Origin: Cyanobium sp. | Lineage (GTDB): Bacteria > Cyanobacteriota > Cyanobacteriia > PCC-6307 > Cyanobiaceae | NCBI GenBank assembly: GCA_044356035.1 | Contig: JBIKWZ010000006.1 | Location: 4,031 to 68,030 of the forward strand | Reading direction: 5' to 3' | DNA length: 64,000 nucleotides | Shown: piece after piece, positions 1-64,000 of the stretch | Layout: every line of letters begins with the position of its first letter | How positions within the stretch are numbered: the stretch's first letter is position 1 | Program-made: the position numbers and the translations under genes | Notes under the pieces: generated by a model | What the model saw: the letters and a program-made list of their open reading frames with translations, nothing else | Databases searched by the model: none | What the model was told of the DNA's origin: nothing

Positions 1-1525
1 GGGCGTTGCTGCGACCCGGGATACCCCACTGCAGCCGGTAAGTGGGCGAGAGGGTGTCCACATCGAAGGCCACCGAAGCGTTCTCGAAGCGTGGATCGGC
101 ATATTTGAGAGCTTTGAGCTCACCGAAGTGGGTAGTGGCGATCGTCAGCCGGGCCCGATCGGCCAGGTGCTTGAGCAGGGCCGTGGCCAGGGCCGAACCC
201 TCGAGAGGATCGGTGCCTGCCCCCACCTCATCGAGTAGCACCAGGGAGGCGCCGCCAGCAGCGGGAAGAGCTTCGAGGATGCGGGCGATGCGGCCGATGT
301 GGCCGCTGAAGGTGGAGAGGTTTTGTTGCAGCGATTGCTCATCGCCGATGTCGGCCAGCACCTGGCCGCACCAGGGCAGCCGCGGCGTGCCGCTGCAGGG
401 CAGGAACATGCCCGCCCGAGCCATAAGAGCCGCCAAGCCGACGCTTTTGAGGGTCACGGTTTTACCGCCGGTGTTGGGGCCCGTGATCGCCACCACCCGC
501 AGCTCCGCTGCCACCAGCAGGCTCACGGGCACCACCGCATGGCCACCCTGACGCCGCTGCTGCCAAAGCAGCAGGGGGTGGCGCAGCTCCCGCAGCTCGA
601 AGGGCGCGCTGGGGTCGTCTACCAGCTCCGGGCGTACCGCCCCCAACCATTGGCCGTAGCGCGCCCGGGCCACCCCCGCATCCAGGCGCACCAGCACCTG
701 CTGGAGTGCCGCCAAAGCTTCAGCCTCCTCGCCCACCTGGGCGCTCAAGGCCGTCAGCACGGCCCGCTCCAGTTCCCGCTCGCGCCCCTCCAGGCCCCGT
801 ATGCGATTGCCCAGGGCAATTACCGCCTGGGGTTCGACAAACACCGTTTGTCCAGAAGCCGAGCTGTCGTGCACCAGCCCCGGCAACTGAGCGGCAGCGC
901 CAGCCTTCACAGCCAGCACGGGACGGCCGTTGCGCTCCGAGATCACCGTGTCCTGGAGCATGACGCCGCAGCGACGCATCAGCTCCTGCAGTCGATCCCG
1001 CCGATCTGAGCGGGCCCCAAGCAGCTGGCGCCGCAATTCCTCCAGGGGCGGACTGGCCCGATCCGCCACCCGGCCGCCCTCTTCAAGGCAAAAATGCAGC
1101 CGCTGTTCCAGCTCCGGCAGGGTGCGCAGCTCGGCCACCAGGGCCGTACAGACGGGCCGCAGCTGGGGATCGTCGATCTGGCGCCGCAGCCGGCGGGCCG
1201 CAGCCAGGGTGGTAGCCAGAGCCAGCAACTCCTCGCCCGGAGCCATGCCGCCCTTAGCGCAGAGGGTCACCAGCGCCGCGATGTCGGCAACTCCCTGAAA
1301 ACTCAATCCCCCCTCCAGCAGCCCGTCGAGGCCGAGCAGCTCGGTGGTTTCAGCGAGCAGGCGGCGGCTGGCAGCGAGGCAAGCGGGCAGGGCCAGCTCC
1401 AGGCAGGCAAAGCGGCCAGGAGCTGTGCTGGCGAAGCTGGCCAGCTGCTCAGCGAGCCGCGGCCACTCGAGCAGCTCCAGGGCCTCCTGCTGAATTTGGG
1501 CCAATGGGACGGTGAGGTCGTTCAC
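1..1525 (-). CDS. mutS2: Endonuclease MutS2, N-terminal ~508 codons (gene continues past the left window edge)
   Basis: Hand translation of the minus strand from GTG at 1525 stays open to position 1: VNDLTVPLAQIQQEALELLEWPRLAEQLASF... Walker A ITGPNTGGKTVTLKSVGLAALMARAG is in frame with 1525, followed by LLDEVGAGTDPLEGSALA and IATTHFGELKALKY. Missing from the ORF track because it is open at the edge. GTGA overlap with the stop of the upstream VOC gene. Confidence 0.85.
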   Translation of the reverse strand, partial: MNDLTVPLAQIQQEALELLEWPRLAEQLASFASTAPGRFACLELALPACLAASRRLLAETTELLGLDGLLEGGLSFQGVADIAALVTLCAKGGMAPGEELLALATTLAAARRLRRQIDDPQLRPVCTALVAELRTLPELEQRLHFCLEEGGRVADRASPPLEELRRQLLGARSDRRDRLQELMRRCGVMLQDTVISERNGRPVLAVKAGAAAQLPGLVHDSSASGQTVFVEPQAVIALGNRIRGLEGRERELERAVLTALSAQVGEEAEALAALQQVLVRLDAGVARARYGQWLGAVRPELVDDPSAPFELRELRHPLLLWQQRRQGGHAVVPVSLLVAAELRVVAITGPNTGGKTVTLKSVGLAALMARAGMFLPCSGTPRLPWCGQVLADIGDEQSLQQNLSTFSGHIGRIARILEALPAAGGASLVLLDEVGAGTDPLEGSALATALLKHLADRARLTIATTHFGELKALKYADPRFENASVAFDVDTLSPTYRLQWGIPGRSNA

Positions 1526-1935
1526 CCGGGCAGGTTGGAGGGGATGCCGCCAGGGGGCTCGTAGAGCATCTCGAGCCAGTTGCCTTCAGGGTCTTGGAGA
1601 TAGAAGCTGGCAGTTCCGTCACGGTGGTCATGCACTGGGCCGCAGGAGCGGCCGGCCGCCACAAGCTGGGCGTGCACCGCGTCCACCTCTGAGCGATCGC
1701 GGAAATGGAAAGCAAAATGGGGCCCAGCAGCTTTGTAACTAGGGCTAAGCAGGGCCAAGCCCGTGCCGGCCCCAGGCCACTGCAAATAGGCCCAATCAGG
1801 GGCATCCCAGCAGAGCTGCAGACCCAGGGAGACATAGAAGGCCTTGGCCCGCTCCATGTCCTGCACCCGCAGTGCCACATGGCCAAGGTGATGAATAGCA
1901 GCAGGAGCCATGGCAACTGAACCGGGTGAGTTCAT
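1522..1935 (-). CDS. VOC (glyoxalase/bleomycin-resistance/dioxygenase) family protein
   Basis: Track ORF 137 aa: IHHLGHVALRVQDMERAKAFYVSLGL...FHFAFHF...ASFYLQDPEGNWLEMLY matches the paired beta-alpha-beta-beta-beta VOC pattern. An alternative ATG lies at 1911. Confidence 0.75.
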   Translation of the reverse strand: MNSPGSVAMAPAAIHHLGHVALRVQDMERAKAFYVSLGLQLCWDAPDWAYLQWPGAGTGLALLSPSYKAAGPHFAFHFRDRSEVDAVHAQLVAAGRSCGPVHDHRDGTASFYLQDPEGNWLEMLYEPPGGIPSNLPG

Positions 1936-2924
1936 TGTGGGTTACAGAACCAAATCTTGAGGATCTGATCGAGCTTCACCACCAACAGCAGCCAGGCGGT
2001 GCCAGCCAAGGTGAGGAGGGGATAGGCGAGCGTTGGGGCAGGAATTACGAAGGGAAGCAGGGCCAAACCGAAAGCCGGCGCACAACGAAGGCGAGCCAAC
2101 CTGAGCAGCAGCGCAGTAACCAAAACAGCCAAAAATGCGGCCAGGGGACTCACTCCCAAAGCCAGCACTAACGCAATTCCAGCCACCGCCGCTCCAGCAG
2201 TAACCGCCAGCACGACTAAGGAGCGGCCTTGCCAGGGACATTCATCAGCATGAGCCAACATCTCCCAAGCAATCACCAGCAAAGGGGGATACAAAACCAA
2301 GTGGGATCCCAGCAGCTGAACCATTACCAGAGCTCCCAGCAAGAAAACAGCCAAAGGCAGCAACCAGGGAACCCTTTCCAACCAGGACTTGGGGGCAACC
2401 AAACTTGAGATAGTTGGCACCAATGGGGAAACTTGAGCCTGAGCCGGCGGCGGCATCAAGTGAGAGCGAAGCATGACGATTAGAGCCAACCCACCTGTGC
2501 CCACCAAAATCGCCACCGGGTATAAAAAACTCGTAATTCCCAGTACCAAGGGCAATACCCCGGCTGAAATTGCGGGAATAACCGGCGAGCGTAGAAGCCG
2601 GATCACAAGCAAACAGATCGCGAGATCCAATATCAGTGCGGTGGGGCCATAGGGCAGGGTGCGGGTGAGCAGCACTCCAGGCACAGCAGTAAACACCGGT
2701 GTCAGAGCCAGAAGCTTGGGGGAGCGGGCCCAGCTGCTGAGTGGATCGGCAAGCACAACAGAGGCGAGCGCCCCCAGCTCAGGAAACAACAGATAACTGA
2801 TGCCACTTGCCCTAGCCAGTGCAGTCATCAAAGCGATGTAAGCAGCTGTAGCCAGAAAAGGCCAAATCCAAAAATATCGGGAATTAATAGAATTACCCCT
2901 GCCGCAGCCACTGCGCCGCATCAC
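1932..2924 (-). CDS. Polytopic integral membrane protein with an internal duplication, HPP-family-like
   Basis: 330-aa hydrophobic ORF. LLFPELGALASVVLADP in the first half is echoed by LVLYPPLLVIAWEMLAHAD in the second. The HPP assignment is from memory only. The annotated start overlaps the hemB 3' end by 32 nt, so the true start may lie further in. Confidence 0.55.
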   Translation of the reverse strand: MMRRSGCGRGNSINSRYFWIWPFLATAAYIALMTALARASGISYLLFPELGALASVVLADPLSSWARSPKLLALTPVFTAVPGVLLTRTLPYGPTALILDLAICLLVIRLLRSPVIPAISAGVLPLVLGITSFLYPVAILVGTGGLALIVMLRSHLMPPPAQAQVSPLVPTISSLVAPKSWLERVPWLLPLAVFLLGALVMVQLLGSHLVLYPPLLVIAWEMLAHADECPWQGRSLVVLAVTAGAAVAGIALVLALGVSPLAAFLAVLVTALLLRLARLRCAPAFGLALLPFVIPAPTLAYPLLTLAGTAWLLLVVKLDQILKIWFCNPQ

Positions 2925-3894
2925 AGGCGTGATAGGTGAGGATCAAATTAGCCCCAGCCCGCTTAAAGCAAAGCAGGGTTTCCAGCACCACGGCCCGCTC
3001 ATCAATCCAGCCTTTTTCAGCGGCGGCTTTCACCATGGCGTATTCTCCACTTACGTTGTAAGCCGCAATTGGCAGCTCGGTTTCACCACGCAGACGGTAA
3101 ATTATGTCTAGGTAGGCAAGGCCAGGCTTAACCATCAAAATATCGGCTCCCTCCTGTTCATCGAGCAGGGCTTCGGTGAGCGCTTCACGTCCATTGGACG
3201 GATCCATTTGATAGGTTGATTTATCATTTGGGATTGGCTTGCCCGCGCTAATCCGAGGGGCCGAATCAAGGGCTTCGCGGAAGGGGCCGTAATAAGCAGA
3301 AGAGTATTTAGCTGTATAGCTAATAATGCCGATATGCTCAAATCCCTCCTCATCGAGGGCTTCGCGGATAGCCCCAACTCGTCCATCCATCATGTCGCTG
3401 GGGCCAATCAGATCCGCCCCGGCCCGAGCTTGGGCCACTGCTTGGCGGCAGAGGATCGCCACAGTTTCATCGTTCAGCACCACCCCTTCTTCGCTAACGA
3501 TGCCGTCATGGCCGTCGCAGGAGTAGGGATCGAGGGCCACATCCGTCATGATCGCCATGCCTGGGTGCACCTCCTTGAGCCGGCGAATTGCTCTGGGTAT
3601 CAGGCCACCTTCGTTGAAGCATTCGGCGCCGTCTTCGGTTTTAAGGCCATCGGCCACCTTGGGAAACAGCACAACGCAGCGGATGCCCAAGTCCCAAGCG
3701 CGGCCCACCTCCTGCACCAAGCCTTCGAGGCTCCAGCGCATAGCTCCTGGCATGGCACCAATGGGCTCATTGGTGGCGCCTTCGTGCACGAAGAGCGGAT
3801 AAATAAAGTCGGCAGCGCTTAGGTGATGCTCCCGCACCAGCGCCCGCAAAGCCGGGGTGCGGCGCAATCGGCGGGGACGGTAGGTGAGCTCCAT
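2893..3894 (-). CDS. hemB: Porphobilinogen synthase (delta-aminolevulinate dehydratase)
   Basis: MELTYRPRRLRRTPALRALVREHHLSAADFIYPLFVHEG..., active-site region SYTAKYSSAYYGPFREA, and MVKPGLAYLDI. The track ORF (to 3975) is trimmed to the ATG at 3894, which begins the conserved N-terminus. Confidence 0.93.
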   Translation of the reverse strand: MELTYRPRRLRRTPALRALVREHHLSAADFIYPLFVHEGATNEPIGAMPGAMRWSLEGLVQEVGRAWDLGIRCVVLFPKVADGLKTEDGAECFNEGGLIPRAIRRLKEVHPGMAIMTDVALDPYSCDGHDGIVSEEGVVLNDETVAILCRQAVAQARAGADLIGPSDMMDGRVGAIREALDEEGFEHIGIISYTAKYSSAYYGPFREALDSAPRISAGKPIPNDKSTYQMDPSNGREALTEALLDEQEGADILMVKPGLAYLDIIYRLRGETELPIAAYNVSGEYAMVKAAAEKGWIDERAVVLETLLCFKRAGANLILTYHACDAAQWLRQG

Positions 3895-3919
3895 GAAAAC
3901 GGCCTGGCTGACGCGGATC

Positions 3920-4888
3920 CTAGAGACGGGCCGCCTGAATCCAGCCAGAGCGGGGATCGGCGCTGCGGGCGGCACGCAACTGCTCCAGCAGCTGGCGCTC
4001 CTCGGCGCTGAGCTGGTCGGGCAACTTGAGCACCGGCGTAAGCAGCAGGTCGCCGCGGCCGTCCTTGAGGGGCCAGCCCTTGCCCTTGAGCCGCAGGCTG
4101 CGGCCCAGGGTCATGCCAGGGGGTACTTGCACGGAGGCCTCACCGTCGGGGGTCGCCACCCGCACCTCACCGCCGAGGGCCAATTCATCGAGGCTGAGGG
4201 GCAGCTCGGCTCGCAGCTGGTCGCCATCGAGCTTCCACACCGAATGCTCCTGCAGCTGCAGGTTGAGGTAGAGGTCGCCGCGGCGGCCGGTGCCTGGCTG
4301 CAGGTTGCCCTTGCCCTTGAGCCGCAGTCGGCTGCCGTGCTTCACACCGGGCGGGATGCGAACCTGCACCCGCTCGTCGTTGACGGCCAAGGTCCGCTCG
4401 GAGCCGCGGAAAGCATCGGCAAAGGAGAGGCTGATGCTGGCTTCGGCATCGAGATTGATCGGGGCGCCGCGGCCGCCGCCGGGCATGCCCCCAGCAAAGC
4501 CACCAGGAAAGCCTGAACTGAAACCAAAACCTCCCGGGGCGGCGCCGGGGGAAGGGCCGCCAAAACGACCCAGCAGATCGTTGATGAAGTCGTCGAAGTT
4601 GCCGTAGCGGCCAAAATCAACGTCAACGCCGCCACTGGCCGAGCCACCGCCCGCCTGGCTCCAGTACTGGCCAAATTGCTCGTAGCGCCGGCGCTTATCT
4701 GGATCGGAGAGCACTTCATAGGCCTCGCTCACCTCCTTGAACTTGGCCTCAGCCCCCGCATCATTGGGGTTCACGTCCGGGTGGTACTGGCGGGCCAACT
4801 TGCGAAAGGCGCGCTTGATGGCATCGGCATCAGCGCCACGCTCCACCCCAAGCACACTGAAATAATCGCGGTAGCCGTTCGCGCTCAT
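3920..4888 (-). CDS. DnaJ-class co-chaperone (J domain plus CbpA/DnaJ C-terminal domains, no zinc-finger module)
   Basis: J domain YRDYFSVLGVERGADADAIKRAFRKLARQYHPDVNP (HPD motif) starts at the ATG at 4888, followed by a Gly-rich linker and C-terminal beta domains. The track ORF 3920..5449 is over-extended by 187 codons and runs antisense through the next gene. Confidence 0.85.
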   Translation of the reverse strand: MSANGYRDYFSVLGVERGADADAIKRAFRKLARQYHPDVNPNDAGAEAKFKEVSEAYEVLSDPDKRRRYEQFGQYWSQAGGGSASGGVDVDFGRYGNFDDFINDLLGRFGGPSPGAAPGGFGFSSGFPGGFAGGMPGGGRGAPINLDAEASISLSFADAFRGSERTLAVNDERVQVRIPPGVKHGSRLRLKGKGNLQPGTGRRGDLYLNLQLQEHSVWKLDGDQLRAELPLSLDELALGGEVRVATPDGEASVQVPPGMTLGRSLRLKGKGWPLKDGRGDLLLTPVLKLPDQLSAEERQLLEQLRAARSADPRSGWIQAARL

Positions 4889-5059
4889 CGACCCCAAAAC
4901 CACCGCACCTGTTAAGTGTCTCAGCCGCTGGGAACTTCCGCTGGGCCAAGGAAGGGCGGAAGGCCGAACGCGGCGGCGCGGCGATCGGCTGTGTTTTGCC
5001 CACACAGTCAGGCAAAAGCAAGCAACGGAACTATTTTTGGTTGTTGCTTTTGGAAGCTG

Positions 5060-5512
5060 ATGCCCCGGTTTGGCTCCCTGCGCTCCGGCCTGCTGATTGC
5101 CCTGAGCACGGTGCTCCTTGGCTTTACGGCCACTGCCAGCGCCGGTAGCGGGGTCAACTCTTCCAGCAGCTCCACCACTGCCACCTTGGGGGAGGCCCTT
5201 GCTGCTTCGACCCCGGAGCAAAAAGCGCTCAGCGCCCACTTGCGCGCCAAGGGAGCTGTTTTTTATGGCGCCTGGTGGTGCCCGGCCTGCTTCCAGCAAA
5301 AAAACCTGTTTGGCAAGGAAGGCGGCAATTCCCTCCCCTACTTGGAGTGCGACAAAACTGACGCTGGCCGCAGCCGCTGCATGGCCGCCCAGATACGGGC
5401 TTTCCCCACCTGGGACCTGGCTGGCAAAGAGCGCCGCGAAGGGGTACAAACAATTGAAGAACTGAAAGTGTGGAGCGGCTTTAGCGGAGCTGCACAGTCA
5501 AGTCAGCCTTGA
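5060..5512 (+). CDS. Signal-anchored thioredoxin-fold protein (WCPAC active site), VKOR-partner type
   Basis: Hydrophobic N-terminus MPRFGSLRSGLLIALSTVLLGFTATASA, then FYGAWWCPACFQQKNLFGKEG...YLECD...AFPTW. This resembles the Trx-like domain fused to cyanobacterial VKOR homologues (from memory). Start set at the ATG at 5060. Confidence 0.7.
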   Translation: MPRFGSLRSGLLIALSTVLLGFTATASAGSGVNSSSSSTTATLGEALAASTPEQKALSAHLRAKGAVFYGAWWCPACFQQKNLFGKEGGNSLPYLECDKTDAGRSRCMAAQIRAFPTWDLAGKERREGVQTIEELKVWSGFSGAAQSSQP

Positions 5513-5530
5513 TCCCCCTCGGCGCTCGAT

Positions 5531-5830
5531 ATGACTACGAATCTGCTGAAAACCGCCCTGATTGCGGCCGTCCTGTTGCCAGCCGGCAATGCTTTAGCGC
5601 AAGGATTGGCGCCCATGGTGGGAGCCAGCGCTATTCAAGGCACCCTGCAGGCGGCAGCTGGTTCAGGCTCCAGCCCAGGCCCTTCCTCCGCTCCGCTTGC
5701 TGGCAGCTCAGCTCAAAACATGGCTAGCGGTGCGCCCAGCGGCGCTTTTGTAAACGACCAGGCGATTCCGTTGTGCTCCCATGGAGGCCTCTGCCAAGGC
5801 GCCCTGATGCGGGCAATCGGACGGCCCTGA
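5531..5830 (+). CDS. Small secreted Ala/Gly/Ser-rich hypothetical protein
   Basis: ATG start, signal-like MTTNLLKTALIAAVLLPAGNALAQG, GC3-rich codons. No recognisable domain. Confidence 0.4.
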   Translation: MTTNLLKTALIAAVLLPAGNALAQGLAPMVGASAIQGTLQAAAGSGSSPGPSSAPLAGSSAQNMASGAPSGAFVNDQAIPLCSHGGLCQGALMRAIGRP

Positions 5831-5883
5831 AGCAGCAGCCGTGCAATCCCCGCGACCCCTTGTGGATCTCTGAAGCGCAAGGC

Positions 5884-6168
5884 TCAGAACAATCCTGGGG
5901 TTCGTAATTGCGAATTAGGGGCGGGGCGCTCGGGCGGCGCAGTGAATCTGAGCCGCTGCTGATCCCAGGCTGCCAACAGCGCAGCCAAAACCAGCAGCAC
6001 AAGCAGGCCAATGCCCAAAGACAGACCTGGGCGCCTCGATCGGGAGCGCCGCTGACGACGGGGCGCCTGGGCTGCCCCCAGCGGCCTGGCGCAATGGCCA
6101 CACACCAGGCGTCCAGCCAGGCTGCGATCCGCCTTAACCGACCAGCTGCCGCAGTTGGTACAGGCCAT
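5884..6168 (-). CDS. Zinc-ribbon (CxxC...CxxC) protein with a C-terminal TM anchor, hypothetical
   Basis: MACTNCGSWSV...LVCGHCARPL, then an Arg-rich linker and the TM segment GLSLGIGLLVLLVLAALLAAW. Confidence 0.45.
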   Translation of the reverse strand: MACTNCGSWSVKADRSLAGRLVCGHCARPLGAAQAPRRQRRSRSRRPGLSLGIGLLVLLVLAALLAAWDQQRLRFTAPPERPAPNSQLRTPGLF

Positions 6169-6471
6169 CGCTCAGAGAGCCATCAGAGGGTGCCAGCCTC
6201 CAGGCAACCACAGGGCCAGGCGCGAGAGGGCCCATGGCGCCCAAGATGGCGATGGTGCAGGCCCTGCTGGATGCTCTCACCCCAACCCTCCTGGCGCCAG
6301 GGCCCAGCTGTTGCCGCCGATTTCCCTCGATGTGACCCAAGCCGGGTAGTGGCCACACCAGGGCTTCGACGCCGTGTTCACGGCCAACACCTGCGACATC
6401 ATGCCGGCTATGGCCCTGCCCCAACCAGGCCAAAGAGGCAAGAAAAGGTGTTACCAGACCTCCATTGGAAA

Positions 6472-6487
6472 TGGTAACAAGTTACCA
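6472..6487. promoter_or_regulatory. Perfect 16-nt palindrome TGGTAAC-AA-GTTACCA upstream of the barrel-protein gene (candidate operator)
   Basis: Read directly at 6472-6487. A further GTTACC copy lies about 25 nt upstream. It sits about 110 nt upstream of the ATG at 6596. Confidence 0.25.
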
Positions 6488-6595
6488 ATGCAAAGAGCAC
6501 ATAAACCTGACCGACACGGAATGTATCTTAAATTACAAGGCCCCTCCGGTTTATGGTTTTAGTTTGTGATAATTCTCTGTAGCAGTTATTTCATA

Positions 6596-7429
6596 ATGAA
6601 AAAAGTCACCCAATCGGCCCTTCGCCTCTCGGGGGCCGTGGTCCTTTCGGCTTCGGTCAACCCTCTGCTAATTGCCAGCGCAGAGGAGATCAATGATGAG
6701 CCTGCTGCTGCAGCTTCGTCAATAACTTCTTCAATGCCTAATTCCAAAACTGGCTGGTACGTAACTGTTGGAGCCGGAAATTCCTGGGAGTCCGCAATTA
6801 ATTATAGCCGCAAATCTAGTGTATTTTCGCCAAGACTAGGCGAAGAGATTCAGCAGGAGCGCTATGGAGACGTTGAGAAGGGTGATGGCGCTGCCGCAGA
6901 AGCTGGAGTTGGCTTCGACTTTGGCAATAGACTACGCGGAGAATTAACATATTTGTTTAACACCAGCACGCTCGGCTCAAAACAGTATTCCGGCAGTATT
7001 TCGTTCGCCGGTGGCAGCGATACCTTCAGCGGGCAGGCCGATGTATCAGGCAGAGTAAACAGAAACAGTGTCTTGGCAAGTCTTTACTATGATATCCCTA
7101 CTAAGTCTCGATGGGTCCCTTACTTTGGAGGGGGGCTAGGCTACACAAACGTAAGTGCATCGGAACGGGTTTTTAACTATAATGTTGCTTTGGGTTCCGG
7201 CGGCAATGCAATTGGAATCTCAAAGGTGCCCGGCGGAAGCGGCAGTGCATTGGGTTATCAGGCCAAGATTGGCCTTTCTTATCTTGCTTCGCAGAGCACA
7301 GATTTGTTTTTCGAGGGTAATTACTTTGGCAATACCTCAGTCGACGTAGGCAATGGCAGCAAGTTTGGCAGCTTCAACGGCATTGGCGTCAAAGCTGGTT
7401 TCCGCTATAGGTTTGGAAGTAGTTTTTAA
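6596..7429 (+). CDS. Outer-membrane beta-barrel protein (OmpA-N / opacity-porin-like)
   Basis: Signal peptide MKKVTQSALRLSGAVVLSASVNPLLIASA, alternating hydrophobic beta-strand pattern (GWYVTVGAG, GVGFDFG, RGELTYLF, YFGGGLGY), and a terminal aromatic ...RFGSSF. Start set at the ATG at 6596. Confidence 0.7.
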   Translation: MKKVTQSALRLSGAVVLSASVNPLLIASAEEINDEPAAAASSITSSMPNSKTGWYVTVGAGNSWESAINYSRKSSVFSPRLGEEIQQERYGDVEKGDGAAAEAGVGFDFGNRLRGELTYLFNTSTLGSKQYSGSISFAGGSDTFSGQADVSGRVNRNSVLASLYYDIPTKSRWVPYFGGGLGYTNVSASERVFNYNVALGSGGNAIGISKVPGGSGSALGYQAKIGLSYLASQSTDLFFEGNYFGNTSVDVGNGSKFGSFNGIGVKAGFRYRFGSSF

Positions 7430-7471
7430 GTTGACAAAAGAATCAAAGCCTCGACGATTACTGTGGTCAAG

Positions 7472-7526
7472 CTTGGGGCCAAAGCAGCAGGCTATTTGAA
7501 TTCAAAAGCCCCAAGCAATTCTTTTT
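7472..7526 (+). terminator. Possible intrinsic terminator after the barrel-protein gene
   Basis: CTTGGGGC (7472-7479) pairs with GCCCCAAG (7508-7515), followed by a T-run. The 28-nt loop is long for a terminator. Confidence 0.3.
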
Positions 7527-8392
7527 GTCACTGGTGTCCAAACTGGCGACTGCGAGATAATTTTTATCGCTTCTAAATGGGGCCTACCTAGGAAGTGAAC
7601 ACGGCGTCAGCCTCAACAATAAGCCGGCTTGATTGAGCCTGCAGTACTCCCATCACACCTTGACTATCTGAGGTTTCAGCGGCCCATTACAAATACTCCG
7701 ACCGCTAACATCGACAAGGGAAAGGCGTAGTAAGGCCATAAAAAGGGCAAAAAGAAGCTCAAGCAACCTCTGGATATTCATCAGCAGCCAGGGTTGATTC
7801 AAGGTCTCAGCATGGGTTTGATTGTGGCTGTCGCGGCGCTATCGTCAGCGGCGCCGTGAGGCAATGCAGCAACGCAGCCCACACCTCAAGGGAAGTATAG
7901 TAGCGAAGCAAGGCGCCCTAATATAAATAAATTTATATTGACAAGATATCTCGGGGAAGAACCGTGTCCGACGAGACTATTTGGCTTCCATGTTAGGAGG
8001 AGAGGGATGGTATAGATTCTCGCAATTAGATAAAATGAGAGATTTATGCAGCCGACAACCCTGAGAAGGCTAAAAAATATATGAGATTTATCGCTAGAGC
8101 AATATGCACGAAGACTTCCAGCACAACGGGCACTCAAAGGAGGGCCAAACTGCTGGCCGGTCCCGCCCGGACGCTGCAGCCCCCTGCACATGGGGCGATG
8201 CCCGCCAAAAACGGAACCTGATCTTCCAGATTGAGGAACTCCCCTGCGAGGCAGCAAATTGCCGCATGCGCCGGCGATCAAAACAGGTCTCAATTGAAGC
8301 CTTGCTAGCCTTCGAATCTCAATAACTACCTTAATAACTTCCTTGATTCTATTAGGCCAGCAAAGACATTCTATTGTTTTAATTAAATCACC

Positions 8393-8755
8393 ATGAGCCA
8401 ACTATCTCCAGCCATTGAAATCCTTGGCTATATAGCTGCTTCTTTAACCACGCTGAGCTTTATTCCCCAGGCCATGAGAACCCTCAGCAGCGGAGACACC
8501 CGGGGCATCTCCCTCAGCATGTATGCCCTTTTTACCAGTGGAATTGCCCTCTGGCTTGTCTATGGCATCTTCGCACGCAACGGCCCCCTAATCATTGCCA
8601 ATGCCATCACCGTTGTGCTCTCGGGCCTGATTCTGCAGCGCAAGCTGGAGGATCATTTAACAGAAAAGAGCAATTACAAAAAAACAGGCCCTGGCAGATC
8701 TACGGCAAAACGTCGAATCATCAGATCCGGAAAGCAACGCAACCAAGATCCCTAG
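8393..8755 (+). CDS. SemiSWEET / PQ-loop (MtN3-like) three-TM transporter
   Basis: IEILGYIAASLTTLSFIPQAMRTLSSGDTRGISLSMYALFTSGIALWLVYG has the PQ motif and triple-helix-bundle layout, followed by a basic C-terminal tail. Confidence 0.7.
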   Translation: MSQLSPAIEILGYIAASLTTLSFIPQAMRTLSSGDTRGISLSMYALFTSGIALWLVYGIFARNGPLIIANAITVVLSGLILQRKLEDHLTEKSNYKKTGPGRSTAKRRIIRSGKQRNQDP

Positions 8756-9171
8756 CTGATCAAATAATCAGGAATAATATTGAACAGGACAGCCAGGGCC
8801 AATGCAGCAAAGCAATTCTGCAGGCCCTGCAATCCAGCGAATAGATGGCCCATATCGCTTCCACTCGACTTAGTAATCCGGTAGAGATTCACGCTGCTTG
8901 AGTAGAGCGCGTAACAGGAATACATTGATGCCACAAAAGAAAGTGCAATAAACATCACCTGCTGCCAGTTAGCGGACATTACGCCAGCCAAAGATCCCCC
9001 CGCCTTGACAAGAACCAGCACGGCGATGGCTATGGCAGCAATTCTCTGTTTGGCCACAAGCTGCCTGAACTCGGCGTCTTGTTTAGGGGTGAATTCAAAT
9101 TGAAATTTGGCCACAAAGGAGGATGTCTGACTTGCCTGGATTCTAAACCAAAGAGATTTAGGGCCCTGCAT
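8752..9171 (-). CDS. Hypothetical membrane protein
   Basis: 139-aa ORF with ATG start and 3 predicted TM segments. Convergent with, and overlapping by 4 nt, the SemiSWEET gene. No recognisable family. Confidence 0.45.
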   Translation of the reverse strand: MQGPKSLWFRIQASQTSSFVAKFQFEFTPKQDAEFRQLVAKQRIAAIAIAVLVLVKAGGSLAGVMSANWQQVMFIALSFVASMYSCYALYSSSVNLYRITKSSGSDMGHLFAGLQGLQNCFAALALAVLFNIIPDYLIS

Positions 9172-9322
9172 ACCACGATCAGGTTGAACATGCCCTGGAA
9201 ATTAGAGTAGTCGTCTACCCCAGGGGTTTTGTTTTGTTAGCCCACCCATCCTTTGCCTAACCAGGCGGAGAGCTGGGGGGTGGCAGCGGCCGGGCCTAGC
9301 CTGAGCCCAAGCCCTACACCGA

Positions 9323-9508
9323 TTGCGCTTGAACAAGATCACCGGACCACTGCGCAGAGCCCTGATCTATGGCGCGATCAGCTACGGCGGGCTGGTGTTG
9401 ATAAACAACGCAGAGCTCGATCTGCCGAACATGTGGATCGCCTATCTGCCGATGTTCATCGGGGTCTATGTACTGACCCAGTGGTTGGACCGCCAGTTCG
9501 GGAACTGA
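9323..9508 (+). CDS. Small two-TM hypothetical protein
   Basis: 61-aa ORF (TTG start in the track) with coding-like codon usage and two hydrophobic segments. Start uncertain. Confidence 0.4.
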   Translation: MRLNKITGPLRRALIYGAISYGGLVLINNAELDLPNMWIAYLPMFIGVYVLTQWLDRQFGN

Positions 9509-9629
9509 GCGGGCCCGGACTCACACCCATTGGGACTCAGGTGCCCCCGTCATAGCCCTACGCCGACGGGATCTTCACAGTGGTGAGCACCGGCAGCCAA
9601 GAGTCAACGGCGCTTGGTGAATCAAGCCC

Positions 9630-10019
9630 TCAGTCTTGGCGCTCGCAGCTGTAGCGCTCGACAGTTCCGCGCAGCTGGGCGAAGTCTGGGTGATCCGGAT
9701 CGCTGGCCTGCCACCACCAGCGGCCATCGGAGTAGCTGGGCACGCCGGCGTTGTTGGTGCGGGGGAGTTGCAGACTCACGTCCCGCCAACGCAGCACCAC
9801 GAAGGCTCCTGGCACGGAGTTGGCGTTGCTGTTGGGGATATCCGCCGCATCCACCGCGCCCCTGAAGACCAAGGCTTCCAGGGGATCGCCCTCACAGAGG
9901 AACTGCTGCCCAGCACCGCTGCTCGCATCAGCGCCGGGTGCCGTCAGCAGCATCAGCAGGCTCAGGGCCATGGCAACCAGCGCATTGAGCAATGTCCTTC
10001 CCTTGCAGCAAGCTGGCAC
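9630..10019 (-). CDS. Secreted hypothetical protein, possibly MliC-like fold
   Basis: Signal peptide LLNALVAMALSLLMLLTAPGADA, paired Cys (FLCEGD ... YSCERQ), and SYSDGRWWWQ, which recalls the MliC SGAxY / W-rich strand. The family call is weak. Confidence 0.5.
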   Translation of the reverse strand: MPACCKGRTLLNALVAMALSLLMLLTAPGADASSGAGQQFLCEGDPLEALVFRGAVDAADIPNSNANSVPGAFVVLRWRDVSLQLPRTNNAGVPSYSDGRWWWQASDPDHPDFAQLRGTVERYSCERQD

Positions 10020-10138
10020 GGTTCAGCCTGGCAGCGATGCGCAGGCCGCGCAGCAGAAAGCGGCTGAGTTGTGCCAGCCGCGGGGTTGCTGAACATCGCG
10101 ATCAGTTGCTTCGCGCGAGATCCCAATCCCCAGCCACT

Positions 10139-10160
10139 AAAAAGGGCCCTTCCAGGCCCC
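10139..10160 (-). terminator. Intrinsic terminator of ssrA
   Basis: Minus strand GGGGCCUGGAAGGGCCC followed by UUUUU. Confidence 0.6.
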
Positions 10161-10425
10161 ATGGATCATTTGGGTGATAAGGCTGATCTCACCCCATCTC
10201 CCTTAAAGGGTCAGGCGGCCACGGGGGCGGTCTGACGGGAGAAACGAACGATGTTATTCGCTGTTACGGATTTGCTCTTACCGAGCAGGCTTCAGTCACC
10301 CTCCTTATACCCCGTCGAAACCATTGCAGCCCCGTTAAATGGAGCTGAGCGGAATCGAACCGCTGTCCGAAGCACTGGTGTGAGCCACCTAGTCAGGTCG
10401 AAACCGGACTGGTTCATTGTGGCAG
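10139..10425 (-). ncRNA. ssrA: Two-piece (circularly permuted) tmRNA
   Basis: Minus strand reads ...GGACAGCGGTTCGATTCCGCTCAGCTCCA (T-arm plus 3' acceptor strand, ending at 10340). After a 6-nt spacer TTTAAC comes GGGGCTGCAATGGTTTCGACGGGG (canonical tmRNA 5' end, at 10333). The acceptor stem GGGGCUG/CAGCUCC includes the G3-U pair. The tag ORF at 10261-10211 is GCG AAU AAC AUC GUU CGU UUC UCC CGU CAG ACC GCC CCC GUG GCC GCC UGA = ANNIVRFSRQTAPVAA*. The upstream (5') boundary of the acceptor piece is approximate. Confidence 0.85.
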
Positions 10426-11613
10426 CAAGCAAGGGCCAACGCAGGGGTGGGCATCACCGAACTAAACAGCACATCAATCAGCGGAATAGCGGTTGTGCCA
10501 CCGGGGCTCGAAGACGCCGCGGCTACTGAGCTCACGGCCTTGGGCTGCCAAGCCGTATCACGCCTACGCCGGGCCGTGCGCTTCCAAACAGACCTGGCTG
10601 GCTACTACCGGCTGCACCTGCAAGCCCGCCTGCCCTTCCGGCTCCTGCTTGAACTGGCTCAATTTCCCTGCCGCAGCAAGGACGAGCTCTACGACGGTGT
10701 GCAGCGCGCCGTCGACTGGAGCCGCTGGCTGCCTCCTGGCGCCACCTTCCGGGTCGATGCCACCGGCAGCGCTCCTGGCCTCAACCACAGTCACTACAGC
10801 GCCCTGCAGGTCAAAAATGCCCTGGTGGATCTGCAGCGCCAGCAGTGGGGCGCCCGCTCCTCCGTTGACCTAGACAATCCCGACCTCTCCATCCACCTGC
10901 ACCTGGGCGGCGGCGAAGCAGCCCTGAGCCTCGATGGCAGCGGCGGCAGCCTGCACCGCCGCGGCTACCGGGCTGCCATGGGCCTGGCCCCGCTCAAGGA
11001 AAACCTCGCCGCCGGCCTGATCGCCCTCACCGGCTGGGATGGCTCGGTGCCCCTGGCCGACCCCCTTTGCGGCTCCGGCACCCTGCTGATTGAGGCGGCC
11101 TGCCTGGCCCTGGGCCGGGCGCCGGGTCTGGGCCGCCACTTCGCCTTGGAGCGCTGGCCGAAGTTCGACTCCCAGCTCTGGCAGCAAGAGCGGCAAGCGG
11201 CCAGCGACCTGGCCCGAGAGACGCTCCCCAGCGGAGAAGCCCTGGCGCCCATCGTTGGCCGGGAGCAGGATCCCGGCGTGCTTGATCAAGCCCACAGCAA
11301 CGCTGAGGCTGCCGGCATCGCAAGTAGCCTGGATATGCGCCTGGGCGACTGCCGCGACTTCATGCCTCCGCCAGGGCCGGGGATCCTGGTGTGCAACCCG
11401 CCCTACGGCGAGCGCATCGGCGAGCGTGAGGGACTGGAGCCTCTCTACGCCGACCTGGGCCGCATGGTGAAGGAGCGTTGCGGCGGCTGGAGCCTGTGGC
11501 TGCTCAGTGGCAACCCGGAGCTCACCGGCGCCCTCAAAATGAAGGCCAGCCGCCGCATCCCAATCAGCAACGGCGGCATCGACTGCCGCTGGCTTCACTA
11601 TGAGGTGCGCTAA
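10417..11613 (+). CDS. THUMP-domain class I SAM-dependent RNA methyltransferase (RlmL / UPF0020-like)
   Basis: N-terminal THUMP-like region (AVVPPGLEDAAATEL...), GYRAAMGLAPLKENLAAGL, SAM motif I DPLCGSGTLLIEAA, and catalytic NPPYGERIG. The track start at 10417 abuts the ssrA promoter region; the in-frame GTG near 10447 is an alternative. Confidence 0.8.
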   Translation: MWQQARANAGVGITELNSTSISGIAVVPPGLEDAAATELTALGCQAVSRLRRAVRFQTDLAGYYRLHLQARLPFRLLLELAQFPCRSKDELYDGVQRAVDWSRWLPPGATFRVDATGSAPGLNHSHYSALQVKNALVDLQRQQWGARSSVDLDNPDLSIHLHLGGGEAALSLDGSGGSLHRRGYRAAMGLAPLKENLAAGLIALTGWDGSVPLADPLCGSGTLLIEAACLALGRAPGLGRHFALERWPKFDSQLWQQERQAASDLARETLPSGEALAPIVGREQDPGVLDQAHSNAEAAGIASSLDMRLGDCRDFMPPPGPGILVCNPPYGERIGEREGLEPLYADLGRMVKERCGGWSLWLLSGNPELTGALKMKASRRIPISNGGIDCRWLHYEVR

Positions 11614-11996
11614 CGACCCAGGACCGCCTTGGTGGTCTTGCTCAAGCCGGCGATAGTTTCCGGTAAGTAGGGGCCCTTGAGCAGCTGGCCGCCCACCCGC
11701 ACAAACACCCCGGCCAGCACCAGATCCAAAGCGGCCACCACCAAGGCGGCATGGATCCAGCTCAGCCCCTGGGCCGCGTGCAGCCACAGCAGCAGGGCCA
11801 GCTCGGCGCCGATTAGGGCCAGCAGCAGCAGGGCCAGGCCCCCGCTGAGCAGCAGGGCCCCACTGATCAAGCGCCGCTTCTCCCGATCCACCTCCTGCAG
11901 GGCAATGCGCACGTGCAGGTCCATCACGGAGGTCAGCAGGGCGCCAACCCGGCCCGCCGCCACCCTTGCCACACCGGGTGAGGTCGAATCCGTCAT
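11610..11996 (-). CDS. YqjE-like membrane protein (DUF1469 / phage-holin superfamily III-like)
   Basis: An amphipathic N-terminus, then two long TM helices (LISGALLLSGGLALLLLALIGAELALLLWL and IHAALVVAALDLVLAGVFV). ATGA overlap with the upstream gene. Family from memory. Confidence 0.55.
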   Translation of the reverse strand: MTDSTSPGVARVAAGRVGALLTSVMDLHVRIALQEVDREKRRLISGALLLSGGLALLLLALIGAELALLLWLHAAQGLSWIHAALVVAALDLVLAGVFVRVGGQLLKGPYLPETIAGLSKTTKAVLGR

Positions 11997-12415
11997 GAGG
12001 AACGCCGGCCTGAGGCCAGCAGCAGGCCTAGCAACACCCCAACGCCCGTGGCAATACCGATCGCCAGCAGCGGACGCTCCCGCACCGGCTTCTCAATGCG
12101 AGGCCGCAAGGTGCTGTTGAGCTCATCGAGCAGGTTTTCCAGCTGGGCCTCCAAGGGCGCCAGGTTGTCCGCTAGGCGGCTGGTCTGATCCCCGGCCACC
12201 TCAAGCAGCTCAAGCAACTGGTCCTTCACCGCACTAGCGGTGCGGCCAGTCTGGCTGGAAATCACCTCAACCACCTCATCAAAACTGCCCCGGGTGGCCT
12301 CCAGGGTCTGACGGGCAACGGCCGGCCACTCCCTCTGAATGGTGGGGATCAGGGTCTCAAAACGGTCGCGGAAGCCCTCTGGGCTGGCGGCGCGGGGAGG
12401 CGTTTCAGCGGTCAT
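11993..12415 (-). CDS. YqjD/ElaB-like (DUF883) tail-anchored protein
   Basis: A long helical region with a C-terminal TM anchor PLLAIGIATGVGVLLGLLLA. The gene pair mirrors E. coli yqjD-yqjE (from memory). Confidence 0.5.
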   Translation of the reverse strand: MTAETPPRAASPEGFRDRFETLIPTIQREWPAVARQTLEATRGSFDEVVEVISSQTGRTASAVKDQLLELLEVAGDQTSRLADNLAPLEAQLENLLDELNSTLRPRIEKPVRERPLLAIGIATGVGVLLGLLLASGRRSS

Positions 12416-12532
12416 GGCAGTTCTGCGGTCATGGGGAGAGGGGGCGACTGCGAAGCTCAGACCTCAAGGTAAGGAGGGGGTTGAGCTTTCGAAACCCTCC
12501 GCTACATTTCTGATGCTCGGCGCACGGGCCTG

Positions 12533-15500
12533 TTGGTACACATCAATCAGGTCGAGCTCACCCACTTCAAGTCCTTTGGCGGCTCGATCACGATCCCGCT
12601 GCAAGAAGGCTTCACTGTGGTCACGGGCCCCAACGGCTCCGGCAAAAGCAACATCCTTGATGCGGTGTTGTTTTGTCTGGGCCTAGCCAGCAGCCGCGGC
12701 ATGCGGGCAGATCGCCTGCCTGATCTAATCAACAGCGCCATGCTGCGCGAGGGCAAGGCCGCCGAAACCTCGGTGAGCGTGCGCTTCGACCTCAGTGAGT
12801 GGCAACCCGACCAGGCCGAGGCTGGCCTGGAGCCACCAGAAGAAGGGCCCTGGATCAAGCCAGGCCAACAGGAGTGGACCGTTAGCCGGCGCCTGCGGGT
12901 TGCCCCCGGCGGCACCTATGCCAGCAGCTTCAGCGCTGATGGCGTGAGTTGCAATCTGCAGCAGCTTCAGAGCCAGCTGCGGCGCCTGCGAGTGGATCCT
13001 GAAGGCAGCAATGTGGTCATGCAGGGTGACGTCACCCGCATCGTCTCCATGAGCGCCCGGGACCGGCGCGGCATCATCGACGAGCTAGCTGGTGTCGCCC
13101 TATTCGACAGCCGCATCGAACAGACCCGCGGCAAGCTTGATGAGGTGCAGGAGCGTCAGGAGCGCTGCTCAATCGTGCAGCAGGAGCTGCTCAGCTCCCG
13201 TCAGAAACTTGAGCGCGACTGCGCCAAGGCCCGCACCTATCAAGAGTTGCGCCAGCGCCACCACAACGGCCGCCTACAGGAGCAGGTGCTGGCCTTTGAA
13301 GCAGCCCAGGCGAGCCAGGCTGCCCTGCTGCAACGCAGCGCCAGCCTCGCCAGTCAGCAACAGGCTGAACGCGAGGCGATCAGCGAAGGCGAAACGGGCC
13401 TCACTGCCGCCGCCGCCGTGCTCGAGCAGCTCCAATCTGAGGTAAAGGCCCTCGGTGAAGACCAGCTGATCGCCGTGCAGGCCGAGCTGGCCGGCCTCGA
13501 GGCCAGTGGCCGCGAACTAACGCGCCAGGCAGGCAAACACCAGCTCGATGCCGAGGCCCTGCAACGCCAGCGCCACGACCTGGCCCGCACCCAGGGCGAG
13601 CTGCGCCAGCAGCAGCAAGTCCTCGAGGCCAGTTCCGACCAAGCCGCTCTCGACGACGCCGAGGCCGGCTGCCGCGCTGCCGAAGCCGCCGTGGAGCTAT
13701 CGCGCCGCCGGCTCGGCGAGGTGGCGGGGCGCTCCGGCAGTTGGTTGGAGGAACAGCAGCAGCGCAGCCGCGCCCGCCAGCAGCTGGGCGAGCAGATCGG
13801 CCCCCTGGAGGCCGAGCGGCAGCAATTACAGGAACGGCTGCGACAGCACCAGGAGCGCCTGGCCGAGCTCGGCGCCGAAGAGCAGCAGGAAGGGGCCAGC
13901 CATCGCAGTGCCCAGAAGCAACTGGAGGCCACCGAAAGCAGCTGGCAGCAGGTGCTGGAGGCCACCCGAGCGGAGCAGCAGCAGGTGCAGGAGCTGGCCG
14001 AAGCCCTGGCCCTGCAGCAGCGCACCCGCAGCCGCCTCGAGCAGGAGCAAACCCAGCTCGAGCGCGAGATCGCCCGACTAGACAGCCGCCGCGAAACCCT
14101 GCAGGAAAGCCGCGGCACCGGCGCCCTGCGGGTGCTGCTGGAGGCTGGTATGAAAGGCATCCACGGGCCGGTGGCCCAGCTCGGCGAAGTGGAGGAGCGG
14201 GTGCGCCTGGCGCTGGAAGTGGCCGCCGGCGGACGCCTCGGCCAGGTGGTGGTCGACGACGACCGCATCGCCGCCCGGGCGATAGAGCTGCTCAAAAGTC
14301 GCCGGGCAGGCCGGCTCACCTTCCTGCCGCTCAACAAGATTCGGAGTGGCTCCGGTGGCGGCTCCAGCGGTAGTGGCGGAGCCGCCCTGCAACGCGGTGG
14401 CGGCGCGGGCAGCGTTGGCCCTGCAAGCGGTGGGCTGGTGGGCAAGGCGGTGGATCTGGTGGGTTACGAGCCCGTCTACGCCGAGGTATTCCGCTACGTC
14501 TTTGGCGACACCCTGGTATTCGACAACCTGGCCAATGCCAGACGCGAACTGGGCCGCTGCCGGGCCGTGACCCTCGACGGCGAACTGCTGGAGAAGAGCG
14601 GCGCCATGACCGGCGGCAGCCTGCAACAGCGGGGCAGCCAGCTCAGCTTCGGCCGCAGCCAGGACGGCGACGAAGCCGAACCCCTGCGCCAGCGCTTGCT
14701 GGAGCTGGGCGAGAGCCTGCTGGCCTGCCGCCGCAAGGAAGCCGAGCTGGGTCAGCGGCTCGAAGCCCTACGCCCCCGGCTGCTGGAGCACCAGCAGCGC
14801 CAGGCGGGCCTGGAGGCCGAGCGCAGCGCCGCCCAGCGGGCCCTGGCCCCCCAACTGCAACGCCAGCAGCAGCTGGGCAGTCGCCTGGGCCAACTGCAGC
14901 AGGCCTTGCAGAGCGATCTGCAGCGCCAGCAGCAACTTGATTCCCTGCTGTTGCCCCTGCAGCAACAACGCATCAGCCTGGAAGAGGCCGAGGCTGCGGT
15001 GCAATCCTCCGGTGATGCGGCCCGCTGGCAGGGTCTGCAGAGCGAGCTAGAGGCAGCCGACACTGCCCTGGCCGCGGCCCGCAGCCAGCGTGATGGTCTG
15101 CTGGCGGCCCGGCGCGAACGGGCCTTAAGCGCCGAGCGCCTCAGCAACCAGCTCGAGGCCCTAAGCGCTGATGAACAGCGGCTGGTGGCCGCTGTGAACA
15201 CCCTGGTGGCGGAGCGAGCTCGCTGGAAAGAGCAGCACCAGGCGGACCAGGAGCGGCGCAGCACCTTGGCCGCCGAGCAGCAGCAGCTGCAAACCCGCTT
15301 TGGCGAAAGCCGCCGCGCCCGCGATGCCGCCGAAGCCCAGCTGGCCGCCCAGCGCCAGGCCCTGCAACAGCGCCAATGGGAACTGCAACGCCTCGGCGAG
15401 GAGCTCGAATCGCTGGCCGAACAGCAGCGTGGCGACCAGCTGCGCCTCGAACAAATGGAGCGGGAACTTCCTGAGCCGAGGCCGGAGATTCCCGCAGAAG

Positions 15501-16159
15501 TGCGGGAGGCAGGCCTCGATGCCCTAAAGGCGGAGCTGCGCAGCCTGCAGGCCCGGATGGAAGCCCTCGAACCGGTGAACATGCTCGCCCTCGAGGAGCT
15601 TGAGCAGCTCGAAACCCGCTTGGCGGAATTGGAGGAGCGGCTCGAAGTGCTCAGCAAGGAGCGCGAAGAGCTGCTGCTACGCATCGAAACCGTGGCCACC
15701 CTGCGCCAGGAGGCCTTCCTTGAAGCCTTCACAGCCGTGGATGGCCATTTCCGCACAATCTTTGAAGGGCTATCCGACGGCGAGGGGCACCTGCAGCTGG
15801 AAAATCCGGAAGCACCTCTGGAAGGTGGCCTCACCCTGGTGGCCCACCCCAAGGGCAAGGCGGTGCGGCGGCTCAACTCCATGAGTGGCGGCGAGAAATC
15901 GCTCACGGCGCTGAGCTTCCTGTTTGCCCTGCAGCGCTTCCGCCCTTCGCCCTTCTACGCATTAGATGAAGTCGACAGCTTTCTCGACGGGGTCAACGTG
16001 GAGCGCCTGGCCGCCCTGATTGCCGGCCAGGCAGACCAGGCCCAATTCATGGTGGTGAGCCACCGGCGCCCGATGATCGCCGCCGCCACCCGCACCATTG
16101 GCGTCACCCAGGCCCGAGGTGCCCACACCCAGGTGGTCGGGTTACCGCCCGCCGCCTAA
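12533..16159 (+). CDS. smc: Chromosome segregation protein SMC
   Basis: 1208 aa: VELTHFKSFGG, Walker A GPNGSGKSNILDA, long coiled coils, a hinge (GIHGPVAQLGEV...FLPLNKI), signature LSGGEKSLTALSFLFAL, and Walker B FYALDEVDSFLD. Confidence 0.95.
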   Translation: MVHINQVELTHFKSFGGSITIPLQEGFTVVTGPNGSGKSNILDAVLFCLGLASSRGMRADRLPDLINSAMLREGKAAETSVSVRFDLSEWQPDQAEAGLEPPEEGPWIKPGQQEWTVSRRLRVAPGGTYASSFSADGVSCNLQQLQSQLRRLRVDPEGSNVVMQGDVTRIVSMSARDRRGIIDELAGVALFDSRIEQTRGKLDEVQERQERCSIVQQELLSSRQKLERDCAKARTYQELRQRHHNGRLQEQVLAFEAAQASQAALLQRSASLASQQQAEREAISEGETGLTAAAAVLEQLQSEVKALGEDQLIAVQAELAGLEASGRELTRQAGKHQLDAEALQRQRHDLARTQGELRQQQQVLEASSDQAALDDAEAGCRAAEAAVELSRRRLGEVAGRSGSWLEEQQQRSRARQQLGEQIGPLEAERQQLQERLRQHQERLAELGAEEQQEGASHRSAQKQLEATESSWQQVLEATRAEQQQVQELAEALALQQRTRSRLEQEQTQLEREIARLDSRRETLQESRGTGALRVLLEAGMKGIHGPVAQLGEVEERVRLALEVAAGGRLGQVVVDDDRIAARAIELLKSRRAGRLTFLPLNKIRSGSGGGSSGSGGAALQRGGGAGSVGPASGGLVGKAVDLVGYEPVYAEVFRYVFGDTLVFDNLANARRELGRCRAVTLDGELLEKSGAMTGGSLQQRGSQLSFGRSQDGDEAEPLRQRLLELGESLLACRRKEAELGQRLEALRPRLLEHQQRQAGLEAERSAAQRALAPQLQRQQQLGSRLGQLQQALQSDLQRQQQLDSLLLPLQQQRISLEEAEAAVQSSGDAARWQGLQSELEAADTALAAARSQRDGLLAARRERALSAERLSNQLEALSADEQRLVAAVNTLVAERARWKEQHQADQERRSTLAAEQQQLQTRFGESRRARDAAEAQLAAQRQALQQRQWELQRLGEELESLAEQQRGDQLRLEQMERELPEPRPEIPAEVREAGLDALKAELRSLQARMEALEPVNMLALEELEQLETRLAELEERLEVLSKEREELLLRIETVATLRQEAFLEAFTAVDGHFRTIFEGLSDGEGHLQLENPEAPLEGGLTLVAHPKGKAVRRLNSMSGGEKSLTALSFLFALQRFRPSPFYALDEVDSFLDGVNVERLAALIAGQADQAQFMVVSHRRPMIAAATRTIGVTQARGAHTQVVGLPPAA

Positions 16160-16227
16160 GCCGCCCCTTCCCCAGCGGAGCAGGTGAGCCACAATGGGCC
16201 GACTGGGCCACGGGTACGACCCTTTCA

Positions 16228-17277
16228 TTGACCTCCTCCATCCCCCCTTCCGCTGATCCCGGGGCAACGGCTGCCGCCCCTAGCGATCGCCTCTGGTTGC
16301 GCTCCGAGCTGATGGGCACCCAGGTGATCACCCGCGACACTGGCCGCCGGCTGGGAGTGGTGGGCGAGGTGGTGGTGGACATCGACCGGCGCGAAGTGGT
16401 GGCGTTGGGCCTGCGCGACAACCCTCTGACCCGCTTCCTGCCAGGCCTGCCCCGCTGGATGCCCCTCGACCGGATCCGCCAGGTGGGCGATGTGATCCTG
16501 GTGGATTCCGCCGATTCGCTGGCCGAAGGCTTCAATCCTGGCCGTTACGGCAAGGTGATCAACTGCCAGGTGATCACCGAAGCGGGCGACCAGCTGGGCC
16601 GGGTGCTGGGCTTCAGCTTCGACATCGAAACCGGCGAGCTGGCCACCCTCGTGATCGGCGCCCTGGGAGTGCCCCTGCTGGGTGAAGGCGTGCTGAGCAC
16701 CTGGGAACTCACCGTTGAAGAGATCGTCAGCAGCGGGCCGGATCGGATCATTGTTTACGAGGGCGCCGAAGACAAGCTCAAGCAGTTGGGCTCCGGGCTG
16801 CTGGAGAAGCTTGGTATTGGTGGGCCGAGCTGGGAGCAGGAGGAGCGGGATCGCTACCGCACCGGCATGGTGCCCGTGGAAAACCAACTGGCGGCAGGCC
16901 AGCCAGCAGTGCAGGAACAGCGCCGTATCCAGCCGGCCACCAGCCAGAGCTTCGAACCCGATGAGGAGTTCGATTACGTCGAACTCGATGAGCAGCAGCG
17001 CCAACGGGAACCCCTGCGCCAGCGCCGCTACCTCGACGAGGAGGAGAGCCGCTACGAGCAACCGCGTTACGAGGAGCCACGCTACGACGAGCGTCCAGCG
17101 GAACCCAGTCGCCGCCCCCTGCAGGCCGAACCCCTGCCCAGGCAGGCACGCCCTCTAGATGCTCGACCAATAGAACCTCGCCCCCTAGAGAGGCGGCCCG
17201 CCCCCACCCCCTACCGGGAACCCCTGGATGTGGAGGCTGAAGACCTGGCCAGCAACGACCTAGACGACCCCTGGTAA
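16228..17277 (+). CDS. PRC-barrel domain protein with a repeat-rich acidic/Pro-Arg C-terminal tail
   Basis: Two PRC-barrel-like modules (LRSELMGTQVITRDTGRRLGVVGEVVVD... and KVINCQVITEAGDQLGRVLGFSFD...). The tail reads RYEQPRYEEPRYDERP...ARPLDARPIEPRPLERRP. TTG start per the track. Confidence 0.7.
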   Translation: MTSSIPPSADPGATAAAPSDRLWLRSELMGTQVITRDTGRRLGVVGEVVVDIDRREVVALGLRDNPLTRFLPGLPRWMPLDRIRQVGDVILVDSADSLAEGFNPGRYGKVINCQVITEAGDQLGRVLGFSFDIETGELATLVIGALGVPLLGEGVLSTWELTVEEIVSSGPDRIIVYEGAEDKLKQLGSGLLEKLGIGGPSWEQEERDRYRTGMVPVENQLAAGQPAVQEQRRIQPATSQSFEPDEEFDYVELDEQQRQREPLRQRRYLDEEESRYEQPRYEEPRYDERPAEPSRRPLQAEPLPRQARPLDARPIEPRPLERRPAPTPYREPLDVEAEDLASNDLDDPW

Positions 17278-17287
17278 AAAATCCCTC

Positions 17288-17731
17288 TCAGCTCGCTTTG
17301 AAGGCCAGGGACGCCGAATTGACGCAGTGGCGCTGACCGGTTGGGGCCGGGCCGTCGTTGAAGACGTGGCCAAGGTGGGCGTCGCAATTGGCGCAGCGAA
17401 TTTCGGTGCGCACCATGCCGTGGGCGTTATCGGTATGGGTGCTGATGGCAGCAGGGCTTACCCCATCCCAGAAACTGGGCCAGCCGGTACCGGAATCAAA
17501 CTTGGTGGCGCTGCTATAGAGCTCGGCATCACAGCAGATGCAGTGGTAACTGCCATTGCCCTTCTGGTTCCAGTAGGCGCCGCTGAAGGCACGCTCGGTG
17601 CCGCCCTGGCGGGCAACCCGGAACTGCTCAGGGGTCAGCTGCTGGCGCCACTGCTCTTCGCTGGCCCCGCGGGCCAAGCCACTGTCGAGGCCGCAGGCTG
17701 AAGGGTCGGAAAAACTAGCAGCGTCGGCCAT
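17288..17731 (-). CDS. msrB: Peptide-methionine (R)-S-oxide reductase
   Basis: [11 protein letters not shown]...[26 protein letters not shown]...[19 protein letters not shown]...RHCVNS has the two CxxC pairs and the catalytic Cys context. Confidence 0.92.
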
Positions 17732-17758
17732 CGAACTCAGCGAAAATGAGCCGCAAGC

Positions 17759-19054
17759 CTAGGCAGCGGAGTTGGGGGATTTCAGCTCAGAGGCACTCAG
17801 CTCAGGAGGCAGCAGCTCCTGCACCAGGGCCGCCAGGCTGGCCACCGCCCCCGGCTGGCCCCGCAGGCTGCGCAGATCGGAGCGCATCTGCTCCAGTCGC
17901 TCCGGTGCCGCCAGCCAGTCGGCGGCTTCAGCGGCGATGGCCTCAGGGGTGATCGCCCCAACCCGCTCCGGCACCACCAAGCGGCCAGCGGCAATGTTGG
18001 GCGAGGCCAGAAAGCCCCGGTGGCGCAGCCGCCAGGCCGTAATCAGCACCCCAAACAGCCAGCGCAGCAGGGGCAACCGCCCCAGCAATCCGGCCAGTCC
18101 ATCCCAGGCCTGCATGACGTGCAGGTGCTGGGTTGGCACCAGCACCAGCATCGGCACCCCCAAAGCAGCTAGTTCGGCGGTATTGGCGCCCACGGTGGTG
18201 AGGGCCAGGGAGCACTGGCTCAAGCTGCCGTAAGCCGGATTCTCCCGAACCATCCGAATCCTGGTGCCAGCTGGCGTCTCAAGTAGATCCGGAGCCAGCA
18301 GGCGGGGCTGACCCGACCGGTAGGTACGGGCGATCGGATTGGCGGGGCCTGCCTGAGTCAGCAGCTCCTCCACAGCAGTGGTAGGTGCCAAGGGCAACAG
18401 AAAGCGACAGCCAGGACGCAGAGCCGCCAGCCGGTCGGCCGTCTCCAGCAAAAACGGCATGCCCACGCGCAACTTGGCCCGCTTCGAGCCGGGCAGCAGC
18501 GCCAACCACTCCCCTGCCGGCAAGGGCGCCTCGCTGCGGGCCGACTCCGAGAGGTCTGCCATCAAGTCACCCACCACCGTGCAGCGGGATGCCCAACGCG
18601 GTGCCAACTTGTCAGCAGCCAGGGGCCCCATGGCAGCGATGCGATCGTTCCAGCGGGGCCAGCGGGCTACCCATTCCGCATAGGTGAGATGGCGGTAACC
18701 CAGCCGTGCCGAGAGCAGCACGGTCCAAAACTGATCACCCCCTAAAAACACCACCAGTCCCTGGCGGGGCCAGGGGCCAAACCGCTGGGGGCGCAGTAGC
18801 AGCGACCAAAATTGACGCGCCGGCACGATGCGCTCAAACAGGCCCCAGGCGGCGGCGGCTTGATGCTCCAGTCCCGTGCCATTTGGACAGGGCACAAGCA
18901 GCAACTTGAGGCTGCAGGCTGCCCCAGGCACTTCAGGCCGCAGTGGCATCTGGCGATGCAGGCGCTGGGCGAGGGGCCTAACCCAGGTGGACAGCTCTCC
19001 AGGGCCGTTGCTGACAAGCACGATCGCTGCCGAGGGCCGGATCGATTCGGGCAA
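17759..19054 (-). CDS. Lipid-A-disaccharide-synthase-related glycosyltransferase (cyanobacterial LpxB-like family)
   Basis: IVLVSNGPGELSTWVRPLA near the N-terminus and TVGANTAELAALGVPMLVLVP near the C-terminus resemble LpxB. The track ORF runs to 19249 but its first ~56 codons are the reverse translation of a tRNA gene. Start provisionally set at the in-frame TTG at 19054. Confidence 0.6.
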   Translation of the reverse strand: MPESIRPSAAIVLVSNGPGELSTWVRPLAQRLHRQMPLRPEVPGAACSLKLLLVPCPNGTGLEHQAAAAWGLFERIVPARQFWSLLLRPQRFGPWPRQGLVVFLGGDQFWTVLLSARLGYRHLTYAEWVARWPRWNDRIAAMGPLAADKLAPRWASRCTVVGDLMADLSESARSEAPLPAGEWLALLPGSKRAKLRVGMPFLLETADRLAALRPGCRFLLPLAPTTAVEELLTQAGPANPIARTYRSGQPRLLAPDLLETPAGTRIRMVRENPAYGSLSQCSLALTTVGANTAELAALGVPMLVLVPTQHLHVMQAWDGLAGLLGRLPLLRWLFGVLITAWRLRHRGFLASPNIAAGRLVVPERVGAITPEAIAAEAADWLAAPERLEQMRSDLRSLRGQPGAVASLAALVQELLPPELSASELKSPNSAA

Positions 19055-19079
19055 GGCCTGGATGGCTCGAATTAAGAAA

Positions 19080-19161
19080 TGCGGATGACGAGACTTGAAC
19101 TCGTAAGGCCGAAGCCACACGCCCCTCAAACGTGCGTGTCTACCAATTCCACCACATCCGC
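19080..19161 (-). tRNA. tRNA-Leu (anticodon GAG)
   Basis: Minus strand GCGGATG TG GTG GAATTGGTAGAC CAC G CACGT TTGAGGG GCGTG, a long variable arm (GGCTTCGGCC), ACGAG TTCAAGT CTCGT, CATCCGC A. The full cloverleaf was checked by hand. CCA is not encoded. Confidence 0.93.
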
Positions 19162-19291
19162 ATGTGGTTCGGATCGCTGGGCGTTCCGGTGCGAGCAATA
19201 TACCCATCGCCGGCGCCAGAACCCTCTGAGGGAGATGTCCAGGCAGCACTGATACAGTCCGCCTCAGCCCATATCAGCTGAGACGCCGCGG

Positions 19292-20650
19292 ATGCCCATC
19301 GGCAAGCTGCTGATCGCCAACCGTGGCGAGATAGCCCTACGCATCCTGCGCACCTGCAGGGAGCTCGGCATTCCCACCGTCGCGGTCTACAGCACGGTGG
19401 ATAAAAACGCCCTGCACGTGCAGCTCGCCGACGAAGCCGTATGCGTTGGCGAAGCGCCCAGCAGCAAGAGCTACCTCCACATCCCCAACATTTTGGCGGC
19501 GGCCACCTCCCGGGGTGCTGACGCAATTCACCCCGGCTACGGCTTTCTGGCCGAAAACGACCGCTTCGCCGAGATCTGCGCCGACCACGGCATCACGTTT
19601 GTGGGTCCCTCCCCCGAGGCCATCCGCTCGATGGGAGATAAGTCGACCGCTAAGGCCACCATGGAACGGGTGGGGGTGCCCACCATCCCCGGTAGTGCCG
19701 GCTTGCTCGCCAGCCCGGAGGAGGCTGCGCGATTGGCCGAATCGATGGGCTACCCGGTGATGATCAAGGCCACAGCTGGTGGCGGCGGCCGCGGCATGCG
19801 CCTGGTGCCTGGGCCCGATCAAATCGAGAGCCTGTTCAAAGCGGCCCAGGGGGAAGCGGAGGCTGCCTTCGGCAACCCTGGCCTCTACATGGAGAAATTC
19901 ATCGACCGGCCCCGACACGTGGAAGTGCAGGTGCTGGCCGATCGCCACGGCAACGTGATCCACCTGGGCGAGCGCGACTGTTCGATCCAGCGCCGCCACC
20001 AAAAGCTGCTGGAAGAGGCTCCCAGCGTGGCCATCAACGCCGACCTGCGCCGCCAGATGGGCGATGCCGCCGTGGCCGCCGCCCGCACCATTGGCTACGA
20101 GGGCGCCGGCACCGTGGAATTCCTGGTGGACCGCAGTGGGGCGTTTTATTTCATGGAAATGAATACCCGCATCCAGGTGGAACATCCGGTCACCGAGATG
20201 GTCACAGGGGTAGATCTGATCGCCGAACAGTTGCGTATTGCCGGTGGGGAGCCGATCTCGGTCACCCAAGACCAGATCAAGCTCTGCGGGCACGCCATCG
20301 AGGCGCGCATTAACGCCGAAGACCCCCGCCAAAACTTTCGGCCAGCCCCCGGCAAAATCACCGGCTGGCTACCTCCTGGCGGCCCCGGTGTGCGGGTCGA
20401 TAGCCACGTGTACACCGGCTATGAGATCCCGCCCTTCTACGACTCCTTGATCGGCAAGGTGATCGTGTGGGGCACGGATCGCCCCCACGCCCTCAGGCGG
20501 CTGCGCCGGGCCCTGTCGGAATGCGCGGTGACCGGCATTCCCACCACCATCGACTTTCACCTGCAATTGCTGGATCGCCCCGAATTTCAGGCGGGCGACG
20601 TACACACCAAATTCGTGGAGCAGGACATGCTTCCGCAGAAGGGCAGCTAA
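19292..20650 (+). CDS. accC: Acetyl-CoA carboxylase, biotin carboxylase subunit
   Basis: [27 protein letters not shown]..., ATP-grasp [31 protein letters not shown]. Confidence 0.97.
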
Positions 20651-20663
20651 GCCGGATCTCAGT

Positions 20664-21008
20664 TCAGCCGATCCCGGCGCTCTGGGCCCGAAACAACACC
20701 TGACTGACAAGCCCCTGCTGCCCCACCAAAATTTCCCGCACCAGACTGAGCAGGCCCACCCACACCACCGGCGTCACATCAACGCCACCGATTGGTTTGA
20801 TCAGCCGACGGGTGAGGGCAAGCAAGGGCTCGGTGGGGGCTCCGATCAAGCGCATCGCTCCGCGGCTCAGGTCAATCTGGGGATACCAGGTGAGCACGAT
20901 GCGAAACAGAAAAAGCAAGGTCCAAAGCGCCAGGCCCAGGGCCAGGGCCAAGTGCACGCCGGACAACAACGGCAGCCAGGACTGGGGTAGGGAGGGGGCT
21001 GCCGTCAC
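20664..21008 (-). CDS. yggT: YggT (Ycf19) family membrane protein
   Basis: LLFLFRIVLTWYPQIDLS...EPLLALTRRLIKPIGGVDVTPVV is the typical YggT signature. Confidence 0.8.
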   Translation of the reverse strand: MTAAPSLPQSWLPLLSGVHLALALGLALWTLLFLFRIVLTWYPQIDLSRGAMRLIGAPTEPLLALTRRLIKPIGGVDVTPVVWVGLLSLVREILVGQQGLVSQVLFRAQSAGIG

Positions 21009-21097
21009 AAAGCTCTAAGTAGCTGGGCTCCCAGCGTAGGAAGCCGCCACCAATGCCTAGGATCGCGCCACGATCAAGCCATAGAGCTGTTCCTGCC

Positions 21098-21220
21098 ATG
21101 ACGCCATCACTGGCCAATTTCCTGACCAGCCTGCTTGCCGGCGCCGTGATCGTGGTGGTGCCCATTACGATCGGGCTGGTGCTGATCAGCCAAAACGATC
21201 AGCTTGATCGCCGCCTTTGA
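21098..21220 (+). CDS. psbX: Photosystem II protein PsbX
   Basis: Not in the track (40 aa). Hand translation: [40 protein letters not shown]. The [10 protein letters not shown]-terminus plus a single TM helix match PsbX, and the yggT-psbX-ycf66 neighbourhood fits. Confidence 0.8.
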
Positions 21221-21306
21221 GCTTCCGGCACCTGAGTAACTCCAAGTCCCTGGCTGCTCGGGCTCAGCTGCCTACACTTACGAGACGGACTCTCGGGTGA
21301 AAAACC

Positions 21307-22203
21307 GTGGTTAATGCCAGCCTGAACTGGGCCAGCATCGTGGGCATAGTGCTTGCGGTGGGCGGTGCACTGCTTTATTTCATGCGGAGCTTCAAGCCCG
21401 CCCTCGCCCGCGATTACGACGTCTTTTTCGCTGCGGTTGGCCTGCTCTGCGGCGGCATCCTGTTTTTTCAGGGGTGGCGCCTCGATCCAATCCTGCAATT
21501 TGGACAGTTTCTGCTCGCCGGCACCACTGTCTTTTTCGCCTACGAAAGTGTGCGCCTGCGGGGGGTAACCACTGAGCAGGCGCGCCGGTCGTCCTACTTC
21601 GACGACGACGAACCAATGCCTGAACCAGGCCCCTTTAGGCCCAGAATGGGTGGCCGCGCCTGGGGCGAGGCCTCTACGGATCGCTTTGATGAGCCCGAGC
21701 CACTGAGGCGCCGCATCCCCTCCCGCGGCGAAGGCGATGCGCCAGAAGAGGAAGACTTTTACAGGGCACCCCGGCCCAGCAGTAGGGCCGCCATCCCGGA
21801 AAGGGCCGCCAGCCGCCGCCCTGCGCAAGAGGATTGGGCACCCCAAAGCTCTAGCCGGCCCAGTATCGATTTCGGTGCCCGCAGGCGTGATCGAGATGCC
21901 GCAGTTGAGCCCCGGCGCGGCAGCCGGCCGACAGCCGCTAGTGAGGCCATGCCTCGCTCCAGCCGCAGGCCCGCGCCCACTCCCCCTTCTCCTGCCCCAG
22001 AATCGCCTAGGGCCTCCCAACCAGCGGGCGTGCCCCAGGGCTCACCGATCAGCCCAGCAACCCCTGCCAGCGGCAGAAGCAATCGCCCAGTGGCAAGCGA
22101 TATCAGTGATGCGGACTTCACCCCAGTGAAACCGTCCAGTCGCCCCGAGCCCAGCCCCCGAGGCATTAGCCCCCGGGACAACAGCTCCCGCTTCGACGAC
22201 TGA
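21307..22203 (+). CDS. ycf66: Ycf66 family protein with a long Pro/Arg/Ser-rich C-terminal extension
   Basis: N-terminal ~95 aa: LNWASIVGIVLAVGGALLYFMRSFKP...DYDVFFAAVGLLCGGILFFQGWRLDPILQFGQFLLAG. The remaining ~200 aa are low-complexity. Confidence 0.75.
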   Translation: MVNASLNWASIVGIVLAVGGALLYFMRSFKPALARDYDVFFAAVGLLCGGILFFQGWRLDPILQFGQFLLAGTTVFFAYESVRLRGVTTEQARRSSYFDDDEPMPEPGPFRPRMGGRAWGEASTDRFDEPEPLRRRIPSRGEGDAPEEEDFYRAPRPSSRAAIPERAASRRPAQEDWAPQSSSRPSIDFGARRRDRDAAVEPRRGSRPTAASEAMPRSSRRPAPTPPSPAPESPRASQPAGVPQGSPISPATPASGRSNRPVASDISDADFTPVKPSSRPEPSPRGISPRDNSSRFDD

Positions 22204-22223
22204 AGCTTTTCGCCGCCAACAGA

Positions 22224-22784
22224 TTGGGGCCCCTAGGGGTGTCTGCCCTGCTGCTGACAGCCCTGACCTTTCTTGTCAGCGGCTGCTCCGGTGGAGCGTG
22301 GCTGGCACGCCGCAGTGCCGGTCCGGTTGGGGTATTCAACGGCAACAGCCGCCAAGAACCCGCCCTCAGCGGCCAGGGGCGATTTCTTGCCTCAGTGGTT
22401 GATCGGGGCGGCCGGGCCACCCTGCTGTTGCAGGAGCAGCCCAGCGGCCGAATCGTGCCCCTGCGCCATTTCCAAAACCGCCAGCCCCACAGCTCCCCCT
22501 CCCTTAGCTGGAACGGTCGTTATGTGGCGGCCCTGGTGCAACAGGGCAACCAAAGACTGGCCCTGATCGAAGACCGAGCCAACGGCAACCTGCACCGGCT
22601 TCCCCTACCGGCGGACCGCACTGCAGTGCGCCTCAGTCTCTCCCCGGAGGCACGCCAGCTGGCGGTGCAGGTGGCCCAGGCTGGCCAGTGGCGCGTGCAG
22701 CTGTTTGATCTGCGCAGCCTGCTTGAGCCAGACCTGCCCGGCGGCCTTGCCGTTCAGGGGGGCGGAGCCCAGCCCTCACCATGA
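22224..22784 (+). CDS. Lipoprotein with TolB-like beta-propeller repeats (paralogue A)
   Basis: Lipobox LVSGCSG. Repeats of the type EPALSGQGRFLASVVDRGG...LLLQE and PSLSWNGRYVAALV. Start codon uncertain (TTG in the track). Confidence 0.6.
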   Translation: MGPLGVSALLLTALTFLVSGCSGGAWLARRSAGPVGVFNGNSRQEPALSGQGRFLASVVDRGGRATLLLQEQPSGRIVPLRHFQNRQPHSSPSLSWNGRYVAALVQQGNQRLALIEDRANGNLHRLPLPADRTAVRLSLSPEARQLAVQVAQAGQWRVQLFDLRSLLEPDLPGGLAVQGGGAQPSP

Positions 22785-23272
22785 GCAGCTCGCTACCAAA
22801 TAGAGCCATCGCAGTAGCAGCAATAGGCCTGCTGCTGGGCGGCTGCCTTGCCCCCATGCCCCAGCCCCTAGCGCCGCTCAACTCCAGGCTGGAAGCCATA
22901 GGTGCCAACCGGGATCCAGCCCTCTCAGGGCGCTGGCTGGCCCTAATCAGCGGCAGGGGCGGCCGCGAACAGGTGCTGCTACTGGATCTGGAGCGCCAGC
23001 AGCCCGTAGACCTTCCGGGCCTCAACCGGGCTGATGCCCAACCGGTGAGCGTCAGCGTCGACGCTGCAGGAGAGCGAATTGCCCTGGTGCGGCAGCTGGA
23101 GGGACGCACCGAGTTGGTGCTCTACCGGCGTTCCCTGCAGAGCCTGCAACCCATACCCATGGTGCCCAGCGGCGTTGCCCGCCAGGTGCAGCTGCAGGCC
23201 GATGGTCGCCAGCTGGCTGTGCAGGTGAGCAGAGGCGGGATCTGGCAGGTGGATCTGGTGCTAATTCCTTAG
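22781..23272 (+). CDS. Lipoprotein with TolB-like beta-propeller repeats (paralogue B)
   Basis: Lipobox LLGGCLA. DPALSGRWLALISGRGGREQVLLLDLE and RQLAVQVSRGGIWQVDL align by eye with paralogue A. ATGA start/stop overlap. Confidence 0.6.
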   Translation: MSSSLPNRAIAVAAIGLLLGGCLAPMPQPLAPLNSRLEAIGANRDPALSGRWLALISGRGGREQVLLLDLERQQPVDLPGLNRADAQPVSVSVDAAGERIALVRQLEGRTELVLYRRSLQSLQPIPMVPSGVARQVQLQADGRQLAVQVSRGGIWQVDLVLIP

Positions 23273-23284
23273 AGCAGCAGGCGC

Positions 23285-23497
23285 TCAGGGCACCAGGCCA
23301 GCCCAGCGCAGAAACGTCTCGCCGCTCAGGGCTTCGATCAGCAGCACGGCAATGAAGCCCACCATGGCAAAGCGACCATTCACCCGCTCGGCGTAACCAC
23401 TCCAACCAAAGGCCGGCACTTCGCCGGTTGTTGCACTAGTTGCTGCACTAGTTGTTGAGCTGATTTCTGGGCTCTGGTCGGGGCTTGGTTCAGGCAT
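23285..23497 (-). CDS. hli: High-light-inducible protein (one-helix CAB/ELIP/HLIP family)
   Basis: FGWSGYAERVNGRFAMVGFIAVLLIEALSGE is the HLIP chlorophyll-binding helix. Start set at the ATG at 23497 (70 aa) to avoid running into the ABC gene. Confidence 0.85.
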   Translation of the reverse strand: MPEPSPDQSPEISSTTSAATSATTGEVPAFGWSGYAERVNGRFAMVGFIAVLLIEALSGETFLRWAGLVP

Positions 23498-23513
23498 GGG
23501 GTCAGGGAGGGGG

Positions 23514-25505
23514 TCAGGCGTGGCGGCCCACGTCATAGCCGGCCGCGGGTAGCAGCCGCCAGTTGCCGCTGCCATCGAGCTCCAGCACGGTGTCATGGAA
23601 GGCGGTGAGGGTGGGCCTATGACCGACGCTCACAAAAGCCATCTCCCGCTCAGCTAGCAGGGCATAAAGGTGACGCTCAGTTGCCACATCAAGGGCGCTG
23701 GTGGCCTCATCTAGGACAACAAAACTTGGTGAATTGAGCAGCAGGCGCGCAAAGGCCAAACGCTGCTGCTCTCCTAGGGAAAGCAGGCGAGGCCAATCCT
23801 GAATGATGTCGAGATCGGGGTAGCGCCCAACCAGCTCGGGCAGCCGCACCTGCTCCAAAACATGGCGCAGTTGCTCGTCGCTGAAGCGATCTGGCTGGAG
23901 CGGATAGCAAAGCTGCTCGCGCAGGCTGCCAAGCAGCATGTAGGGCTTCTGGGGAATGAACAGCAGATCTCCCTCACTGGGCCGCTCCACCCGACCAGCA
24001 GCTGGGGGCCACAGCCCACTGACCATGCGCAAGAAAGAGGTTTTACCGCAGCCAGATGGGCCCACAACCAGCAAACGCTGATGACGGTCCACCTCAACAC
24101 TGAGGTCGCGGATCAAGGTGCGATTAGTGCGGGGCGGCACCAAATCAACATGGCTAACCAGGATCGAATTTCCACTGCTATCAGTGCTCGTGGCCGCCAA
24201 CCGGGCTTCTAGCGCTGCAGCTTCAATGCCGATTGAATCAACCTTGCCCTGAAAACCCTCAAGACGGCTGATCGAAGCCGAGAAGGCAGCGAGGCGATCA
24301 ATGTTGTTAACAATATAACTCACCGAAGAAAATACCATGCTGAAGGCAAACGTGGCCTGACCAAATACCCCAAAATCAATAACCTTAGAGAAATAAAGAG
24401 GAGCTATAACCAGCCAAGGCAGGAAGCGTGAAAAATAATCATAGGAACGCTGAATTACACTAATCAGCGCTTCCCAGACTATAAGTCGGTCGGCATTGCG
24501 AATGGCACCACCAAGTCTCCGCTCAGCCTCTTTAACCTCCTGCCTTTCACCTCGATAGAAAGCGATCGACTCTGCGTTGTCTCGGATGTGAACTAAGCCG
24601 TAGCGAAAATCGGCTTCCAACTTCAACTGCTTATAATTCAGGTTCACCAACTTTCGACTAGCAAATACGATTAGACCAGTTCCGCCAACCGAATAGCAAA
24701 GTAGCACTATTGCCAAGGTCGCGTTAATAGTCCATAAAACAGTAACGAAGCTTACAAACGTCAGGAGAGCAGTGACAACTTCTACAATGACGCTCAGACT
24801 TGTTCGGGTAAAGCTTTCGGTATCTTGGGAAATCCGCTGATCTGGATTATCAATTTCTTCGATCGACTCGTCGTTTGGATTGAGAATATAATAGGCCTTA
24901 TTGGAAAGATAGCGGCCAAGAAGGCGGCCACTCAGCCACTCACGCCACAATAAGCCTAGCTTGGGAATAAGATATAGTTGGATGGCTCTAAGCGGTAAGG
25001 CAAGAACCAAGCAAAATGCATAAATCGCAACTATCTTCCAGAATTCAATTATATTATATGCAACTAGGGCATTTTCGAGGTTTCGATATATGTAACTAAT
25101 TCCTATATTAATACCATTGATCACCAGGATCAACAGGGTGATCACCGCCATCAACAACCAGGGCAGCCAGCGCCCGTGACGCAACTTGCCGCGGAATGCC
25201 ACAAAACAGCCCAGCCCCCCGGCCAGCAGCACCATCACCAGCGGCCCGATCGGGCTGTTCCAAAGTGCTGCCACCTGCTCGGGCACCCCGGGCAGGAAAC
25301 GACTGCGCAGTTCGGGGATCAAGGCCCCGGTCAGGGCCAAAACCCCAGTGAGCAGCAACAAGGTGCTGCCTACCACCACCGCAAGCAACGCCACCACCAG
25401 CAGTAGAAACTGCCAGCTCTTGGTGTCGTCTACCGGCAGGAAATAGGGCTGGGCCAGGCGCTGCAACTTCGCCAGTTGACCGCGAAGAGCCTTGAAGGAG
25501 TTCAT
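23514..25505 (-). CDS. Half-size ABC transporter, fused permease plus ATPase (ABCD / SbmA-BacA-like membrane domain)
   Basis: 663 aa: N-terminal 6-TM domain, Walker A GPSGCGKTSFLRM, signature LSLGEQQRLAFARLL, Walker B FVVLDEATSALD. Confidence 0.88.
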   Translation of the reverse strand: MNSFKALRGQLAKLQRLAQPYFLPVDDTKSWQFLLLVVALLAVVVGSTLLLLTGVLALTGALIPELRSRFLPGVPEQVAALWNSPIGPLVMVLLAGGLGCFVAFRGKLRHGRWLPWLLMAVITLLILVINGINIGISYIYRNLENALVAYNIIEFWKIVAIYAFCLVLALPLRAIQLYLIPKLGLLWREWLSGRLLGRYLSNKAYYILNPNDESIEEIDNPDQRISQDTESFTRTSLSVIVEVVTALLTFVSFVTVLWTINATLAIVLLCYSVGGTGLIVFASRKLVNLNYKQLKLEADFRYGLVHIRDNAESIAFYRGERQEVKEAERRLGGAIRNADRLIVWEALISVIQRSYDYFSRFLPWLVIAPLYFSKVIDFGVFGQATFAFSMVFSSVSYIVNNIDRLAAFSASISRLEGFQGKVDSIGIEAAALEARLAATSTDSSGNSILVSHVDLVPPRTNRTLIRDLSVEVDRHQRLLVVGPSGCGKTSFLRMVSGLWPPAAGRVERPSEGDLLFIPQKPYMLLGSLREQLCYPLQPDRFSDEQLRHVLEQVRLPELVGRYPDLDIIQDWPRLLSLGEQQRLAFARLLLNSPSFVVLDEATSALDVATERHLYALLAEREMAFVSVGHRPTLTAFHDTVLELDGSGNWRLLPAAGYDVGRHA

Positions 25506-25543
25506 GGAGCAGGTCGTATCAGGTCATTGTCGCGGGCCCGCGG

Positions 25544-25885
25544 TCAGCCCGGGGGCCAGGCCAGCGGACGCCCACCAAGCACATGCACATGCAGGTGAAA
25601 CACGGTCTGGCCCGCATCCGCGCCGCTGTTAATAACCGTGCGGAACGACTCCAGACCCTCCTGGCGGGCCACCTGGGCAGCCACCAACAGCAAGTGGCCG
25701 AGCAGGGCCTCGTGCCCTGCGGTGGCATCAGCAAGCTGGGCAATCGGCTGGCGTGGAATCACCAGCACATGGACTGGAGCCTGGGGCGTTACGTCGCGGA
25801 AAGCCAGGCAATGCTCATCGGCATACACCTGATCGCAGGGGATCTCGCCGCGGAGGATACGCCCAAAGATCGTGTCTTGGCTCAC
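25544..25885 (-). CDS. HIT (histidine triad) family nucleotide hydrolase
   Basis: IFGRILRGEIPCDQVYADEHCLAFRDVTPQAPVHVLVIP...GQTVFHLHVHVLGG. Confidence 0.9.
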   Translation of the reverse strand: MSQDTIFGRILRGEIPCDQVYADEHCLAFRDVTPQAPVHVLVIPRQPIAQLADATAGHEALLGHLLLVAAQVARQEGLESFRTVINSGADAGQTVFHLHVHVLGGRPLAWPPG

Positions 25886-25941
25886 AGGGGCAACGGGGGT
25901 GGGACAGGGGTGGCACTAACGAGGTAGTGGCCCATGGCGTG

Positions 25942-27510
25942 ATGTTGGCACGGTGCAAGACGGCAGCGCTGCAGGGCCTGGAGGCCAGGCCAGTGCTGGT
26001 GGAGGTGGATCTAGCTCCCGGCTTGCCGGGCCTGCAGCTGGTGGGCCTGGCCGATGCGGCGGTGCAGGAAGCCCGGGAGCGGGTGCGCTCGGCCATACGC
26101 CACAGCAGCCTGAAGGTGCCGCTGACGCGGGTGGTGGTCAATCTGGCCCCCGCCGACCTGCGCAAGGAGGGGCCGGCTTTTGACCTGCCGATCGCCCTGG
26201 GCCTGCTGCTGGCCAGTGGCCAGCTCGATGCCGCCAGCAACAACGAGGTTTGGAGCGCCGGCGAGTTGGGGCTGGACGGCAGCTTGCGGCCGATCCGGGG
26301 GGTGCTGGCGATTGCGATTGCGGCCCGGAACCATGGCGCCCGGGCCCTGGTCGTGCCCCAGGCCAATGCCTGGGAGGCTGCATTGGTGGAGGGGCTGCGA
26401 GTGTGGGGCGCCGCCGATCTCGGCCAGGCCTTATGGCGGCTGCAGCATCCGCGGGCCCGTCCGGCCGCCACCGCCCTTGCCCCTACCCTTCAACCAGCCA
26501 ACGCACTGATAGCCGCCAGGCCCCCGGCTGAAGATCTTGCCGACGTCAAAGGGCAGCCCCACGGGCGCCGGGCCCTGGAGATCGCCGCGGCCGGAGGCCA
26601 CCACCTGCTGCTCTGCGGCCCACCCGGCAGCGGCAAAACAATGCTGGCCCAGCGACTGGCGGGGCTACTTCCACCGCTCGATCCGGCGGAGGCCCTTGAG
26701 CTCACAGCCGTCCACTCGGTGGCGGGCCTGCTGGACAGCAGCCAGGGCTTGCTGCAAACCCGCCCCTTTCGCAGCCCCCACCACAGCTGCTCCGGGCCAG
26801 GGCTGATCGGTGGAGGTGGCCAACCCAGACCAGGGGAGCTGGCCCTGGCCCACCACGGAGTGCTGTTTCTCGATGAGCTGGCCGAATTTCGCCGGTCCGT
26901 GCTCGACCAATTGCGCCAACCCTTAGAAGACGGCGAAGTCTGGATTCACCGCGCCCGCCAGCGAACTCGCTTCCCCTGCCGCATCACCCTGGTGGCCGCG
27001 GCCAATCCCTGCCCCTGCGGCTGGTTTGGCGATCCAGAGCGCAGCTGCAGCTGCGGCGAGGGCCAGCGGAGGCGCTACTGGGGCCGGTTGTCGGGCCCGC
27101 TGCTGGATCGCATTGATTTGCAGGTGGTAATGAGACGGCCATCCAGCGCCGCACTGACGGCACCGTTTCGAACCCAAGGCGACTGCAGCTCGACCTGCGA
27201 CGAATCAAGCGCTGAGGTGCGAGCAAGAGTCCGCCGGGCCCGCGCCCACATGGCTGCCCGCAATCCGGGGGGCTGCTGCAACAGCCGCATCGCCGGAGGT
27301 CAGCTGCAGCAAGTACTTCAACTGGAAGGCGAAGCCTTAGAGGTGTGGGAGGCTGCGATTCAGCACCGGCAACTCAGTGCCCGGGCTGGCGCCAGGCTGC
27401 TGCGGGTTGCCCAAACGATCGCCGACCTAAACGATCAAGCCAGCATTGGCGCAACTGCAATTGCCGAAGCGCTCACCTACCGGTCATTTGATCAAGGGGT
27501 ATCTCGCTAA
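25942..27510 (+). CDS. comM: Mg-chelatase-like AAA+ protein ComM/YifB
   Basis: N-terminal Lon-protease-like subdomain (GLPGLQLVGLADAAVQEARERVRSAI..., DLRKEGPAFDLPIALGLL), Walker A LLLCGPPGSGKTMLAQ, Walker B VLFLDELAEF, Cys cluster CPCGWFGDPERSCSC. The track ORF starts at 25753; trimmed to the ATG at 25942. Confidence 0.9.
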   Translation: MLARCKTAALQGLEARPVLVEVDLAPGLPGLQLVGLADAAVQEARERVRSAIRHSSLKVPLTRVVVNLAPADLRKEGPAFDLPIALGLLLASGQLDAASNNEVWSAGELGLDGSLRPIRGVLAIAIAARNHGARALVVPQANAWEAALVEGLRVWGAADLGQALWRLQHPRARPAATALAPTLQPANALIAARPPAEDLADVKGQPHGRRALEIAAAGGHHLLLCGPPGSGKTMLAQRLAGLLPPLDPAEALELTAVHSVAGLLDSSQGLLQTRPFRSPHHSCSGPGLIGGGGQPRPGELALAHHGVLFLDELAEFRRSVLDQLRQPLEDGEVWIHRARQRTRFPCRITLVAAANPCPCGWFGDPERSCSCGEGQRRRYWGRLSGPLLDRIDLQVVMRRPSSAALTAPFRTQGDCSSTCDESSAEVRARVRRARAHMAARNPGGCCNSRIAGGQLQQVLQLEGEALEVWEAAIQHRQLSARAGARLLRVAQTIADLNDQASIGATAIAEALTYRSFDQGVSR

Positions 27511-27532
27511 GCGGGAGACCAGATCAAAGCAA

Positions 27533-27703
27533 TTAACGGCGGCGGCGGCGCTGCTGGGCCTTGCGCTTGTACTTCTCGACCGGTGTCTCGTGGTGACGCA
27601 GACGCTTTAGGTCAGCGAAGATGCCCGCCTTAGACACCTGGCGCTTGAAGCGGCGCAGGGCCGATTCAATCCCTTCGTTTTCGCCGACGGTGACCTGGGT
27701 CAT
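27533..27703 (-). CDS. rpsU: 30S ribosomal protein S21
   Basis: Not in the track (56 aa). Hand translation: [56 protein letters not shown]. Confidence 0.9.
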
Positions 27704-27779
27704 GAAGCGCTGCGCTGCTCACAGAGCTTGCCAATGTAGCAACTGCCTTTCCGCGCCGACCATTCCCCCTGCTTCCAGG

Positions 27780-28457
27780 TCAGCCCCCGGCGCCAGAAAG
27801 GTCTGAAATGGGGCTGGGCGCCACTACTGGCAGCCCAGGCTGGATCGCAGCATCTGGCCAGGTATCGCGGTAGAGATACACGTGGCCCAGATTTCGACCG
27901 CCGTAGGCCCGGCGCTTGAGCTGCCAGCCCGGTTCAAACACCAACTGCAGGAAGCCAGCGCCCGGACCCTGGGTGCGGGCAACCAGCATTTCCGGGCCCG
28001 CCCCAGCCTTGGTGGGCACGGCCAGCAGCACGTTGTCGCCGCTCTGACGCAGAACTGTTAGGCGATAACTCGTGGCCAGATCTGCGCCGCCTACACGCAC
28101 CGAGTAGCCGTTCGCATCGATGAAGCGGCTGCAGATGCCGCTGAAATCAAAAGTTGCAAGCAGGGGGTCCACCGGAGCTGGTGAGCCAGGGGCTACTGCA
28201 AAACAGGGCCGGGTCGGGTTTATCTGCTCATAGATGTTGAGTTGGGCGCGGACGCCATCGCCGATGGGCGCTGCCACCAGCACAAAACGCTCCTGGCTGA
28301 GATCCGCTGCTTGAAACAGGGCGCTGGCCATGGCTGGGGTGGCAGCAAAGGCAACCGCAGTGGCGCAAGCTCCAGCTGCCAGGGGGAGGTAATTGGCACC
28401 CAGTTGGAGCAATCGCATCACGGCATTGGCAAGCAACATGGACCTAATCGTATGCAC
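27780..28457 (-). CDS. Conserved cyanobacterial secreted protein (DUF3747-like, from memory)
   Basis: Signal-like N-terminus, then FVLVAAPIGDG...LNIYEQI...PCF...FDFSGICSRFIDANGYSVRVGG. Start ambiguous among several Met codons. Confidence 0.55.
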   Translation of the reverse strand: MHTIRSMLLANAVMRLLQLGANYLPLAAGACATAVAFAATPAMASALFQAADLSQERFVLVAAPIGDGVRAQLNIYEQINPTRPCFAVAPGSPAPVDPLLATFDFSGICSRFIDANGYSVRVGGADLATSYRLTVLRQSGDNVLLAVPTKAGAGPEMLVARTQGPGAGFLQLVFEPGWQLKRRAYGGRNLGHVYLYRDTWPDAAIQPGLPVVAPSPISDLSGAGG

Positions 28458-28472
28458 GGCATCCGGCTAGGG

Positions 28473-28670
28473 CTAGGCCGGCTTGTTGATCCGGATGGCC
28501 ACCAACAGGGCCGCAACCGTGCCAGGCAGGCTCAGACCCAAAATCCAAAGGGTGGCCTGCAGGCCCAGGTCGGGGTCGCCATAGGCCAGCTCAAAAACTG
28601 AGCCCATCGAAGCGATGCCCAGCAGGCAAGCCAGGGCCAGGAAAAAGCCGGCCAGTGGTTTCATCGGCAT
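28473..28670 (-). CDS. Small two-TM hypothetical protein
   Basis: 65 aa, ATG start, two hydrophobic helices, located between def and the DUF3747-like gene. Confidence 0.4.
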   Translation of the reverse strand: MPMKPLAGFFLALACLLGIASMGSVFELAYGDPDLGLQATLWILGLSLPGTVAALLVAIRINKPA

Positions 28671-28682
28671 GGAGAAGAAAGA

Positions 28683-29267
28683 TCAGCGGATGGAACGGAC
28701 ATCTGCCCGTTGAAAGCCCTTTTCCAGCAGGCCTTCATTGAGGCTGAGCTCATCGGTAACCCGATCTACGAAAAGCACACCTTCGAGGTGGTCCATCTCG
28801 TGCTGAATGCAGCGGGCCAGCAGACCATCGGCCTTGACCCGTTGGGGGCGGCCCATCTCGTCGCGATAGCTGACCTCGACCGTGGCCGGGCGCACCACAT
28901 TTAGGTAAACGCCTGGAATGCTGAGGCAACCTTCCTCGTAGGTCTCGATTGCAGCACCGAAGCAGGCGATCTCTGGATTGATCAAAACCAGCGGCGGCGC
29001 AGCGGCATTCTCGGGATCAAGATCAATCACTAGCAGCTGCTTATGCACTCCCACCTGGGGTGCCGCCAAACCGATGCCCTTGGCCGCGTACATGCTGCGC
29101 AGCATGTCCCGGGCCAGATCTCGCACACTCTCATCAACCTTGCTGATGCGCTTAGCAGGGGCGCGCAGCACCCCATCGCCAAGGGTGTGGATTGTGAGGG
29201 GGGACTCCTCAATAGCATCCTTGGGCACTTGAACGCCGCGGCTGGCCTGAACGGCGGAGCGTGCCAT
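28683..29267 (-). CDS. def: Peptide deformylase
   Basis: GIGLAAPQVG, EGCLSIPG, QHEMDHLEG (the three PDF motifs). Track ORF trimmed to the ATG at 29267. Confidence 0.92.
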   Translation of the reverse strand: MARSAVQASRGVQVPKDAIEESPLTIHTLGDGVLRAPAKRISKVDESVRDLARDMLRSMYAAKGIGLAAPQVGVHKQLLVIDLDPENAAAPPLVLINPEIACFGAAIETYEEGCLSIPGVYLNVVRPATVEVSYRDEMGRPQRVKADGLLARCIQHEMDHLEGVLFVDRVTDELSLNEGLLEKGFQRADVRSIR

Positions 29268-29346
29268 CTGGGCGAAGCTGCCGGCTGAACTGCGGGCCAA
29301 CGCGATACTTGATCGAAGGACATTCACTTTAAGTCGTTCTGCCTCG

Positions 29347-31284
29347 GTGTATGCGGTGGCTGATCCCCCTGGAGCCCTTCCTGCCGCTGTTGTGGTGGGC
29401 CAAACCACCAGCCTGCGGGAGCCACAGCTACTCGACGGGGTGCTCTATTGGCTGGAGCAGCGACCCCATGAAGGGGGGCGAACGACCCTGCTGAGGCGCC
29501 TGGGGCCAGACCAGCAAGCAGAGGAGCTAACCCCTGGCAGCTGGAATCTGCGCAGCCGGGTGCATGAATACGGAGGTGGCAGTACGGCCCTGGGCCACCG
29601 GAGCGATGGCCGGCCGGTGGCGGTATTCAGCCACGACGGCGACTGCTGCCTCTGGCTGCTTGAGCTCGACAGCAGCGATTGCCCGCCGCGACGACTCAGT
29701 CCGCCAGGTGCCTACGGCGGCGGCTTGATCGATGCCGGCCGCGACCGCTGGATTGGTGTACTGGAAAGCGGCAGCGATGAAGGTTCTGGCCGCGACCAGC
29801 TGGTGGCTGTTGGACTGGAAGGTGGCGAGCCCCAGCCGCTGGTGGACCCAGCCGACTTCTGTGGCTATCCGGCCCTAAGCCCCTCCTGCGCAGGGCTGGC
29901 CTGGGTGGAGTGGCAGCAGCCCTTCATGCCCTGGGAGCGCAGCCAGCTGTGGCTGGGGCACTTCGATGCGGCAGGCCAGCTCAGCGGCCGCCGCCTGGTC
30001 GCAGGATCGGGGGTGGAGCCAAACCCGGACATCTCGGTGTTCCAGCCGCTCTGGTGCGGGCCCCACTTGGTGGTGGCAAACGATCGCTCCGGCTTCTGGA
30101 ACCTCGAGCAGCTCGACAACGCCGAAGGACTCGGCGCAGGAGACCTGAACGCAGAGGCGCCACTGCATTGGCGGCCGCTGCTGCCCATGCAGGCGGAATT
30201 CGGCCTGCCCCAGTGGGTATTCGGCATGGGCACCCAGGCTTGGGATGGCGAGCAGCTGCTGGCCACCGCCTGCCTGCAGGGGCGCTGGCAGCTGGGCCGG
30301 GTGGAGCTGCCGAGCCAGGGCGGAGACGCCGGCCAGTGGCAGCCCCTGGCCATCCCCTTTGATGATCTGGCTGGTGTTTGCGCCGAAAGGGGACGGCTGG
30401 CCTGCATCGCCGCTTCAGCAACTGAAGCCGCGGGCCTGCTCGAGCTGGACCTGGCCAGCGGCAACTGGTGGCACACCCCTGCTGCCACCTGCCCTCTGGC
30501 GCCGGAGACGATCAGCCTGCCGCAGGAGCTGTGGTTTGAGGGCCACGGCGGCGCCCGCAGCCACGCCTGGTTTTACCCCCCAGCCGGGGGAGCCCACCGG
30601 GAGGCACCCTTGCTGGTGAAAAGCCACAGCGGCCCCACCGCCATGGCCCGCACGGCCCTGAACCTGGCCATTCAGTTTTGGACAACTCGAGGCTGGGGGG
30701 TGGTGGATGTGAACTACGGCGGCTCGACCGGCTTCGGCCGCGCCTATCGGCAGCGGCTCGCAGGCCAGTGGGGCGTGGTGGATGTGGACGATTGCGCCGC
30801 CGCCGCCCAAGCCCTAGTGGCGGCGGGCCGGGCCGATCCCGAGCGCATCGCAATCGAAGGCGGCAGTGCCGGCGGCTTCACCACCCTGGCCGCCCTCTGC
30901 TTCACGGACGTATTTCGCGCTGGCGCGAGCCGCTACGGCGTAGCCGACCCCAGCGCGTTGGCGTCTGAGAGCCATCGCTTTGAAGCCCGCTATCTCGATG
31001 GGCTGATCGGCCCCTGGCCGGAAGCGCGCGCCACCTACGAGGCCCGCTCACCGCTGGCGCACGCCGATCAAATCCGCTGCCCGGTGATCTTTTTTCAGGG
31101 CCTCGATGACAAGGTGGTGCCACCGGAGCAGACCGACCGCATGGCAGCAGCGCTCGCAGCCAACGCCATCCCGGTGGAGGTGCACCGCTTCCCGCAGGAG
31201 GGCCACGGCTTCCGTGATGGTGCCACCTTGATCCGCGTCCTGGAGGCCACCGAGGCCTTCTTCCGCCAGCACTTCAACCTGTGA
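29347..31284 (+). CDS. S9 family serine peptidase (prolyl oligopeptidase / acylaminoacyl peptidase-like)
   Basis: N-terminal beta-propeller region. C-terminal alpha/beta hydrolase with the nucleophile elbow IAIEGGSAGGFTTL, FFQGLDDKVVP (Asp) and EGHGF (His). Confidence 0.88.
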   Translation: MYAVADPPGALPAAVVVGQTTSLREPQLLDGVLYWLEQRPHEGGRTTLLRRLGPDQQAEELTPGSWNLRSRVHEYGGGSTALGHRSDGRPVAVFSHDGDCCLWLLELDSSDCPPRRLSPPGAYGGGLIDAGRDRWIGVLESGSDEGSGRDQLVAVGLEGGEPQPLVDPADFCGYPALSPSCAGLAWVEWQQPFMPWERSQLWLGHFDAAGQLSGRRLVAGSGVEPNPDISVFQPLWCGPHLVVANDRSGFWNLEQLDNAEGLGAGDLNAEAPLHWRPLLPMQAEFGLPQWVFGMGTQAWDGEQLLATACLQGRWQLGRVELPSQGGDAGQWQPLAIPFDDLAGVCAERGRLACIAASATEAAGLLELDLASGNWWHTPAATCPLAPETISLPQELWFEGHGGARSHAWFYPPAGGAHREAPLLVKSHSGPTAMARTALNLAIQFWTTRGWGVVDVNYGGSTGFGRAYRQRLAGQWGVVDVDDCAAAAQALVAAGRADPERIAIEGGSAGGFTTLAALCFTDVFRAGASRYGVADPSALASESHRFEARYLDGLIGPWPEARATYEARSPLAHADQIRCPVIFFQGLDDKVVPPEQTDRMAAALAANAIPVEVHRFPQEGHGFRDGATLIRVLEATEAFFRQHFNL

Positions 31285-32651
31285 TCGCAACCTTGGCGAG
31301 CGACCTGCTGCCCAGCTTCGGCTGGTTGGCCCTGGCCCTGGCCTGCCTCAGCCTGATCCTGGCGGTGGGGCGAACCCTTGGCACGAGGCTGCAGCTGCGG
31401 CTCTGGGGCATACCCGAAGCCCTGCTGGCCGGACTGCTGGGCCTGCTGCTGGCCCCGGGCGGCCCCCTGCCGCTGTTGCCTCCTGAGGTGATGCAGCTAT
31501 GGGCCGATCTGCCGCTGGTGCTGCTCACCCTGGTGTTCGGCTCGCTGCTGCTCGGCAAACCCCTGCCCAAGCTGGAGGGGCTGTGGCGGCCGGTGTCGGG
31601 GCAGGTGTCGCTGGCGCTGGTGCTTGCCTTCGGCCAATACGTGGTGGGCGGCCTGGCAGTGCTGCTGGTGCTGCAGCCCTGGCTGGGGGTGAGCCCGGTG
31701 ATGGCCTGCCTGATCGAGGTGGCCTACGAGGGCGGCCATGGCTCCGCTGCAGCGATGGGGCCCAGCTATGCGGCCCTGGGGTTTCCCGGCGGCCAGGCTT
31801 TGGGCTTAGCCATGGCCACGGTGGGGCTGCTCTCCTCGACTTTGGTGGGAGGGCTGGTGGTGGTGCTGGCCCGCAGCCGCGGCTGGCTACTGGCAGATGC
31901 CCCAGGCAGCGCCGCCAGCGAAAGCACCAGCGCTGCCAGCGGCGAATCAGGTGGTGCAATGGCCTGGGCTGCTGCCTGGGCGGTGAACCTGGCCCTGGTG
32001 GGAATTGCCGTGCTCACGGGCGTGGCGCTACTGGCGGGATTGCGCTGGCTCACCTCTGGGCTGGGGGATGGCGTTGGCAGCGTTGTTGATGCGCTGCCGG
32101 TGTTTCCGCTGGCGATCGTGGGGTCCCTGCTGGTGCGGCTGGCGCTGGAGCGCCGTGACAAGGCCCACTGGGCCTCTTCCGCGGTGCAGGGCCAGGTGGG
32201 CACCCTTTCGGCAGATTTGCTGATCACAGCCGCCACCGCCGGGCTGGATCTGGCCCTGCTCAAGGCCGACTGGCTGCCGCTCACGGTGCTTGCCCTAGGC
32301 GGCCTGGTGTGGAACCTGGCGGTAACCCTGCTGCTAGCCCCGCGGCTGCTGCCCGCCGACTGGTTTGAGCGGGCGGTGATTGAGTTTGGCCAGGCCACGG
32401 GAGTGGCGGCCAGCGGCCTGCTGCTGCTGCGCATGGCCGATCCAGACGACCGCAGCGACGCCCTACCAGCCTTCTCGATTAAACAGCTGATGCTGCAGCC
32501 GTTTTTGGCTGGAGGGGTGGTGACGGTGGTGGCGCCGCTGGCGGTGGCGGGCTGGGGGCTGCCGCTGTGGACCGGCTTCTGCTTTGCCCTGGTGCTGCTG
32601 TTTGGCGGCACCGGGCTGTGGCTGGCGCGCAATCAGGCGCCGGCGCCGTAG
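31281..32651 (+). CDS. gltS: Sodium/glutamate symporter family (GltS/ESS) transporter
   Basis: 456-aa polytopic protein. EVAYEGGHGSAAAMG resembles the conserved GltS segment. GTGA overlap with the peptidase stop. Confidence 0.7.
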   Translation: MIATLASDLLPSFGWLALALACLSLILAVGRTLGTRLQLRLWGIPEALLAGLLGLLLAPGGPLPLLPPEVMQLWADLPLVLLTLVFGSLLLGKPLPKLEGLWRPVSGQVSLALVLAFGQYVVGGLAVLLVLQPWLGVSPVMACLIEVAYEGGHGSAAAMGPSYAALGFPGGQALGLAMATVGLLSSTLVGGLVVVLARSRGWLLADAPGSAASESTSAASGESGGAMAWAAAWAVNLALVGIAVLTGVALLAGLRWLTSGLGDGVGSVVDALPVFPLAIVGSLLVRLALERRDKAHWASSAVQGQVGTLSADLLITAATAGLDLALLKADWLPLTVLALGGLVWNLAVTLLLAPRLLPADWFERAVIEFGQATGVAASGLLLLRMADPDDRSDALPAFSIKQLMLQPFLAGGVVTVVAPLAVAGWGLPLWTGFCFALVLLFGGTGLWLARNQAPAP

Positions 32652-33295
32652 TGCAGGGCGTGAAACTGCTGATGCACCGCCGCCATCTGGGCGGCGCTCA
32701 ACACCGGTGGCTCGCCGAGTTGCAGGGCCTGCAGATACATCTGGGCCAGGGTTTCCACCTCAACGGCGATGCGCAGGGCCTGATCGAGGCTTGTGCCTAG
32801 CGTTACCTGGCCGTGCTGGGCCAGCAGGCAGGCCAGCCGATCCTCCAGGGCAGCCACCGCCAGGGCTGAGAGCTCGGCGGTGCCAAAGGTGGCGTAACCG
32901 GCGCAGCGGATGTCATCGCCGCCGGCCACGGCGGTCATGTAATGAAAGGGGGGGATAGGGCGGCCATGGCAGGCAAGGGCCGTGGCATGAATCGAGTGGC
33001 AATGCAGCACCGCCTGGATCTCAGGCCGGCTGGCGAGGAGATCGGCGTGCAGCCGCCACTCGGAGGATGGCCGCCGCTGGCCAGCTGCCGCCGCGAGGGG
33101 CTCGCCGCTGCTGGCAATCGCCACCAGATCCTGCGGCTCCATCTGCTCGAAGGGCAGGGAGCTGGGCGTGATCAGCAGGCCACCAGGGATACGCACCGAT
33201 AGGTTGCCGGAGGTGCCCTGATTGAGCCCGCTGGCGTTTAGGCGCCGAGACACCTCCACGAGCTGCTGGCGCAGCACCTGCTCAGTCATTGCCAT
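32633..33295 (-). CDS. Class II aldolase/adducin family protein (MtnB- or fuculose-phosphate-aldolase-like)
   Basis: GLNQGTSGNLSVRI...LITPSSLPFEQMEPQDLV...SSEWRLHADL...AVLHCHSIHATAL (His metal ligands). Overlaps mtnA by 14 nt. Confidence 0.85.
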   Translation of the reverse strand: MAMTEQVLRQQLVEVSRRLNASGLNQGTSGNLSVRIPGGLLITPSSLPFEQMEPQDLVAIASSGEPLAAAAGQRRPSSEWRLHADLLASRPEIQAVLHCHSIHATALACHGRPIPPFHYMTAVAGGDDIRCAGYATFGTAELSALAVAALEDRLACLLAQHGQVTLGTSLDQALRIAVEVETLAQMYLQALQLGEPPVLSAAQMAAVHQQFHALHYGAGA

Positions 33296-34382
33296 AAAGC
33301 TCCTGCAGCCCAGCCTCCGTGGCCGCTGCCACGCCCCGCTCGGTGATCAGGGCCGTCACAAGCCGAGCCGGCGTCACATCGAAGGCCGGGTTGAAGCCGG
33401 CGCTGCCATCGGGGCTGAGCTGAACCGTGGTGATCGCCCCATCGGCGCCGCGCCCCTGGATGTGGGTCACCTCCTCGGCGCTGCGGGCCTCGATCGGGAT
33501 CTCGGCAACGCCGTCGCCAATCGTCCAGTCGATCGTGGAGGCGGGCAGGGCCACATAAAAAGGGACGCCGTTGTCGTGGGCCGCCAGGGCCTTGAGATAG
33601 GTGCCGATCTTGTTGCACACATCGCCGCGGCGGGTGGTGCGATCCGTGCCCACGATCACCGCATCCACCTGGCCGTGCTGCATCAGGTGGCCGCCGGCGT
33701 TGTCCACGATCACGGTGTGGGGCACACCCTCCTGAGCCAGCTCATAGGCCGTGAGCGAGGCGCCCTGGTTGCGCGGGCGGGTTTCATCGACCCACACGTG
33801 GATGTTCAACCCGGCGCGGTGGGCCTTGTAGATCGGCGCCAGGGCCGTGCCCCAGTCGACCGTGGCCAGCCAGCCGGCGTTGCAGTGGGTGAGCACATTG
33901 AGCCTGGCGCCTGGCCTGGCCGCCGCCAGCCGCCGGAAGATCGCCAGCCCGTGCTCGCCGATCGCCTCGCCCATGGCCACGTCCTCATCGGCGATCGCCG
34001 CGGCCTCCAACCTGGCCGCCTCGACCCGCTCGGCCGGCGGCAGCTGCTGCACCTTGGCCCGCACCCGCTCCAGGGCCCAGCGCAGGTTGATCGCCGTAGG
34101 CCGGGTGGCATTGAGTTGCTCAAAGGCCGCCGCCAGCGCGCCATCGCTGGGGTCGGCCTGCAGGGCCAGCATCAGCCCATAGGCCCCAGTCACACCGATA
34201 AGAGGGGCCCCGCGCACCACCATCGTGCGGATCGCATCAGCCGCCTCAGCGCAGCTGCGCAGGGTGCGCGTCGTGAACTGGTGGGGCAGCAGGGTCTGAT
34301 CGATTACGCCAACCGCATGGGAGCCCGAGCCCCCGTCTAGCTCCAGCCAGATCGTGCGCCAGGGCTTGCCGTCGATGTTCAT
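33282..34382 (-). CDS. mtnA: S-methyl-5-thioribose-1-phosphate isomerase
   Basis: VIDQTLLPHQF..., IRTMVVRGAPLIGVTGAYGL, THCNAGWLATVDWGTAL, DETRPRNQGA, VIVGTDR...GDVCNKIGTY. Trimmed to the ATG at 34382 (MNIDGKPW...). Confidence 0.9.
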   Translation of the reverse strand: MNIDGKPWRTIWLELDGGSGSHAVGVIDQTLLPHQFTTRTLRSCAEAADAIRTMVVRGAPLIGVTGAYGLMLALQADPSDGALAAAFEQLNATRPTAINLRWALERVRAKVQQLPPAERVEAARLEAAAIADEDVAMGEAIGEHGLAIFRRLAAARPGARLNVLTHCNAGWLATVDWGTALAPIYKAHRAGLNIHVWVDETRPRNQGASLTAYELAQEGVPHTVIVDNAGGHLMQHGQVDAVIVGTDRTTRRGDVCNKIGTYLKALAAHDNGVPFYVALPASTIDWTIGDGVAEIPIEARSAEEVTHIQGRGADGAITTVQLSPDGSAGFNPAFDVTPARLVTALITERGVAAATEAGLQELYGND

Positions 34383-34561
34383 GGCTGCGGAAGTGGGCCG
34401 AGTCTTCTCCTGATCATCTCTGGGGGTGGGGAACTGGGGCAGATCAGCGCCAGGACCGGCAGCAGAACGATTCCGGAAAGGACTGTCTCGCATTCCGTAC
34501 AGCTTGTACTGCAGATTTCCGGAGCCTGTCGCCAACCCGACCACACACCCCTGCCACCTGC

Positions 34562-35086
34562 TCAAATCAGCCGGTAGCCAAACCAATCCGGCACCTGGCT
34601 CTGGCTAAGGCCCTCAAGGTGGGGCTCCAGCTGCACATGCCAGCGCTCGCCGCCCAGCAGCTCAAGCTGCTCGATCGCCAGGCAGTCATCTACGGCCACC
34701 AGATCATCCTTGTGCTGCTGCAGGGCGCCGCGCAGCCACTGGCGCTTAGCCGCCGCCTTGGCCGCCTGGGACGAGCAGGCCACCACCAGGCCGAAATGGT
34801 GCAGCTCCGCCAGCGAATCGGGGCGGTAGGCGCCCAGGTTCACAAACCACAGACGCTCGGGCCGGGGCGCGGCCGGCTCTCGCCCGAGGCTCACCGCGAA
34901 GCCATCCACCGCTCGCACCGCCATGTAGCTGTCCAGGTGCAGGCCCTCACGCCTCCCGAACCACTGCCGCCGCAACTCTGGAAGCGCCGCTTCGATCGTG
35001 GCGCCGGCCACGAAGCGCACGTCGTGGAGCTCGACGTGACAGCCCGGTGCACGGCCACCCAGCACCGCCAGAAACAAGGTGGACAA
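34562..35086 (-). CDS. DUF1543 domain protein (from memory)
   Basis: LFLAVLGGRAPGCHVELHDVRFV... and a second LWFVNLGAYRPDSLAELHHFGLVV module. This is the last high-GC gene before island 2. Confidence 0.6.
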   Translation of the reverse strand: MSTLFLAVLGGRAPGCHVELHDVRFVAGATIEAALPELRRQWFGRREGLHLDSYMAVRAVDGFAVSLGREPAAPRPERLWFVNLGAYRPDSLAELHHFGLVVACSSQAAKAAAKRQWLRGALQQHKDDLVAVDDCLAIEQLELLGGERWHVQLEPHLEGLSQSQVPDWFGYRLI

Positions 35087-35272
35087 GCGAAGTTAACAGG
35101 GCAGGCGATACTAAAACAAAGGCAACACATTCAAGGTAAAAGAATAGCCAGAGGGAAGGGCGACTAGAGTCAGTATTCGGCAGCAGATTACACTTTACAA
35201 CAAAAACCAAGGCCAAAACCGAGACTCCCGCTCCATCAGCCAAGCTTGGCAGAAAGTAGACAGACAAGGTGG

Positions 35273-36277
35273 ATGAATCAGTCGAACGTATTAGAGCTTA
35301 GGGGGCTATACAGAAAGTTTGGATCCCTGGTTGCAGTAGACCATCTCGATCTCAGCTTGTACAAAGGGGAGTTTTTCACGCTCCTGGGCGCATCTGGTTG
35401 CGGAAAAACGACAATCATGCGCCTGATTGCCGGATTCGACCAGCCCGATGGCGGCCGCGTGGTGCTTAACGGCAGGGATGTCACAAACCTGCCTCCCCAA
35501 AAGCGCAATGTCCACACGATGTTTCAACAATATGCTTTGTTCCCACACTTAAGTATTTGGGACAACGTCGCGTTTGGGCCTCGTTCACAGGGAAAGGACA
35601 ACGCAGAAACCCGCCGTAAGGTAGGAGAAATGCTGGAGATTATTGGACTGACAGAGAAAGCAAGGTTTTTCCCCAAGGATCTCTCAGGTGGCCAGCGGCA
35701 ACGGGTAGCACTGGCCAGGGCGCTGGTCAACACGCCCGCACTGTTGCTCCTTGACGAGCCGCTCGGGGCACTTGACGCCACAATGCGGCGAGGACTGCAG
35801 CTGGAATTAAAACGCATTCAGCGTGAAGTGGGGATAACATTTCTGATGGTGAGCCACGACCAAGACGAAGCCTTTTCAATGAGCGATCGCTTGGTTGTGT
35901 TAAACGCCGGGCGCATCGAACAACTGGGAACACCAAAAGAAATCTACGAAAAGTCAACAACAAGCTACGTGGCTGGATTCGCAGGCCAGGCCAATCTGTT
36001 GCCCATGGCGAGTGGCACATTGGGCATGATCAGACCAGAACGGATACGACTCAGCCAAACAGAACCCTTCGGGGAAGAAGATGGCTGGAAAGGTCATCTG
36101 ACTGCCGTGTTTTACCAAGGGGCTGACTGGCGCCTCGAACTCACGCGTGATGATGGGAAAGTGTTATTTATTCTTCTCAACGTAGGAGAAGCGCCGCCAA
36201 CACTGAAGATCGGAGACCAGTATTGGGGCAACTGGAAGCGCTCCGATCTCCATCCCATCACTGGGGAAGGAACCTAA
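35273..36277 (+). CDS. potA: Spermidine/putrescine-type ABC transporter ATP-binding protein
   Basis: Walker A LLGASGCGKTT, Q-loop, signature LSGGQRQRVALARAL, Walker B LLLLDEPLGALD, C-terminal TOBE-like domain. AAGGTGG RBS just before the ATG at 35273. Confidence 0.9.
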   Translation: MNQSNVLELRGLYRKFGSLVAVDHLDLSLYKGEFFTLLGASGCGKTTIMRLIAGFDQPDGGRVVLNGRDVTNLPPQKRNVHTMFQQYALFPHLSIWDNVAFGPRSQGKDNAETRRKVGEMLEIIGLTEKARFFPKDLSGGQRQRVALARALVNTPALLLLDEPLGALDATMRRGLQLELKRIQREVGITFLMVSHDQDEAFSMSDRLVVLNAGRIEQLGTPKEIYEKSTTSYVAGFAGQANLLPMASGTLGMIRPERIRLSQTEPFGEEDGWKGHLTAVFYQGADWRLELTRDDGKVLFILLNVGEAPPTLKIGDQYWGNWKRSDLHPITGEGT

Positions 36278-37416
36278 TGCACTCCATGGGATTCAATCGG
36301 CGTAGATTCCTCAGGCTGCTGGCTGCCAGTGGTGGCACGGTGATGCTCGGCCACGCATTAACTGGATGCGACCTGGGTAGTGGTAGGTCAAAAGCAAAAC
36401 CCTTAACGATTTCGAATTGGCCACTATTCATCGACGTTGATCAGGCAGGGTCAGTAGGAACTGTCAAACGATTTGAGCAAGCAACTGGCCTCAAAGTCGT
36501 ATATAGAGAGGACCTCAATGATCCTGATTCGTTCTTCTCACGCATCAGGATTCCTCTTGCCATGGGACAGCCATTAGAGCAAGATATCCTGATCATTCCA
36601 AACTGGCTGGCATCCCGCCTGATCCGCCTGGGCTGGCTAGACAAGCTTCCCCTCGCGAAGATACCCAACGCAAGCAATCTCGAGGTGTCATTACGCCGAC
36701 CGCTCTGGGATCCAACAGAGCAGTACACGCTACCCTGGATGGTAGGAGTTACGGGTATTGCCTATAATGTAAAAGCAACAGGCGGAGAACTCAGCTCAGT
36801 TGACGACCTGTTCGCGAAGTCGTTGCATGGGCGGGTTTCTTTTCTCTCACTTTGGCGTGACACACTCGGGTTAATGATGCTTGCCGATGGCAAGGATATC
36901 GCAAGCCCAACGTTCGAAGATGCCCAACCAGCATTACAGAGACTGAAACAAGCAAAAGCGAGTGGGCATATTCGTTCCTTCACTGGCAACGACTACCAGA
37001 AAGATCTACTCGTTGGCAATCTGGCTGCCTGTGTTGCCTGGGCTGGGGATGTGGCTCAGCTGCTAAGCGAGAATCCAGATCTGCGTTTTGTTGTCCCAGA
37101 AACAGGTGGCGTCTTAACAGCCGATGTGATGGTTATACCCCGAGACGTAGATGCAGTGGAGCAAGCTGCTGCCTGGATGAACTACGTTTACGAGCCCACC
37201 AACGCCGCAAAGATTATTGCGTCAACTCACTTTATTAGCCCTGTCAAAGGGGTTCGCCAAGTGCTGGCGGCATCCCCAGCAACGGCCGAGCTCATCAATG
37301 ACCCCTTGATGTTTCCCAATGCTGCAATGGGAAAGCGATTGCACATGCTCGGAGCCTTCAGCGATCGGGATGAAGTGGCCATCGAGAAAGAGTTCTCTCT
37401 ATTAACTGCATCATGA
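36277..37416 (+). CDS. potD: Polyamine-type periplasmic substrate-binding lipoprotein with a twin-arginine signal
   Basis: MHSMGFNRRRFLRLLAASGGTVMLGHALTGC (Tat motif plus lipobox), then PotD/PotF-like ISNWPLFID...YREDLND...IPNW...YTLPWMVGVTGIAYN. TAATG overlap with potA. Confidence 0.85.
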   Translation: MHSMGFNRRRFLRLLAASGGTVMLGHALTGCDLGSGRSKAKPLTISNWPLFIDVDQAGSVGTVKRFEQATGLKVVYREDLNDPDSFFSRIRIPLAMGQPLEQDILIIPNWLASRLIRLGWLDKLPLAKIPNASNLEVSLRRPLWDPTEQYTLPWMVGVTGIAYNVKATGGELSSVDDLFAKSLHGRVSFLSLWRDTLGLMMLADGKDIASPTFEDAQPALQRLKQAKASGHIRSFTGNDYQKDLLVGNLAACVAWAGDVAQLLSENPDLRFVVPETGGVLTADVMVIPRDVDAVEQAAAWMNYVYEPTNAAKIIASTHFISPVKGVRQVLAASPATAELINDPLMFPNAAMGKRLHMLGAFSDRDEVAIEKEFSLLTAS

Positions 37417-38288
37417 AATTACGCTTTTCTCGCCAACAATTACCCCTGCTCCTGGTTGCCCCAGGCGTAACGTGGCTGATCTTCTTTTTTGTTCTGCCGA
37501 TCATTGGACTTCTCAAGCAGTCGTGGTCAAGACCAATCAGCCGATTCGGCCTCGAAACGACGCTGAGCGCCAATCCCGACAATTATTACGATGCCTTGTC
37601 GCTGGCGACACCTCTGTTTCTGCGTTCCATGGGGATTGCAGCACTGGCCACAGTCATTGGCCTGATCATTGGGTTTCCTCTGGCATGGTGGATTGTCCGA
37701 AGAGGAGGCAGATGGAAACCCTTGCTCACAGGCCTGATTGTCGTTCCCTTCTTTTTCTCCTATCTCGTTCGCACCATTGCCTGGACCACCTTACTTGCAG
37801 ATAGCGGACCCCTGATGCAACTTCTGCGCACGCTGTCCCTTGGCCACGTACTGAACAGCGTTGGCGTGCTCCAGGATGGGCGCTTACTAAACACCACGGC
37901 AGCCCTGATTGCAGGCATAGCCTATAATTACCTTCCTTTTCTCGCCTTACCAATCATTGCTAGCTTGGGAACGATTGACCCAATACTCCTGGAAGCCGCA
38001 GCAGACCTAGGGGCGCAGGGGCCACGAATTTTCCTCAAGGTTGTGTTTCCTCTGGCACTTCCTGGAATTATCTCAGGGAGCTTACTGACATTCATTCCCG
38101 CCATGGGTGATGTGGTGAATTCGCAATATCTTGGAGGCGTAAACGATCGCATGATTGGTAGCCTTATCGCCGATCTTGTGTTGATTCAGCAACGCTTTGA
38201 AACGGCAGCCGCCATCAGCGTCCTGCTGCTGGCAATGATAGGATTCTCCCTATTTATATACAATTACAAATTCGGCAAACTAGCCTAG
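37413..38288 (+). CDS. potB: Polyamine-type ABC transporter permease
   Basis: 6-TM permease with the EAA loop LLEAAADLGAQGPRIFLKVVFPLALPG. ATGA overlap with potD. Confidence 0.88.
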   Translation: MKLRFSRQQLPLLLVAPGVTWLIFFFVLPIIGLLKQSWSRPISRFGLETTLSANPDNYYDALSLATPLFLRSMGIAALATVIGLIIGFPLAWWIVRRGGRWKPLLTGLIVVPFFFSYLVRTIAWTTLLADSGPLMQLLRTLSLGHVLNSVGVLQDGRLLNTTAALIAGIAYNYLPFLALPIIASLGTIDPILLEAAADLGAQGPRIFLKVVFPLALPGIISGSLLTFIPAMGDVVNSQYLGGVNDRMIGSLIADLVLIQQRFETAAAISVLLLAMIGFSLFIYNYKFGKLA

Positions 38289-38302
38289 CAGGCACCACTT
38301 AA

Positions 38303-39112
38303 ATGGAAACTTTGAAACCAAGTCAAAACCGACTGCAGGCCCCCTGGCTTGCACTCTGGAGCCTCGCTGTGTACGGGCTACTCTTCGCACCAGTAGCAGT
38401 CATTGTACTGTTCAGCTTCAATGCTCCTCAAAGCCGTTTCAACCTTGTTTGGCATAGCTTTACCCTAAAAAATTGGCTGAATCCGTTTGCAGATCCAACA
38501 CTCGCACAGGCCTTCTTTACAAGTTTAGGGTTGGCCCTGCTATCCACACTGCTCTGCATTCTGCTGGCGCTGCCGATGACTATGGCGTTGGAACGCTTTC
38601 GCATCAGAGGAGCCTCAGGCATGGAGTTGCTGCTGGTGCTTCCCTTAACGCTGCCTGAAGTGGTATTGGGGGCATCACTATTATTGTTGTTCGTGCAGTT
38701 GCGCGTACCACCCGGTCCACTAGCCCTGGTCATTGCCCATACCTTGTTTTGCCTGAGCTACACGGCAATGGCACTCAAAGCGCGACTTGGAGGCCATGAC
38801 TGGTCGCTAGAAGAAGCTGCTGCTGATCTAGGTGCCTCGCCATTCCGAATATTCTCAAAAATCACCTTACCGAGACTTGCACCTGGGCTGCTTTCAGCGG
38901 GTCTGCTCAGCCTGTCGATCTCGATGGATGATTATGTCGTTTCTTCAATTACAGCAGGATCAGTCATTACCTTTCCAATTCGAATTGCGGGAGCCTTCCA
39001 AAGAGAAATATCGCCCCAGATTCACGTCTTATCGACCATTGTATTGATCTGCAGCTTGATTGCACTGGTGCTTAGCTGCCGAGAATCAAAAGCGGCTGTC
39101 AAGTTGAGTTAA
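38303..39112 (+). CDS. potC: Polyamine-type ABC transporter permease
   Basis: 6-TM permease with the EAA loop LEEAAADLGASPFRIFSKITLPRLAPG. Confidence 0.88.
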   Translation: METLKPSQNRLQAPWLALWSLAVYGLLFAPVAVIVLFSFNAPQSRFNLVWHSFTLKNWLNPFADPTLAQAFFTSLGLALLSTLLCILLALPMTMALERFRIRGASGMELLLVLPLTLPEVVLGASLLLLFVQLRVPPGPLALVIAHTLFCLSYTAMALKARLGGHDWSLEEAAADLGASPFRIFSKITLPRLAPGLLSAGLLSLSISMDDYVVSSITAGSVITFPIRIAGAFQREISPQIHVLSTIVLICSLIALVLSCRESKAAVKLS

Positions 39113-39127
39113 AGATTCATAGAGACA

Positions 39128-40600
39128 ATGGTACCAGCCGTCAAAGATTCAAGGAATCACAATGCGAACACCAACCTCGACGCGATCGTCGTCGGTGCAG
39201 GGCTCTCCGGCTTGATTGCCGCAAGGAGACTGCAAGCCAAAGGCAAGCGCGTGGTGGTGCTTGAGGCCCAACACCATGTTGGTGGTCGAATGGTCAGCTA
39301 CACCACGAGCAACGGCAGTGTGGTGGATTTGGGCGGGCAATGGGGGGGAAGCAGCCACCACGGCTTCAGCGCACTGCTCATAGAGCTCGGAATCGAAAGC
39401 TACCCCAGCTACTACAAGGGCAAGGGGGTGTTCCATTGGCAGGGGAAGCGGCAGGAAGCCCCGCTGGCCAACGACTTCGCTGAAAGCTTCTTGTTCTTTC
39501 AGCCAGAGGCCCTCGCGCTGCCCAGGGAAGAGATGGAGGCTGCGCGCTTGCTCCTGAACGAATTGTCGAAGCTCGTGGCCCGGGTGGATCGGCAACAGCC
39601 CTGGCTCACGGACGGGGCTGAACAGTTGGATCGGCTCAGCGTTGCTGCGTGGGCGGCGGAGTACACCAGCATTCCATTGGCGCAACTGCCACTCCAATGG
39701 CTCTGCCGCGTCGGCGGATCCGGTGGGTTTGAACCCTGGGAAAGCTCAATCCTGCATCTGGCCTGGACACAAGCAGTGGCACCACAGGCGGAAACACCCG
39801 AGGCATGGCTGGTTGAGGGCAGTGCTGGCTCTGTGACCCAGCGCCTGGCACAGGATCTGGAGCAGCAAGCACCCGGTTGTCTGCTGCTGGGGCAGGTTGT
39901 GACAGAGATCGAACAACGCGGTCTGCTGGTGGAGGTCAAAACAAGCAGTGGGTTTGCTCAGCAAGCCAGCCTCGTGGTCGTGGCGGTTCCGCCGCCACAA
40001 CGCCAGGCAATTGCCTTTACCCCGCCCTTGGCTCCACCACATCAGGCGCTGCTGCAGCGGTCCCCGATGGGAGGCATGACGAAAATTCTGGCCACCTATG
40101 CCCATGCGTTCTGGCGTGAGCAGGGCCTCAACGGGCTGGGCATTGGCGATCGACCAGCCCTGCAGCTCACCGCCGACAGCGGCGGCCCTGAGCATCAACC
40201 AGCCGTGCTGGCTAGCTTCATCGCAGGTGAAAAAGCGATCCAGCTGGGAGCTCTTGCCGACGCCGAGCGCCACAAAATGATCCTTGACGACCTGGTCTCC
40301 TACTGGGGGCCGCAAGCATCCGAACCACTCGATCTTGTGGAGAAAGCCTGGAACGGCGAAACGTTCACCGGTGGCGCCTTCACAAGCTTTCTGATCCCTG
40401 GCACATGGACCAGCGTCGGCAGGCTGGCGGCGGGAGATCAGGGCGGGCCGGGCCCTGCAGACCATGGACGAGTGCTTTGGGCTGGCTCAGAAGTCTCGCC
40501 CCGCTGGCCTGGCTACTTCGAGGGCGCCATTGAGGCCGGCGAGCGGGCTGCCGCACGCAGCCACGCCGTGCTGGAGGCAACAGATGGAACCCATACATAA
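39128..40600 (+). CDS. Cytoplasmic FAD-dependent amine oxidase (MAO / putrescine-oxidase family), paralogue 1
   Basis: Dinucleotide fold DAIVVGAGLSGLIAARRLQAKGKRVVVLEAQHHVGGR, no signal peptide, C-terminal VLWAGSEVSPRWPGYFEGAIEAG. Starts 15 nt after potC, so probably in the same operon. Confidence 0.85.
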   Translation: MVPAVKDSRNHNANTNLDAIVVGAGLSGLIAARRLQAKGKRVVVLEAQHHVGGRMVSYTTSNGSVVDLGGQWGGSSHHGFSALLIELGIESYPSYYKGKGVFHWQGKRQEAPLANDFAESFLFFQPEALALPREEMEAARLLLNELSKLVARVDRQQPWLTDGAEQLDRLSVAAWAAEYTSIPLAQLPLQWLCRVGGSGGFEPWESSILHLAWTQAVAPQAETPEAWLVEGSAGSVTQRLAQDLEQQAPGCLLLGQVVTEIEQRGLLVEVKTSSGFAQQASLVVVAVPPPQRQAIAFTPPLAPPHQALLQRSPMGGMTKILATYAHAFWREQGLNGLGIGDRPALQLTADSGGPEHQPAVLASFIAGEKAIQLGALADAERHKMILDDLVSYWGPQASEPLDLVEKAWNGETFTGGAFTSFLIPGTWTSVGRLAAGDQGGPGPADHGRVLWAGSEVSPRWPGYFEGAIEAGERAAARSHAVLEATDGTHT

Positions 40601-40772
40601 AGCTGCAAGCAGAGTGCCCCTCGGGCGAATTAGATGATCAGCAATTGGGAGTTCAAAGACATATCTTGATCAATGAGTCATCCCTAACCCTTCTGCGGAG
40701 GTGGGGCGGTTGTGACGCCTGAAAAGAACCTCCGGCCCGCACAGACCAGCACCACATCACAACTCTCCATAA

Positions 40773-41972
40773 ATGAAGGCGAAACGACAGCCCCCTCGAA
40801 CCATGCGATCACGGACTAGTAATAGCGTGCTGCACAAGCTGCCGCCCAGCAGTAAAAGAATCGTGGTACTGGTGTTGAGCAGCCTGCTGTGCCTGGCCGC
40901 AGTGCTTCTGCCAACTAGTGGCTTACTACTCAGCAAAGCTCAGGGGCTCTCCGATGTGCAGACCGGCAGTAAAACCGTGGAACTGGCCCCGGACGCCAAA
41001 ACGGAGGGCATGGAAGTAAATGTGGGCATCCAGCTAAAGAACATCTACGACCTCAACCTAGCAAGCCAAAGCTTTCTAGCCGAAGGCTGGTATTGGCTAA
41101 GCTGGAATGATGAGGTTCAGGCGGTACTAGAGAGCCTAAAGATTGAGCCAACCCAGATGATTGAATTTCCCAATGAAATCGAAGCGGGCCAATTCTCTGT
41201 AAATGAGGTACTCCCCGAAGAAGTGAAGGTCAAATCCGGAACCCCCCATTCACTGTATGTAAAATTTTCAGGCAAGTTCTACATAGACGAAGTGGCGCAG
41301 CGCCTAGCACCATTTGATCCGCAGCGATTAAAATTGGCACTGGAAGTGAAGCTATCAAGCCTTACAGAAGGCCCAAATCAAATCAACCTAGTGCCAATTT
41401 CGATCGAACAACTGCCTATAGCTGGGGAGTTTTCTTCCGTGAACGGCTTTATTCTCACTGACACCGAATGGACTCGTCAGATGGCCAACTATATTGAACC
41501 ACTTGCCGGCAAGAATCAGACCAGATCCAGACAAATTGTGCGCTACAGCCGCGCAACAGCTATTTTGACATACTCACCAGACCCGGTCACAGTGTTCCTC
41601 AAGTGGCTGCTACCACTCATTGCAGTAATGGGAATCGTGATACTCTCACCATCCATTGACGGCACATTAGGCGATGTGCGCCTGGCAATACCATCTGCAG
41701 CCCTGCTGACCCTGGTGGTGTTGCATGACGGTTACAAAGAGAATTTCCCTCCAGCTCCTTACCTAACCTACCTCGATGAAATATACACCTATAGCTACAT
41801 AGCTTGCTTCGTGATCTTCTTGCTTTTCCTAGTGGGAACCAATACTCATAGCCGTGGGAGCGAGCAAGAACGTGAAGCAATCAGCAATAAAATTAATAGG
41901 CTCGATTTAATCGTACAGGTAAGCATGATTTCCGGGTTCGTGATCGTAGCCAGCGTGGGCTGGTTCAGCTGA
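40773..41972 (+). CDS. Prokaryotic pentameric ligand-gated ion channel (Cys-loop receptor / GLIC-ELIC family) homologue
   Basis: N-terminal signal anchor. A ~210-aa beta-rich periplasmic domain starts VNVGIQLKNIYDLNLASQSFLAEGWYWLSWND and contains APFDPQRLKL. Four TM helices follow (FLKWLLPLIAVMGIVIL; RLAIPSAALLTLVVL; PPAPYLTYLDEIYTYSYIACFVIFLLFLV; LIVQVSMISGFVIVASVGW). Order and motifs match my recollection of GLIC. Start could be the second ATG at 40803. Confidence 0.75.
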   Translation: MKAKRQPPRTMRSRTSNSVLHKLPPSSKRIVVLVLSSLLCLAAVLLPTSGLLLSKAQGLSDVQTGSKTVELAPDAKTEGMEVNVGIQLKNIYDLNLASQSFLAEGWYWLSWNDEVQAVLESLKIEPTQMIEFPNEIEAGQFSVNEVLPEEVKVKSGTPHSLYVKFSGKFYIDEVAQRLAPFDPQRLKLALEVKLSSLTEGPNQINLVPISIEQLPIAGEFSSVNGFILTDTEWTRQMANYIEPLAGKNQTRSRQIVRYSRATAILTYSPDPVTVFLKWLLPLIAVMGIVILSPSIDGTLGDVRLAIPSAALLTLVVLHDGYKENFPPAPYLTYLDEIYTYSYIACFVIFLLFLVGTNTHSRGSEQEREAISNKINRLDLIVQVSMISGFVIVASVGWFS

Positions 41973-42413
41973 AGAAAGCGACGAAGACCAAAGATGGGCG
42001 GATCACCAATGACGCAATCAACGCCATGGTGTTAGAGCAGAAACCTGCTTGCAGGATATCGGCAGGCCCGCAAGATTCACTTGCAATGGCGGTGTGAGCT
42101 ACATGCAACCGTTGGTTTCTCACCAACTAAAGATGTATACCACGTAGCTGCCCCAGCCACTCTGAAATCCAGGCCAATCGATGAGGAAGAGGCGGACAAT
42201 CAGCAATTATGGATCATCCTTGACAACCAAAACGCAACCCCCATACGGGCGTTGCTTTCAAGCCAAACAATTAATGAATAAACAGGAAAATCTATCCCGA
42301 GACCAGGGCAACCAACCAAAGCGAGAAGGTTTTATAAAAAGAATGAACCAATAAAAACATCCGAGAGCAAGGTATTAAAGTAGTTTACTGAACAGAGTAG
42401 CAGGAGTAGTCGC

Positions 42414-43916
42414 ATGCCTTTTTCACGTCGGCTGTTCCTAGGAGCCAGTTCCGCAGCAGTAGTGTGAACAACACTTGGGTCGCCTGCCTTCTCCGAGAAT
42501 GAGCCCAGACTTGAGACATCAAGAGCGAAAGGAAGATTCAACTCTTCAAGCGACGTCGTGATAGTCGGAGGTGGGATCTCAGGTCTAATTGCAGCAGTTG
42601 AACTTGAGAAGAAAGGCAATACAACAACGGTGCTCGAAGCCAGTTCTCGCTTCGGTGGACGATGTGTACGCCAAAAAACAATCCAGAACTGGTGGGTGGA
42701 CCTTGGTGGGCAATGGATGGGCAAAACACACCATCTCTTTAAGGACCTAGCCAAGGAGCCTGACATCAAAACATTTGACAGCTTCTACGATGGCGAAACA
42801 GTCTTTATCTGGAATGGGAAAAGGATCACTGCCCCGATGGACAGTGATTGGGCAAGCTCCTTCATCTACGTCCCCTTTGACAGGGTCCCGGTTGCCGAAG
42901 AAGACCGAAAAGCCGCCCGCCAACTGCATCAAGAATTCCTGGAACTCACGAAGTCTGTCGACAACGAACGGCCCTGGCAAAGCCCACAGGCTAGAGAGCT
43001 CGATACGCAGACCATCGAAACATGGCTAAACAGCCGAACCAACTCTGAGCTTACACACTATATTTTCAAGTGGTATACGCGCGTAGGTGGCTCTGGCGGA
43101 TTTGAGCCAGGTGAATCATCGATGCTTCACCTGGCTCAAACACAAAAAGCATGTCCGTAAGGAGAAACCCCTGAGCAGTGTTTGCTGTACGGGGCAGCAG
43201 GTCAGGTGCCTGAGCTTTTGGCCGATAGAATTAAAGGATTGATTCGAACCAATGCCGCCGCACAAGCTATAACTAGCAGGGAAGATGGATGCCTGGTTAA
43301 AGCTGCGGATGGAACATCACACGGTTGTCGAGCTGTAGTGGTTGCCGTACCACCACCCTTCCGTTCTCGAATCGCCTTCGAACCGAGTTTACCACATCAA
43401 ATATCAGGCCTTATACAACTTTCGCCAATGGGGTCAATGTTCAAGATCATGACCGTATACAAATCAGCCTGGTGGCAACAACGGGGCCTTAATGGTCTCG
43501 GCCAAGGAAATTTGCAAACTGTAGAGCTCACTGCTGACTCTTCACCTCCTTCAGGGAATCCCGGGGTACTTGCTTCATTTGTAGCCGCCGATAAAATCGT
43601 CAAACTTGTGTTGCTATCCGCCAAGCAACGGCGTGAAGCAATTCTTGCCAATCTCGTTCAATACTGGGGGCCAGAAGCGGGGACTCCAGATGATTACATC
43701 GAAATCAACTGGGCTGATGCAGCGTGGACAACCGAAGCCTTCACGTCCTATATGACGACAGGAGCCTGGACCAGCTTTGGTCCTGCATGGCGAGAACCAG
43801 TCGGACGCATTGTATGGGCTGGGACAGAGTCGTCATCAACATGGGCGGGCTTATACGAAGATGCAATTCAAGCGGGGCTTGACTCCGCGACTTCAATTGC
43901 ATCACTTCTATACTGA
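42414..43916 (+). pseudogene. Tat-signal FAD amine oxidase, paralogue 2, disrupted by two in-frame stop codons
   Basis: One reading frame throughout: MPFSRRLFLGASSAAVV, TGA (42465-42467), ...DVVIVGGGISGLIAAVELEKKGNTTTVLEASSRFGGR...RVGGSGGFEPGESSMLHLAQTQKACP, TAA (43158-43160), GETPEQCLLYGAAGQV...IVWAGTESSSTWAGLYEDAIQAG. Collinear with paralogue 1 across the TAA (paralogue 1 reads APQAETPEAWLVEGSAGSV). Confidence 0.8.
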
Positions 43917-43952
43917 TAAGGCATGAGAAACAGCATCAATATGACAGACAAT

Positions 43953-45404
43953 TCAGGCTAGATTCAAGCGTTTAGCGATCCGACCAGCCAAGACGGCTCC
44001 ACTGTGCAGTGCACCCTCCATGTAGCCAGTGAACAATAAACTGGCATACTCTCCAGCAAAAAAGAGTTTATCCTGAATGCCTTCCTCCAGCCGTGGGTAG
44101 ATGCTAGTCACTTCACCTAAAGATGGGCAGCTATAGCCGCAAGCTGTCCAGCGCTCTTCGGGCCAAGCCATAAACAATTGTTTCCGCACTGCACTTCCAT
44201 AATGTGGATAAATCGCATTGATCCATGTCGTCATCTGAGCATCACGCTGCCTCTTCGGAATTTGCAAACACTGCTGTGCAGCGGCTCCTCCTGAAAAAAC
44301 GGTGAAGGCGCCAGCGTCTTGGGGTGTAAGCCGTTGGCCATCACTCGCATCCCAGGTTTCACCGATCGCTGTCGATGTCAGAGCGTTAGGTCCAAGGTCT
44401 GAATCCTGCCAGAATGGTCTGTCAACAGCACTGATGTATTTAATGGCGGGCCCAGCAAAGGGCCTCAATTCAGCAGCCAATTGAGGCTGGATCTCCATTT
44501 GTGCCCAAGTGGATGGAGGCGCCGTGAACACCACCAGATCGCCACGGAACTGCTGGCCGTCAGCAGTGGTAAGAAGAACGCCATTGTGTTGCAGAGAAAC
44601 TCGCTCAACGGGCGTCCGCAAGGCAATGCGGTCACTACCGATAGCAGAAGCGAGTTTAGTAGCAAGAGCTTGATTTCCCTCAGCACAGCGATAGATCTCG
44701 GATTCTGTCCAAAAGGCCTCAATGCCGCCCCCAGCAATCGTGCTCAAAATCCCCAGATAACTGGCCTCAGAGGGGTTGGTCGCAGAATCATTAGCAAGCA
44801 ATGCCAAGGCCGCGGCGCGAACATCGGGCTCAACCGACCAATGGCTGGCAACATCAGCAAGCGAACGTTGATCAAGCCGTGCAGCATCGGCTGTGAGCCA
44901 GGGGCGATCGCGGTTGATGAACCTCGCATCGCTATTCATCAAGGCTAAAGCCTTATACATCTCTGCGAAAAGACGGTTAGCTGCTTGGTTAGTATAAGAT
45001 TTGCCATTGATCAGCAAGGGTGAAGCAAGATCATCATCATCACTGACATCTCGCATTGTGAGTCCAAATTCCTTGGCATAGGCCATCCAAGTGGGGTGAT
45101 TGCCACCAACTAATTCAGCCCCAACTTCAATCAGCTGACCGGGAATAACATTACCAAGTGTAAGGACACGACCACCTAAGCGGTTGCGGGCTTCTAGAAC
45201 CAATACATCCGCTCCGGCGCGGTGCAGTTGATAAGCGCAGCTCAAGCCAGCGAAACCAGCACCGATGATGAATACTCTAGGGCGCAAAATAGACTGGGCA
45301 GTGGTTTGGCGCTGGGGCAACATCAGCGCTGCTCCCGCCGCTAGCGAGGCTTGGAGAAAACGGCGACGACTAATAGCACTGGGGACCGCTCCCACACGGC
45401 GCAT
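43953..45404 (-). CDS. Tat-signal (periplasmic) FAD amine / L-amino-acid oxidase, paralogue 3
   Basis: SRRRFLQASLAAGAALMLP (twin-arginine), RVFIIGAGFAGLSCAYQLHRAGADVLVLEARNRLGGR, C-terminal LFFAGEYASLLFTGYMEGALHSG. Start set at the ATG at 45404. Confidence 0.85.
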   Translation of the reverse strand: MRRVGAVPSAISRRRFLQASLAAGAALMLPQRQTTAQSILRPRVFIIGAGFAGLSCAYQLHRAGADVLVLEARNRLGGRVLTLGNVIPGQLIEVGAELVGGNHPTWMAYAKEFGLTMRDVSDDDDLASPLLINGKSYTNQAANRLFAEMYKALALMNSDARFINRDRPWLTADAARLDQRSLADVASHWSVEPDVRAAALALLANDSATNPSEASYLGILSTIAGGGIEAFWTESEIYRCAEGNQALATKLASAIGSDRIALRTPVERVSLQHNGVLLTTADGQQFRGDLVVFTAPPSTWAQMEIQPQLAAELRPFAGPAIKYISAVDRPFWQDSDLGPNALTSTAIGETWDASDGQRLTPQDAGAFTVFSGGAAAQQCLQIPKRQRDAQMTTWINAIYPHYGSAVRKQLFMAWPEERWTACGYSCPSLGEVTSIYPRLEEGIQDKLFFAGEYASLLFTGYMEGALHSGAVLAGRIAKRLNLA

Positions 45405-45776
45405 CAACTGAGTGATCGCCCTAGTTTTCAAAGTGGGAATGCTTTTTCCATAAACCTTTATAGCGGGGCCCCGAGGAAAATGCAAGCAATGCGGCGTCAG
45501 CCGCCAAAGCAGAAGCAGTACCTGGCCAACAAGATATTTACAATAAAACTAATCGCCTAAGCGTTGCGACAATCAGCCAGCAGAATCAGGCCGTTGCAGG
45601 AACACGATACGTTGGTTTCAGTCGAGCGGACTATTTCGATTGGGACGGTCTCAACATCCTGGGCGGCGATACAGTGAACATCCTGTTAGCGCCACCCTAG
45701 CTTCGAGCATTTGTCAGTCAGTCCTGCTGTACCCAAGCCTAAAAATTATCGCAGATCAGTTCTCCAAACAAGCACC

Positions 45777-46396
45777 ATGGATTTCTTCGAACGGCAATGG
45801 AGTTCTTTCCGAGCGATCGTGGACCACGACCTCATAGAGCATCATCGTTCGGTAGCTGACTGGACCGCAGAGGAGTTGAAGCGCTGGCTATCCAAGCGTC
45901 CCGCATCTGCATCCGCACCGTCAATGGTGGATTTTGGCTGTGGTGATCTGGCCCTGCTTGCCCCCATGGTTCTCGGCCCGGTGCCCTACACCACTCACTA
46001 GCGAGAGGGAGACCTGCACCAGTGGGCCGGCACCAGGCCGGACATCCTGCATTCCGAATTTGACTTCACCACCTAGACAGTGATCAGAAATTACAAATCC
46101 CAAAGGGCGAACGTCGTCGCGTGAAGCCTGGTGGAATTTTCACCTGGGCAGATGTATTCTGTGAGCCAGGTGCATCACTAACTGGTTATGCCGATCGCTA
46201 CGCAGAACGCATTAAACATAGTTGGTCGATACTTGATCTAGAACAACGCATGCATGTGGGGCCCATCAACGGCAGTTCGACATCCCAGCGGAACAGCAAT
46301 TCATTGAAAATGCCGCAAGATCACAGGCTGCACTGGGAGAGGGCATGGCAAGGGCAACATCAAGCAGAAGCTGTGGCGGTATTAAAACCAACCTGA
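45777..46396 (+). pseudogene. Fragmented class I SAM-dependent methyltransferase
   Basis: MDFFERQW...MVDFGCGDLALLAP (motif I) ends at a TAG at 46001. After ~120 nt with further stops, VKPGGIFTWADVF (post-II motif) resumes in another ORF (46121..46396). A third frame carries a plausible continuation ...QRQFDIPAEQQFIENAARSQAALGEG. At least two disruptions. Confidence 0.6.
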
Positions 46397-46457
46397 GCCT
46401 ACTGCGGCGTAGATACAACTCAAGGCCACTGATAGTCGTTTATCCAGCAGAGCAGCT

Positions 46458-47948
46458 TTAGAATCTAAAACTGACCTTGATCAAGCAGCCCAGCTGGTTG
46501 AAACTCTCGCCAGCAGGGGTATCCGCACCTAACGGACGATAGAGATAAAATATGGCTGGAGTCACGGCAATATTATCAGTCAACTGGATGCTGTACCACC
46601 ACTCCCACACATAGTTACCATCATTAGGTGTATCAGAGCCGTAAAGGCTGGTAGCAAAGGTTGCTTGACCAGCAGCCATTCCCAGCGTATTGCCTTTAGC
46701 AAAGGCATCTGACCATTGCAGACCCACAGCCCACGACTGACTAAGTGAAACGAGGCCGAGATCATTCACATCACTTGAGTAGGTGGTTCTGTTAATACCC
46801 CAACCAACACTGATCGATGGGAGCCAGCCAGATTGAGCAGGTTGCCAATAGCCACTGAGCCCAAAGGCTGAGGTATAGCCCGAATTTCTGAAGCTGGCGA
46901 GCGTAAAATTGGTGGCATATAGGATTAGGCCTTGACCATTCTGAACAGCAGAGTAAATTGCAGCGATTGCCCATTGATCAGCGCTATAGCCAATTTGCAC
47001 AGTGCTAGTACTACCCGAATCCTTAGTGGCGATCCCGCCCTGACCCGCCTCACTCCCGCCTCCATTAGCAGCAACATAATTAACACTAATCGAAAAGCGA
47101 TTTTTCTTCCACCACGCACCCGCACCCACACCGAGATTTAAATTATTGGCACCTATTGAACCCGCAGAAGTCATAAGGTCCAGAATAGAGTCCGATGGAT
47201 ACAGGCTGGGCCAAACCGCCAACATATTATCTTGTTCAACCCGCGGGCCAATGGTGAACGTGAAATCACCAATCGGGACCTGATAATAAAGTCGATTCAC
47301 TGAAAATCGATCGGCTCTTGACGCCTCTTGGAAAGCCACCTCTAACTGCGATAGAGCACTAGGTCCAGCCCCACCGAAGCTATTGCGTGTTGAGTCAAAA
47401 TTTCCAGCCCTAAGTCTTATATGAAGCAAATCACGACCGTTAAAGCTAGTATCCAGCATCAGCCTCGTATCGTAGTTAAAAGTAGTCGCCCCATATTCAC
47501 GACTGCTACGATCCACGAGATCCGATGCGCTACCCTCGAAAGAGCTGCCACCCAAAACGAAAGTGCTTTGCCCCGACAGTGTCGTTGTTGGCGTGAATTG
47601 CATAACTTCCAGTGCAGCAACCCGCGTTTCAATATTATCCACCATGGCATTAGTGTAAGCCAGGTGTATTTCATCACTAATATCTAATACGTTGACGAGA
47701 AAGCTCTCGTCAACGGCCTTGTAAGACTTCGCTTCAAACGTAACGCCCTGATGAGCGTGCCTGGGAGCAACCTCCTCCTCTGGGCAGACGTAGGGGAATG
47801 AAAATGTGCAACCACTGGGTTGATTCTCAGTCGGCCCAGGCGCTGCCGAGGCACTACCGTCGCATGCGATATGCGAAGACAGGCTCAACGCAAATAAAGA
47901 AGCATGAAACCTCTTCAATGCCCCATATAAACTCCGATAGCTATGCAT
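46458..47948 (-). CDS. Cyanobacterial OprB-family porin
   Basis: Signal peptide, coiled segment NIETRVAALEVMQF, then TTTLSGQSTFVLGG...FNYDTRLMLDTSFNGRDLLHIRLRAGNF and a beta-strand pattern ending ...KVSFRF. Starts 4 nt after the upstream ATPase gene. Confidence 0.8.
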   Translation of the reverse strand: MHSYRSLYGALKRFHASLFALSLSSHIACDGSASAAPGPTENQPSGCTFSFPYVCPEEEVAPRHAHQGVTFEAKSYKAVDESFLVNVLDISDEIHLAYTNAMVDNIETRVAALEVMQFTPTTTLSGQSTFVLGGSSFEGSASDLVDRSSREYGATTFNYDTRLMLDTSFNGRDLLHIRLRAGNFDSTRNSFGGAGPSALSQLEVAFQEASRADRFSVNRLYYQVPIGDFTFTIGPRVEQDNMLAVWPSLYPSDSILDLMTSAGSIGANNLNLGVGAGAWWKKNRFSISVNYVAANGGGSEAGQGGIATKDSGSTSTVQIGYSADQWAIAAIYSAVQNGQGLILYATNFTLASFRNSGYTSAFGLSGYWQPAQSGWLPSISVGWGINRTTYSSDVNDLGLVSLSQSWAVGLQWSDAFAKGNTLGMAAGQATFATSLYGSDTPNDGNYVWEWWYSIQLTDNIAVTPAIFYLYRPLGADTPAGESFNQLGCLIKVSFRF

Positions 47949-47952
47949 AGCA

Positions 47953-48708
47953 TTATTGGCGACTCAGGAAGTTACGGAGACGCTCACTTCTGGGATTATT
48001 AAATACTACTACGGGGTCCCCCTGCTCTTCAATCAGGCCATTATTGAAAAACAACACCTGGTTGGACACGTCGCGCGCAAAGCGCATTTCGTGAGTTACA
48101 ACCAACATCGTCATGCCACTTTCAGCCAACACTTTCATCACCTGCAGCACTTCACCCACAAGCTCAGGATCAAGAGCACTAGTAGGTTCATCAAAAAGCA
48201 TCACGGCGGGATTCATGCAGAGACTACGCGCAATGGCCACCCGTTGCTTTTGCCCACCCGAAAGCTGACTGGGATAAGAATCTGCACGATTCAACAGGCC
48301 GACCAGGGACAAATGGTGCTCGGCAAGTTTTTGACACTCTTCAAGCTGTAATCCCAACACCTGTCGAGGTGCGAGTACGAGATTTTCTATGACTGTAAGA
48401 TGCGGAAATAGGTTAAATTGTTGAAACACCATCCCCACGCTCATCCGAAGCTGACGGAGCTGTTTCCATTGAAGAGGAGTCCCTGGCACATTCTGCCCCA
48501 TCACCCACAATTCGCCGCCATGGAAGCTCTCCAGCCGATTGAGGCAGCGAAGGAACGTGCTTTTGCCGCAGCCGGATGGACCAATAATTGAAACCACGTC
48601 ACCGGCATGAACCGTGGCACTCACACCTTGTAGCACCTTGATGTCGCCATAGCTTTTGTGTAAATCCCTGCACTGAAGCACAGGTTCAGGTCCAAGGGGG
48701 GTCATCAT
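47953..48708 (-). CDS. Polar amino-acid ABC transporter ATP-binding protein (GlnQ/BgtA-like)
   Basis: Walker [29 protein letters not shown], Walker [14 protein letters not shown]-loop VVTHEM. Start set at the ATG at 48708. Confidence 0.92.
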
Positions 48709-48758
48709 GGGACTTCCGACTGTCTTCAGGGGATATGGCGCACCGGCCAAAACTCAGT

Positions 48759-50237
48759 ATGCGGCAAATGGCCAGCGTGTGGCGAAGACTTGCCCTTCTT
48801 GTCATTGGCCTGATGGCAGTGAGCCTTCAGAGCGCACTTTGGGCCATGCCAGCACAAGCCTGGAAAGTAGGTACCGATCCTACATTCCCGCCATTTGAGT
48901 TCCGCGACACATCGACTGGTGCAATTACAGGCTTTGACATAGAGCTAATCGAGGCGATTGGCAAGCAGTCTGGACACTCCATAGAATGGATACCCTTGCC
49001 GTTCGACGGCCTGATTCCAGCCCTGCAATCCCGCAGTGTCGACGCTGCAATCAGCGCAATGACCGTCACACCAGAACGGGCTCGTGCTGTCGACTTTAGT
49101 CGTCCTTATTTCAAAGCGGGGCAGGCGATTGTTGTGCGCACCAATGGCCCCTCCTTCAGCACTCTTGCTGAGCTAAAAGGGCGCCGCATCGCAGTTCAGA
49201 TCGGCACCACTGGCGCTCAAGAAGCAGGCAAAATAACTGATGCCCAGGTCATTAGTTTTGACTCTACCCCCACGGCGCTACAGGAGCTCGCCAACGGCAA
49301 TGCCGATGCTGTTGTCAGTGATGTTCCCGCTATCTTGTATGCGATTGATCAAGCCAAACTCACTGGTCTGCGAATCTCCGGAGAACACCTCAGCACAGAA
49401 TATTATGGCATTGCACTCCCCACCAATTCCCCAATAGCTCCAGCTATTAATCAGGCACTCAATGCGCTGATTGAAGATGGTCAATATGCAACGCTCTATG
49501 AAAGATGGTTTGGCGCAGAGCCACCAGCGCTTCCAGATCGTGCTCCCAGCCTGACGCGCCCTGCTTCTCCGTTAGCGGGACTCGACCTCAACATGTTGTT
49601 GAGCAACTTGCTTAAGGGCGCTGGCGTGACCCTGCTGCTCACCGTGCTTTCTTTCAGTTTCGGACTGTTAGGCGGCACAGCACTCGCCATGGTGCTGCAA
49701 GTCCCTTGGGCATTCGCCCACCGACTCTGCCGTATCTATATCGATTTTTTCCGTGGCACGCCGATGCTTGTGCAGTTGTTTCTTATTTATTTTGGACTCC
49801 CAGCACTGTTGCAAAGCATGGAGCTCCCCTTCACAATCAACAGGTTGGCTGCAGCCGTTATAGCGCTGAGCCTCAATGTTGCTGCCTATCTGGCTGAGAC
49901 GCTGCGCAGCGGAATTGAATCGATAGACAGGGGGCAATGGGAGGCCGCTGATGCATTGGGCTTCAGCCCAGTTGAACGCATGCGTTGCATAGTAGCACCG
50001 CAGGCCATTCGACGGATTTTACCACCACTTGCCAACGAATTCATTACTTTAATCAAAGACACAAGCCTCGCAGCTGTCATCGGATTTGATGAGCTTTTCA
50101 GACAGGGCCAACTGATGGTGGCCACCTCTTACCGTGCATTCGAAATCTACATTGCCGTTGCACTGGTATATCTCGTCATGACCACTACGGCCTCAATTCT
50201 CTTTAAGCGCTTGGAAGCCCGTATGCACATCCCTTGA
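48759..50237 (+). CDS. Fused periplasmic-binding plus permease subunit of a polar/basic amino-acid ABC transporter (BgtB/GlnHP-like)
   Basis: Signal peptide, SBP domain (KVGTDPTFPPFEF...GFDIELI...DAAISAMTVTPERA...), then a permease with FFRGTPMLVQLFLIYFGLP and the EAA loop QWEAADALGFSPVERMRCIVAPQA. Start set at the ATG at 48759 to avoid overlap with the divergent ATPase gene. Confidence 0.88.
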   Translation: MRQMASVWRRLALLVIGLMAVSLQSALWAMPAQAWKVGTDPTFPPFEFRDTSTGAITGFDIELIEAIGKQSGHSIEWIPLPFDGLIPALQSRSVDAAISAMTVTPERARAVDFSRPYFKAGQAIVVRTNGPSFSTLAELKGRRIAVQIGTTGAQEAGKITDAQVISFDSTPTALQELANGNADAVVSDVPAILYAIDQAKLTGLRISGEHLSTEYYGIALPTNSPIAPAINQALNALIEDGQYATLYERWFGAEPPALPDRAPSLTRPASPLAGLDLNMLLSNLLKGAGVTLLLTVLSFSFGLLGGTALAMVLQVPWAFAHRLCRIYIDFFRGTPMLVQLFLIYFGLPALLQSMELPFTINRLAAAVIALSLNVAAYLAETLRSGIESIDRGQWEAADALGFSPVERMRCIVAPQAIRRILPPLANEFITLIKDTSLAAVIGFDELFRQGQLMVATSYRAFEIYIAVALVYLVMTTTASILFKRLEARMHIP

Positions 50238-50284
50238 GTAGCAGGGCATTCAGAAACTGAAAATGCACTCGATCAAGCCAGCTC

Positions 50285-51622
50285 TCAGCTGTGCTCGCGC
50301 AGAAAGGTGATCGTGCCCTCAAGCTCCTCAGCGAAGCGGTCGATCTCTTCAGGGGTGGTTGTGAAGCCCAGGCTGGCGCGAGCTGAGCCGGGAAGACCAT
50401 AGAGGCGGTGCAGGGGCTGGGTGCAGTGATGGCCGCTGCGGATGCAGATGCCGGCTGAATCCAGCAGGGCGGAGATGTCGTTGGCGTGCAGGCCATCCAC
50501 CGTGAAGGCCGCCAGGGCGCCGCGATCGGGTTGCTGCTCGGGGGTGGGACCCAAGATATGCACTCCCTCGATCGCCTGGAGACGCGCAAAGAGCTGGCGG
50601 GTGAGCTGCTGCTCCCAGGCGTGGATGCGCTCAAGACCAATGGAACTGAGGTAGTCGAGGGCGGCACCCATGCCGATCGCCTCGCCGATGGCCGGAGTGC
50701 CCGCCTCAAATTTGTGGGGCAACTCGGCCCAGCTGCTGTGATCGAGGTAAACGTCCTGGATCATCTCGCCGCCGCCCAGGAAGGGCGGCATCGCCTCAAG
50801 CAGCTCCTCGCGGGCCCAAAGAAAGCCCATGCCGGTGGGGCCACAGAGCTTATGGGAGCTGCCCACCAGGAAATCGCAGCCCAGCTGGGCCACATTCACC
50901 ACCAGATGGGGCAGGCTCTGACAGGCGTCCACCAGCACCAGAGCGCCAGCGGCGTGGGCCAGCTCCACCACCTGCTCAATCGGGTTCAGGCAGCCAAGGG
51001 TGTTGCTCACCTGCACCAGGCTCACGAGCTTGGTGCGCTCGCTGATCTGGCAACGCAGATCCTCCAGATCCAGCTCACCGCTCTCAGTGAGGCCCGCATG
51101 GCGCAACACACAGCCAGTGCGCGCCGCCAGCAGCTGCCAGGGGACCAGGTTGGAGTGGTGCTCCATCACCGTGAGCAACACCTCATCACCGGGGCCCAGG
51201 TTGGCCTCGCCCCAGCTGCGAGCCACCAAGTTGATCGCCTCGCTGGCATTGCGGGTGAACACGATTTCTCGCGCATTGGCCGCACCAATGAAGGTGGCGG
51301 TTTTGCTGCGGGCTGCCTCAAAGCCTTCAGTGGCGCGAGCACTGAGCTGGTGGGCGCCGCGGTGCACGTTGGCGTTGTCGTGGTCATAGTAGTGCTGCAG
51401 GGCCGCCAATACCTGACGGGGCTTCTGGCTGGTGGCGGCGTAATCGAGGTAGATCAGCGGCTGGCCAAGGCAAGCCGTTTGGGCCAGCAGGGGGAAATCA
51501 GGCCGGGTGAGGGCAGCAAGATTTGGCGCGACCACCTCAATGCTGGGCGGGGTTAAGGCGGTGTTTGCTGAGGTGGTTGCTGCAGTAGTTGCTGCGGTGG
51601 TTGTGGTGGTGCTGGTGGTCAT
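50285..51622 (-). CDS. sufS: Cysteine desulfurase SufS
   Basis: IYLDYAATSQKP, NVHRGAH, PLP-Lys region SSHKLCGPTGMGFLW, catalytic-Cys loop IRSGHHCTQPL. Unusual Thr/Ala-rich N-terminal extension. Confidence 0.93.
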   Translation of the reverse strand: MTTSTTTTTAATTAATTSANTALTPPSIEVVAPNLAALTRPDFPLLAQTACLGQPLIYLDYAATSQKPRQVLAALQHYYDHDNANVHRGAHQLSARATEGFEAARSKTATFIGAANAREIVFTRNASEAINLVARSWGEANLGPGDEVLLTVMEHHSNLVPWQLLAARTGCVLRHAGLTESGELDLEDLRCQISERTKLVSLVQVSNTLGCLNPIEQVVELAHAAGALVLVDACQSLPHLVVNVAQLGCDFLVGSSHKLCGPTGMGFLWAREELLEAMPPFLGGGEMIQDVYLDHSSWAELPHKFEAGTPAIGEAIGMGAALDYLSSIGLERIHAWEQQLTRQLFARLQAIEGVHILGPTPEQQPDRGALAAFTVDGLHANDISALLDSAGICIRSGHHCTQPLHRLYGLPGSARASLGFTTTPEEIDRFAEELEGTITFLREHS

Positions 51623-52731
51623 GGATACTCCCGCAGCAGCAGCTTTAGCGGATTCAGGGCCGCCGCCGCCGCGGGAAGCTCGCGCAACACCTCCTCGCAG
51701 TAGCCCCGCAACAGCAAGCGTGAGGCTTGTTCAGCGCCAATACCCCGGCTCTGCAGATAAAAAAGCTCGTTCTGCTGCAGTCGACTAATGGTGGCGCCGT
51801 GGGCGCACTTGACATCGTCCGCGACGATTTCAAGCTCGGGTTTGGTATCCACACGGGCCCGATCGGAGAGCAACAGGCTGCGGCTGAGCTGGGCGGCGTT
51901 GGTTTGCTGGGCGCTGCGCGGCACCCGCACGGCCCCGTTGAACACGCTGCGCCCGGCCCGATCAGCTACCACCTTGTGGAGCTGGTCAAGCTGCCCATCG
52001 GGGCCTTCAAAACGCACTTGGCTGTGGGTGTCGGCCAACTCTTGGCCATCCACCAGCTGCAGGGCCCGCAGCCGGGTCTGGGCCGCTCCCTCCAGCTGGC
52101 TGATGCAGGGCTCGAGCCGGCTTAGGGCCCAACCCCCAACCGCGGTGGTGAGCTGGAGGGAGCTGGCAGGAGCCTGGCTGATCGACAGGTGGCTGAGCAG
52201 GCTGGCGCGGGCATCGCCAGGCGCCAGCAGCCCCAGATTGAGCTGGGCGCCGCGGCCAAGCTGGGCCACCGCTACCAAGCTGGTGGCATTGGGGCCACTG
52301 GAGCCGTGCTGGATCAGCAGCTCCAAGCTGGCGCCCTCCTCAAGCACGAGCACCAGCTGCAGTGCCAGCAGCCCCGGCGCCGCACCGGCATCAAAATGCA
52401 ATTGCAACGGATCAGCCGCTCCAGCCACCCGCAAAGCCAGACAGCGGGGCGAAGCGCCTTGGTTTAGCCGCACCGACCAAGCATCGCTGCCGCCTGTGGC
52501 CTTCAGCACCTGCTGCTGCAACCCCTGCACCTGATCAGCTCCGATGCGGCTAATGCCCGCAGGCAAGCTGAGTTGGGCGAATGGATCGACACCACTCCAG
52601 AGCTCGGGCGCCAAGGCCTCTAGGGCAGCCAGGCCTGTGAATCGCCATTCCTCCTGATTTCGGCCCGGCAGGGGCACGCCAGCAAGCTGGGTGAGCCAAT
52701 CAGCAGTATTTGGCATAACCGCAGCTGGCAT
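51619..52731 (-). CDS. sufD: Fe-S cluster assembly protein SufD
   Basis: C-terminal [35 protein letters not shown] is typical of SufD. Start set at the ATG at 52731, which forms an ATGA overlap with the sufC stop. ATGA overlap with the sufS start as well. Confidence 0.88.
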   Translation of the reverse strand: MPAAVMPNTADWLTQLAGVPLPGRNQEEWRFTGLAALEALAPELWSGVDPFAQLSLPAGISRIGADQVQGLQQQVLKATGGSDAWSVRLNQGASPRCLALRVAGAADPLQLHFDAGAAPGLLALQLVLVLEEGASLELLIQHGSSGPNATSLVAVAQLGRGAQLNLGLLAPGDARASLLSHLSISQAPASSLQLTTAVGGWALSRLEPCISQLEGAAQTRLRALQLVDGQELADTHSQVRFEGPDGQLDQLHKVVADRAGRSVFNGAVRVPRSAQQTNAAQLSRSLLLSDRARVDTKPELEIVADDVKCAHGATISRLQQNELFYLQSRGIGAEQASRLLLRGYCEEVLRELPAAAAALNPLKLLLREYP

Positions 52732-53534
52732 CACAGCACCTCCGCAGGTTCCCGGCTCAGGCTGGCCAGCTCCTGATCCACCCATTCGTAACCAGTGCGC
52801 TCAAGCTCCAAGGCCAGCTCCTTGCCTCCGGTGCGCAGGATCCGGCCAGCCGCCATCACATGGACGTAATCGGGGGTGATCAGATCCAGCAAGCGCTGGT
52901 AGTGGGTGATCAGCAAGGTGGCATTGTCCGGGCCAGCGAGTTGATTGACCCCATCAGCCACGATGCGTAGGGCGTCGATATCAAGGCCAGAATCGGTTTC
53001 ATCGAGAATCGCCACTAGAGGCTCAAGTAGAGCCATCTGCAAGATCTCGTTGCGCTTTTTTTCGCCACCGGAGAAGCCTTCGTTGACACTGCGATCTAAG
53101 AATGCAGGATCCATCTGCACCACCTTGAGGCGCTCGCGCACGAGGTCTTCGAAAGCAAAGGTGTCCAGCTCCTCCTCACCCCTTTGAGCGCGTCGGGCAT
53201 TAGTGGAAACCCGTAGGAATTCAAGGTTGCTAACCCCCGGGATCTCCACCGGGTATTGAAATCCCAGAAACAAGCCCAAGCGGGAACGCTGCTCTGGCGC
53301 TAGCTCAAGTAGGTCTGAGCCCATATAGGAAACTGACCCGGCTGTGACCGCATAGGCGGGATGGCCAGCCAGCACTTTGGAAAGGGTGCTTTTGCCGCTG
53401 CCATTGCGCCCCATCACTGCGTGGATTTCCCCAGCTCGGATCGTGAGGTTCACCCCTTTAAGGATTGGCTGCTCCTCAACCCGAGCGTGCAGATCACAAA
53501 TTTCGAGCAATACCGGGGCGTCTGGGCGAATCAC
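52731..53534 (-). CDS. sufC: Fe-S cluster assembly ATPase SufC
   Basis: Walker [47 protein letters not shown]. Confidence 0.95.
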
Positions 53535-53591
53535 AGCAGGTAAGGAAAGGCAGGGAAGGGGGAACGGACAGACAGAACAGATCGGAGCGGC

Positions 53592-55031
53592 TCAGCCCAC
53601 GGATCCCTCGAGCTTGAGGGCAAGCAATTTGTCTGCCTCAGCAGCAAATTCCATGGGCAATTGATTAAACACATCGCGGCAAAAACCGCTGACCATCATC
53701 GAAACCGCCTCTTCAAACCCAATGCCCCGGCTTTGCAGGTAAAAGAGTTGATCTGCGGAGATGCGGCAAGTGCTTGCCTCATGCTCCACTGCGGCATCCG
53801 GCTGCTGAGAGCGGATATAGGGATAGGTATTGGCTCCAGCTTGATCGCCAATCAACATCGAATCACATTGGCTGTAATTCTTAGCCCCTACCGCTTTAGG
53901 GCCGATCTGCACAAGACCGCGGTAGCTATTAGATGAATGGCCAGCGCTAATACCCTTGCTCACAATGGTTGATCGGGTCCTCGGACCAACGTGAATCATC
54001 TTAGTGCCAGTATCAGCCTGCTGATAGTTGTTAGTGAGGGCAACTGAATAAAATTCGCCCACCGAATCGGCACCCTGCAATACACAACTGGGATACTTCC
54101 AAGTAATTGCTGAGCCAGTTTCCACTTGAGTCCAACTAATGCGGCTGCGGTCACCTCGGCATTGACCGCGCTTGGTGACGAAGTTATAAATACCACCTAC
54201 GCCATGTTCGTCACCGGCATACCAGTTCTGAACCGTTGAATACTTAATAGAAGCATCATCGAGCACCACCAACTCCACGACGGCTGCATGAAGCTGATTG
54301 GTATCAAACATCGGGGCCGTGCACCCCTCTAAATAACTAACAGAAGCACCCTCCTCGGCAATTATTAAAGTGCGCTCAAATTGGCCTGTGTCGGCAGAAT
54401 TGATCCGGAAGTATGTTGACAACTCCATTGGGCAAGTCACGCCCTTGGGAATAAAAACAAAAGAGCCATCACTAAAAACTGCCGAATTTAGGGCCGCAAA
54501 ATAGTTATCATTACTCGGAACTACTGTGCCGAGATATTTCTCTACCAAGCCTGGATGCTCCTTTACAGCCTCACTGATTGAGCAGAAAACAACGCCATGC
54601 TCAGCCAGCTTTTCGCGATATGTGGTGGCAATTGAGACGCTGTCAAAAACAGCATCAACTGCCACATTGGATAGGCGCTTCTGCTCACTTAGGGGGATGC
54701 CAAGCTTTTCAAATGTTTCCAGCAGCTTGGGGTCAACCTCATCAAGGCTGGCTTTTTTCTCCTGCTGCTTTGGAGCTGCATAGTAGATGATGTTTTGATA
54801 ATCAATCTGCGGGAAGCCCAGTGCTGCCCAATCTGGTGACCGCATCTGCAGCCATTGCCGGTAGGCCCGCAGCCGAAAAGCCAATAAAAACTCAGGCTCA
54901 CTTTTCTTCGAGGAGATCAGACGCAAAACGTCTTCACTCAGACCCTTGGCGATCTTTTCAGTTTCAATATCAGTGACGAAACCGTGCTTGTACGGCTGCG
55001 AAACTAGATCGCCAACGGTTGCAGTGCTCAT
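53592..55031 (-). CDS. sufB: Fe-S cluster assembly scaffold SufB
   Basis: 479 aa: [10 protein letters not shown]..., [44 protein letters not shown]. Confidence 0.96.
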
Positions 55032-55045
55032 CGAGGTAAACCGAC

Positions 55046-55432
55046 TCAGCTGGCAGTAAGGGCTTTAACTTCGTCTAGAAAAATCGTCTGCTGATCACCG
55101 CGGAAAGCATTGTCCTCGGTGAGAAATAGCATGCAGTGGCACTCTTTACGCTCCCGCATGGGCACGCAAGGGCAATTCCAAAAAGCTTGGGAAACCTCTG
55201 CCTGCTTGTCCTCGTAATGACGGCAGGGGCAAAGGGCACCACCAAGCTCATCTTTGTGCTTGGCCAGGCCAGCAAGCACCACCGCTGTCACACCGGGATC
55301 ACTACAGAAGTAAGTACCGGTGCGCTGCGCGTAGGTTTCGGCAAACTTTCGAATCACCTCCAAGCTGTCGGAGTGCGCCGGCGAGCTCCCTACGGAGCTC
55401 TCAGCGGTCGAACTGGCCGGAGTGTCGGACAT
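55046..55432 (-). CDS. ftrC: Ferredoxin-thioredoxin reductase, catalytic subunit
   Basis: CPCRHYEDK...[20 protein letters not shown] has the CPC...CPC...CHC cluster/disulfide motifs. Only 14 nt upstream of sufB on the same strand. Confidence 0.9.
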
Positions 55433-55528
55433 GGCTCGAAAGGGAAGGTGATCAGAAAGCGATAGTCAAACAGCACCTCCGCATGGGGCGCTATCGGCAG
55501 CCAGCAAGGGATTTACCGGCAGACCATT

Positions 55529-55548
55529 ACGAAACTAATATGTTTCGT
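55529..55548. promoter_or_regulatory. Candidate SufR operator: perfect inverted repeat ACGAAAC-TAATAT-GTTTCGT
   Basis: Read directly in the 122-nt divergent ftrC/sufR intergenic region. It has the same AAC-N6-GTT architecture as the CAAC-N6-GTTG SufR sites I recall from Synechocystis. The spacer TAATAT looks like a -10 hexamer. Confidence 0.45.
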
Positions 55549-55554
55549 TAGTGA

Positions 55555-56313
55555 TTGAGCCTAAGACACCAAGGCCGCAAGTGGGGCCCAATCCCCAACC
55601 GCCCGCCAGTCGTGGCATCGTTGTCTCAACCGGCCTTTGCCGTGAGCGCCATTCCCCAAATCATTCACCAGCACGCCGATCCGGCATCCACCCGGGATAC
55701 GGTGCTCACCTTGCTGGTTAGGCATGGAGAGGCCACCGCGAGCGCGCTAGCCGCTCACCTAGAGATGTCGGTGCAGGTTGTGCGTCGCCATTTGCGTGGC
55801 TTGGAAGATGATGGTTTGGTCGAGTCCAGTCCAGCGACGGAGGGTCCGGGCAGGCCCAGTAATCACTGGCGCCTTACCGCCAAAGGCCAGGGGCAATTTC
55901 CCGATGGCAGCGACCATTTCGCCCTCGGCCTGCTGCAATCTCTGGCTGGCAACCTGCCACCGGAAACCCTGCAGGAACTCCTACTACAACAAGCCATTCA
56001 GCAGGCTGACGCCTACCGCCAACGCATCGGCGCCGGCTCGCTTCCTGAGCGGCTGGAGCAACTGGTAGATCTACGCCGGCAGGAGGGGTATCTGGCGGAA
56101 TGTGCCCAAGATGCCGGCGACCCACAAGCCTGGATGCTCAGTGAATTTCACTGTTCCGTGATGCGCATCGCCGAGCAATTCCCGTGCATCTGCGACCAGG
56201 AGCTGCAGCTCATTCGCCACACCTTTCCCGACTGCCAGGTGGATCGGGTGCAATGGCGCCTGGAGAAGGGTCACTCTTGCGGCTTTCGCCTGACGCCCTG
56301 CCGTGACGACTGA
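55555..56313 (+). CDS. sufR: Fe-S-sensing transcriptional repressor SufR
   Basis: Winged-helix TRDTVLTLLVRHGEATASALAAHLEMSVQVVRRHLRGLEDDGLVES. C-terminal Cys ligands (ECAQ..., FHCSV, FPCICD). No ATG near the N-terminus: either TTG at 55555 (track) or the in-frame GTG at 55612. Confidence 0.85.
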   Translation: MSLRHQGRKWGPIPNRPPVVASLSQPAFAVSAIPQIIHQHADPASTRDTVLTLLVRHGEATASALAAHLEMSVQVVRRHLRGLEDDGLVESSPATEGPGRPSNHWRLTAKGQGQFPDGSDHFALGLLQSLAGNLPPETLQELLLQQAIQQADAYRQRIGAGSLPERLEQLVDLRRQEGYLAECAQDAGDPQAWMLSEFHCSVMRIAEQFPCICDQELQLIRHTFPDCQVDRVQWRLEKGHSCGFRLTPCRDD

Positions 56314-57313
56314 AGCGCCGCCACCCCAAGCCAAAAGCCCGCTTTCAGCAGCGGAACTGGCGGAGCTGGAGGCCACCCTCCTGCCCGCCTTGGAGCGGCA
56401 CCAACTGCGCCTTCTCGCCCACAGCCTGCGCAGCCTGCAGGCGATCGCAGCCCACCAGCCCGCAGGGGACCTCCCAGGCCATGACGCGATGCGCGCCTGG
56501 GCCAGCCAGCAGCCCGCCCTCGCCGACGCCCCCTGCTTCCAGGCAGTTCTGGTGGAGCAATTAGAGGCGGCGGGCAGGCAGCTGCAGCAACTGGCCACCA
56601 GCCTGAGCCGGGCACCATTGGCCCTAGAGCTGGACGACCTAATCGCCGCGGCTTGCGATCATCGCCCCAGCCCCAGCCCCAGCCACATCACGCCAGTGAG
56701 CGAAATCCAATCCGAGTCGATCGCCGACGCCCTCAGCTTTTTCCGCCTTAGCTGCGGTCGCTGGCGCTCCCAGCGCAGTAGCCATCACCTGCTGCACCGT
56801 CGAGCAGAGGCGGGAGGCTCCTTCATTGAGGTGGTGGAGATCGTCGCCGCCGACCCCCGCCTGATCGCCATCGCCGAGCTCCACGGCGAAAATCCCGCCG
56901 GCCTAGTTGGGGGCTGCCGGGTGACCTGGAACGCCTCGATGGCGTGGGATAAAGCCGGAGAAGCCCACGAAGGGGAAAGCGTTTTCGGCTTGATCCCCAC
57001 CGATGAGCTCGGCCGGTCCGGCCTGCTGCTGCGCGACCGCGGCTACGCCGAAACCGCCCCCGTGGCAGGTCATTTCGCCATGGACGAGCGCGACGGTCTA
57101 CTGCTCACCACCGGCTACGAAACCATGGCCAGCCTGGAGCGATTCAGCTTTGCCGGCCCCAATGTGCGTCTGCGCACCAGCACGGTGGAGGGCCTCTCCA
57201 ATACGGCGTCGTTCTGCGTCGAAACACGGCTGCTAGACAGCCCTCAGCCTGGGGCCAAAACCCCAGCCCAAGAGCCCGTTTCCGAGCAGCCCCTGTCTCC
57301 CCTGGGATGGTGA
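56303..57313 (+). CDS. CpcS/CpeS-family phycobilin lyase with a ~130-aa N-terminal helical extension
   Basis: The C-terminal 200 aa (FFRLSCGRWRSQRSSHHLL...GGCRVTWNASMAWDK...LLLRDRGYAE...ERFSFAGPNVRLRTS) match the CpcS beta-barrel family. The N-terminal part is open in the same frame with strongly GC3-biased codons. The GTG at 56303 overlaps the sufR stop (GTGACGACTGA). An in-frame GTG at 56696 would give a canonical-length lyase. Confidence 0.7.
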   Translation: MTTEAPPPQAKSPLSAAELAELEATLLPALERHQLRLLAHSLRSLQAIAAHQPAGDLPGHDAMRAWASQQPALADAPCFQAVLVEQLEAAGRQLQQLATSLSRAPLALELDDLIAAACDHRPSPSPSHITPVSEIQSESIADALSFFRLSCGRWRSQRSSHHLLHRRAEAGGSFIEVVEIVAADPRLIAIAELHGENPAGLVGGCRVTWNASMAWDKAGEAHEGESVFGLIPTDELGRSGLLLRDRGYAETAPVAGHFAMDERDGLLLTTGYETMASLERFSFAGPNVRLRTSTVEGLSNTASFCVETRLLDSPQPGAKTPAQEPVSEQPLSPLGW

Positions 57314-57404
57314 CGAACGTTACGGACTGTGAGCCCTGTCTCGGCCAGCCGAACCCGGCCGCGGCTGCACTTCTACGATCAGCAACGACGGATGATGAAG
57401 TTGT

Positions 57405-58166
57405 GTGGCCCTGCCCCTCCTGAAATACGCGCCCACTACCCAAAACTCGCGGGTTGACCCGCTTCGGGTGGGTTCGGATGAGGACCCCAAACCCATGTCC
57501 ATGGACAGGGCAATGGATCCCAAAGACCTAAATCTGGTCATTGAGTCGTGTTACCGACAGATTTTCTTTTATGCCTTCAAGGTCGACCGCAACTCGACAT
57601 TGGAGAGCCAGCTGCGCAACGGCCAAATGAGTGTGCGGGATTTCATTCGCTCCCTGTGTCTCTCAGACACCTTCACCCGCAGCTTCTACAACCTGAACAG
57701 CAATTACCGAGTGGTGCGCCACCTGGTGGAAAAGCTGCTGGGTCGCCCCACCCACGGCAGGTCTGAGGAGATCGCCTGGGCGGCCGTGCTGATGACCCGC
57801 GGGGTCAAGGGCATGGTTGACGACATCCTCAACGGCCAGGAATACCTGGACGCCTTCGGTTACGACACCGTTCCCTTCCACCGCAACCGCGTGGTGGGCT
57901 CCCGCGATCTGGGCGAAACCCCCTTCAACATCACCACTCCGCGATACGAGGCCTATTACCGCGGCATCTTGGGCTTCCCCCAAGTTGTGTACACCGGCAC
58001 CGCCAAAACGATCCCCGCTCGCTCCCGTCAGCGCCGTGGCGGCTTCCCCGAGGACTACCTCCCCTGGGTGCGCAATCTGCCTGCCATGCGCAGCCAAGGC
58101 GGTGCATCCGGCAGCGTCAGCATGGACTACCTGTCCAAGGTTCCTTACCGCAGCATCGGCCGCTGA
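57405..58166 (+). CDS. cpcG: Phycobilisome rod-core linker polypeptide CpcG
   Basis: (V)ALPLLKYAPTTQNSRV N-terminus and a PBS-linker domain (CYRQIFF...ESQLRNGQMSVRDFIRSLCLSDTFTRSFY...VVRHLVEKLLGR...LDAFGYDTVPF). Confidence 0.9.
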   Translation: MALPLLKYAPTTQNSRVDPLRVGSDEDPKPMSMDRAMDPKDLNLVIESCYRQIFFYAFKVDRNSTLESQLRNGQMSVRDFIRSLCLSDTFTRSFYNLNSNYRVVRHLVEKLLGRPTHGRSEEIAWAAVLMTRGVKGMVDDILNGQEYLDAFGYDTVPFHRNRVVGSRDLGETPFNITTPRYEAYYRGILGFPQVVYTGTAKTIPARSRQRRGGFPEDYLPWVRNLPAMRSQGGASGSVSMDYLSKVPYRSIGR

Positions 58167-58189
58167 AGCCAGTCTCCAACTAAACCTCC

Positions 58190-58215
58190 GGGCGGTCAAA
58201 AGGCCGCCCTTTTTT
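58190..58215 (+). terminator. Intrinsic terminator of cpcG
   Basis: GGGCGGUC-AAAA-GGCCGCCC (8-bp stem including one G-U pair) followed by six T, 24 nt after the stop. Confidence 0.75.
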
Positions 58216-58321
58216 ATGGGCCATCAGCACCCAGGCCGTCAGCATCTACTGACGGCTCTAGATCGAGCTACCCGAGCCAGGAGAAACTCGTCCACACTGA
58301 TCCCAAAAGAAATCTGTTGCT

Positions 58322-59395
58322 GTGACACAGGCACTCACCGCATTGGCACGCATGACCCTGCGTCAGCTTCGCCAAGTCGCTAGCGACCTTGGGGTGGGCT
58401 TGTACAGCCGTAAGTCCAAGGATGAACTCCTAGCCGCCATCAATGATCGCCAGGATGAGGAGGACACGCCGATCAGTCTCAAGGCAATCGAAGCAGAGCT
58501 ACCCCCAGCTCCCCGCCCCAGCTCAGCAAATACCAGTGTCGTATTTCTGCCCCGCGATCCCCAGTGGGCCTACGTGTTCTGGGATATCTCCCAAAGCGAT
58601 CGGGCCTCAGCCCTGGCAACTGGTGCCACCCAGCTTTGCCTGCGCGTCGCCGACGTAACTGGCCTGCCCGGCGGCTCAGCCCACCCCCACACCCTGCAGG
58701 AAGTGGTGGTCGACAGCCATGCCACCGAGTGGTATTTGCCAGTGCCCCTGTGCGATCGGGATTACCGGGTGGAACTCGGCTACCGCAAAGGCAGCGGCGG
58801 CTGGATCTCCCTGGCCTTCTCTTCAGTGGCACGGGTACCGGCCCAGCACCCCAGCGAGCAAATACTCGATCAGTTCGTGCCCTTTTCGCTGGACACGGCT
58901 CCAGCCATCCTGCCGACGCCGGTGGAGCCAGCCGATGCAGGACTACACGAACGCCTATATCAAACAGCTACAGCCCGCTGGCGCAGTCTTGGCAGGGGTT
59001 CTGAGGCTTTCCATGCGCTACACGCAGCCGGCCTAGACACCAGTGAACTCAACACCTCTGGTGCCGGCATCTGGGCCAGTGGCCGCAACGCCTCTGGCAT
59101 CGGCGGGGTCGCCTCCCGTCAACGCTCGTTCTGGCTTGTGGCTGATGCTGAGCTGATTGTCTATGGGGCCACCGATCCCGCTGCCCGCCTCACCATTGGC
59201 GGTGAGGAGGTGCCCCTCTCCGCCGATGGCACCTTCCGGGTGCAAGTGCCCTTCCGCGATGGTCAGCAGCTTTATCCGATCGAGGCGGTCGCCGCCGATG
59301 GCGAGCAGAAGCGCAACATCACCCTGGAATTCAGCCGCTCTACCCCTGAAGACAACAGCAACCCAGCCGAAAAGGCCCTAAGCGAATGGTTCTAA
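58322..59395 (+). CDS. Rho-N-like plus DUF4912 domain protein (conserved in cyanobacteria, from memory)
   Basis: LARMTLRQLRQVASDLGVGLYSRKSKDELLAAI (Rho termination factor N-terminal-like helix-hairpin), then VVFLPRDPQWAYVFWDIS...EWYLPVP..DRDYRVELGY typical of DUF4912. GTG start. Confidence 0.65.
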   Translation: MTQALTALARMTLRQLRQVASDLGVGLYSRKSKDELLAAINDRQDEEDTPISLKAIEAELPPAPRPSSANTSVVFLPRDPQWAYVFWDISQSDRASALATGATQLCLRVADVTGLPGGSAHPHTLQEVVVDSHATEWYLPVPLCDRDYRVELGYRKGSGGWISLAFSSVARVPAQHPSEQILDQFVPFSLDTAPAILPTPVEPADAGLHERLYQTATARWRSLGRGSEAFHALHAAGLDTSELNTSGAGIWASGRNASGIGGVASRQRSFWLVADAELIVYGATDPAARLTIGGEEVPLSADGTFRVQVPFRDGQQLYPIEAVAADGEQKRNITLEFSRSTPEDNSNPAEKALSEWF

Positions 59396-59586
59396 ATCGA
59401 GCCTTGGCACTGAAGCGCTCAGCCGTCGCTCTCACACCGATGGCAGGAGCCTTGGCATTTCCGCTGATTGTGCCGGTTGTGTTGATGCGCTTCGGCCTGC
59501 CAGCCGCCATGCTCAGCGCTGTGTTGATTGGTACTGGTTGGTTTGTGGTGATGCTGCGGACCGCCGAGATGCCCGGCCACCACTAG
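59386..59586 (+). CDS. Small two-TM hypothetical protein
   Basis: 66 aa, overlaps the upstream stop by 10 nt, two hydrophobic helices. Confidence 0.4.
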   Translation: MVLNRALALKRSAVALTPMAGALAFPLIVPVVLMRFGLPAAMLSAVLIGTGWFVVMLRTAEMPGHH

Positions 59587-59643
59587 ATAAAGCCCCAGCT
59601 TGATCCAATGTGGGAACCCTGGGTACAACCGCCCAGGGCTGCC

Positions 59644-61017
59644 ATGGCCAACCTTTCGCCGCGCCACCCCTTCGCCTGGGCAAGCCTTGTGAGCTTGGCT
59701 TTAGCTGGCTGCAGCGCAGACGCCCAGCTACTGGGCCAGTCAGCCCGGCCCAAGCCCCTGCCCAAGGGGATCGAGCTGGCCTTCAACCACGCCGAAACCA
59801 GCCGCTACCGCAGCCCTATCAACGGTCAATGGCGTCAGGGCGACGATCTCGAGGCTTTCGTGCTGGCAAGTATTCAGTCGGCGCGGCGGGAAATCCTGGT
59901 AGCGGTGCAGGAGCTGTCGCTGCCGAAGCTGGCCGAAGCGCTGGCGGCTAAGCACCGCGAGGGGCTGACGGTGAAGGTGGTGCTGGAAAACACCTACAGC
60001 AGCCCCTGGAGCGAAGAGCATCCGGCCGATCTGGTGCCACACCAGCGCACCCGCCATGAGCAGCTCAAGGCCCTCGGCTGGGGGGACGCGGTGGCGATCC
60101 TGCAGCGGGCCGGCGTGCCCCTGATCGATGACACCGCCGATGGCAGTGCCGGCAGTGGTCTGATGCACCACAAGTTCATGGTGGTGGACCGGGCCGTGGT
60201 GGTGACCGGCTCAGCCAATTTCACCCCCTCCTGCATCCACGGCGATCCAGGTGCAGACCGCAGCCGCGGCAACGTCAACCACCTGCTGCGGCTGCGCAGC
60301 CGTGAGCTGGCCCACACCTTTGCAGCCGAGTTTGAGCGGATGTGGGGCGACGGCCCCGGCCGCAAGCCCGACAGCCGCTTTGGGCTGGGCAAGGGCGGCG
60401 GGGCGCCCCAGGAGCTGCTGGTGGAATCAACGCCGGTGACGGTGCTATTCGCCCCCCACCGCCGACGCGATCCCCACCAGGGCCTGGTGGTGTTGGAGAA
60501 GCTGCTCGCAGGCACCCGCAAGCAACTCGATCTGGCCCTGTTCGTGTTCTCGGATCAAGGACTGGGTAATGCGATGGAGAACCTGCAGCAGCAAGGCGTC
60601 AAGATCCGCCTACTGGCCGACCCCGGCTTCGCCAACCGAGCCTTCAGCGAAGTGCTCGACCTTCTCGGAACCAAGCTGCCCGACCACCGCTGCGGCCTAG
60701 AGGCAGCGAACCGCCCCTGGCAGCGCCCCCTTGAGAGTGTCGGCACACCACGGCTGGCCAGCGGCGACAAGCTCCACCACAAGCTGGCTGTGATCGACAA
60801 CCGCACCGTGATCACCGGCTCCTTCAACTGGAGCCCCTCAGCCGCCCATCAGAACGATGAAACCCTGCTGGTGTTCGATTCCCCCCTGCTCGCCCAGCAC
60901 TTCACCGCCGAAGTCGACCGCCTCTGGAAAGGGGCTGAACTGGGCATCACCGAGCGGCTGCAACGCAAACAGGAACGACAGCGGAACCGTTGCGGGAGTG
61001 GGGTGCAGAGGGGGTGA
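59644..61017 (+). CDS. Phospholipase D-superfamily lipoprotein with two HKD motifs
   Basis: Lipobox SLALAGCSAD. HKD-1 is HHKFMVVDRAVVVTGSANF and HKD-2 is HHKLAVIDNRTVITGSFNW. Start set at the ATG at 59644. Confidence 0.85.
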   Translation: MANLSPRHPFAWASLVSLALAGCSADAQLLGQSARPKPLPKGIELAFNHAETSRYRSPINGQWRQGDDLEAFVLASIQSARREILVAVQELSLPKLAEALAAKHREGLTVKVVLENTYSSPWSEEHPADLVPHQRTRHEQLKALGWGDAVAILQRAGVPLIDDTADGSAGSGLMHHKFMVVDRAVVVTGSANFTPSCIHGDPGADRSRGNVNHLLRLRSRELAHTFAAEFERMWGDGPGRKPDSRFGLGKGGGAPQELLVESTPVTVLFAPHRRRDPHQGLVVLEKLLAGTRKQLDLALFVFSDQGLGNAMENLQQQGVKIRLLADPGFANRAFSEVLDLLGTKLPDHRCGLEAANRPWQRPLESVGTPRLASGDKLHHKLAVIDNRTVITGSFNWSPSAAHQNDETLLVFDSPLLAQHFTAEVDRLWKGAELGITERLQRKQERQRNRCGSGVQRG

Positions 61018-61308
61018 GTAGGTGCTGGAGTGGCTTCTGTGATGGCTACTGAAAGCAGAGAGCTTTATGCGGGTTCTGCATAAACCAAACCAAAGCGATT
61101 GCACCGCAACGCTTAGGCGACCCCATAAGAAGCGCCGGCGGACGCCGCTACAGGTTTTCTGCGGGATCCACGTGCTTCCTGTACACTTTAAAAAGTACAC
61201 ATAAAAACGCAGCTCAACATTGTGCTTTAATTAGCATCGCCCTTAGCCAGTGAGCCACCTCGAACCGCTCCACCGCCAAATTAGAGATTCCTTAAAAATT
61301 AGACCATT

Positions 61309-63408
61309 ATGGCGATAAGTAGCTACAATCTAAATGCCACAACAAAGCTTGTGCCCAGCACGGGCGATTTAGCTATATTAAGGCAGCCAAGTGGGGCAAT
61401 TGCGATAGGCGCATTCTCTCCAGATGGATTCATTTGGTGGGTAGTTCCAGAGAACCAGGCTCCCTACATATCGTTTAACAACGAGCTGCAGCCAAATATC
61501 GGCTATGATCAATTCATCCTTGTTTCCCGACAAGAGTTTGACCTAATATCATCACAAATTTATGTCAACTCAGGGATAACAGTCTTTGAAGATTTCCTCA
61601 AAACCGCCGAGTTTTTATTGACCAGCGACTTAAATGCAGATGCATTAATAGAGCAGGCTATACAAGACACAACACTTAGATACACTTTTTCTAGGGAGCA
61701 AGTCAGCCAGAGTCCGACGGCTAGGCTGACAATCGGCTTTTCATCTGATCCAACAGGATCAATGCAACTTGCTTTTGAGCTGCTAAACGAGTTCGGGCAG
61801 AATCTCGGAGGCATTGGTCCAACGATAGACGCAAGCTCCTTTAGAGACGGACAGACCACAAATATAAACAATGGCTTCTTTACAGGAAGCTACAACGGAA
61901 CGACGAATACATTAGACGTCGTGTTTAGCTGGCAAAGGCTATATGGACCAACATATGCGGAAACAATTGGGAATGGGTCTGTCGTGATTGCCATTGCCAG
62001 AGGCTCTGACTATGCAAGCTCCGCAGCTCTGCTGATAACCTCAATTACAGGCACGGCAGCATCAGACGTATTAGAAGGAACAACAGCCTCTGAAACCATT
62101 GTGGCACTTGGAGGCAACGACATTGTTGATGCAGGCTTGGGTAATGACACTATTGACGGAGGAGCTGGGACTGACACGCTAATTGGAGGCGCGGGAAATG
62201 ACAATGTAAATGGCGGGACAGGAAACGACCTAATTGTGGGAGGCGATGGGGCAGGCGATGACATCTACAACGGTGGCGCAGGCACCGATACAGTGAGATA
62301 TTCGTCAGCCACACTTTCAATAAGAATAGACCTCGCAAATGGTGCAGCGTCGGGGCCTGAGATTGGAACTGATACATTAATCTCAATTGAAAATATCATA
62401 GGAGGACAAAGCAATGACTCCATTAATGGGTCTGCTGCTGGCAACAATATTGATGGCGGGGCAGGCGCTGACTCAATGGCAGCAGGGCTTGGGAATGACA
62501 CCTACGTCGTAGACAACATAGGAGATATCGTCACAGAAACAGCTTCTGCTGGATCTGACACTGTTCAATCCTCCATTACCTACACACTCGGCTCCAACCT
62601 AGAAAATTTGACCCTAACAGGGACTTCAGCGATCAACGGCACAGGCAACACTCTTGCCAATACCATTACGGGAAACAGCGCCGCCAATATCCTCAATGGG
62701 TCTACGGGTGCAGACACAATGATCGGAGGATTGGGCAATGACACCTATTTCATCGACAACACAGGTGATCGCGTAATTGAAGCCACATCTGCAGGCAGCG
62801 ATACAGTTCAGTCATCAATCTCTCACACGCTAGGTGCCAACTTAGAGAATCTATCTCTTACTGGCGCTGCAGCTATCAACGGCACTGGCAATGCTCTGAA
62901 CAACACCATTGTTGGCAATGATGTTGTCAATACCCTTTCTGGTCTTGCTGGCAATGACACCATTGACGGCAAAGGCGGTAATGACACCATCATTGGCGGC
63001 ACAGGAGCAGACCACCTAACAGGCGGAGCAGGCACGGACACCTTCCGCCTGGTGCTTGCTGATTCCTTACTTCCCAACTACGACAAGATCACTGACTTCG
63101 CCATCGGGACCGATCGCCTGGATGGTCCCACTGCTGTCACCGCTGCCAACGTCAAAGATGGCAATGGATCCATCAATGGCGTCGGCATAGTGCAGACGCT
63201 TGATGCAGCTGGCATTGGCACTCTCCTCAATAGCAACAGCAACTTCGCTGCCAACGGTGCCAGCGTCTTCACATACAACGATCCGACTGCTGGTCGCAGG
63301 ACATTTGTAGCCCTAAACAATTCAGCCGCCGCATTCTCTGCCTCCACCGACGCCATCATTGAAATCACAGGGTATTCAGGGTCTCTGACGAACCTGGCGA
63401 TTGTTTGA
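61309..63408 (+). CDS. Large RTX (hemolysin-type Ca-binding repeat) protein with a C-terminal bluetail-like domain
   Basis: 699 aa with no N-terminal signal peptide. A ~240-aa unique N-domain is followed by many GGxGxD nonapeptides ([40 protein letters not shown]...). The C-terminal part reads ...[16 protein letters not shown]...[35 protein letters not shown]. The bluetail name is from memory. Confidence 0.85.
62485..62970 (+). repeat. Tandem 243-nt (81-aa) duplication inside the RTX gene
   Basis: [55 protein letters not shown]... (62485-62727) against [55 protein letters not shown]... (62728-62970). Both units were counted at 81 codons each. Confidence 0.75.
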
Positions 63409-63756
63409 CCCCGTAGACACCTCTACAACGCTCTGAGGGGCACCACAGTCGTGACCCCATCCAGCGGTGCCTGAATGCCACCGATCCCGCTGATAGCGCC
63501 GTGCCAGTTCTGGATTGACCTTCTCCAGATACCGATGCATCGTGGTCATCGGCAGGCACTTGACGCAATTGAACCGCCAAGCATTCCACTGAGGATTCCA
63601 AAACATTCCACCCTTCTTCTGAACGTATTTCCCCTTTGGTCTATTGAACTGGCACAGAGGACAGAAAAACACTGACTTCCCCTGCTTCTCCTCATATCCA
63701 TCTAGGTGATATTTAATTAAATCCAGTCGATACCGTTGATCTATTAGTGATTCCAT
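63376..63756 (-). CDS. Zinc-ribbon (CPLC...CVKC) protein, phage-like, hypothetical
   Basis: 126-aa low-GC ORF: [39 protein letters not shown]. The C-terminal ~30 codons overlap the RTX 3' end and change composition, so the true stop or frame may differ. Confidence 0.5.
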
Positions 63757-63845
63757 AAGCTCAAATATCTCTATTGATATTCTTTAAGCATTATAAGACA
63801 TTGCTGCACATAAGTCAACTTGACAAAATAGCAAAATAGCAGTAG

Positions 63846-63921
63846 AATAACTACGTGCTAGTTTCAGCAATTGGCTTAGGTGTAAATATTCAATCTCATA
63901 AATAACTACGTAGTAGTTTCA
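63846..63921. promoter_or_regulatory. Two 21-nt direct repeats, each containing a short palindrome, upstream of the zinc-ribbon gene
   Basis: AATAACTACGTGCTAGTTTCA (63846-63866) and AATAACTACGTAGTAGTTTCA (63901-63921) match at 19 of 21 positions, spaced 55 nt start to start. Cores are AACTA-CGTGC-TAGTT and AACTAC-GTA-GTAGTT. A CAAAATAG x2 mini-repeat lies at about 63826-63842. Confidence 0.5.
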
Positions 63922-64000
63922 ACGGGATATGAGGACTCTATAAGACCCCGCTACAGCAAACCCTTCAACTCAAGACTCAAACAAAGAGTTGCTGAAAGCA

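Follow-up and report, generated by a model that had tools for sequence, protein, structure and literature searches.

A low-GC flexible genomic island between the DUF1543 gene and sufS of a freshwater Cyanobium-type picocyanobacterium, with a probable role in nitrogen harvest from amines and basic amino acids

AoxA and AoxB of Synechococcus elongatus PCC 6301/7942 are FAD enzymes with N-terminal twin-arginine motifs, and Slr0782 of Synechocystis PCC 6803 resembles monoamine oxidases (MAO) and possesses no such motif; these MAO-like enzymes of about 50–54 kDa (AoxA about 54 kDa) release NH4+ and serve the use of organic nitrogen (PMC2652061, PMC2242806). AoxA is partly periplasmic, and growth on arginine requires it (PMC2652061). 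Bgt, an ABC transporter for basic amino acids and glutamine known from Synechocystis and Anabaena, consists of one ATPase (BgtA) and a fusion of a family-3 binding domain with a permease (BgtB). It is accessory in picocyanobacteria (only about 23% of freshwater strains possess it), and the use of basic amino acids by strains without Bgt has so far found no explanation (PMC11851481). Four components make up the polyamine importers PotABCD and PotFGHI of E. coli. Putrescine oxidase (PuO) of Rhodococcus erythropolis is a cytoplasmic enzyme, which belongs with bacterial and mammalian MAO to family PF01593. Among the ligand-gated ion channels of pentameric type (pLGICs), ELIC of Dickeya/Erwinia is opened by primary amines, among them putrescine, and is encoded beside an amino-acid decarboxylase gene (PMC3119659); clustering of a pLGIC with amine genes, which a preliminary description of the DNA reported here had taken to be undescribed, therefore has a precedent. 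In marine and freshwater picocyanobacteria, flexible genomic islands are low-GC, strain-variable regions at fixed sites between core genes, and they carry nutrient-acquisition genes.

The window, i.e., the whole stretch of 64,000 nucleotides from Cyanobium sp. that was analysed, contains such a flexible island of 15 kb (positions 35087–50284) at a recombination hot-spot. Its GC content is 0.525, compared with 0.68–0.70 in the three genes of the left flank and 0.65–0.66 in sufS and sufD on the right; the drop from about 0.68 to 0.52 coincides exactly with the interval from the DUF1543 gene to sufS, as had been claimed. GC3 values are 0.47–0.57 for island genes and 0.79–0.83 for flanking genes (0.83 for the DUF1543 gene). 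The first oxidase gene, AO1, is intermediate (GC 0.62, GC3 0.68) and thus indeed more GC-rich than its neighbours. All genes named in the preliminary description are present:

34562–35086, minus strand: DUF1543 gene, a core gene that bounds the variable region on the left (Pfam PF07566, E 2.5e-39)
35273–36277, plus strand: potA-type ABC ATPase (Pfam ABC_tran and TOBE_2)
36286–37416, plus strand: periplasmic binding protein of the PotD/PotF family (Pfam SBP_bac_8)
37413–38288, plus strand: potB-type permease (BPD_transp_1; top NCBIfam model PotB, 158.6 bits, under cut-off)
38303–39112, plus strand: potC-type permease (BPD_transp_1; top NCBIfam model PotC, 167.6 bits, under cut-off)
39128–40600, plus strand: AO1, enzyme of the flavin amine oxidase family (PF01593, E 1.2e-59)
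40803–41972, plus strand: divergent pLGIC of 389–399 amino acids (profile and structure matches)
42414–43916, plus strand: AO2ψ, pseudogenised flavin amine oxidase with Tat signal (PF01593 family, AO1-like subfamily)
43953–45404, minus strand: AO3, flavin amine oxidase with Tat signal, belonging to a second subfamily (PF01593, E 1.9e-52)
45777–46396, plus strand: frameshifted SAM-methyltransferase pseudogene (translation split across two frames)
46458–47948, minus strand: OprB/Som-type outer-membrane porin (PF04966, E 6.5e-10)
47953–48708, minus strand: BgtA-like polar-amino-acid ABC ATPase, GlnQ/HisP-type (Pfam ABC_tran)
48768–50237, plus strand: fused periplasmic binding domain and permease of BgtB architecture (SBP_bac_3 and BPD_transp_1)
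50285–51622, minus strand: sufS, a core gene, right boundary (NCBIfam SufS, 538 bits; cut-off 475)

The potABCD, AO1 and pLGIC genes share one orientation and are separated by short gaps; terminator prediction gave none on that strand.

Unlike other flexible islands, this one yielded no tRNA, integrase, transposase or flanking repeat when searched for them, and two conserved slots, for an AO1-type oxidase and a methyltransferase, lie inside the variable region. The suggestion that the block is inserted only in some strains was borne out by the related loci (designated by L numbers). In five of them (L105, L120, L126, L128, L131) sufS is followed directly by DUF1543; in others the gap measures only 0.7–3 kb and holds a methyltransferase alone (L089) or an AO1-type oxidase plus methyltransferase (L132, L173). 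AO1-type genes occupy the matching position in L132, L173/174, L175/176 and L109/110. Relatives with a filled gap have either an AO1-type flavin oxidase or a SAM-methyltransferase in it, or the two together. In L169, potCBDA fills the same slot, an AO3-type gene (71%) lies across DUF1543, and both have GC contents below those of their flanks; L171/L172 carry intact AO2-type (60–63%) and AO3-type (62%) genes, head-to-head. Insertion of the whole block in a single event was thus ruled out, since the island is a mosaic around the two conserved slots. The methyltransferase pseudogene matches intact methyltransferase genes that L089, L169, L173 and others have at this position (tblastn, 35–63%; Methyltransf_12/25 domains in L169 and L173) and, judged by this similarity, is the remnant of a gene which relatives possess between sufS and DUF1543. 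The AO1 slot is likewise conserved across lineages, with a divergent allele in the island. Acquisition of the island therefore does not explain the presence of these two genes, which weakens the earlier statement that every recognisable gene points to one theme. Compared with L132, the left flank shows 98.5% nucleotide identity as far as position 35077, where similarity ends, but AO1 only 69.5% and sufS only 87%, which indicates allelic replacement by recombination.

On balance, the best explanation would appear to be accretion of modules at this hot-spot combined with nitrogen harvest by two routes; we favour it somewhat over doubt. Lower-GC DNA would have been brought in stepwise: (a) the polyamine-type importer potABCD upstream of AO1, (b) the pLGIC with the two Tat-exported oxidases AO2 and AO3 between AO1 and the methyltransferase, and (c) bgtA and the porin gene as an operon, with bgtB diverging from it, in the space from the methyltransferase to sufS. 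Other picocyanobacteria are the probable donors, since porin and pLGIC are of picocyanobacterial types. Stepwise acquisition and ongoing decay, as proposed previously, are supported by the locus variants in relatives, by AO2ψ and by the decay of AO1 in L085. The probable nitrogen sources of the island would be organic amines and basic amino acids, for which the porin could serve as passage across the outer membrane. AO3, and formerly AO2, would deaminate them oxidatively in the periplasm to aldehyde or keto acid, NH4+ and H2O2. At the same time, importers of the Pot and Bgt types would carry amines and glutamine or basic amino acids inside, to be oxidised by AO1.

Island potABCD shares the four-component layout of the E. 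coli polyamine importers. Of the 24 PDB matches of the binding protein at E ≤ 0.001, 22 are polyamine- or putrescine-binding proteins, as is every match better than E 1e-15; Lmo0810, PotF, SpuD/E and PotD range from E 1e-23 to 1e-15. The potA-type ATPase (GC3 0.57; dN/dS 0.09 vs L085) obtained 347.6 bits with the NCBIfam PotA model (cut-off 482) and a nearly equal score with PhnT2 (aminoethylphosphonate), and the binding protein also scored far under the equivalog cut-offs. Unlike the E. coli importers, all island components remain under these cut-offs; the same is true of the Bgt-type components, so that the substrates are uncertain, and the ligand of the Pot-type importer could be another amine. 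The pot genes are under purifying selection (dN/dS 0.03–0.17 and dS 0.04–0.13 vs L085). For the BgtA-like ATPase the top NCBIfam models were GlnQ, HisP and ArtP, each under its cut-off, whereas the porin exceeded that of por_somb (116 vs 100 bits). The ATPase lies 4 bp upstream of the porin on the same strand, in a putative operon, a pairing not described for Bgt. The claim of a porin co-oriented with a Bgt-like system thus holds for bgtA; bgtB is divergent from both, across a gap of 59 bp. ATPase and fusion protein have the architecture of Bgt, and the binding domain resembles Gln/Arg binders: its top match was AncQR, an ancestral Gln/Arg binder (4e-57), followed by GlnPQ, ArtJ and GlnH.

Three PF01593 genes are present, as reported earlier, of which only two are intact. 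AO2ψ contains the in-frame nonsense codons TGA (42465) and TAA (43158), is otherwise collinear with its intact homologue in L171 (60% identity), and shows the identical split in an independent metagenome contig (L081); together with the methyltransferase remnant it accounts for the two pseudogenes noticed before. Tat motifs were found on both supposed paralogues, MPFSRRLFLG in AO2ψ and SRRRFLQ in AO3 (TAT_signal model 21.8 bits, below the cut-off of 22.7), but the two are not close, with 22% identity and different subfamilies; AO2ψ is 42% identical to AO1. AO3 is predicted to be periplasmic; AO1, which is without signal peptide, should be cytoplasmic or membrane-associated. The family is that of MAO and putrescine oxidase, not of CrtI/phytoene desaturase, which had been considered as an alternative. 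AO1 resembles PuO and MAO over its full length, including the GxGxxG FAD fold, with MAO 8p84 (4e-53) and putrescine oxidase 2yg7 (9e-43) as top PDB matches; AO3 matched MAO, cyclohexylamine oxidase and putrescine oxidase, and its homologues from Hyphomicrobiales (about 50% identity) carry the names puo or monoamine oxidase. Differences from PuO are the low identity and the Tat export signals on two of the three island copies.

In a less probable view, the oxidases would not be amine oxidases but would act on basic L-amino acids, as oxidases or dehydrogenases like AoxA, AoxB and Slr0782, and the island would then mainly serve arginine and lysine utilisation, by way of the porin, periplasmic AoxA-like oxidation and Bgt uptake, with pot unrelated. 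Compared by description, AO3 and AO2ψ share with AoxA and AoxB the twin-arginine motif, and AO1 lacks it as does Slr0782; several AO1 homologues bear the JGI name "L-amino acid dehydrogenase", and the Arg/Gln binders matched by the Bgt-like domain point in the same direction. However, the island oxidases score best against amine oxidases of the PDB, while L-amino-acid oxidases scored much lower for AO1 and AO3, with partial coverage (the FAD-binding N-terminus of AO3; the N-terminus and a C-terminal segment of AO1). Also, AO1 is situated directly downstream of the polyamine-type importer, an AO3-type gene co-locates with pot in L169, and no context with such an importer and a pLGIC has been described for aoxA.

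The channel gave no Pfam match at E ≤ 0.01. Nevertheless, the GLIC/ELIC-type assignment was substantiated by ELIC (phmmer E 1.5e-4; profile comparison by hhalign 98.7%, E 3e-15) and by a Foldseek search with the AF2 model (pLDDT 81.7), which retrieved GLIC of Gloeobacter (3eam; E 2.7e-16, TM 0.73) and also ELIC, DeCLIC and sTeLIC; a genuine pLGIC fold is thereby confirmed. The protein consists of a signal or anchor helix, a beta-sandwich ectodomain and four TM helices. As in ELIC and GLIC, the M3-M4 loop is short and a P-F-D "Pro-loop" motif is present; position -2' is an invariant Asp and 9' is Leu. It differs by an identity of only about 17–21% and by a family distribution mainly restricted to freshwater picocyanobacteria. 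The amine-contacting glutamates E77 and E131 of ELIC and its aromatic pocket residues Y174, F187 and Y38 correspond to E131, E191, Y240, Y258 and W106; conservation does not extend to F133 and N103 of ELIC. The channel is under purifying selection (dN/dS 0.18 vs L085) and would be functional, probably cation-selective, and, in view of the retained residues, possibly gated by a cationic amine.

Rather doubtful is an accretion without functional unity, where pot, oxidases, pLGIC and bgt/porin arrived and work independently and the channel is a passenger unrelated to amines. The varying contents of the DUF1543-sufS site would fit, as would the pseudogenes, since not every part is maintained, and the dS of the channel vs L085 (0.45, against 0.04–0.13 in the adjoining pot genes), which suggests exchange independent of pot. 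Furthermore, the expected co-occurrence did not recur: none of 80 genome loci with pLGIC relatives had an oxidase, potD, potB, potC or bgtB within 10 kb, and a number had a potA/bgtA-like ABC ATPase match. Elsewhere these relatives stand singly among housekeeping core genes, as low-GC islets themselves; association with amine genes was seen only in near-identical islands of this lineage and one near relative, and attachment of the channel to the gene set would thus be recent and lineage-specific. On the other hand, pot/AO3-type (L169) and AO2-/AO3-type (L171/L172) pairings do recur in other lineages, rearranged, which would be unlikely under random accretion and answers in part the objection that the genes might nowhere be co-conserved. 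All recognisable functions concern nitrogenous cations or polar amino acids, and the arrangement of pot, AO1 and pLGIC on one strand and the ELIC-like amine contacts of the channel also argue for unity.

For the favoured nitrogen-harvest reading, control by nitrogen is not indicated, since a canonical NtcA site (GTAN8TAC) was absent anywhere in 35–50 kb and an Rfam search of the island gave no riboswitch or other match. The lack of an aldehyde dehydrogenase, catalase or peroxidase among the island genes counts against it, and the decay of AO2 here and of AO1 in L085 argues for the oxidases being dispensable or costly. That the exported oxidases instead serve allelopathy or defence via H2O2, or polyamine detoxification or homeostasis, is improbable: secreted amino-acid oxidases are antimicrobial through H2O2 (PMC4699246; as cited in PMC11851481), and the missing NtcA site and repeated oxidase loss, which suggests a cost such as self-damage by H2O2, would agree, but two high-affinity-type importers and a porin beside the oxidases fit acquisition better than attack, and with a Tat signal but no further secretion system the enzymes are expected in the periplasm and not outside the cell. 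The scavenging of nitrogen from amines and basic amino acids as a common theme is supported by the recurrence of the pot/AO3-type and AO2-/AO3-type pairings.

The preliminary description had placed a drop in GC between the DUF1543 gene and sufS, and this was borne out by windows of 1 kb and by the GC3 values of single genes. GC amounted to 0.68-0.70 at 30-35 kb, 0.48-0.61 at 35-50 kb and 0.61-0.65 beyond 50 kb; the mean composition of the island (35087-50284) was 0.525 vs. 0.68. GC3 was 0.47-0.57 in the genes of the island, 0.81-0.83 in those for the aldolase, MtnA and DUF1543, and 0.79 in sufS. The first oxidase gene, AO1, had been thought to be richer in GC than its neighbours, and its GC3 of 0.68 is indeed intermediate between island and flank values. 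The list of importers, porin and oxidases was confirmed with Pfam and NCBIfam, and two pseudogenes, AO2ψ and a frameshifted SAM-methyltransferase gene, were found. The features are:

Left flank: DUF1543 gene and mtnA (TIGR00512, above cut-off)
35273-39112: potABCD, a polyamine-type importer with a potA-type ATPase carrying a TOBE domain, a binding protein of the PotD/PotF family and two permeases (Pfam/NCBIfam)
39128-40600, plus strand: AO1, PF01593 oxidase without signal (Pfam/NCBIfam)
40803-41972, plus strand: divergent pentameric ligand-gated ion channel (pLGIC), a membrane protein of 389 amino acids; the start is the second ATG of an ORF of 399 amino acids
42414-43916, plus strand: AO2ψ, PF01593 gene split in two (Pfam/NCBIfam)
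43953-45404, minus strand: AO3, third PF01593 gene, with twin-arginine leader (Pfam/NCBIfam)
45777-46396: second pseudogene, frameshifted SAM-methyltransferase
Minus strand: OprB/Som porin and GlnQ/HisP-type ATPase (bgtA), with 4 bp between them; bgtB is divergent
bgtB: fused family-3 binding domain and permease (Pfam/NCBIfam)
Right flank: sufS (TIGR01979, above cut-off)

Its deviant composition, and the same site lacking it in close relatives, mark the block as a horizontally acquired genomic island. Flexible islands with genes for nutrient uptake are well known in picocyanobacteria. A metagenome search anchored on sufS gave 80 loci (L numbers denote genome or metagenome contig loci compared with the window). 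In many relatives sufS was followed directly by the DUF1543 gene (L105, L120, L126, L128, L131); in others just a methyltransferase gene of about 0.7 kb was present between the two (L089, L094, L098, L129, L147), or an AO1-type oxidase occupied the gap, usually together with the methyltransferase (L132, L173/174, L175/176, L109/110). Sites were empty or smaller than in the window in L089, L105, L120, L126, L128, L131, L132 and L173, so that the block is present in some strains only, a point which had been raised for checking. Since the gap in relatives carries AO1-type and/or methyltransferase genes, AO1 and the methyltransferase pseudogene hold conserved slots. Comparison of the loci shows three modules added around these slots, and modules which travel between lineages at one hot-spot: potABCD was added between DUF1543 and AO1, pLGIC-AO2ψ-AO3 between AO1 and the methyltransferase, and bgtA-porin/bgtB between the methyltransferase and sufS.

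Identity between L132 and the window was 98.5% as far as the start of DUF1543 but just 69.5% for the oxidase gene and 87% for sufS, and the L132 oxidase has a native composition (GC3 0.83). This pattern, together with the native GC3, points to a probable replacement of the whole tract, in which homologous recombination brought in DNA from a picocyanobacterial donor that is divergent and lower in GC. Site-specific integration is a poor fit to the pattern of L132; furthermore, there was no nearby tRNA, no integrase or transposase domain among the island ORFs and no convincing flanking repeat, a scan of the flanks for direct and inverted repeats having yielded short matches at chance level only. 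Homologous recombination in the flanks is therefore the likelier route of acquisition.

Apart from L085, the order pot-AO1-pLGIC was confined to contigs from the window's own population (L081-L084, 99%). Nucleotide identity between L085 and the window was 96-99% for the pot genes and 86% for pLGIC; dS was 0.45 for pLGIC (40803-41972) vs. 0.04-0.13 for the adjacent pot genes, a contrast which marks a recombination mosaic within the island. In the same comparison dN/dS of pLGIC was 0.18 overall (ectodomain 0.15, membrane domain 0.13); the channel gene is still under purifying selection in L085. In L169, a MAG contig, potCBDA (69-86% amino-acid identity) was found in the same slot between methyltransferase and DUF1543, and an AO3-type gene (71%) beyond DUF1543, both being lower in GC than their flanks. 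L171 and L172 contained intact AO2-type and AO3-type genes head-to-head, next to transposase fragments, which suggests a mobile two-oxidase module. The physical clustering proposed earlier thus stood in part, for pot with an AO3-type gene (L169) and for the AO2-/AO3-type pair (L171/L172), but not for pLGIC, for which the link was absent in 80 loci. The fragments adjoining the oxidase pair (L171:7114-11482, and L172) were of an HTH_Tnp_1 transposase and of PLDc_2.

PF01593 scores were 203 bits for AO1, 179.5 for AO3, and 67 and 121 for the halves of AO2ψ (cut-off 19.8). Full-length PF01593 matches and an N-terminal FAD fold with GxGxxG were found, the latter motif being visible in all three oxidases, and full-length PDB matches of AO1 and AO3 were to MAO, PuO and cyclohexylamine oxidase; judged by these similarities, the island oxidases are enzymes of the MAO/putrescine-oxidase family. 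The preliminary description had considered phytoene desaturase-like enzymes, and comparison with NCBIfam and the PDB led to the MAO/PuO family instead: the CrtI, HpnE and PPOX models of NCBIfam covered only the FAD-binding N-terminus of about 50-90 residues, far under their cut-offs, and the full-length PDB matches to amine oxidases also oppose a CrtI or PPOX identity. Three flavin oxidases, two of them Tat paralogues, had been described; all are PF01593 proteins, but AO2 is a pseudogene and only 22% identical to AO3 (42% to AO1), and AO3 belongs to a subfamily separate from AO2ψ/AO1.

The twin-arginine motif of AO3 (SRRRFLQASLAAGAA) was counted as a signal with TAT_signal at 21.8 bits vs. a cut-off of 22.7; AO2ψ contains a Tat-like motif (FSRRLFLGASSAA), and AO1 is without any. 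Homologues of AO3 at about 50% identity in Hyphomicrobiales carry the names puo or monoamine oxidase; those of AO1 occur widely in Cyanobium and allied genera, some being called L-amino acid dehydrogenase by JGI. The reading frame of AO2ψ opens with the Tat-like MPFSRRLFLG and is interrupted by TGA at 42465 and TAA at 43158. Its inactivation is recent, since it is otherwise collinear with, and 60% identical (63% by tblastn) to, an intact homologue of 504 amino acids in L171. Assembly errors as the source of the stop codons are ruled out by the identical split in L081, an independent metagenome contig. In L085, a near relative, it is AO1 (L085:4214-5700, corresponding to 39128-40600) which is broken, by two indels (+1 and -1) as well as nonsense codons, with pot genes and pLGIC intact. 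Oxidases have been lost repeatedly, as shown by AO2 in the window and AO1 in L085, in agreement with the ongoing decay suspected earlier. A near-perfect palindrome of 20+20 nt was noted at 43101-43140 within AO2ψ, and similar 16-mers occur at 45573 and 46162; the palindrome falls in conserved AO2ψ coding sequence (FEPGESSMLHLA) and is probably not an inserted element.

An ATPase, a binding protein and two permeases are encoded, as in a PotABCD operon, by four genes of the same orientation (35273-39112) which are separated by -4 to 14 bp. Scores stayed below the NCBIfam equivalog cut-offs (PotA 348 vs. 482, PotB 159 vs. 348, PotC 168 vs. 326, PotF 83 vs. 636), and the resemblance to Pot is at family level only; PDB matches of the PotD-like protein were almost exclusively polyamine binders. 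BgtB combines SBP_bac_3 (residues 44-260) and BPD_transp_1 (323-498) in one protein, the adjoining divergent gene codes for a GlnQ/HisP-type ATPase, and the closest matches of the binding domain are Gln/Arg binders.

The channel protein had no Pfam match at E≤0.01, Neur_chan included, and NCBIfam LIC gave just 17.6 bits. With phmmer it matched ELIC, a known prokaryotic pLGIC, over nearly its whole length (residues 75-365, E 1.5e-4); a family profile of 26 sequences matched ELIC with an hhalign probability of 98.7% (E 3e-15). An AF2 model (pLDDT 81.7) contained a beta-sandwich of about 10 strands at 66-269, followed by four helices at 271-398, and Foldseek aligned this model with GLIC, ELIC, DeCLIC and sTeLIC (E about 1e-16, probability 1.00, TM 0.73). 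For the Pro-loop motif (F/Y-P-x-D), A-P180-F181-D182 aligned to F-P-F-D of ELIC; P180 and F181, as well as the M1 proline P281 and the 9' leucine L312, were invariant among the 26 sequences. Homology, fold model and motifs show the protein to be a pLGIC, pentamer formation and ligand-gated ion conduction being predicted. An invariant Asp is present at -2', which we take to be the site of the selectivity glutamate of GLIC, so that the channel would be cation-selective. In the profile alignment, at about 21% identity, counterparts of the ELIC pocket residues E77 (E131), E131 (E191), Y174 (Y240), F187 (Y258) and Y38 (W106) were conserved in the family, and those of F133 (L197) and N103 (Y162) were not. 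E77 and E131 of ELIC are the glutamates near the amino group of the ligand (PMC3119659).

The family comprised 124 clusters at E≤1e-30 and 608 at E≤1e-10 (50% identity level), named members being from Cyanobium, Vulcanococcus, Synechococcus lacustris and similar freshwater picocyanobacteria. Relatives with 24-67% identity were surveyed by tblastn with flanks of 10 kb in 80 genome loci; within these flanks no oxidase, potD, potB, potC or bgtB was found, some loci having a potA/bgtA-like ABC ATPase match. The neighbours were housekeeping genes, such as hemB, dnaJ, mutS2, Mur ligase and class-V aminotransferase. The co-occurrence with amine oxidase and pot genes that had been proposed for checking was thus not seen in these loci, and a link between pLGIC and oxidase as a family-wide trait is rejected (0 of 80 loci). 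A porin match was present in only one of the 80 (L017:3264-6292), 55% identical to the island porin; a pLGIC relative of 35% identity lies about 1.3 kb upstream of it, which may be a coincidence. In 35 of 35 loci checked (including L001-L030, L069, L086 and L088) the channel genes were 0-20 GC points below the surrounding DNA, in most by at least 5 points, even between housekeeping genes; this suggests that single genes are often transferred, or that the gene as such is strongly biased in composition.

The best-supported model, we infer, is that of a gene set for nitrogen scavenging. Substrates would enter via the porin; the Tat-exported oxidase would then deaminate them in the periplasm, or they would be imported and oxidized by AO1. 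Among the characterized cyanobacterial members of the MAO-like group, AoxA, AoxB and Slr0782 (PMC2652061, PMC2242806), AoxA, a partly periplasmic enzyme with a Tat motif, acts on Arg>Lys>Orn>His, and growth on arginine depends on it. Since these characterized members oxidize basic amino acids, amines and basic amino acids are indistinguishable as substrates here; an N-terminal twin-arginine motif is also present on AO3 and AO2ψ, the specificity of the island enzymes being predicted only. A tightly regulated operon for nitrogen acquisition is disfavoured. Of the five matches to the NtcA site GTAN8TAC in the window, none fell within 35-50 kb, Rfam searches of the island (gathering threshold and E≤1) gave no riboswitch and nothing meaningful, and the gene list of the island contains no genes for handling the aldehyde or H2O2 products; these points and the repeated decay of oxidases count against it. 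Promoter and terminator sites were no more numerous than in shuffled sequence.

Freshwater picocyanobacteria grow on arginine or lysine, although most are without Bgt, the sole known transporter for basic amino acids and an accessory trait that about 23% of freshwater strains possess; periplasmic or extracellular oxidation was raised as one possible explanation, without candidate genes (PMC11851481). With a Bgt-type importer and a porin next to Tat-motif MAO-like oxidases, the island offers concrete candidate genes for such use of amino acids. Clustering with a channel had been thought undescribed; a precedent is ELIC, a channel that opens in response to primary amines, putrescine among them, and whose gene adjoins an amino-acid decarboxylase gene (PMC3119659). 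Already known are therefore the family of every component, Bgt as an accessory trait and a pLGIC beside genes of amine metabolism. New are the resolved history of the DUF1543-sufS hot-spot, the recurrent pairing of pot with putative Tat-motif MAO-like oxidases, and the presence in such a cluster of a channel gene from a picocyanobacterial pLGIC family that was without annotation.

Few prokaryotic pLGICs, to our knowledge, have been assigned a physiological role, and the context of amine import and oxidation suggests candidate ligands for this well-conserved, previously unannotated family. It is rather unlikely that the channel, acting with the amine importer and oxidases, is a bacterial ionotropic receptor whose ligands are polyamines or further primary amines; a periplasmic amine would then open a cation channel, and membrane potential or ion content would shift in step with uptake and oxidation. 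Should this be true, it would provide the first defined physiological ligand and pathway for a prokaryotic pLGIC, and the Pfam-invisible family (the 124 clusters) would be environmental amine sensors in freshwater picocyanobacteria.

Some other features of the window deserve mention. The left flank (32633-34586) codes for MtnA, a methylthioribose-1-phosphate isomerase whose score exceeds the equivalog cut-off, and for a FucA-like class II aldolase; together the two resemble methylthioadenosine salvage of the DHAP-shunt type. Methylthioadenosine is a by-product of polyamine synthesis; a tie of this pair to the neighbouring oxidase is speculative. Among the suf genes, GC3 was 0.52 for sufB and 0.65 for sufC (52731-55031) vs. 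0.73-0.79 for sufD/sufS; in most high-GC relatives sufB had 0.73-0.94, well above the value here, and the foreign-like composition of this core gene of Fe-S assembly is perhaps due to allelic replacement. Further patches of low GC (0.47-0.50) at 7000-9000, 24000-25000 and 61000-64000 code for a beta-barrel protein of the outer membrane, an ABC transporter resembling SbmA/BacA and a protein with RTX repeats; the window thus contains several island-like segments. A permuted (two-piece) cyanobacterial tmRNA at 10144-10425 (Rfam RF01851, 303 bits) is consistent with a cluster-5 picocyanobacterium.

Follow-up and report, generated by a model that had tools for sequence, protein, structure and literature searches.

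A divergent pentameric ligand-gated ion channel homologue in a Cyanobium amine island whose linkage to amine oxidase genes is not conserved

In the present study, we analyzed a 64,000-nucleotide stretch of Cyanobium sp. DNA (the window) and found that the open reading frame at 40773..41972 (+ strand) encodes a 399-aa bacterial relative of the neurotransmitter-gated ion channels (a pLGIC, or Pro-loop receptor). This channel adds a further member to the known pLGIC superfamily. With a probability of roughly 60%, we favor a joint reading of its sequence: it is a divergent pLGIC that probably binds a cationic ligand and conducts cations, these properties are common to its sister clade, and its location in an amine island is incidental. 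To our knowledge, no physiological role has been established for bacterial pLGICs, although GLIC and ELIC are extensively employed as model structures; a real genomic linkage that is conserved would therefore be of value. The linkage proposed for this channel and the neighboring amine oxidases was not conserved.

Pfam and NCBIfam scans stayed under threshold; therefore, homology was established from the profile and the fold. The Pfam search proposed in the initial annotation failed, with PF02931 reaching only 12.9 bits (E 0.073) against a cut-off of 26 bits and PF02932 not being reported. The NCBIfam LIC model scored 17.6 bits against a cut-off of 280 bits, and none of 41 family members matched any Pfam model at E<=0.01. 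This miss is due to model sensitivity and does not count against homology. In a single-sequence phmmer search, ELIC and GLIC chains were the best 60 of the 110 PDB matches at E<=10, with ELIC at the top (E 1.5e-4, residues 75-365 of the channel). When a 41-sequence family profile was used, the best 60 of 156 PDB matches were all pLGICs (ELIC, E 2.5e-12; GLIC, approximately 1e-7). The profile comparison with these two channels that the initial annotation had called for gave hhalign probabilities of 97.4% for ELIC and 95.4% for GLIC (E 1.8e-8). The ELIC and GLIC alignments show approximately 23% identity and are gapped around loop B. An AF2 model of the channel (pLDDT 82, pTM 0.73) had 1,098 Foldseek matches in the PDB at E<=1e-3, the best 50 of which were all pLGICs; GLIC ranked first (E 6.6e-17, TM 0.76 normalized to the target), followed by DeCLIC and ELIC. 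The full pLGIC layout claimed from the letters alone was borne out by these profile and structural matches, and the GLIC strings quoted in support of it were correct, the GLIC sequence containing them being a 100% match to PDB 2xq3.

The features of the protein described below are all on the + strand. An alternative start at 40803, the second Met, gives a protein of 389 aa and is used by gene callers on near-identical contigs. In the AF2 model, a hydrophobic helix at residues 25-48 (40845..40916), which corresponds to a Sec signal peptide or signal anchor, follows a basic n-region (SSKR) and is succeeded by a low-confidence linker at residues 48-63. The helix is predicted to put the downstream domain outside the cytoplasm. 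The extracytoplasmic beta-sandwich ligand-binding domain spans residues ~65-270 (40965..41582; AF2 strands 66-269 and the ELIC alignment). Based on the ELIC alignment and conservation by clade, its putative ligand-binding residues are W106 (loop D), E131 and N134 (loop A), E191 (loop B), and Y240 and Y258 (loop C). The Pro-loop motif A179-P180-F181-D182 (41307..41318) corresponds to GLIC Y119-P120-F121-D122 by hhalign and conservation. M1 comprises residues 271-294 (41583..41654; AF2, hhalign, and conservation) and includes the conserved kink proline P281. The M2 pore helix, which was placed by the ELIC/GLIC M2 alignment and conservation, comprises residues 297-322 (41661..41738), with D301 at -2', R303 at 0', A305 at 2', P307 at 4', A309 at 6', L312 at 9', V316 at 13', and D319 at 16'. 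The M2-M3 linker ENFPPAPYLT (residues 323-332; 41739..41768; conservation and hhalign against GLIC and ELIC) contains the conserved P326 and begins with E323 at the 20' position. M3 (residues 333-361) and M4 (364-398; together 41769..41966) are joined in the AF2 model by a 2-residue turn, without a cytoplasmic domain. Therefore, the expectation of a beta-sandwich domain facing the periplasm (or lumen) and four transmembrane helices also held.

The superfamily-defining residues and their frequencies were taken from Table 1 of PMC4795631. The beta6-beta7 loop carries at its tip a proline that is absolutely conserved across the superfamily (PMC4795631), and the counterpart of this proline, P180 (GLIC P120), is invariant in family alignment A1 and in 84 of 84 locus-derived sequences. 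In the same alignment F181 is invariant and D182 at least 90% conserved; D182 corresponds to GLIC D122, the Pro-loop Asp that is D in 93% of the superfamily (PMC4795631). The buried beta9 aromatic, which is W in 71%, F in 16%, and Y in 11% of the superfamily (PMC4795631), is present as F226, aligned with W160 of both GLIC and ELIC. The M1 kink proline P281 (GLIC P204) and the M2-M3 loop proline P326 (GLIC P247) are both invariant, as are R303 and L312, which occupy positions that are basic (0') in 79% and Leu (9') in 75% of the superfamily (PMC4795631). The channel retains all 26 of 26 family-invariant columns.

Two coupling residues are absent. The residue before the Pro-loop proline is F or Y in 96% of the superfamily (PMC4795631), whereas it is A179 in the channel; Ala is found throughout its clade, and the other clades carry S, F, D, or Y here. 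The second is the pre-M1 Arg (GLIC R192, ELIC R199), which pairs with the Pro-loop Asp in a salt bridge and is R in 94% of the superfamily (PMC4795631). In the channel, P269 lies opposite ELIC R199 in the HMMER and hhalign alignments, and MAFFT places S268 in the R/K column of the family. Other clades have R, K, or H at this position. K277 and R260 co-occur in the family clades that lack the pre-M1 Arg, and these two residues may stand in for it. The M2 proline at 4' (P307) is unusual. Since A179 and S268/P269 replace the coupling residues and a proline is present at 4', gating may depart from the textbook mechanism. This atypical coupling provides a natural test of gating models.

Primary amines, including cysteamine and GABA, gate ELIC (from Erwinia/Dickeya chrysanthemi). 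GLIC is gated by acid, sTeLIC by alkaline pH, and DeCLIC by Ca2+ depletion. ELIC is the best sequence-profile match of the channel, and the two share a minimal M3-M4 turn, the Pro-loop PFD, the M1 Pro, R0' and L9' of M2, and an M2-M3 motif, P..PY.T..D. In loop C, Y175 and F188 of ELIC are matched by Y240 and Y258. Among the ligand contacts of ELIC (Y38, I79, E131, and F133; PMC9674596), E131 is matched by E191, which is present family-wide, and Y38 by W106; in contrast, L197 lies opposite F133, the loop-B aromatic, and P133 opposite I79, all in an alignment that is gapped around loop B. The pores also differ, with A2'/A6'/V13'/D16' in the channel and Q2'/T6'/A13'/F16' in ELIC. Unlike ELIC, the channel has an acidic residue at -2', the 4' proline, and an N-terminal extension (~65 residues) containing the signal helix. 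GLIC (Gloeobacter violaceus) is likewise cyanobacterial and is the closest in structure, and hhalign showed similarity in the N-terminal beta1-beta2 stretch and M2-M3 linker. The acidic -2' is also shared; D301 matches GLIC E222, which has to do with selectivity and not with gating. However, the sequence relationship to GLIC is weaker than that to ELIC, the Pro-loop Tyr of GLIC is Ala in the channel, R192 has no counterpart, and 0' is R instead of N.

These comparisons bear on the possibility that protons or divalent cations, and not an organic ligand, gate the channel in the manner of GLIC, sTeLIC, and DeCLIC, and that it has a role in general ion, pH, or osmotic homeostasis. Such a role would explain the presence of paralogues in housekeeping contexts (DnaJ/hemB/MutS2 and Mur ligase), which are the commonest in the family. 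GLIC and DeCLIC are the top structural matches, and many acidic residues are conserved in the ECD and pore (E131, E191, D301, D319, and E323). Modulation by Ca2+ is described as common in the family (PMC9897478). However, the closest solved relative by sequence profile is ELIC rather than GLIC, and the titratable GLIC residues are not retained in the hhalign alignment: E35 aligns with Q99 and the M2 His H235 (11') with L314. Both residues are implicated in GLIC gating, with E35 being the main proton sensor. Overall, we consider gating by protons or divalent cations to be unlikely.

The favored reading is that the channel forms a cation-conducting pLGIC with a cationic ligand. The protein would assemble as a homopentamer in the cytoplasmic membrane (or possibly the thylakoid), and its ligand-binding domain would face the periplasm or lumen. 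It would conduct cations; we infer this selectivity because of the ring of invariant D301 at -2', the invariant R303 at 0', the L312 gate at 9', and the acidic rings at 16' and 20', the latter two of which are present in the clade of the channel. Opening would be triggered by a small extracytoplasmic, probably cationic, ligand in a putative ELIC-like pocket lined by E191, E131, W106, Y162, Y240, and Y258. The pocket residues are identical at 7 of 8 mapped positions to those of a sister clade encoded in an Aminotran_5/Mur ligase context. The cognate ligand is therefore probably common to both clades and not set by the neighboring amine genes. With the family-wide E191 and the aromatics, a cationic or amine ligand is plausible for the whole family, independently of its neighbors.

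The neighborhood of the channel gene was as previously described, with a PotA/PotF-like ABC system, three flavin amine oxidase genes, OprB, and an amino-acid ABC system. Low-GC segment A (35246..39112, +) encodes a PotA-like ATPase, a distantly PotF/PotD-like binding protein, and two permeases (Pfam and NCBIfam). It has 51.9% GC and a GC3 of 52-57, against ~64% GC in the backbone, and is missing from the orthologous locus in three related genomes (L093-L095). The amine oxidase gene AOX1 (39128..40600, +; PF01593, E 1.2e-59) has 62.4% GC and a GC3 of 68, and lies directly upstream of the channel gene on the same strand with a gap of 173-203 nt. An inspection of its N terminus revealed no signal peptide, with GxGxxG already appearing at residue 22, and AOX1 is predicted to be cytoplasmic and native to the backbone. 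AOX2 (42558..43916, +; Pfam and sequence) contains an in-frame TAA at 43158-43160 and is a probable pseudogene; it is split likewise in contig L081, and an intact 504-aa orthologue is present in L098. AOX3 (43953..45485, -; Pfam and N-terminal motif) carries the twin-arginine signal SRRRFLQASLAAGAALMLP. Its likely start is the Met at 45404, and it is called as 483 aa in L081. The initial annotation envisaged several Tat-exported amine oxidases; this stands for AOX3, the only one of the three with a twin-arginine motif (SRRRFLQ), but not for AOX1 or AOX2, the latter also showing no signal peptide.

A remnant of a backbone methyltransferase gene (45762..46061, +; tblastn, 43.6% over 140 aa to the L093 methyltransferase) coincides with a local GC bump and divides the channel/AOX2/AOX3 module from a second low-GC module (46458..50237; Pfam/NCBIfam, gene calls, and GC), which comprises an OprB porin (-), an ABC ATPase (-), and a fused SBP_bac_3-permease of the Gln/Lys-Arg-Orn type (+). 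The right-hand backbone boundary is sufS (50285..51622, -; TIGR01979, 538 bits), followed by sufD, sufC, and sufB. The sufS product is 89-91% identical to SufS of L093/L095, and GC returns to ~65%. This open reading frame was also considered to be the Aminotran_5 gene that neighbors the sister clade, moved by an inversion, which was rejected because it is sufS and shows only 28% identity to that neighbor. GC and GC3 change in sharp steps at ~35.05, 39.13, 40.6, and 50.25 kb, and the backbone is collinear with L093/L095. Foreign DNA of ~50% GC was thus inserted on both sides of the native 62% GC AOX1, which created the juxtaposition of AOX1 and the channel gene. The channel gene, AOX2, and AOX3 form one low-GC module of ~4.9 kb (40.6-45.5 kb). 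However, the pLGIC genes in this family generally have a lower GC content than the DNA on either side of them, so the GC of the channel gene is weak evidence by itself. In a repeat search, neither direct nor inverted repeats marked the island boundaries, which also had no integrase or tRNA. A scan of 40400-42700 revealed neither a site resembling a promoter nor a terminator downstream of the channel gene on the + strand, and Rfam identified no RNA element near it (a tmRNA and one tRNA are far off). AOX1 appeared split in L084, a Logan metagenome contig with 97% identical DNA; since two 1-nt indels account for this and may be an assembly error, we did not accept it as pseudogenization.

We examined whether relatives of the channel have similar neighbors, as the initial annotation had suggested. 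The ORF caller favors antisense ORFs in high-GC flanks; therefore, contexts were cross-checked against the gene calls of the collection where available. None of 80 genome loci encoding relatives had a homologue of an amine oxidase, PotD-like binding protein, or permease within +/-10 kb, and the linkage to amine genes is, thus, not conserved. Adjacency of the channel and amine oxidase was restricted to contigs at 84% identity or higher. In an NJ tree, this amine oxidase twig is terminal and nested in the clade with the Aminotran_5/Mur ligase context; relatives at 58-70% identity adjoin Aminotran_5 and Mur ligase genes (on short contigs of 4-19 kb), and the context of relatives at 49% identity is also different. 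More distant relatives recurrently lie between DnaJ and hemB, beside DUF4912, or after an UrtA-like binding protein. The reciprocal searches were in agreement. AOX1 orthologues in L093-L095 lie between DUF1543 and sufSDCB with no channel gene. AOX3 orthologues in three non-identical contigs have no channel gene either, within flanks of only 0.6-1.7 kb; the metagenome scan for AOX3 yielded four short loci, and the negative evidence from these is weak. L098 carries the AOX2-AOX3 pair without a channel gene inside its short flanks.

These results weigh on the proposal that amines in the periplasm, or the NH4+, pH, or H2O2 shift resulting from their oxidation, gate the channel, and that it forms a unit with the neighboring transporters and oxidases in this lineage. 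The island is rich in genes for amine and amino-acid uptake, the channel shares a low-GC module with AOX2 and the Tat-signal AOX3 between native AOX1 and the methyltransferase remnant, and the amine-gated ELIC has a ligand-contacting Glu and loop-D aromatic that are both matched. However, the linkage is not conserved in either direction, the pocket is almost that of the sister clade in its different context, the adjacent same-strand oxidase is native and predicted to be cytoplasmic, AOX2 is interrupted by a stop codon, and its pairing with AOX3 occurs without the channel gene in L098. Moreover, the ECD has been exchanged for an old divergent allele between near-identical islands (dS 0.5-1.07 vs 0.04-0.13 in the flanks), and the channel therefore evolves independently of the island. 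We regard this proposal as quite unlikely, and the step from neighborhood to amine function as unsupported. The adjacency is recent, lineage-specific, and derived from horizontally acquired DNA, so the location provides no comparative support for amine sensing. It is best read as hitch-hiking or co-transfer in a flexible nutrient-acquisition island. Neighbors within such horizontally acquired islands are weak indicators of function, and caution is warranted.

A narrower form of the proposal is confined to the ~4.9 kb module. The common low GC of its three genes makes co-transfer from a donor with functionally linked genes possible. The module would then have come as one functional unit from a donor not yet sampled, and the channel in it would sense amines of the periplasm, or the change in ammonium/pH that the exported oxidase causes. 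We consider this to be doubtful and very unlikely. If true, it would fit a possible recurrent recruitment of members of this Pfam-invisible pLGIC family as electrical sensors beside periplasmic proteins that capture nitrogen compounds, with the UrtA-like pair described below being a second example.

The gene may also be a decaying island passenger without function. The island holds at least one pseudogene (AOX2), and the channel lacks two superfamily-conserved coupling residues. However, these residues are absent across the whole of a larger, clearly conserved clade, the family-invariant columns are complete, and the open reading frame is intact in five contigs. In a comparison with the 84% allele, dN/dS was 0.18 overall, less than 0.25 in every ECD segment, and 0.06 across M1-M3. 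The channel is under purifying selection, and decay is extremely improbable.

The view that bacterial pLGICs are rare did not hold for this family. We found 132 relatives among species-representative genomes and 2,206 clusters at 50% identity (relatives at E<=1e-3). The family occurs mostly in picocyanobacteria and comprises several paralogous subclades. This pLGIC family is thus of considerable size and, being invisible to Pfam, lacks any annotation. Pro-loop receptors of Synechococcus and Prochlorococcus were previously inventoried (Jaiteh, Taly and Henin 2016, PMC4795631), without an analysis of genomic context or function. Similar to those receptors, the channel is picocyanobacterial and Cys-less, with a simple LBD and four transmembrane helices.

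Bacterial pLGICs have been described as PBP-I fusions or in PBP-II/Cache operons, and were proposed to be chemoreceptors for small periplasmic solutes that cooperate with solute-binding proteins (Tasneem et al. 2004, PMC549065). This known association was among the arguments for amine gating, and PotF-like and SBP_bac_3 binding proteins are encoded within 10 kb of the channel gene in the window. Unlike the published systems, these genes are part of complete ABC transporters, neither adjoin the channel gene nor are conserved neighbors, and the channel has no fusion domain. In another clade of the family, the channel gene forms a tight pair with that of a free-standing UrtA-like (PBP type I) binding protein for nitrogen compounds, which also speaks to some extent for amine gating. 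This is a far better-supported conserved partnership and offers an experimental route to physiology. The UrtA-like and pLGIC pair was independently conserved in marine Synechococcus and in contigs that binning assigned to Myxococcota, Halieaceae, and Verrucomicrobia.

The channel gene (40773-41972, + strand) is an ORF of 399 codons with an ATG start. Gene callers chose the second Met (40803, 389 aa) in near-identical metagenome contigs, and the N-terminal 10-18 residues vary among homologues. The Pfam route suggested in the initial annotation (PF02931/PF02932) gave a sub-threshold result: the single sequence scored 12.9 bits with Neur_chan_LBD (cut-off 26) and, similarly, 17.6 bits with NCBIfam LIC (cut-off 280). 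None of 41 family members matched any Pfam model at E<=0.01, and the database copies are therefore all named 'hypothetical protein'. Judged from its sequence, the channel taken alone is too divergent for curated models.

The homology of the channel to pLGICs is secure. A phmmer search of the PDB returned ELIC/GLIC chains in the best 60 of 110 matches (E<=10); the alignments span the full length, and the lowest E is 1.5e-4. A 41-homologue profile matched ELIC (E 2.5e-12) and GLIC (E about 1e-7), and the HHpred-type comparison was positive, with hhalign probabilities of 97.4% for ELIC and 95.4% for GLIC. In the AlphaFold2 model (pLDDT 82, pTM 0.73), a helix at the N-terminus (25-48) precedes a beta-sandwich (66-269), and four helices with minimal connecting loops come next. 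In Foldseek, the top match was GLIC (E 6.6e-17; target-normalised TM 0.76), with DeCLIC and ELIC after it. Profiles, fold, and structural matches agree with the full pLGIC layout initially described. The three GLIC strings quoted in that description were correct; the GLIC and ELIC sequences used for comparison were 100% matches to 2xq3 and 2yn6. We concluded that the channel is a divergent, functional prokaryotic pLGIC, with a probability of about 0.97 for the family assignment. It probably assembles as a homopentamer and conducts cations, and its predicted ligand-binding domain would face the periplasm or thylakoid lumen. Decay of the gene is excluded for practical purposes: against the 84% allele (the channel copy in contig L084), the overall dN/dS is 0.18, falling to 0.06 over M1-M3, and the family-invariant columns are all kept.

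Knowledge of pLGICs in bacteria, cyanobacteria among them, goes back to Tasneem et al. 2004 (PMC549065), who suggested that they act as chemoreceptors and described fusions with PBP-I as well as operons with PBP-II or Cache. Synechococcus and Prochlorococcus members appear in the list of Jaiteh et al. 2016 (PMC4795631). Therefore, the type is already known, and what is new is this member, in a poorly annotated subfamily. In the full-text literature, we found no paper joining pLGICs, Synechococcus, and a physiological role.

Superfamily-conserved residues were taken from Table 1 of Jaiteh et al. 2016 (PMC4795631). The channel has the Pro-loop proline (P180), which is absolutely conserved in the superfamily (PMC4795631), the Pro-loop Asp (D182), the M1 kink proline (P281), the M2-M3 proline (P326), and, in M2, R303 at 0' and L312 at 9'. 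The buried beta9 aromatic is F226, substituting for Trp, and the residue preceding the Pro-loop proline is Ala, where Phe or Tyr is the norm. The pre-M1 Arg, which is normally salt-bridged to the Pro-loop Asp (PMC4795631), is missing from the channel's clade (S268/P269), and other clades of the family retain R or K. K277 and R260 are present in the clades without this basic residue and co-vary with its loss; they are possible stand-ins for it. A proline at M2 4' (P307) is near-universal across the family and unusual among pLGICs. The unusual coupling and pore features map to 41583-41768 (M1-M2, residues 268-323).

Prime numbering of M2 was counted back from the conserved M2-M3 proline in the alignment. 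The other aligned pore residues are D301 (-2'), V302, A305 (2'), A309 (6'), V316 (13'), D319 (16'), and E323 (20'). D301 occupies the place of GLIC E222, and D or E was found at -2' in all 84 sequences examined. Since the channel's clade also has extra acidic rings at 16' and 20', we infer cation selectivity.

The ELIC residues Y38, I79, E131, and F133 directly contact agonists (PMC9674596). By hhalign, they correspond to W106, P133, E191, and L197 of the channel; the alignment is gapped at loop B, where the aromatic F133 has no counterpart in L197. The loop C residues, which we take to be Y175/F188 in ELIC, correspond to Y240/Y258. Because E191 is kept across the whole family, and W106 and Y240 almost as widely, the channel could plausibly bind a cationic ligand at an ELIC-like site, and the conserved Glu/aromatic pocket, as aligned, favours a small cationic ligand.

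The initial annotation had proposed that the channel, sited between amine oxidases, may sense or respond electrically to periplasmic amines or to the pH/ammonium shift caused by their oxidation. Its list of neighbours largely stands. Upstream, Pfam and NCBIfam identified a Pot-like system (PotA-like ATPase, binding protein, and two permeases), although the binding protein resembles PotF/PotD only distantly (83 bits; cut-off 636), followed by the amine oxidase AOX1 (39128-40600, + strand; PF01593, E 1e-59). Downstream are the oxidases AOX2 (42558-43916, + strand) and AOX3 (43953-45485, - strand), OprB, an ABC ATPase, and a fused SBP_bac_3-permease (Gln/Lys-Arg-Orn type). The description of these oxidases as periplasmic is weakened by their N-termini. 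A twin-arginine motif is present only in AOX3, which lies on the opposite strand. In AOX1, the FAD-binding GxGxxG begins at residue 22 without a signal peptide. AOX2 likewise begins at its Rossmann motif, and an in-frame TAA (43158-43160) interrupts it; the split recurs in a contig of 98.9% identity. Just before the TAA, the AOX2 coding sequence contains a near-perfect 40-nt palindrome (43101-43140), one arm of which has 16-nt copies at 45573 and 46162.

The expected conservation of linkage between the channel and amine genes was not found from either side. A scan of one genome per species yielded 132 relatives, and 80 loci were fetched with flanks of <=10 kb; tblastn with all window neighbours detected an amine oxidase, PotD-like protein, or permease in 0/80. 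In exact-protein look-ups, the window arrangement was found only for the 99% and 84% relatives. Relatives with 58-70% identity have an Aminotran_5 gene on one side and a convergent Mur ligase-Glrx-YidD-rpsD cluster on the other, and a 49% relative is flanked by a GFO/IDH/MocA oxidoreductase and a lipocalin. Remoter picocyanobacterial paralogues occur in the order DnaJ>pLGIC>hemB>glyoxalase>MutS2>Obg or adjoin DUF4912. In the NJ tree, the amine-oxidase twig is a terminal branch within the Aminotran_5/Mur-ligase clade. From the oxidase side, three long contigs hold AOX1 orthologues (66-70% identity) directly between DUF1543 and sufS-sufD-sufC-sufB, with neither the channel nor the Pot system found there. 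The channel was found in 0/4 AOX3 loci, the flanks of which are short; one of these holds an intact AOX2-AOX3 pair in an orientation differing from the window. The island channel is the sole pLGIC within the 64-kb window. The window's DnaJ-hemB-(glyoxalase)-MutS2 locus (2893-5449, - strand) has no pLGIC paralogue between DnaJ and hemB, where many other picocyanobacteria carry one.

W106, E131, N134, Y162, E191, L197, Y240, and Y258 are the same in the window twig and its sister clade, and loop-A position 133 is P in the former and A in the latter. Since this pocket is common to relatives in housekeeping contexts, the channel's ligand cannot be read from the genes next to it. Although the channel shares one transferred module with a Tat-exported oxidase and ELIC provides a precedent, we consider an amine sensor working with the neighbouring genes to be unlikely. 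Gating by protons or divalent cations is a doubtful reading about as likely as this one.

The window backbone is collinear with the AOX1-orthologue contigs (IF-2B, DUF1543, AOX1, sufSDCB, ferredoxin-thioredoxin reductase, CpeS, and phycobilisome linker; protein identity 65-93%). The linker and CpeS genes are at 56.7-58.2 kb. The window also contains a cyanobacterial (permuted) tmRNA (10144-10425, - strand; 303 bits) and one tRNA (19080-19161, - strand); taken with the linker and CpeS genes, they mark the source of the DNA as a picocyanobacterium. Backbone GC is 62-66%, with GC3 of 73-87 in four of five genes measured (sufB, 52); AOX1 has 62.4% GC and GC3 68. Two blocks of about 50% GC (GC3 42-57) flank this native gene: 35.05-39.12 kb, with the Pot-like system, and 40.6-50.25 kb, with the channel, AOX2, AOX3, OprB, and ABC genes. 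The DUF1543-AOX1-sufS interval is thus a flexible-island hotspot. The GC steps of both blocks coincide with gene boundaries; no marking repeats, tRNA, or integrase were found at the island boundaries in the window. A backbone methyltransferase remnant (45762-46061) divides the second block, which groups the channel with AOX2 and AOX3 in one module of ~4.9 kb and indicates at least two insertion events right of AOX1. Backbone collinearity and the low-GC blocks around AOX1 identify the channel as cargo of horizontally acquired DNA inserted beside a native oxidase. The GC of the channel itself (49.5%) does not carry this argument because, across nearly all sampled genomes (L001-L092), pLGIC genes of the family fall 3-17 GC points short of their flanks, with the marine Synechococcus locus L076 as the exception; the cause may be the composition of membrane proteins or a family that often moves horizontally. 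What carries the argument is that GC3 is uniformly low in the soluble-enzyme genes surrounding the channel.

Between the window and L084, the flanking island is 94-100% identical, whereas the channel extracellular domain has only 78-88% nt identity (window 40900-41700 vs L084 5990-6790). Its dS is 0.5-1.07, against 0.04-0.13 in the adjoining Pot genes, with dN/dS <0.25. This points to recombination having replaced the allele, to balancing selection, or to chimerism of the metagenome contig. Older functional alleles have probably recombined into a younger island, so that the channel would have evolved partly apart from the genes beside it.

In another clade, a single NJ branch, the channel is paired at 18 loci with a stand-alone UrtA-like protein, and this linkage to a periplasmic nitrogen-compound binding protein is genuinely conserved. 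The contigs were binned as Myxococcota, Luminiphilus/Halieaceae, and Verrucomicrobia, and two further members are marine Synechococcus. The UrtA-like gene is immediately upstream of the pLGIC on the same strand at 16 of the 18 loci (including L021, L024, L031, L034, L036, L039, L042-L044, L046, L052, L055, L064, L069, and L072), and the order is reversed in the two marine Synechococcus loci (L076 and L080). TIGR03407 scored 504 bits for the L042 protein (cut-off 493) and a sub-cut-off 444 bits for that of L076. None of the 10 neighbouring genes scanned with Pfam encodes a urtBCDE component, and the flanks are otherwise unrelated. Relative to the channel, the pocket of this clade carries E131->R and Y162->R. 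We found no paper in the full-text literature mentioning UrtA together with a ligand-gated ion channel. This pair would be a better entry to pLGIC physiology than the amine island of the window. Family members also occur on MAG contigs labelled Klebsiella (L003), Nitrosopumilus (L021), and Sulfopaludibacter (L045). The UrtA-like pair is found in L021, and L003 and L045 show picocyanobacterial synteny (gene clusters common to the window or other picocyanobacterial loci); these labels are probably binning errors.
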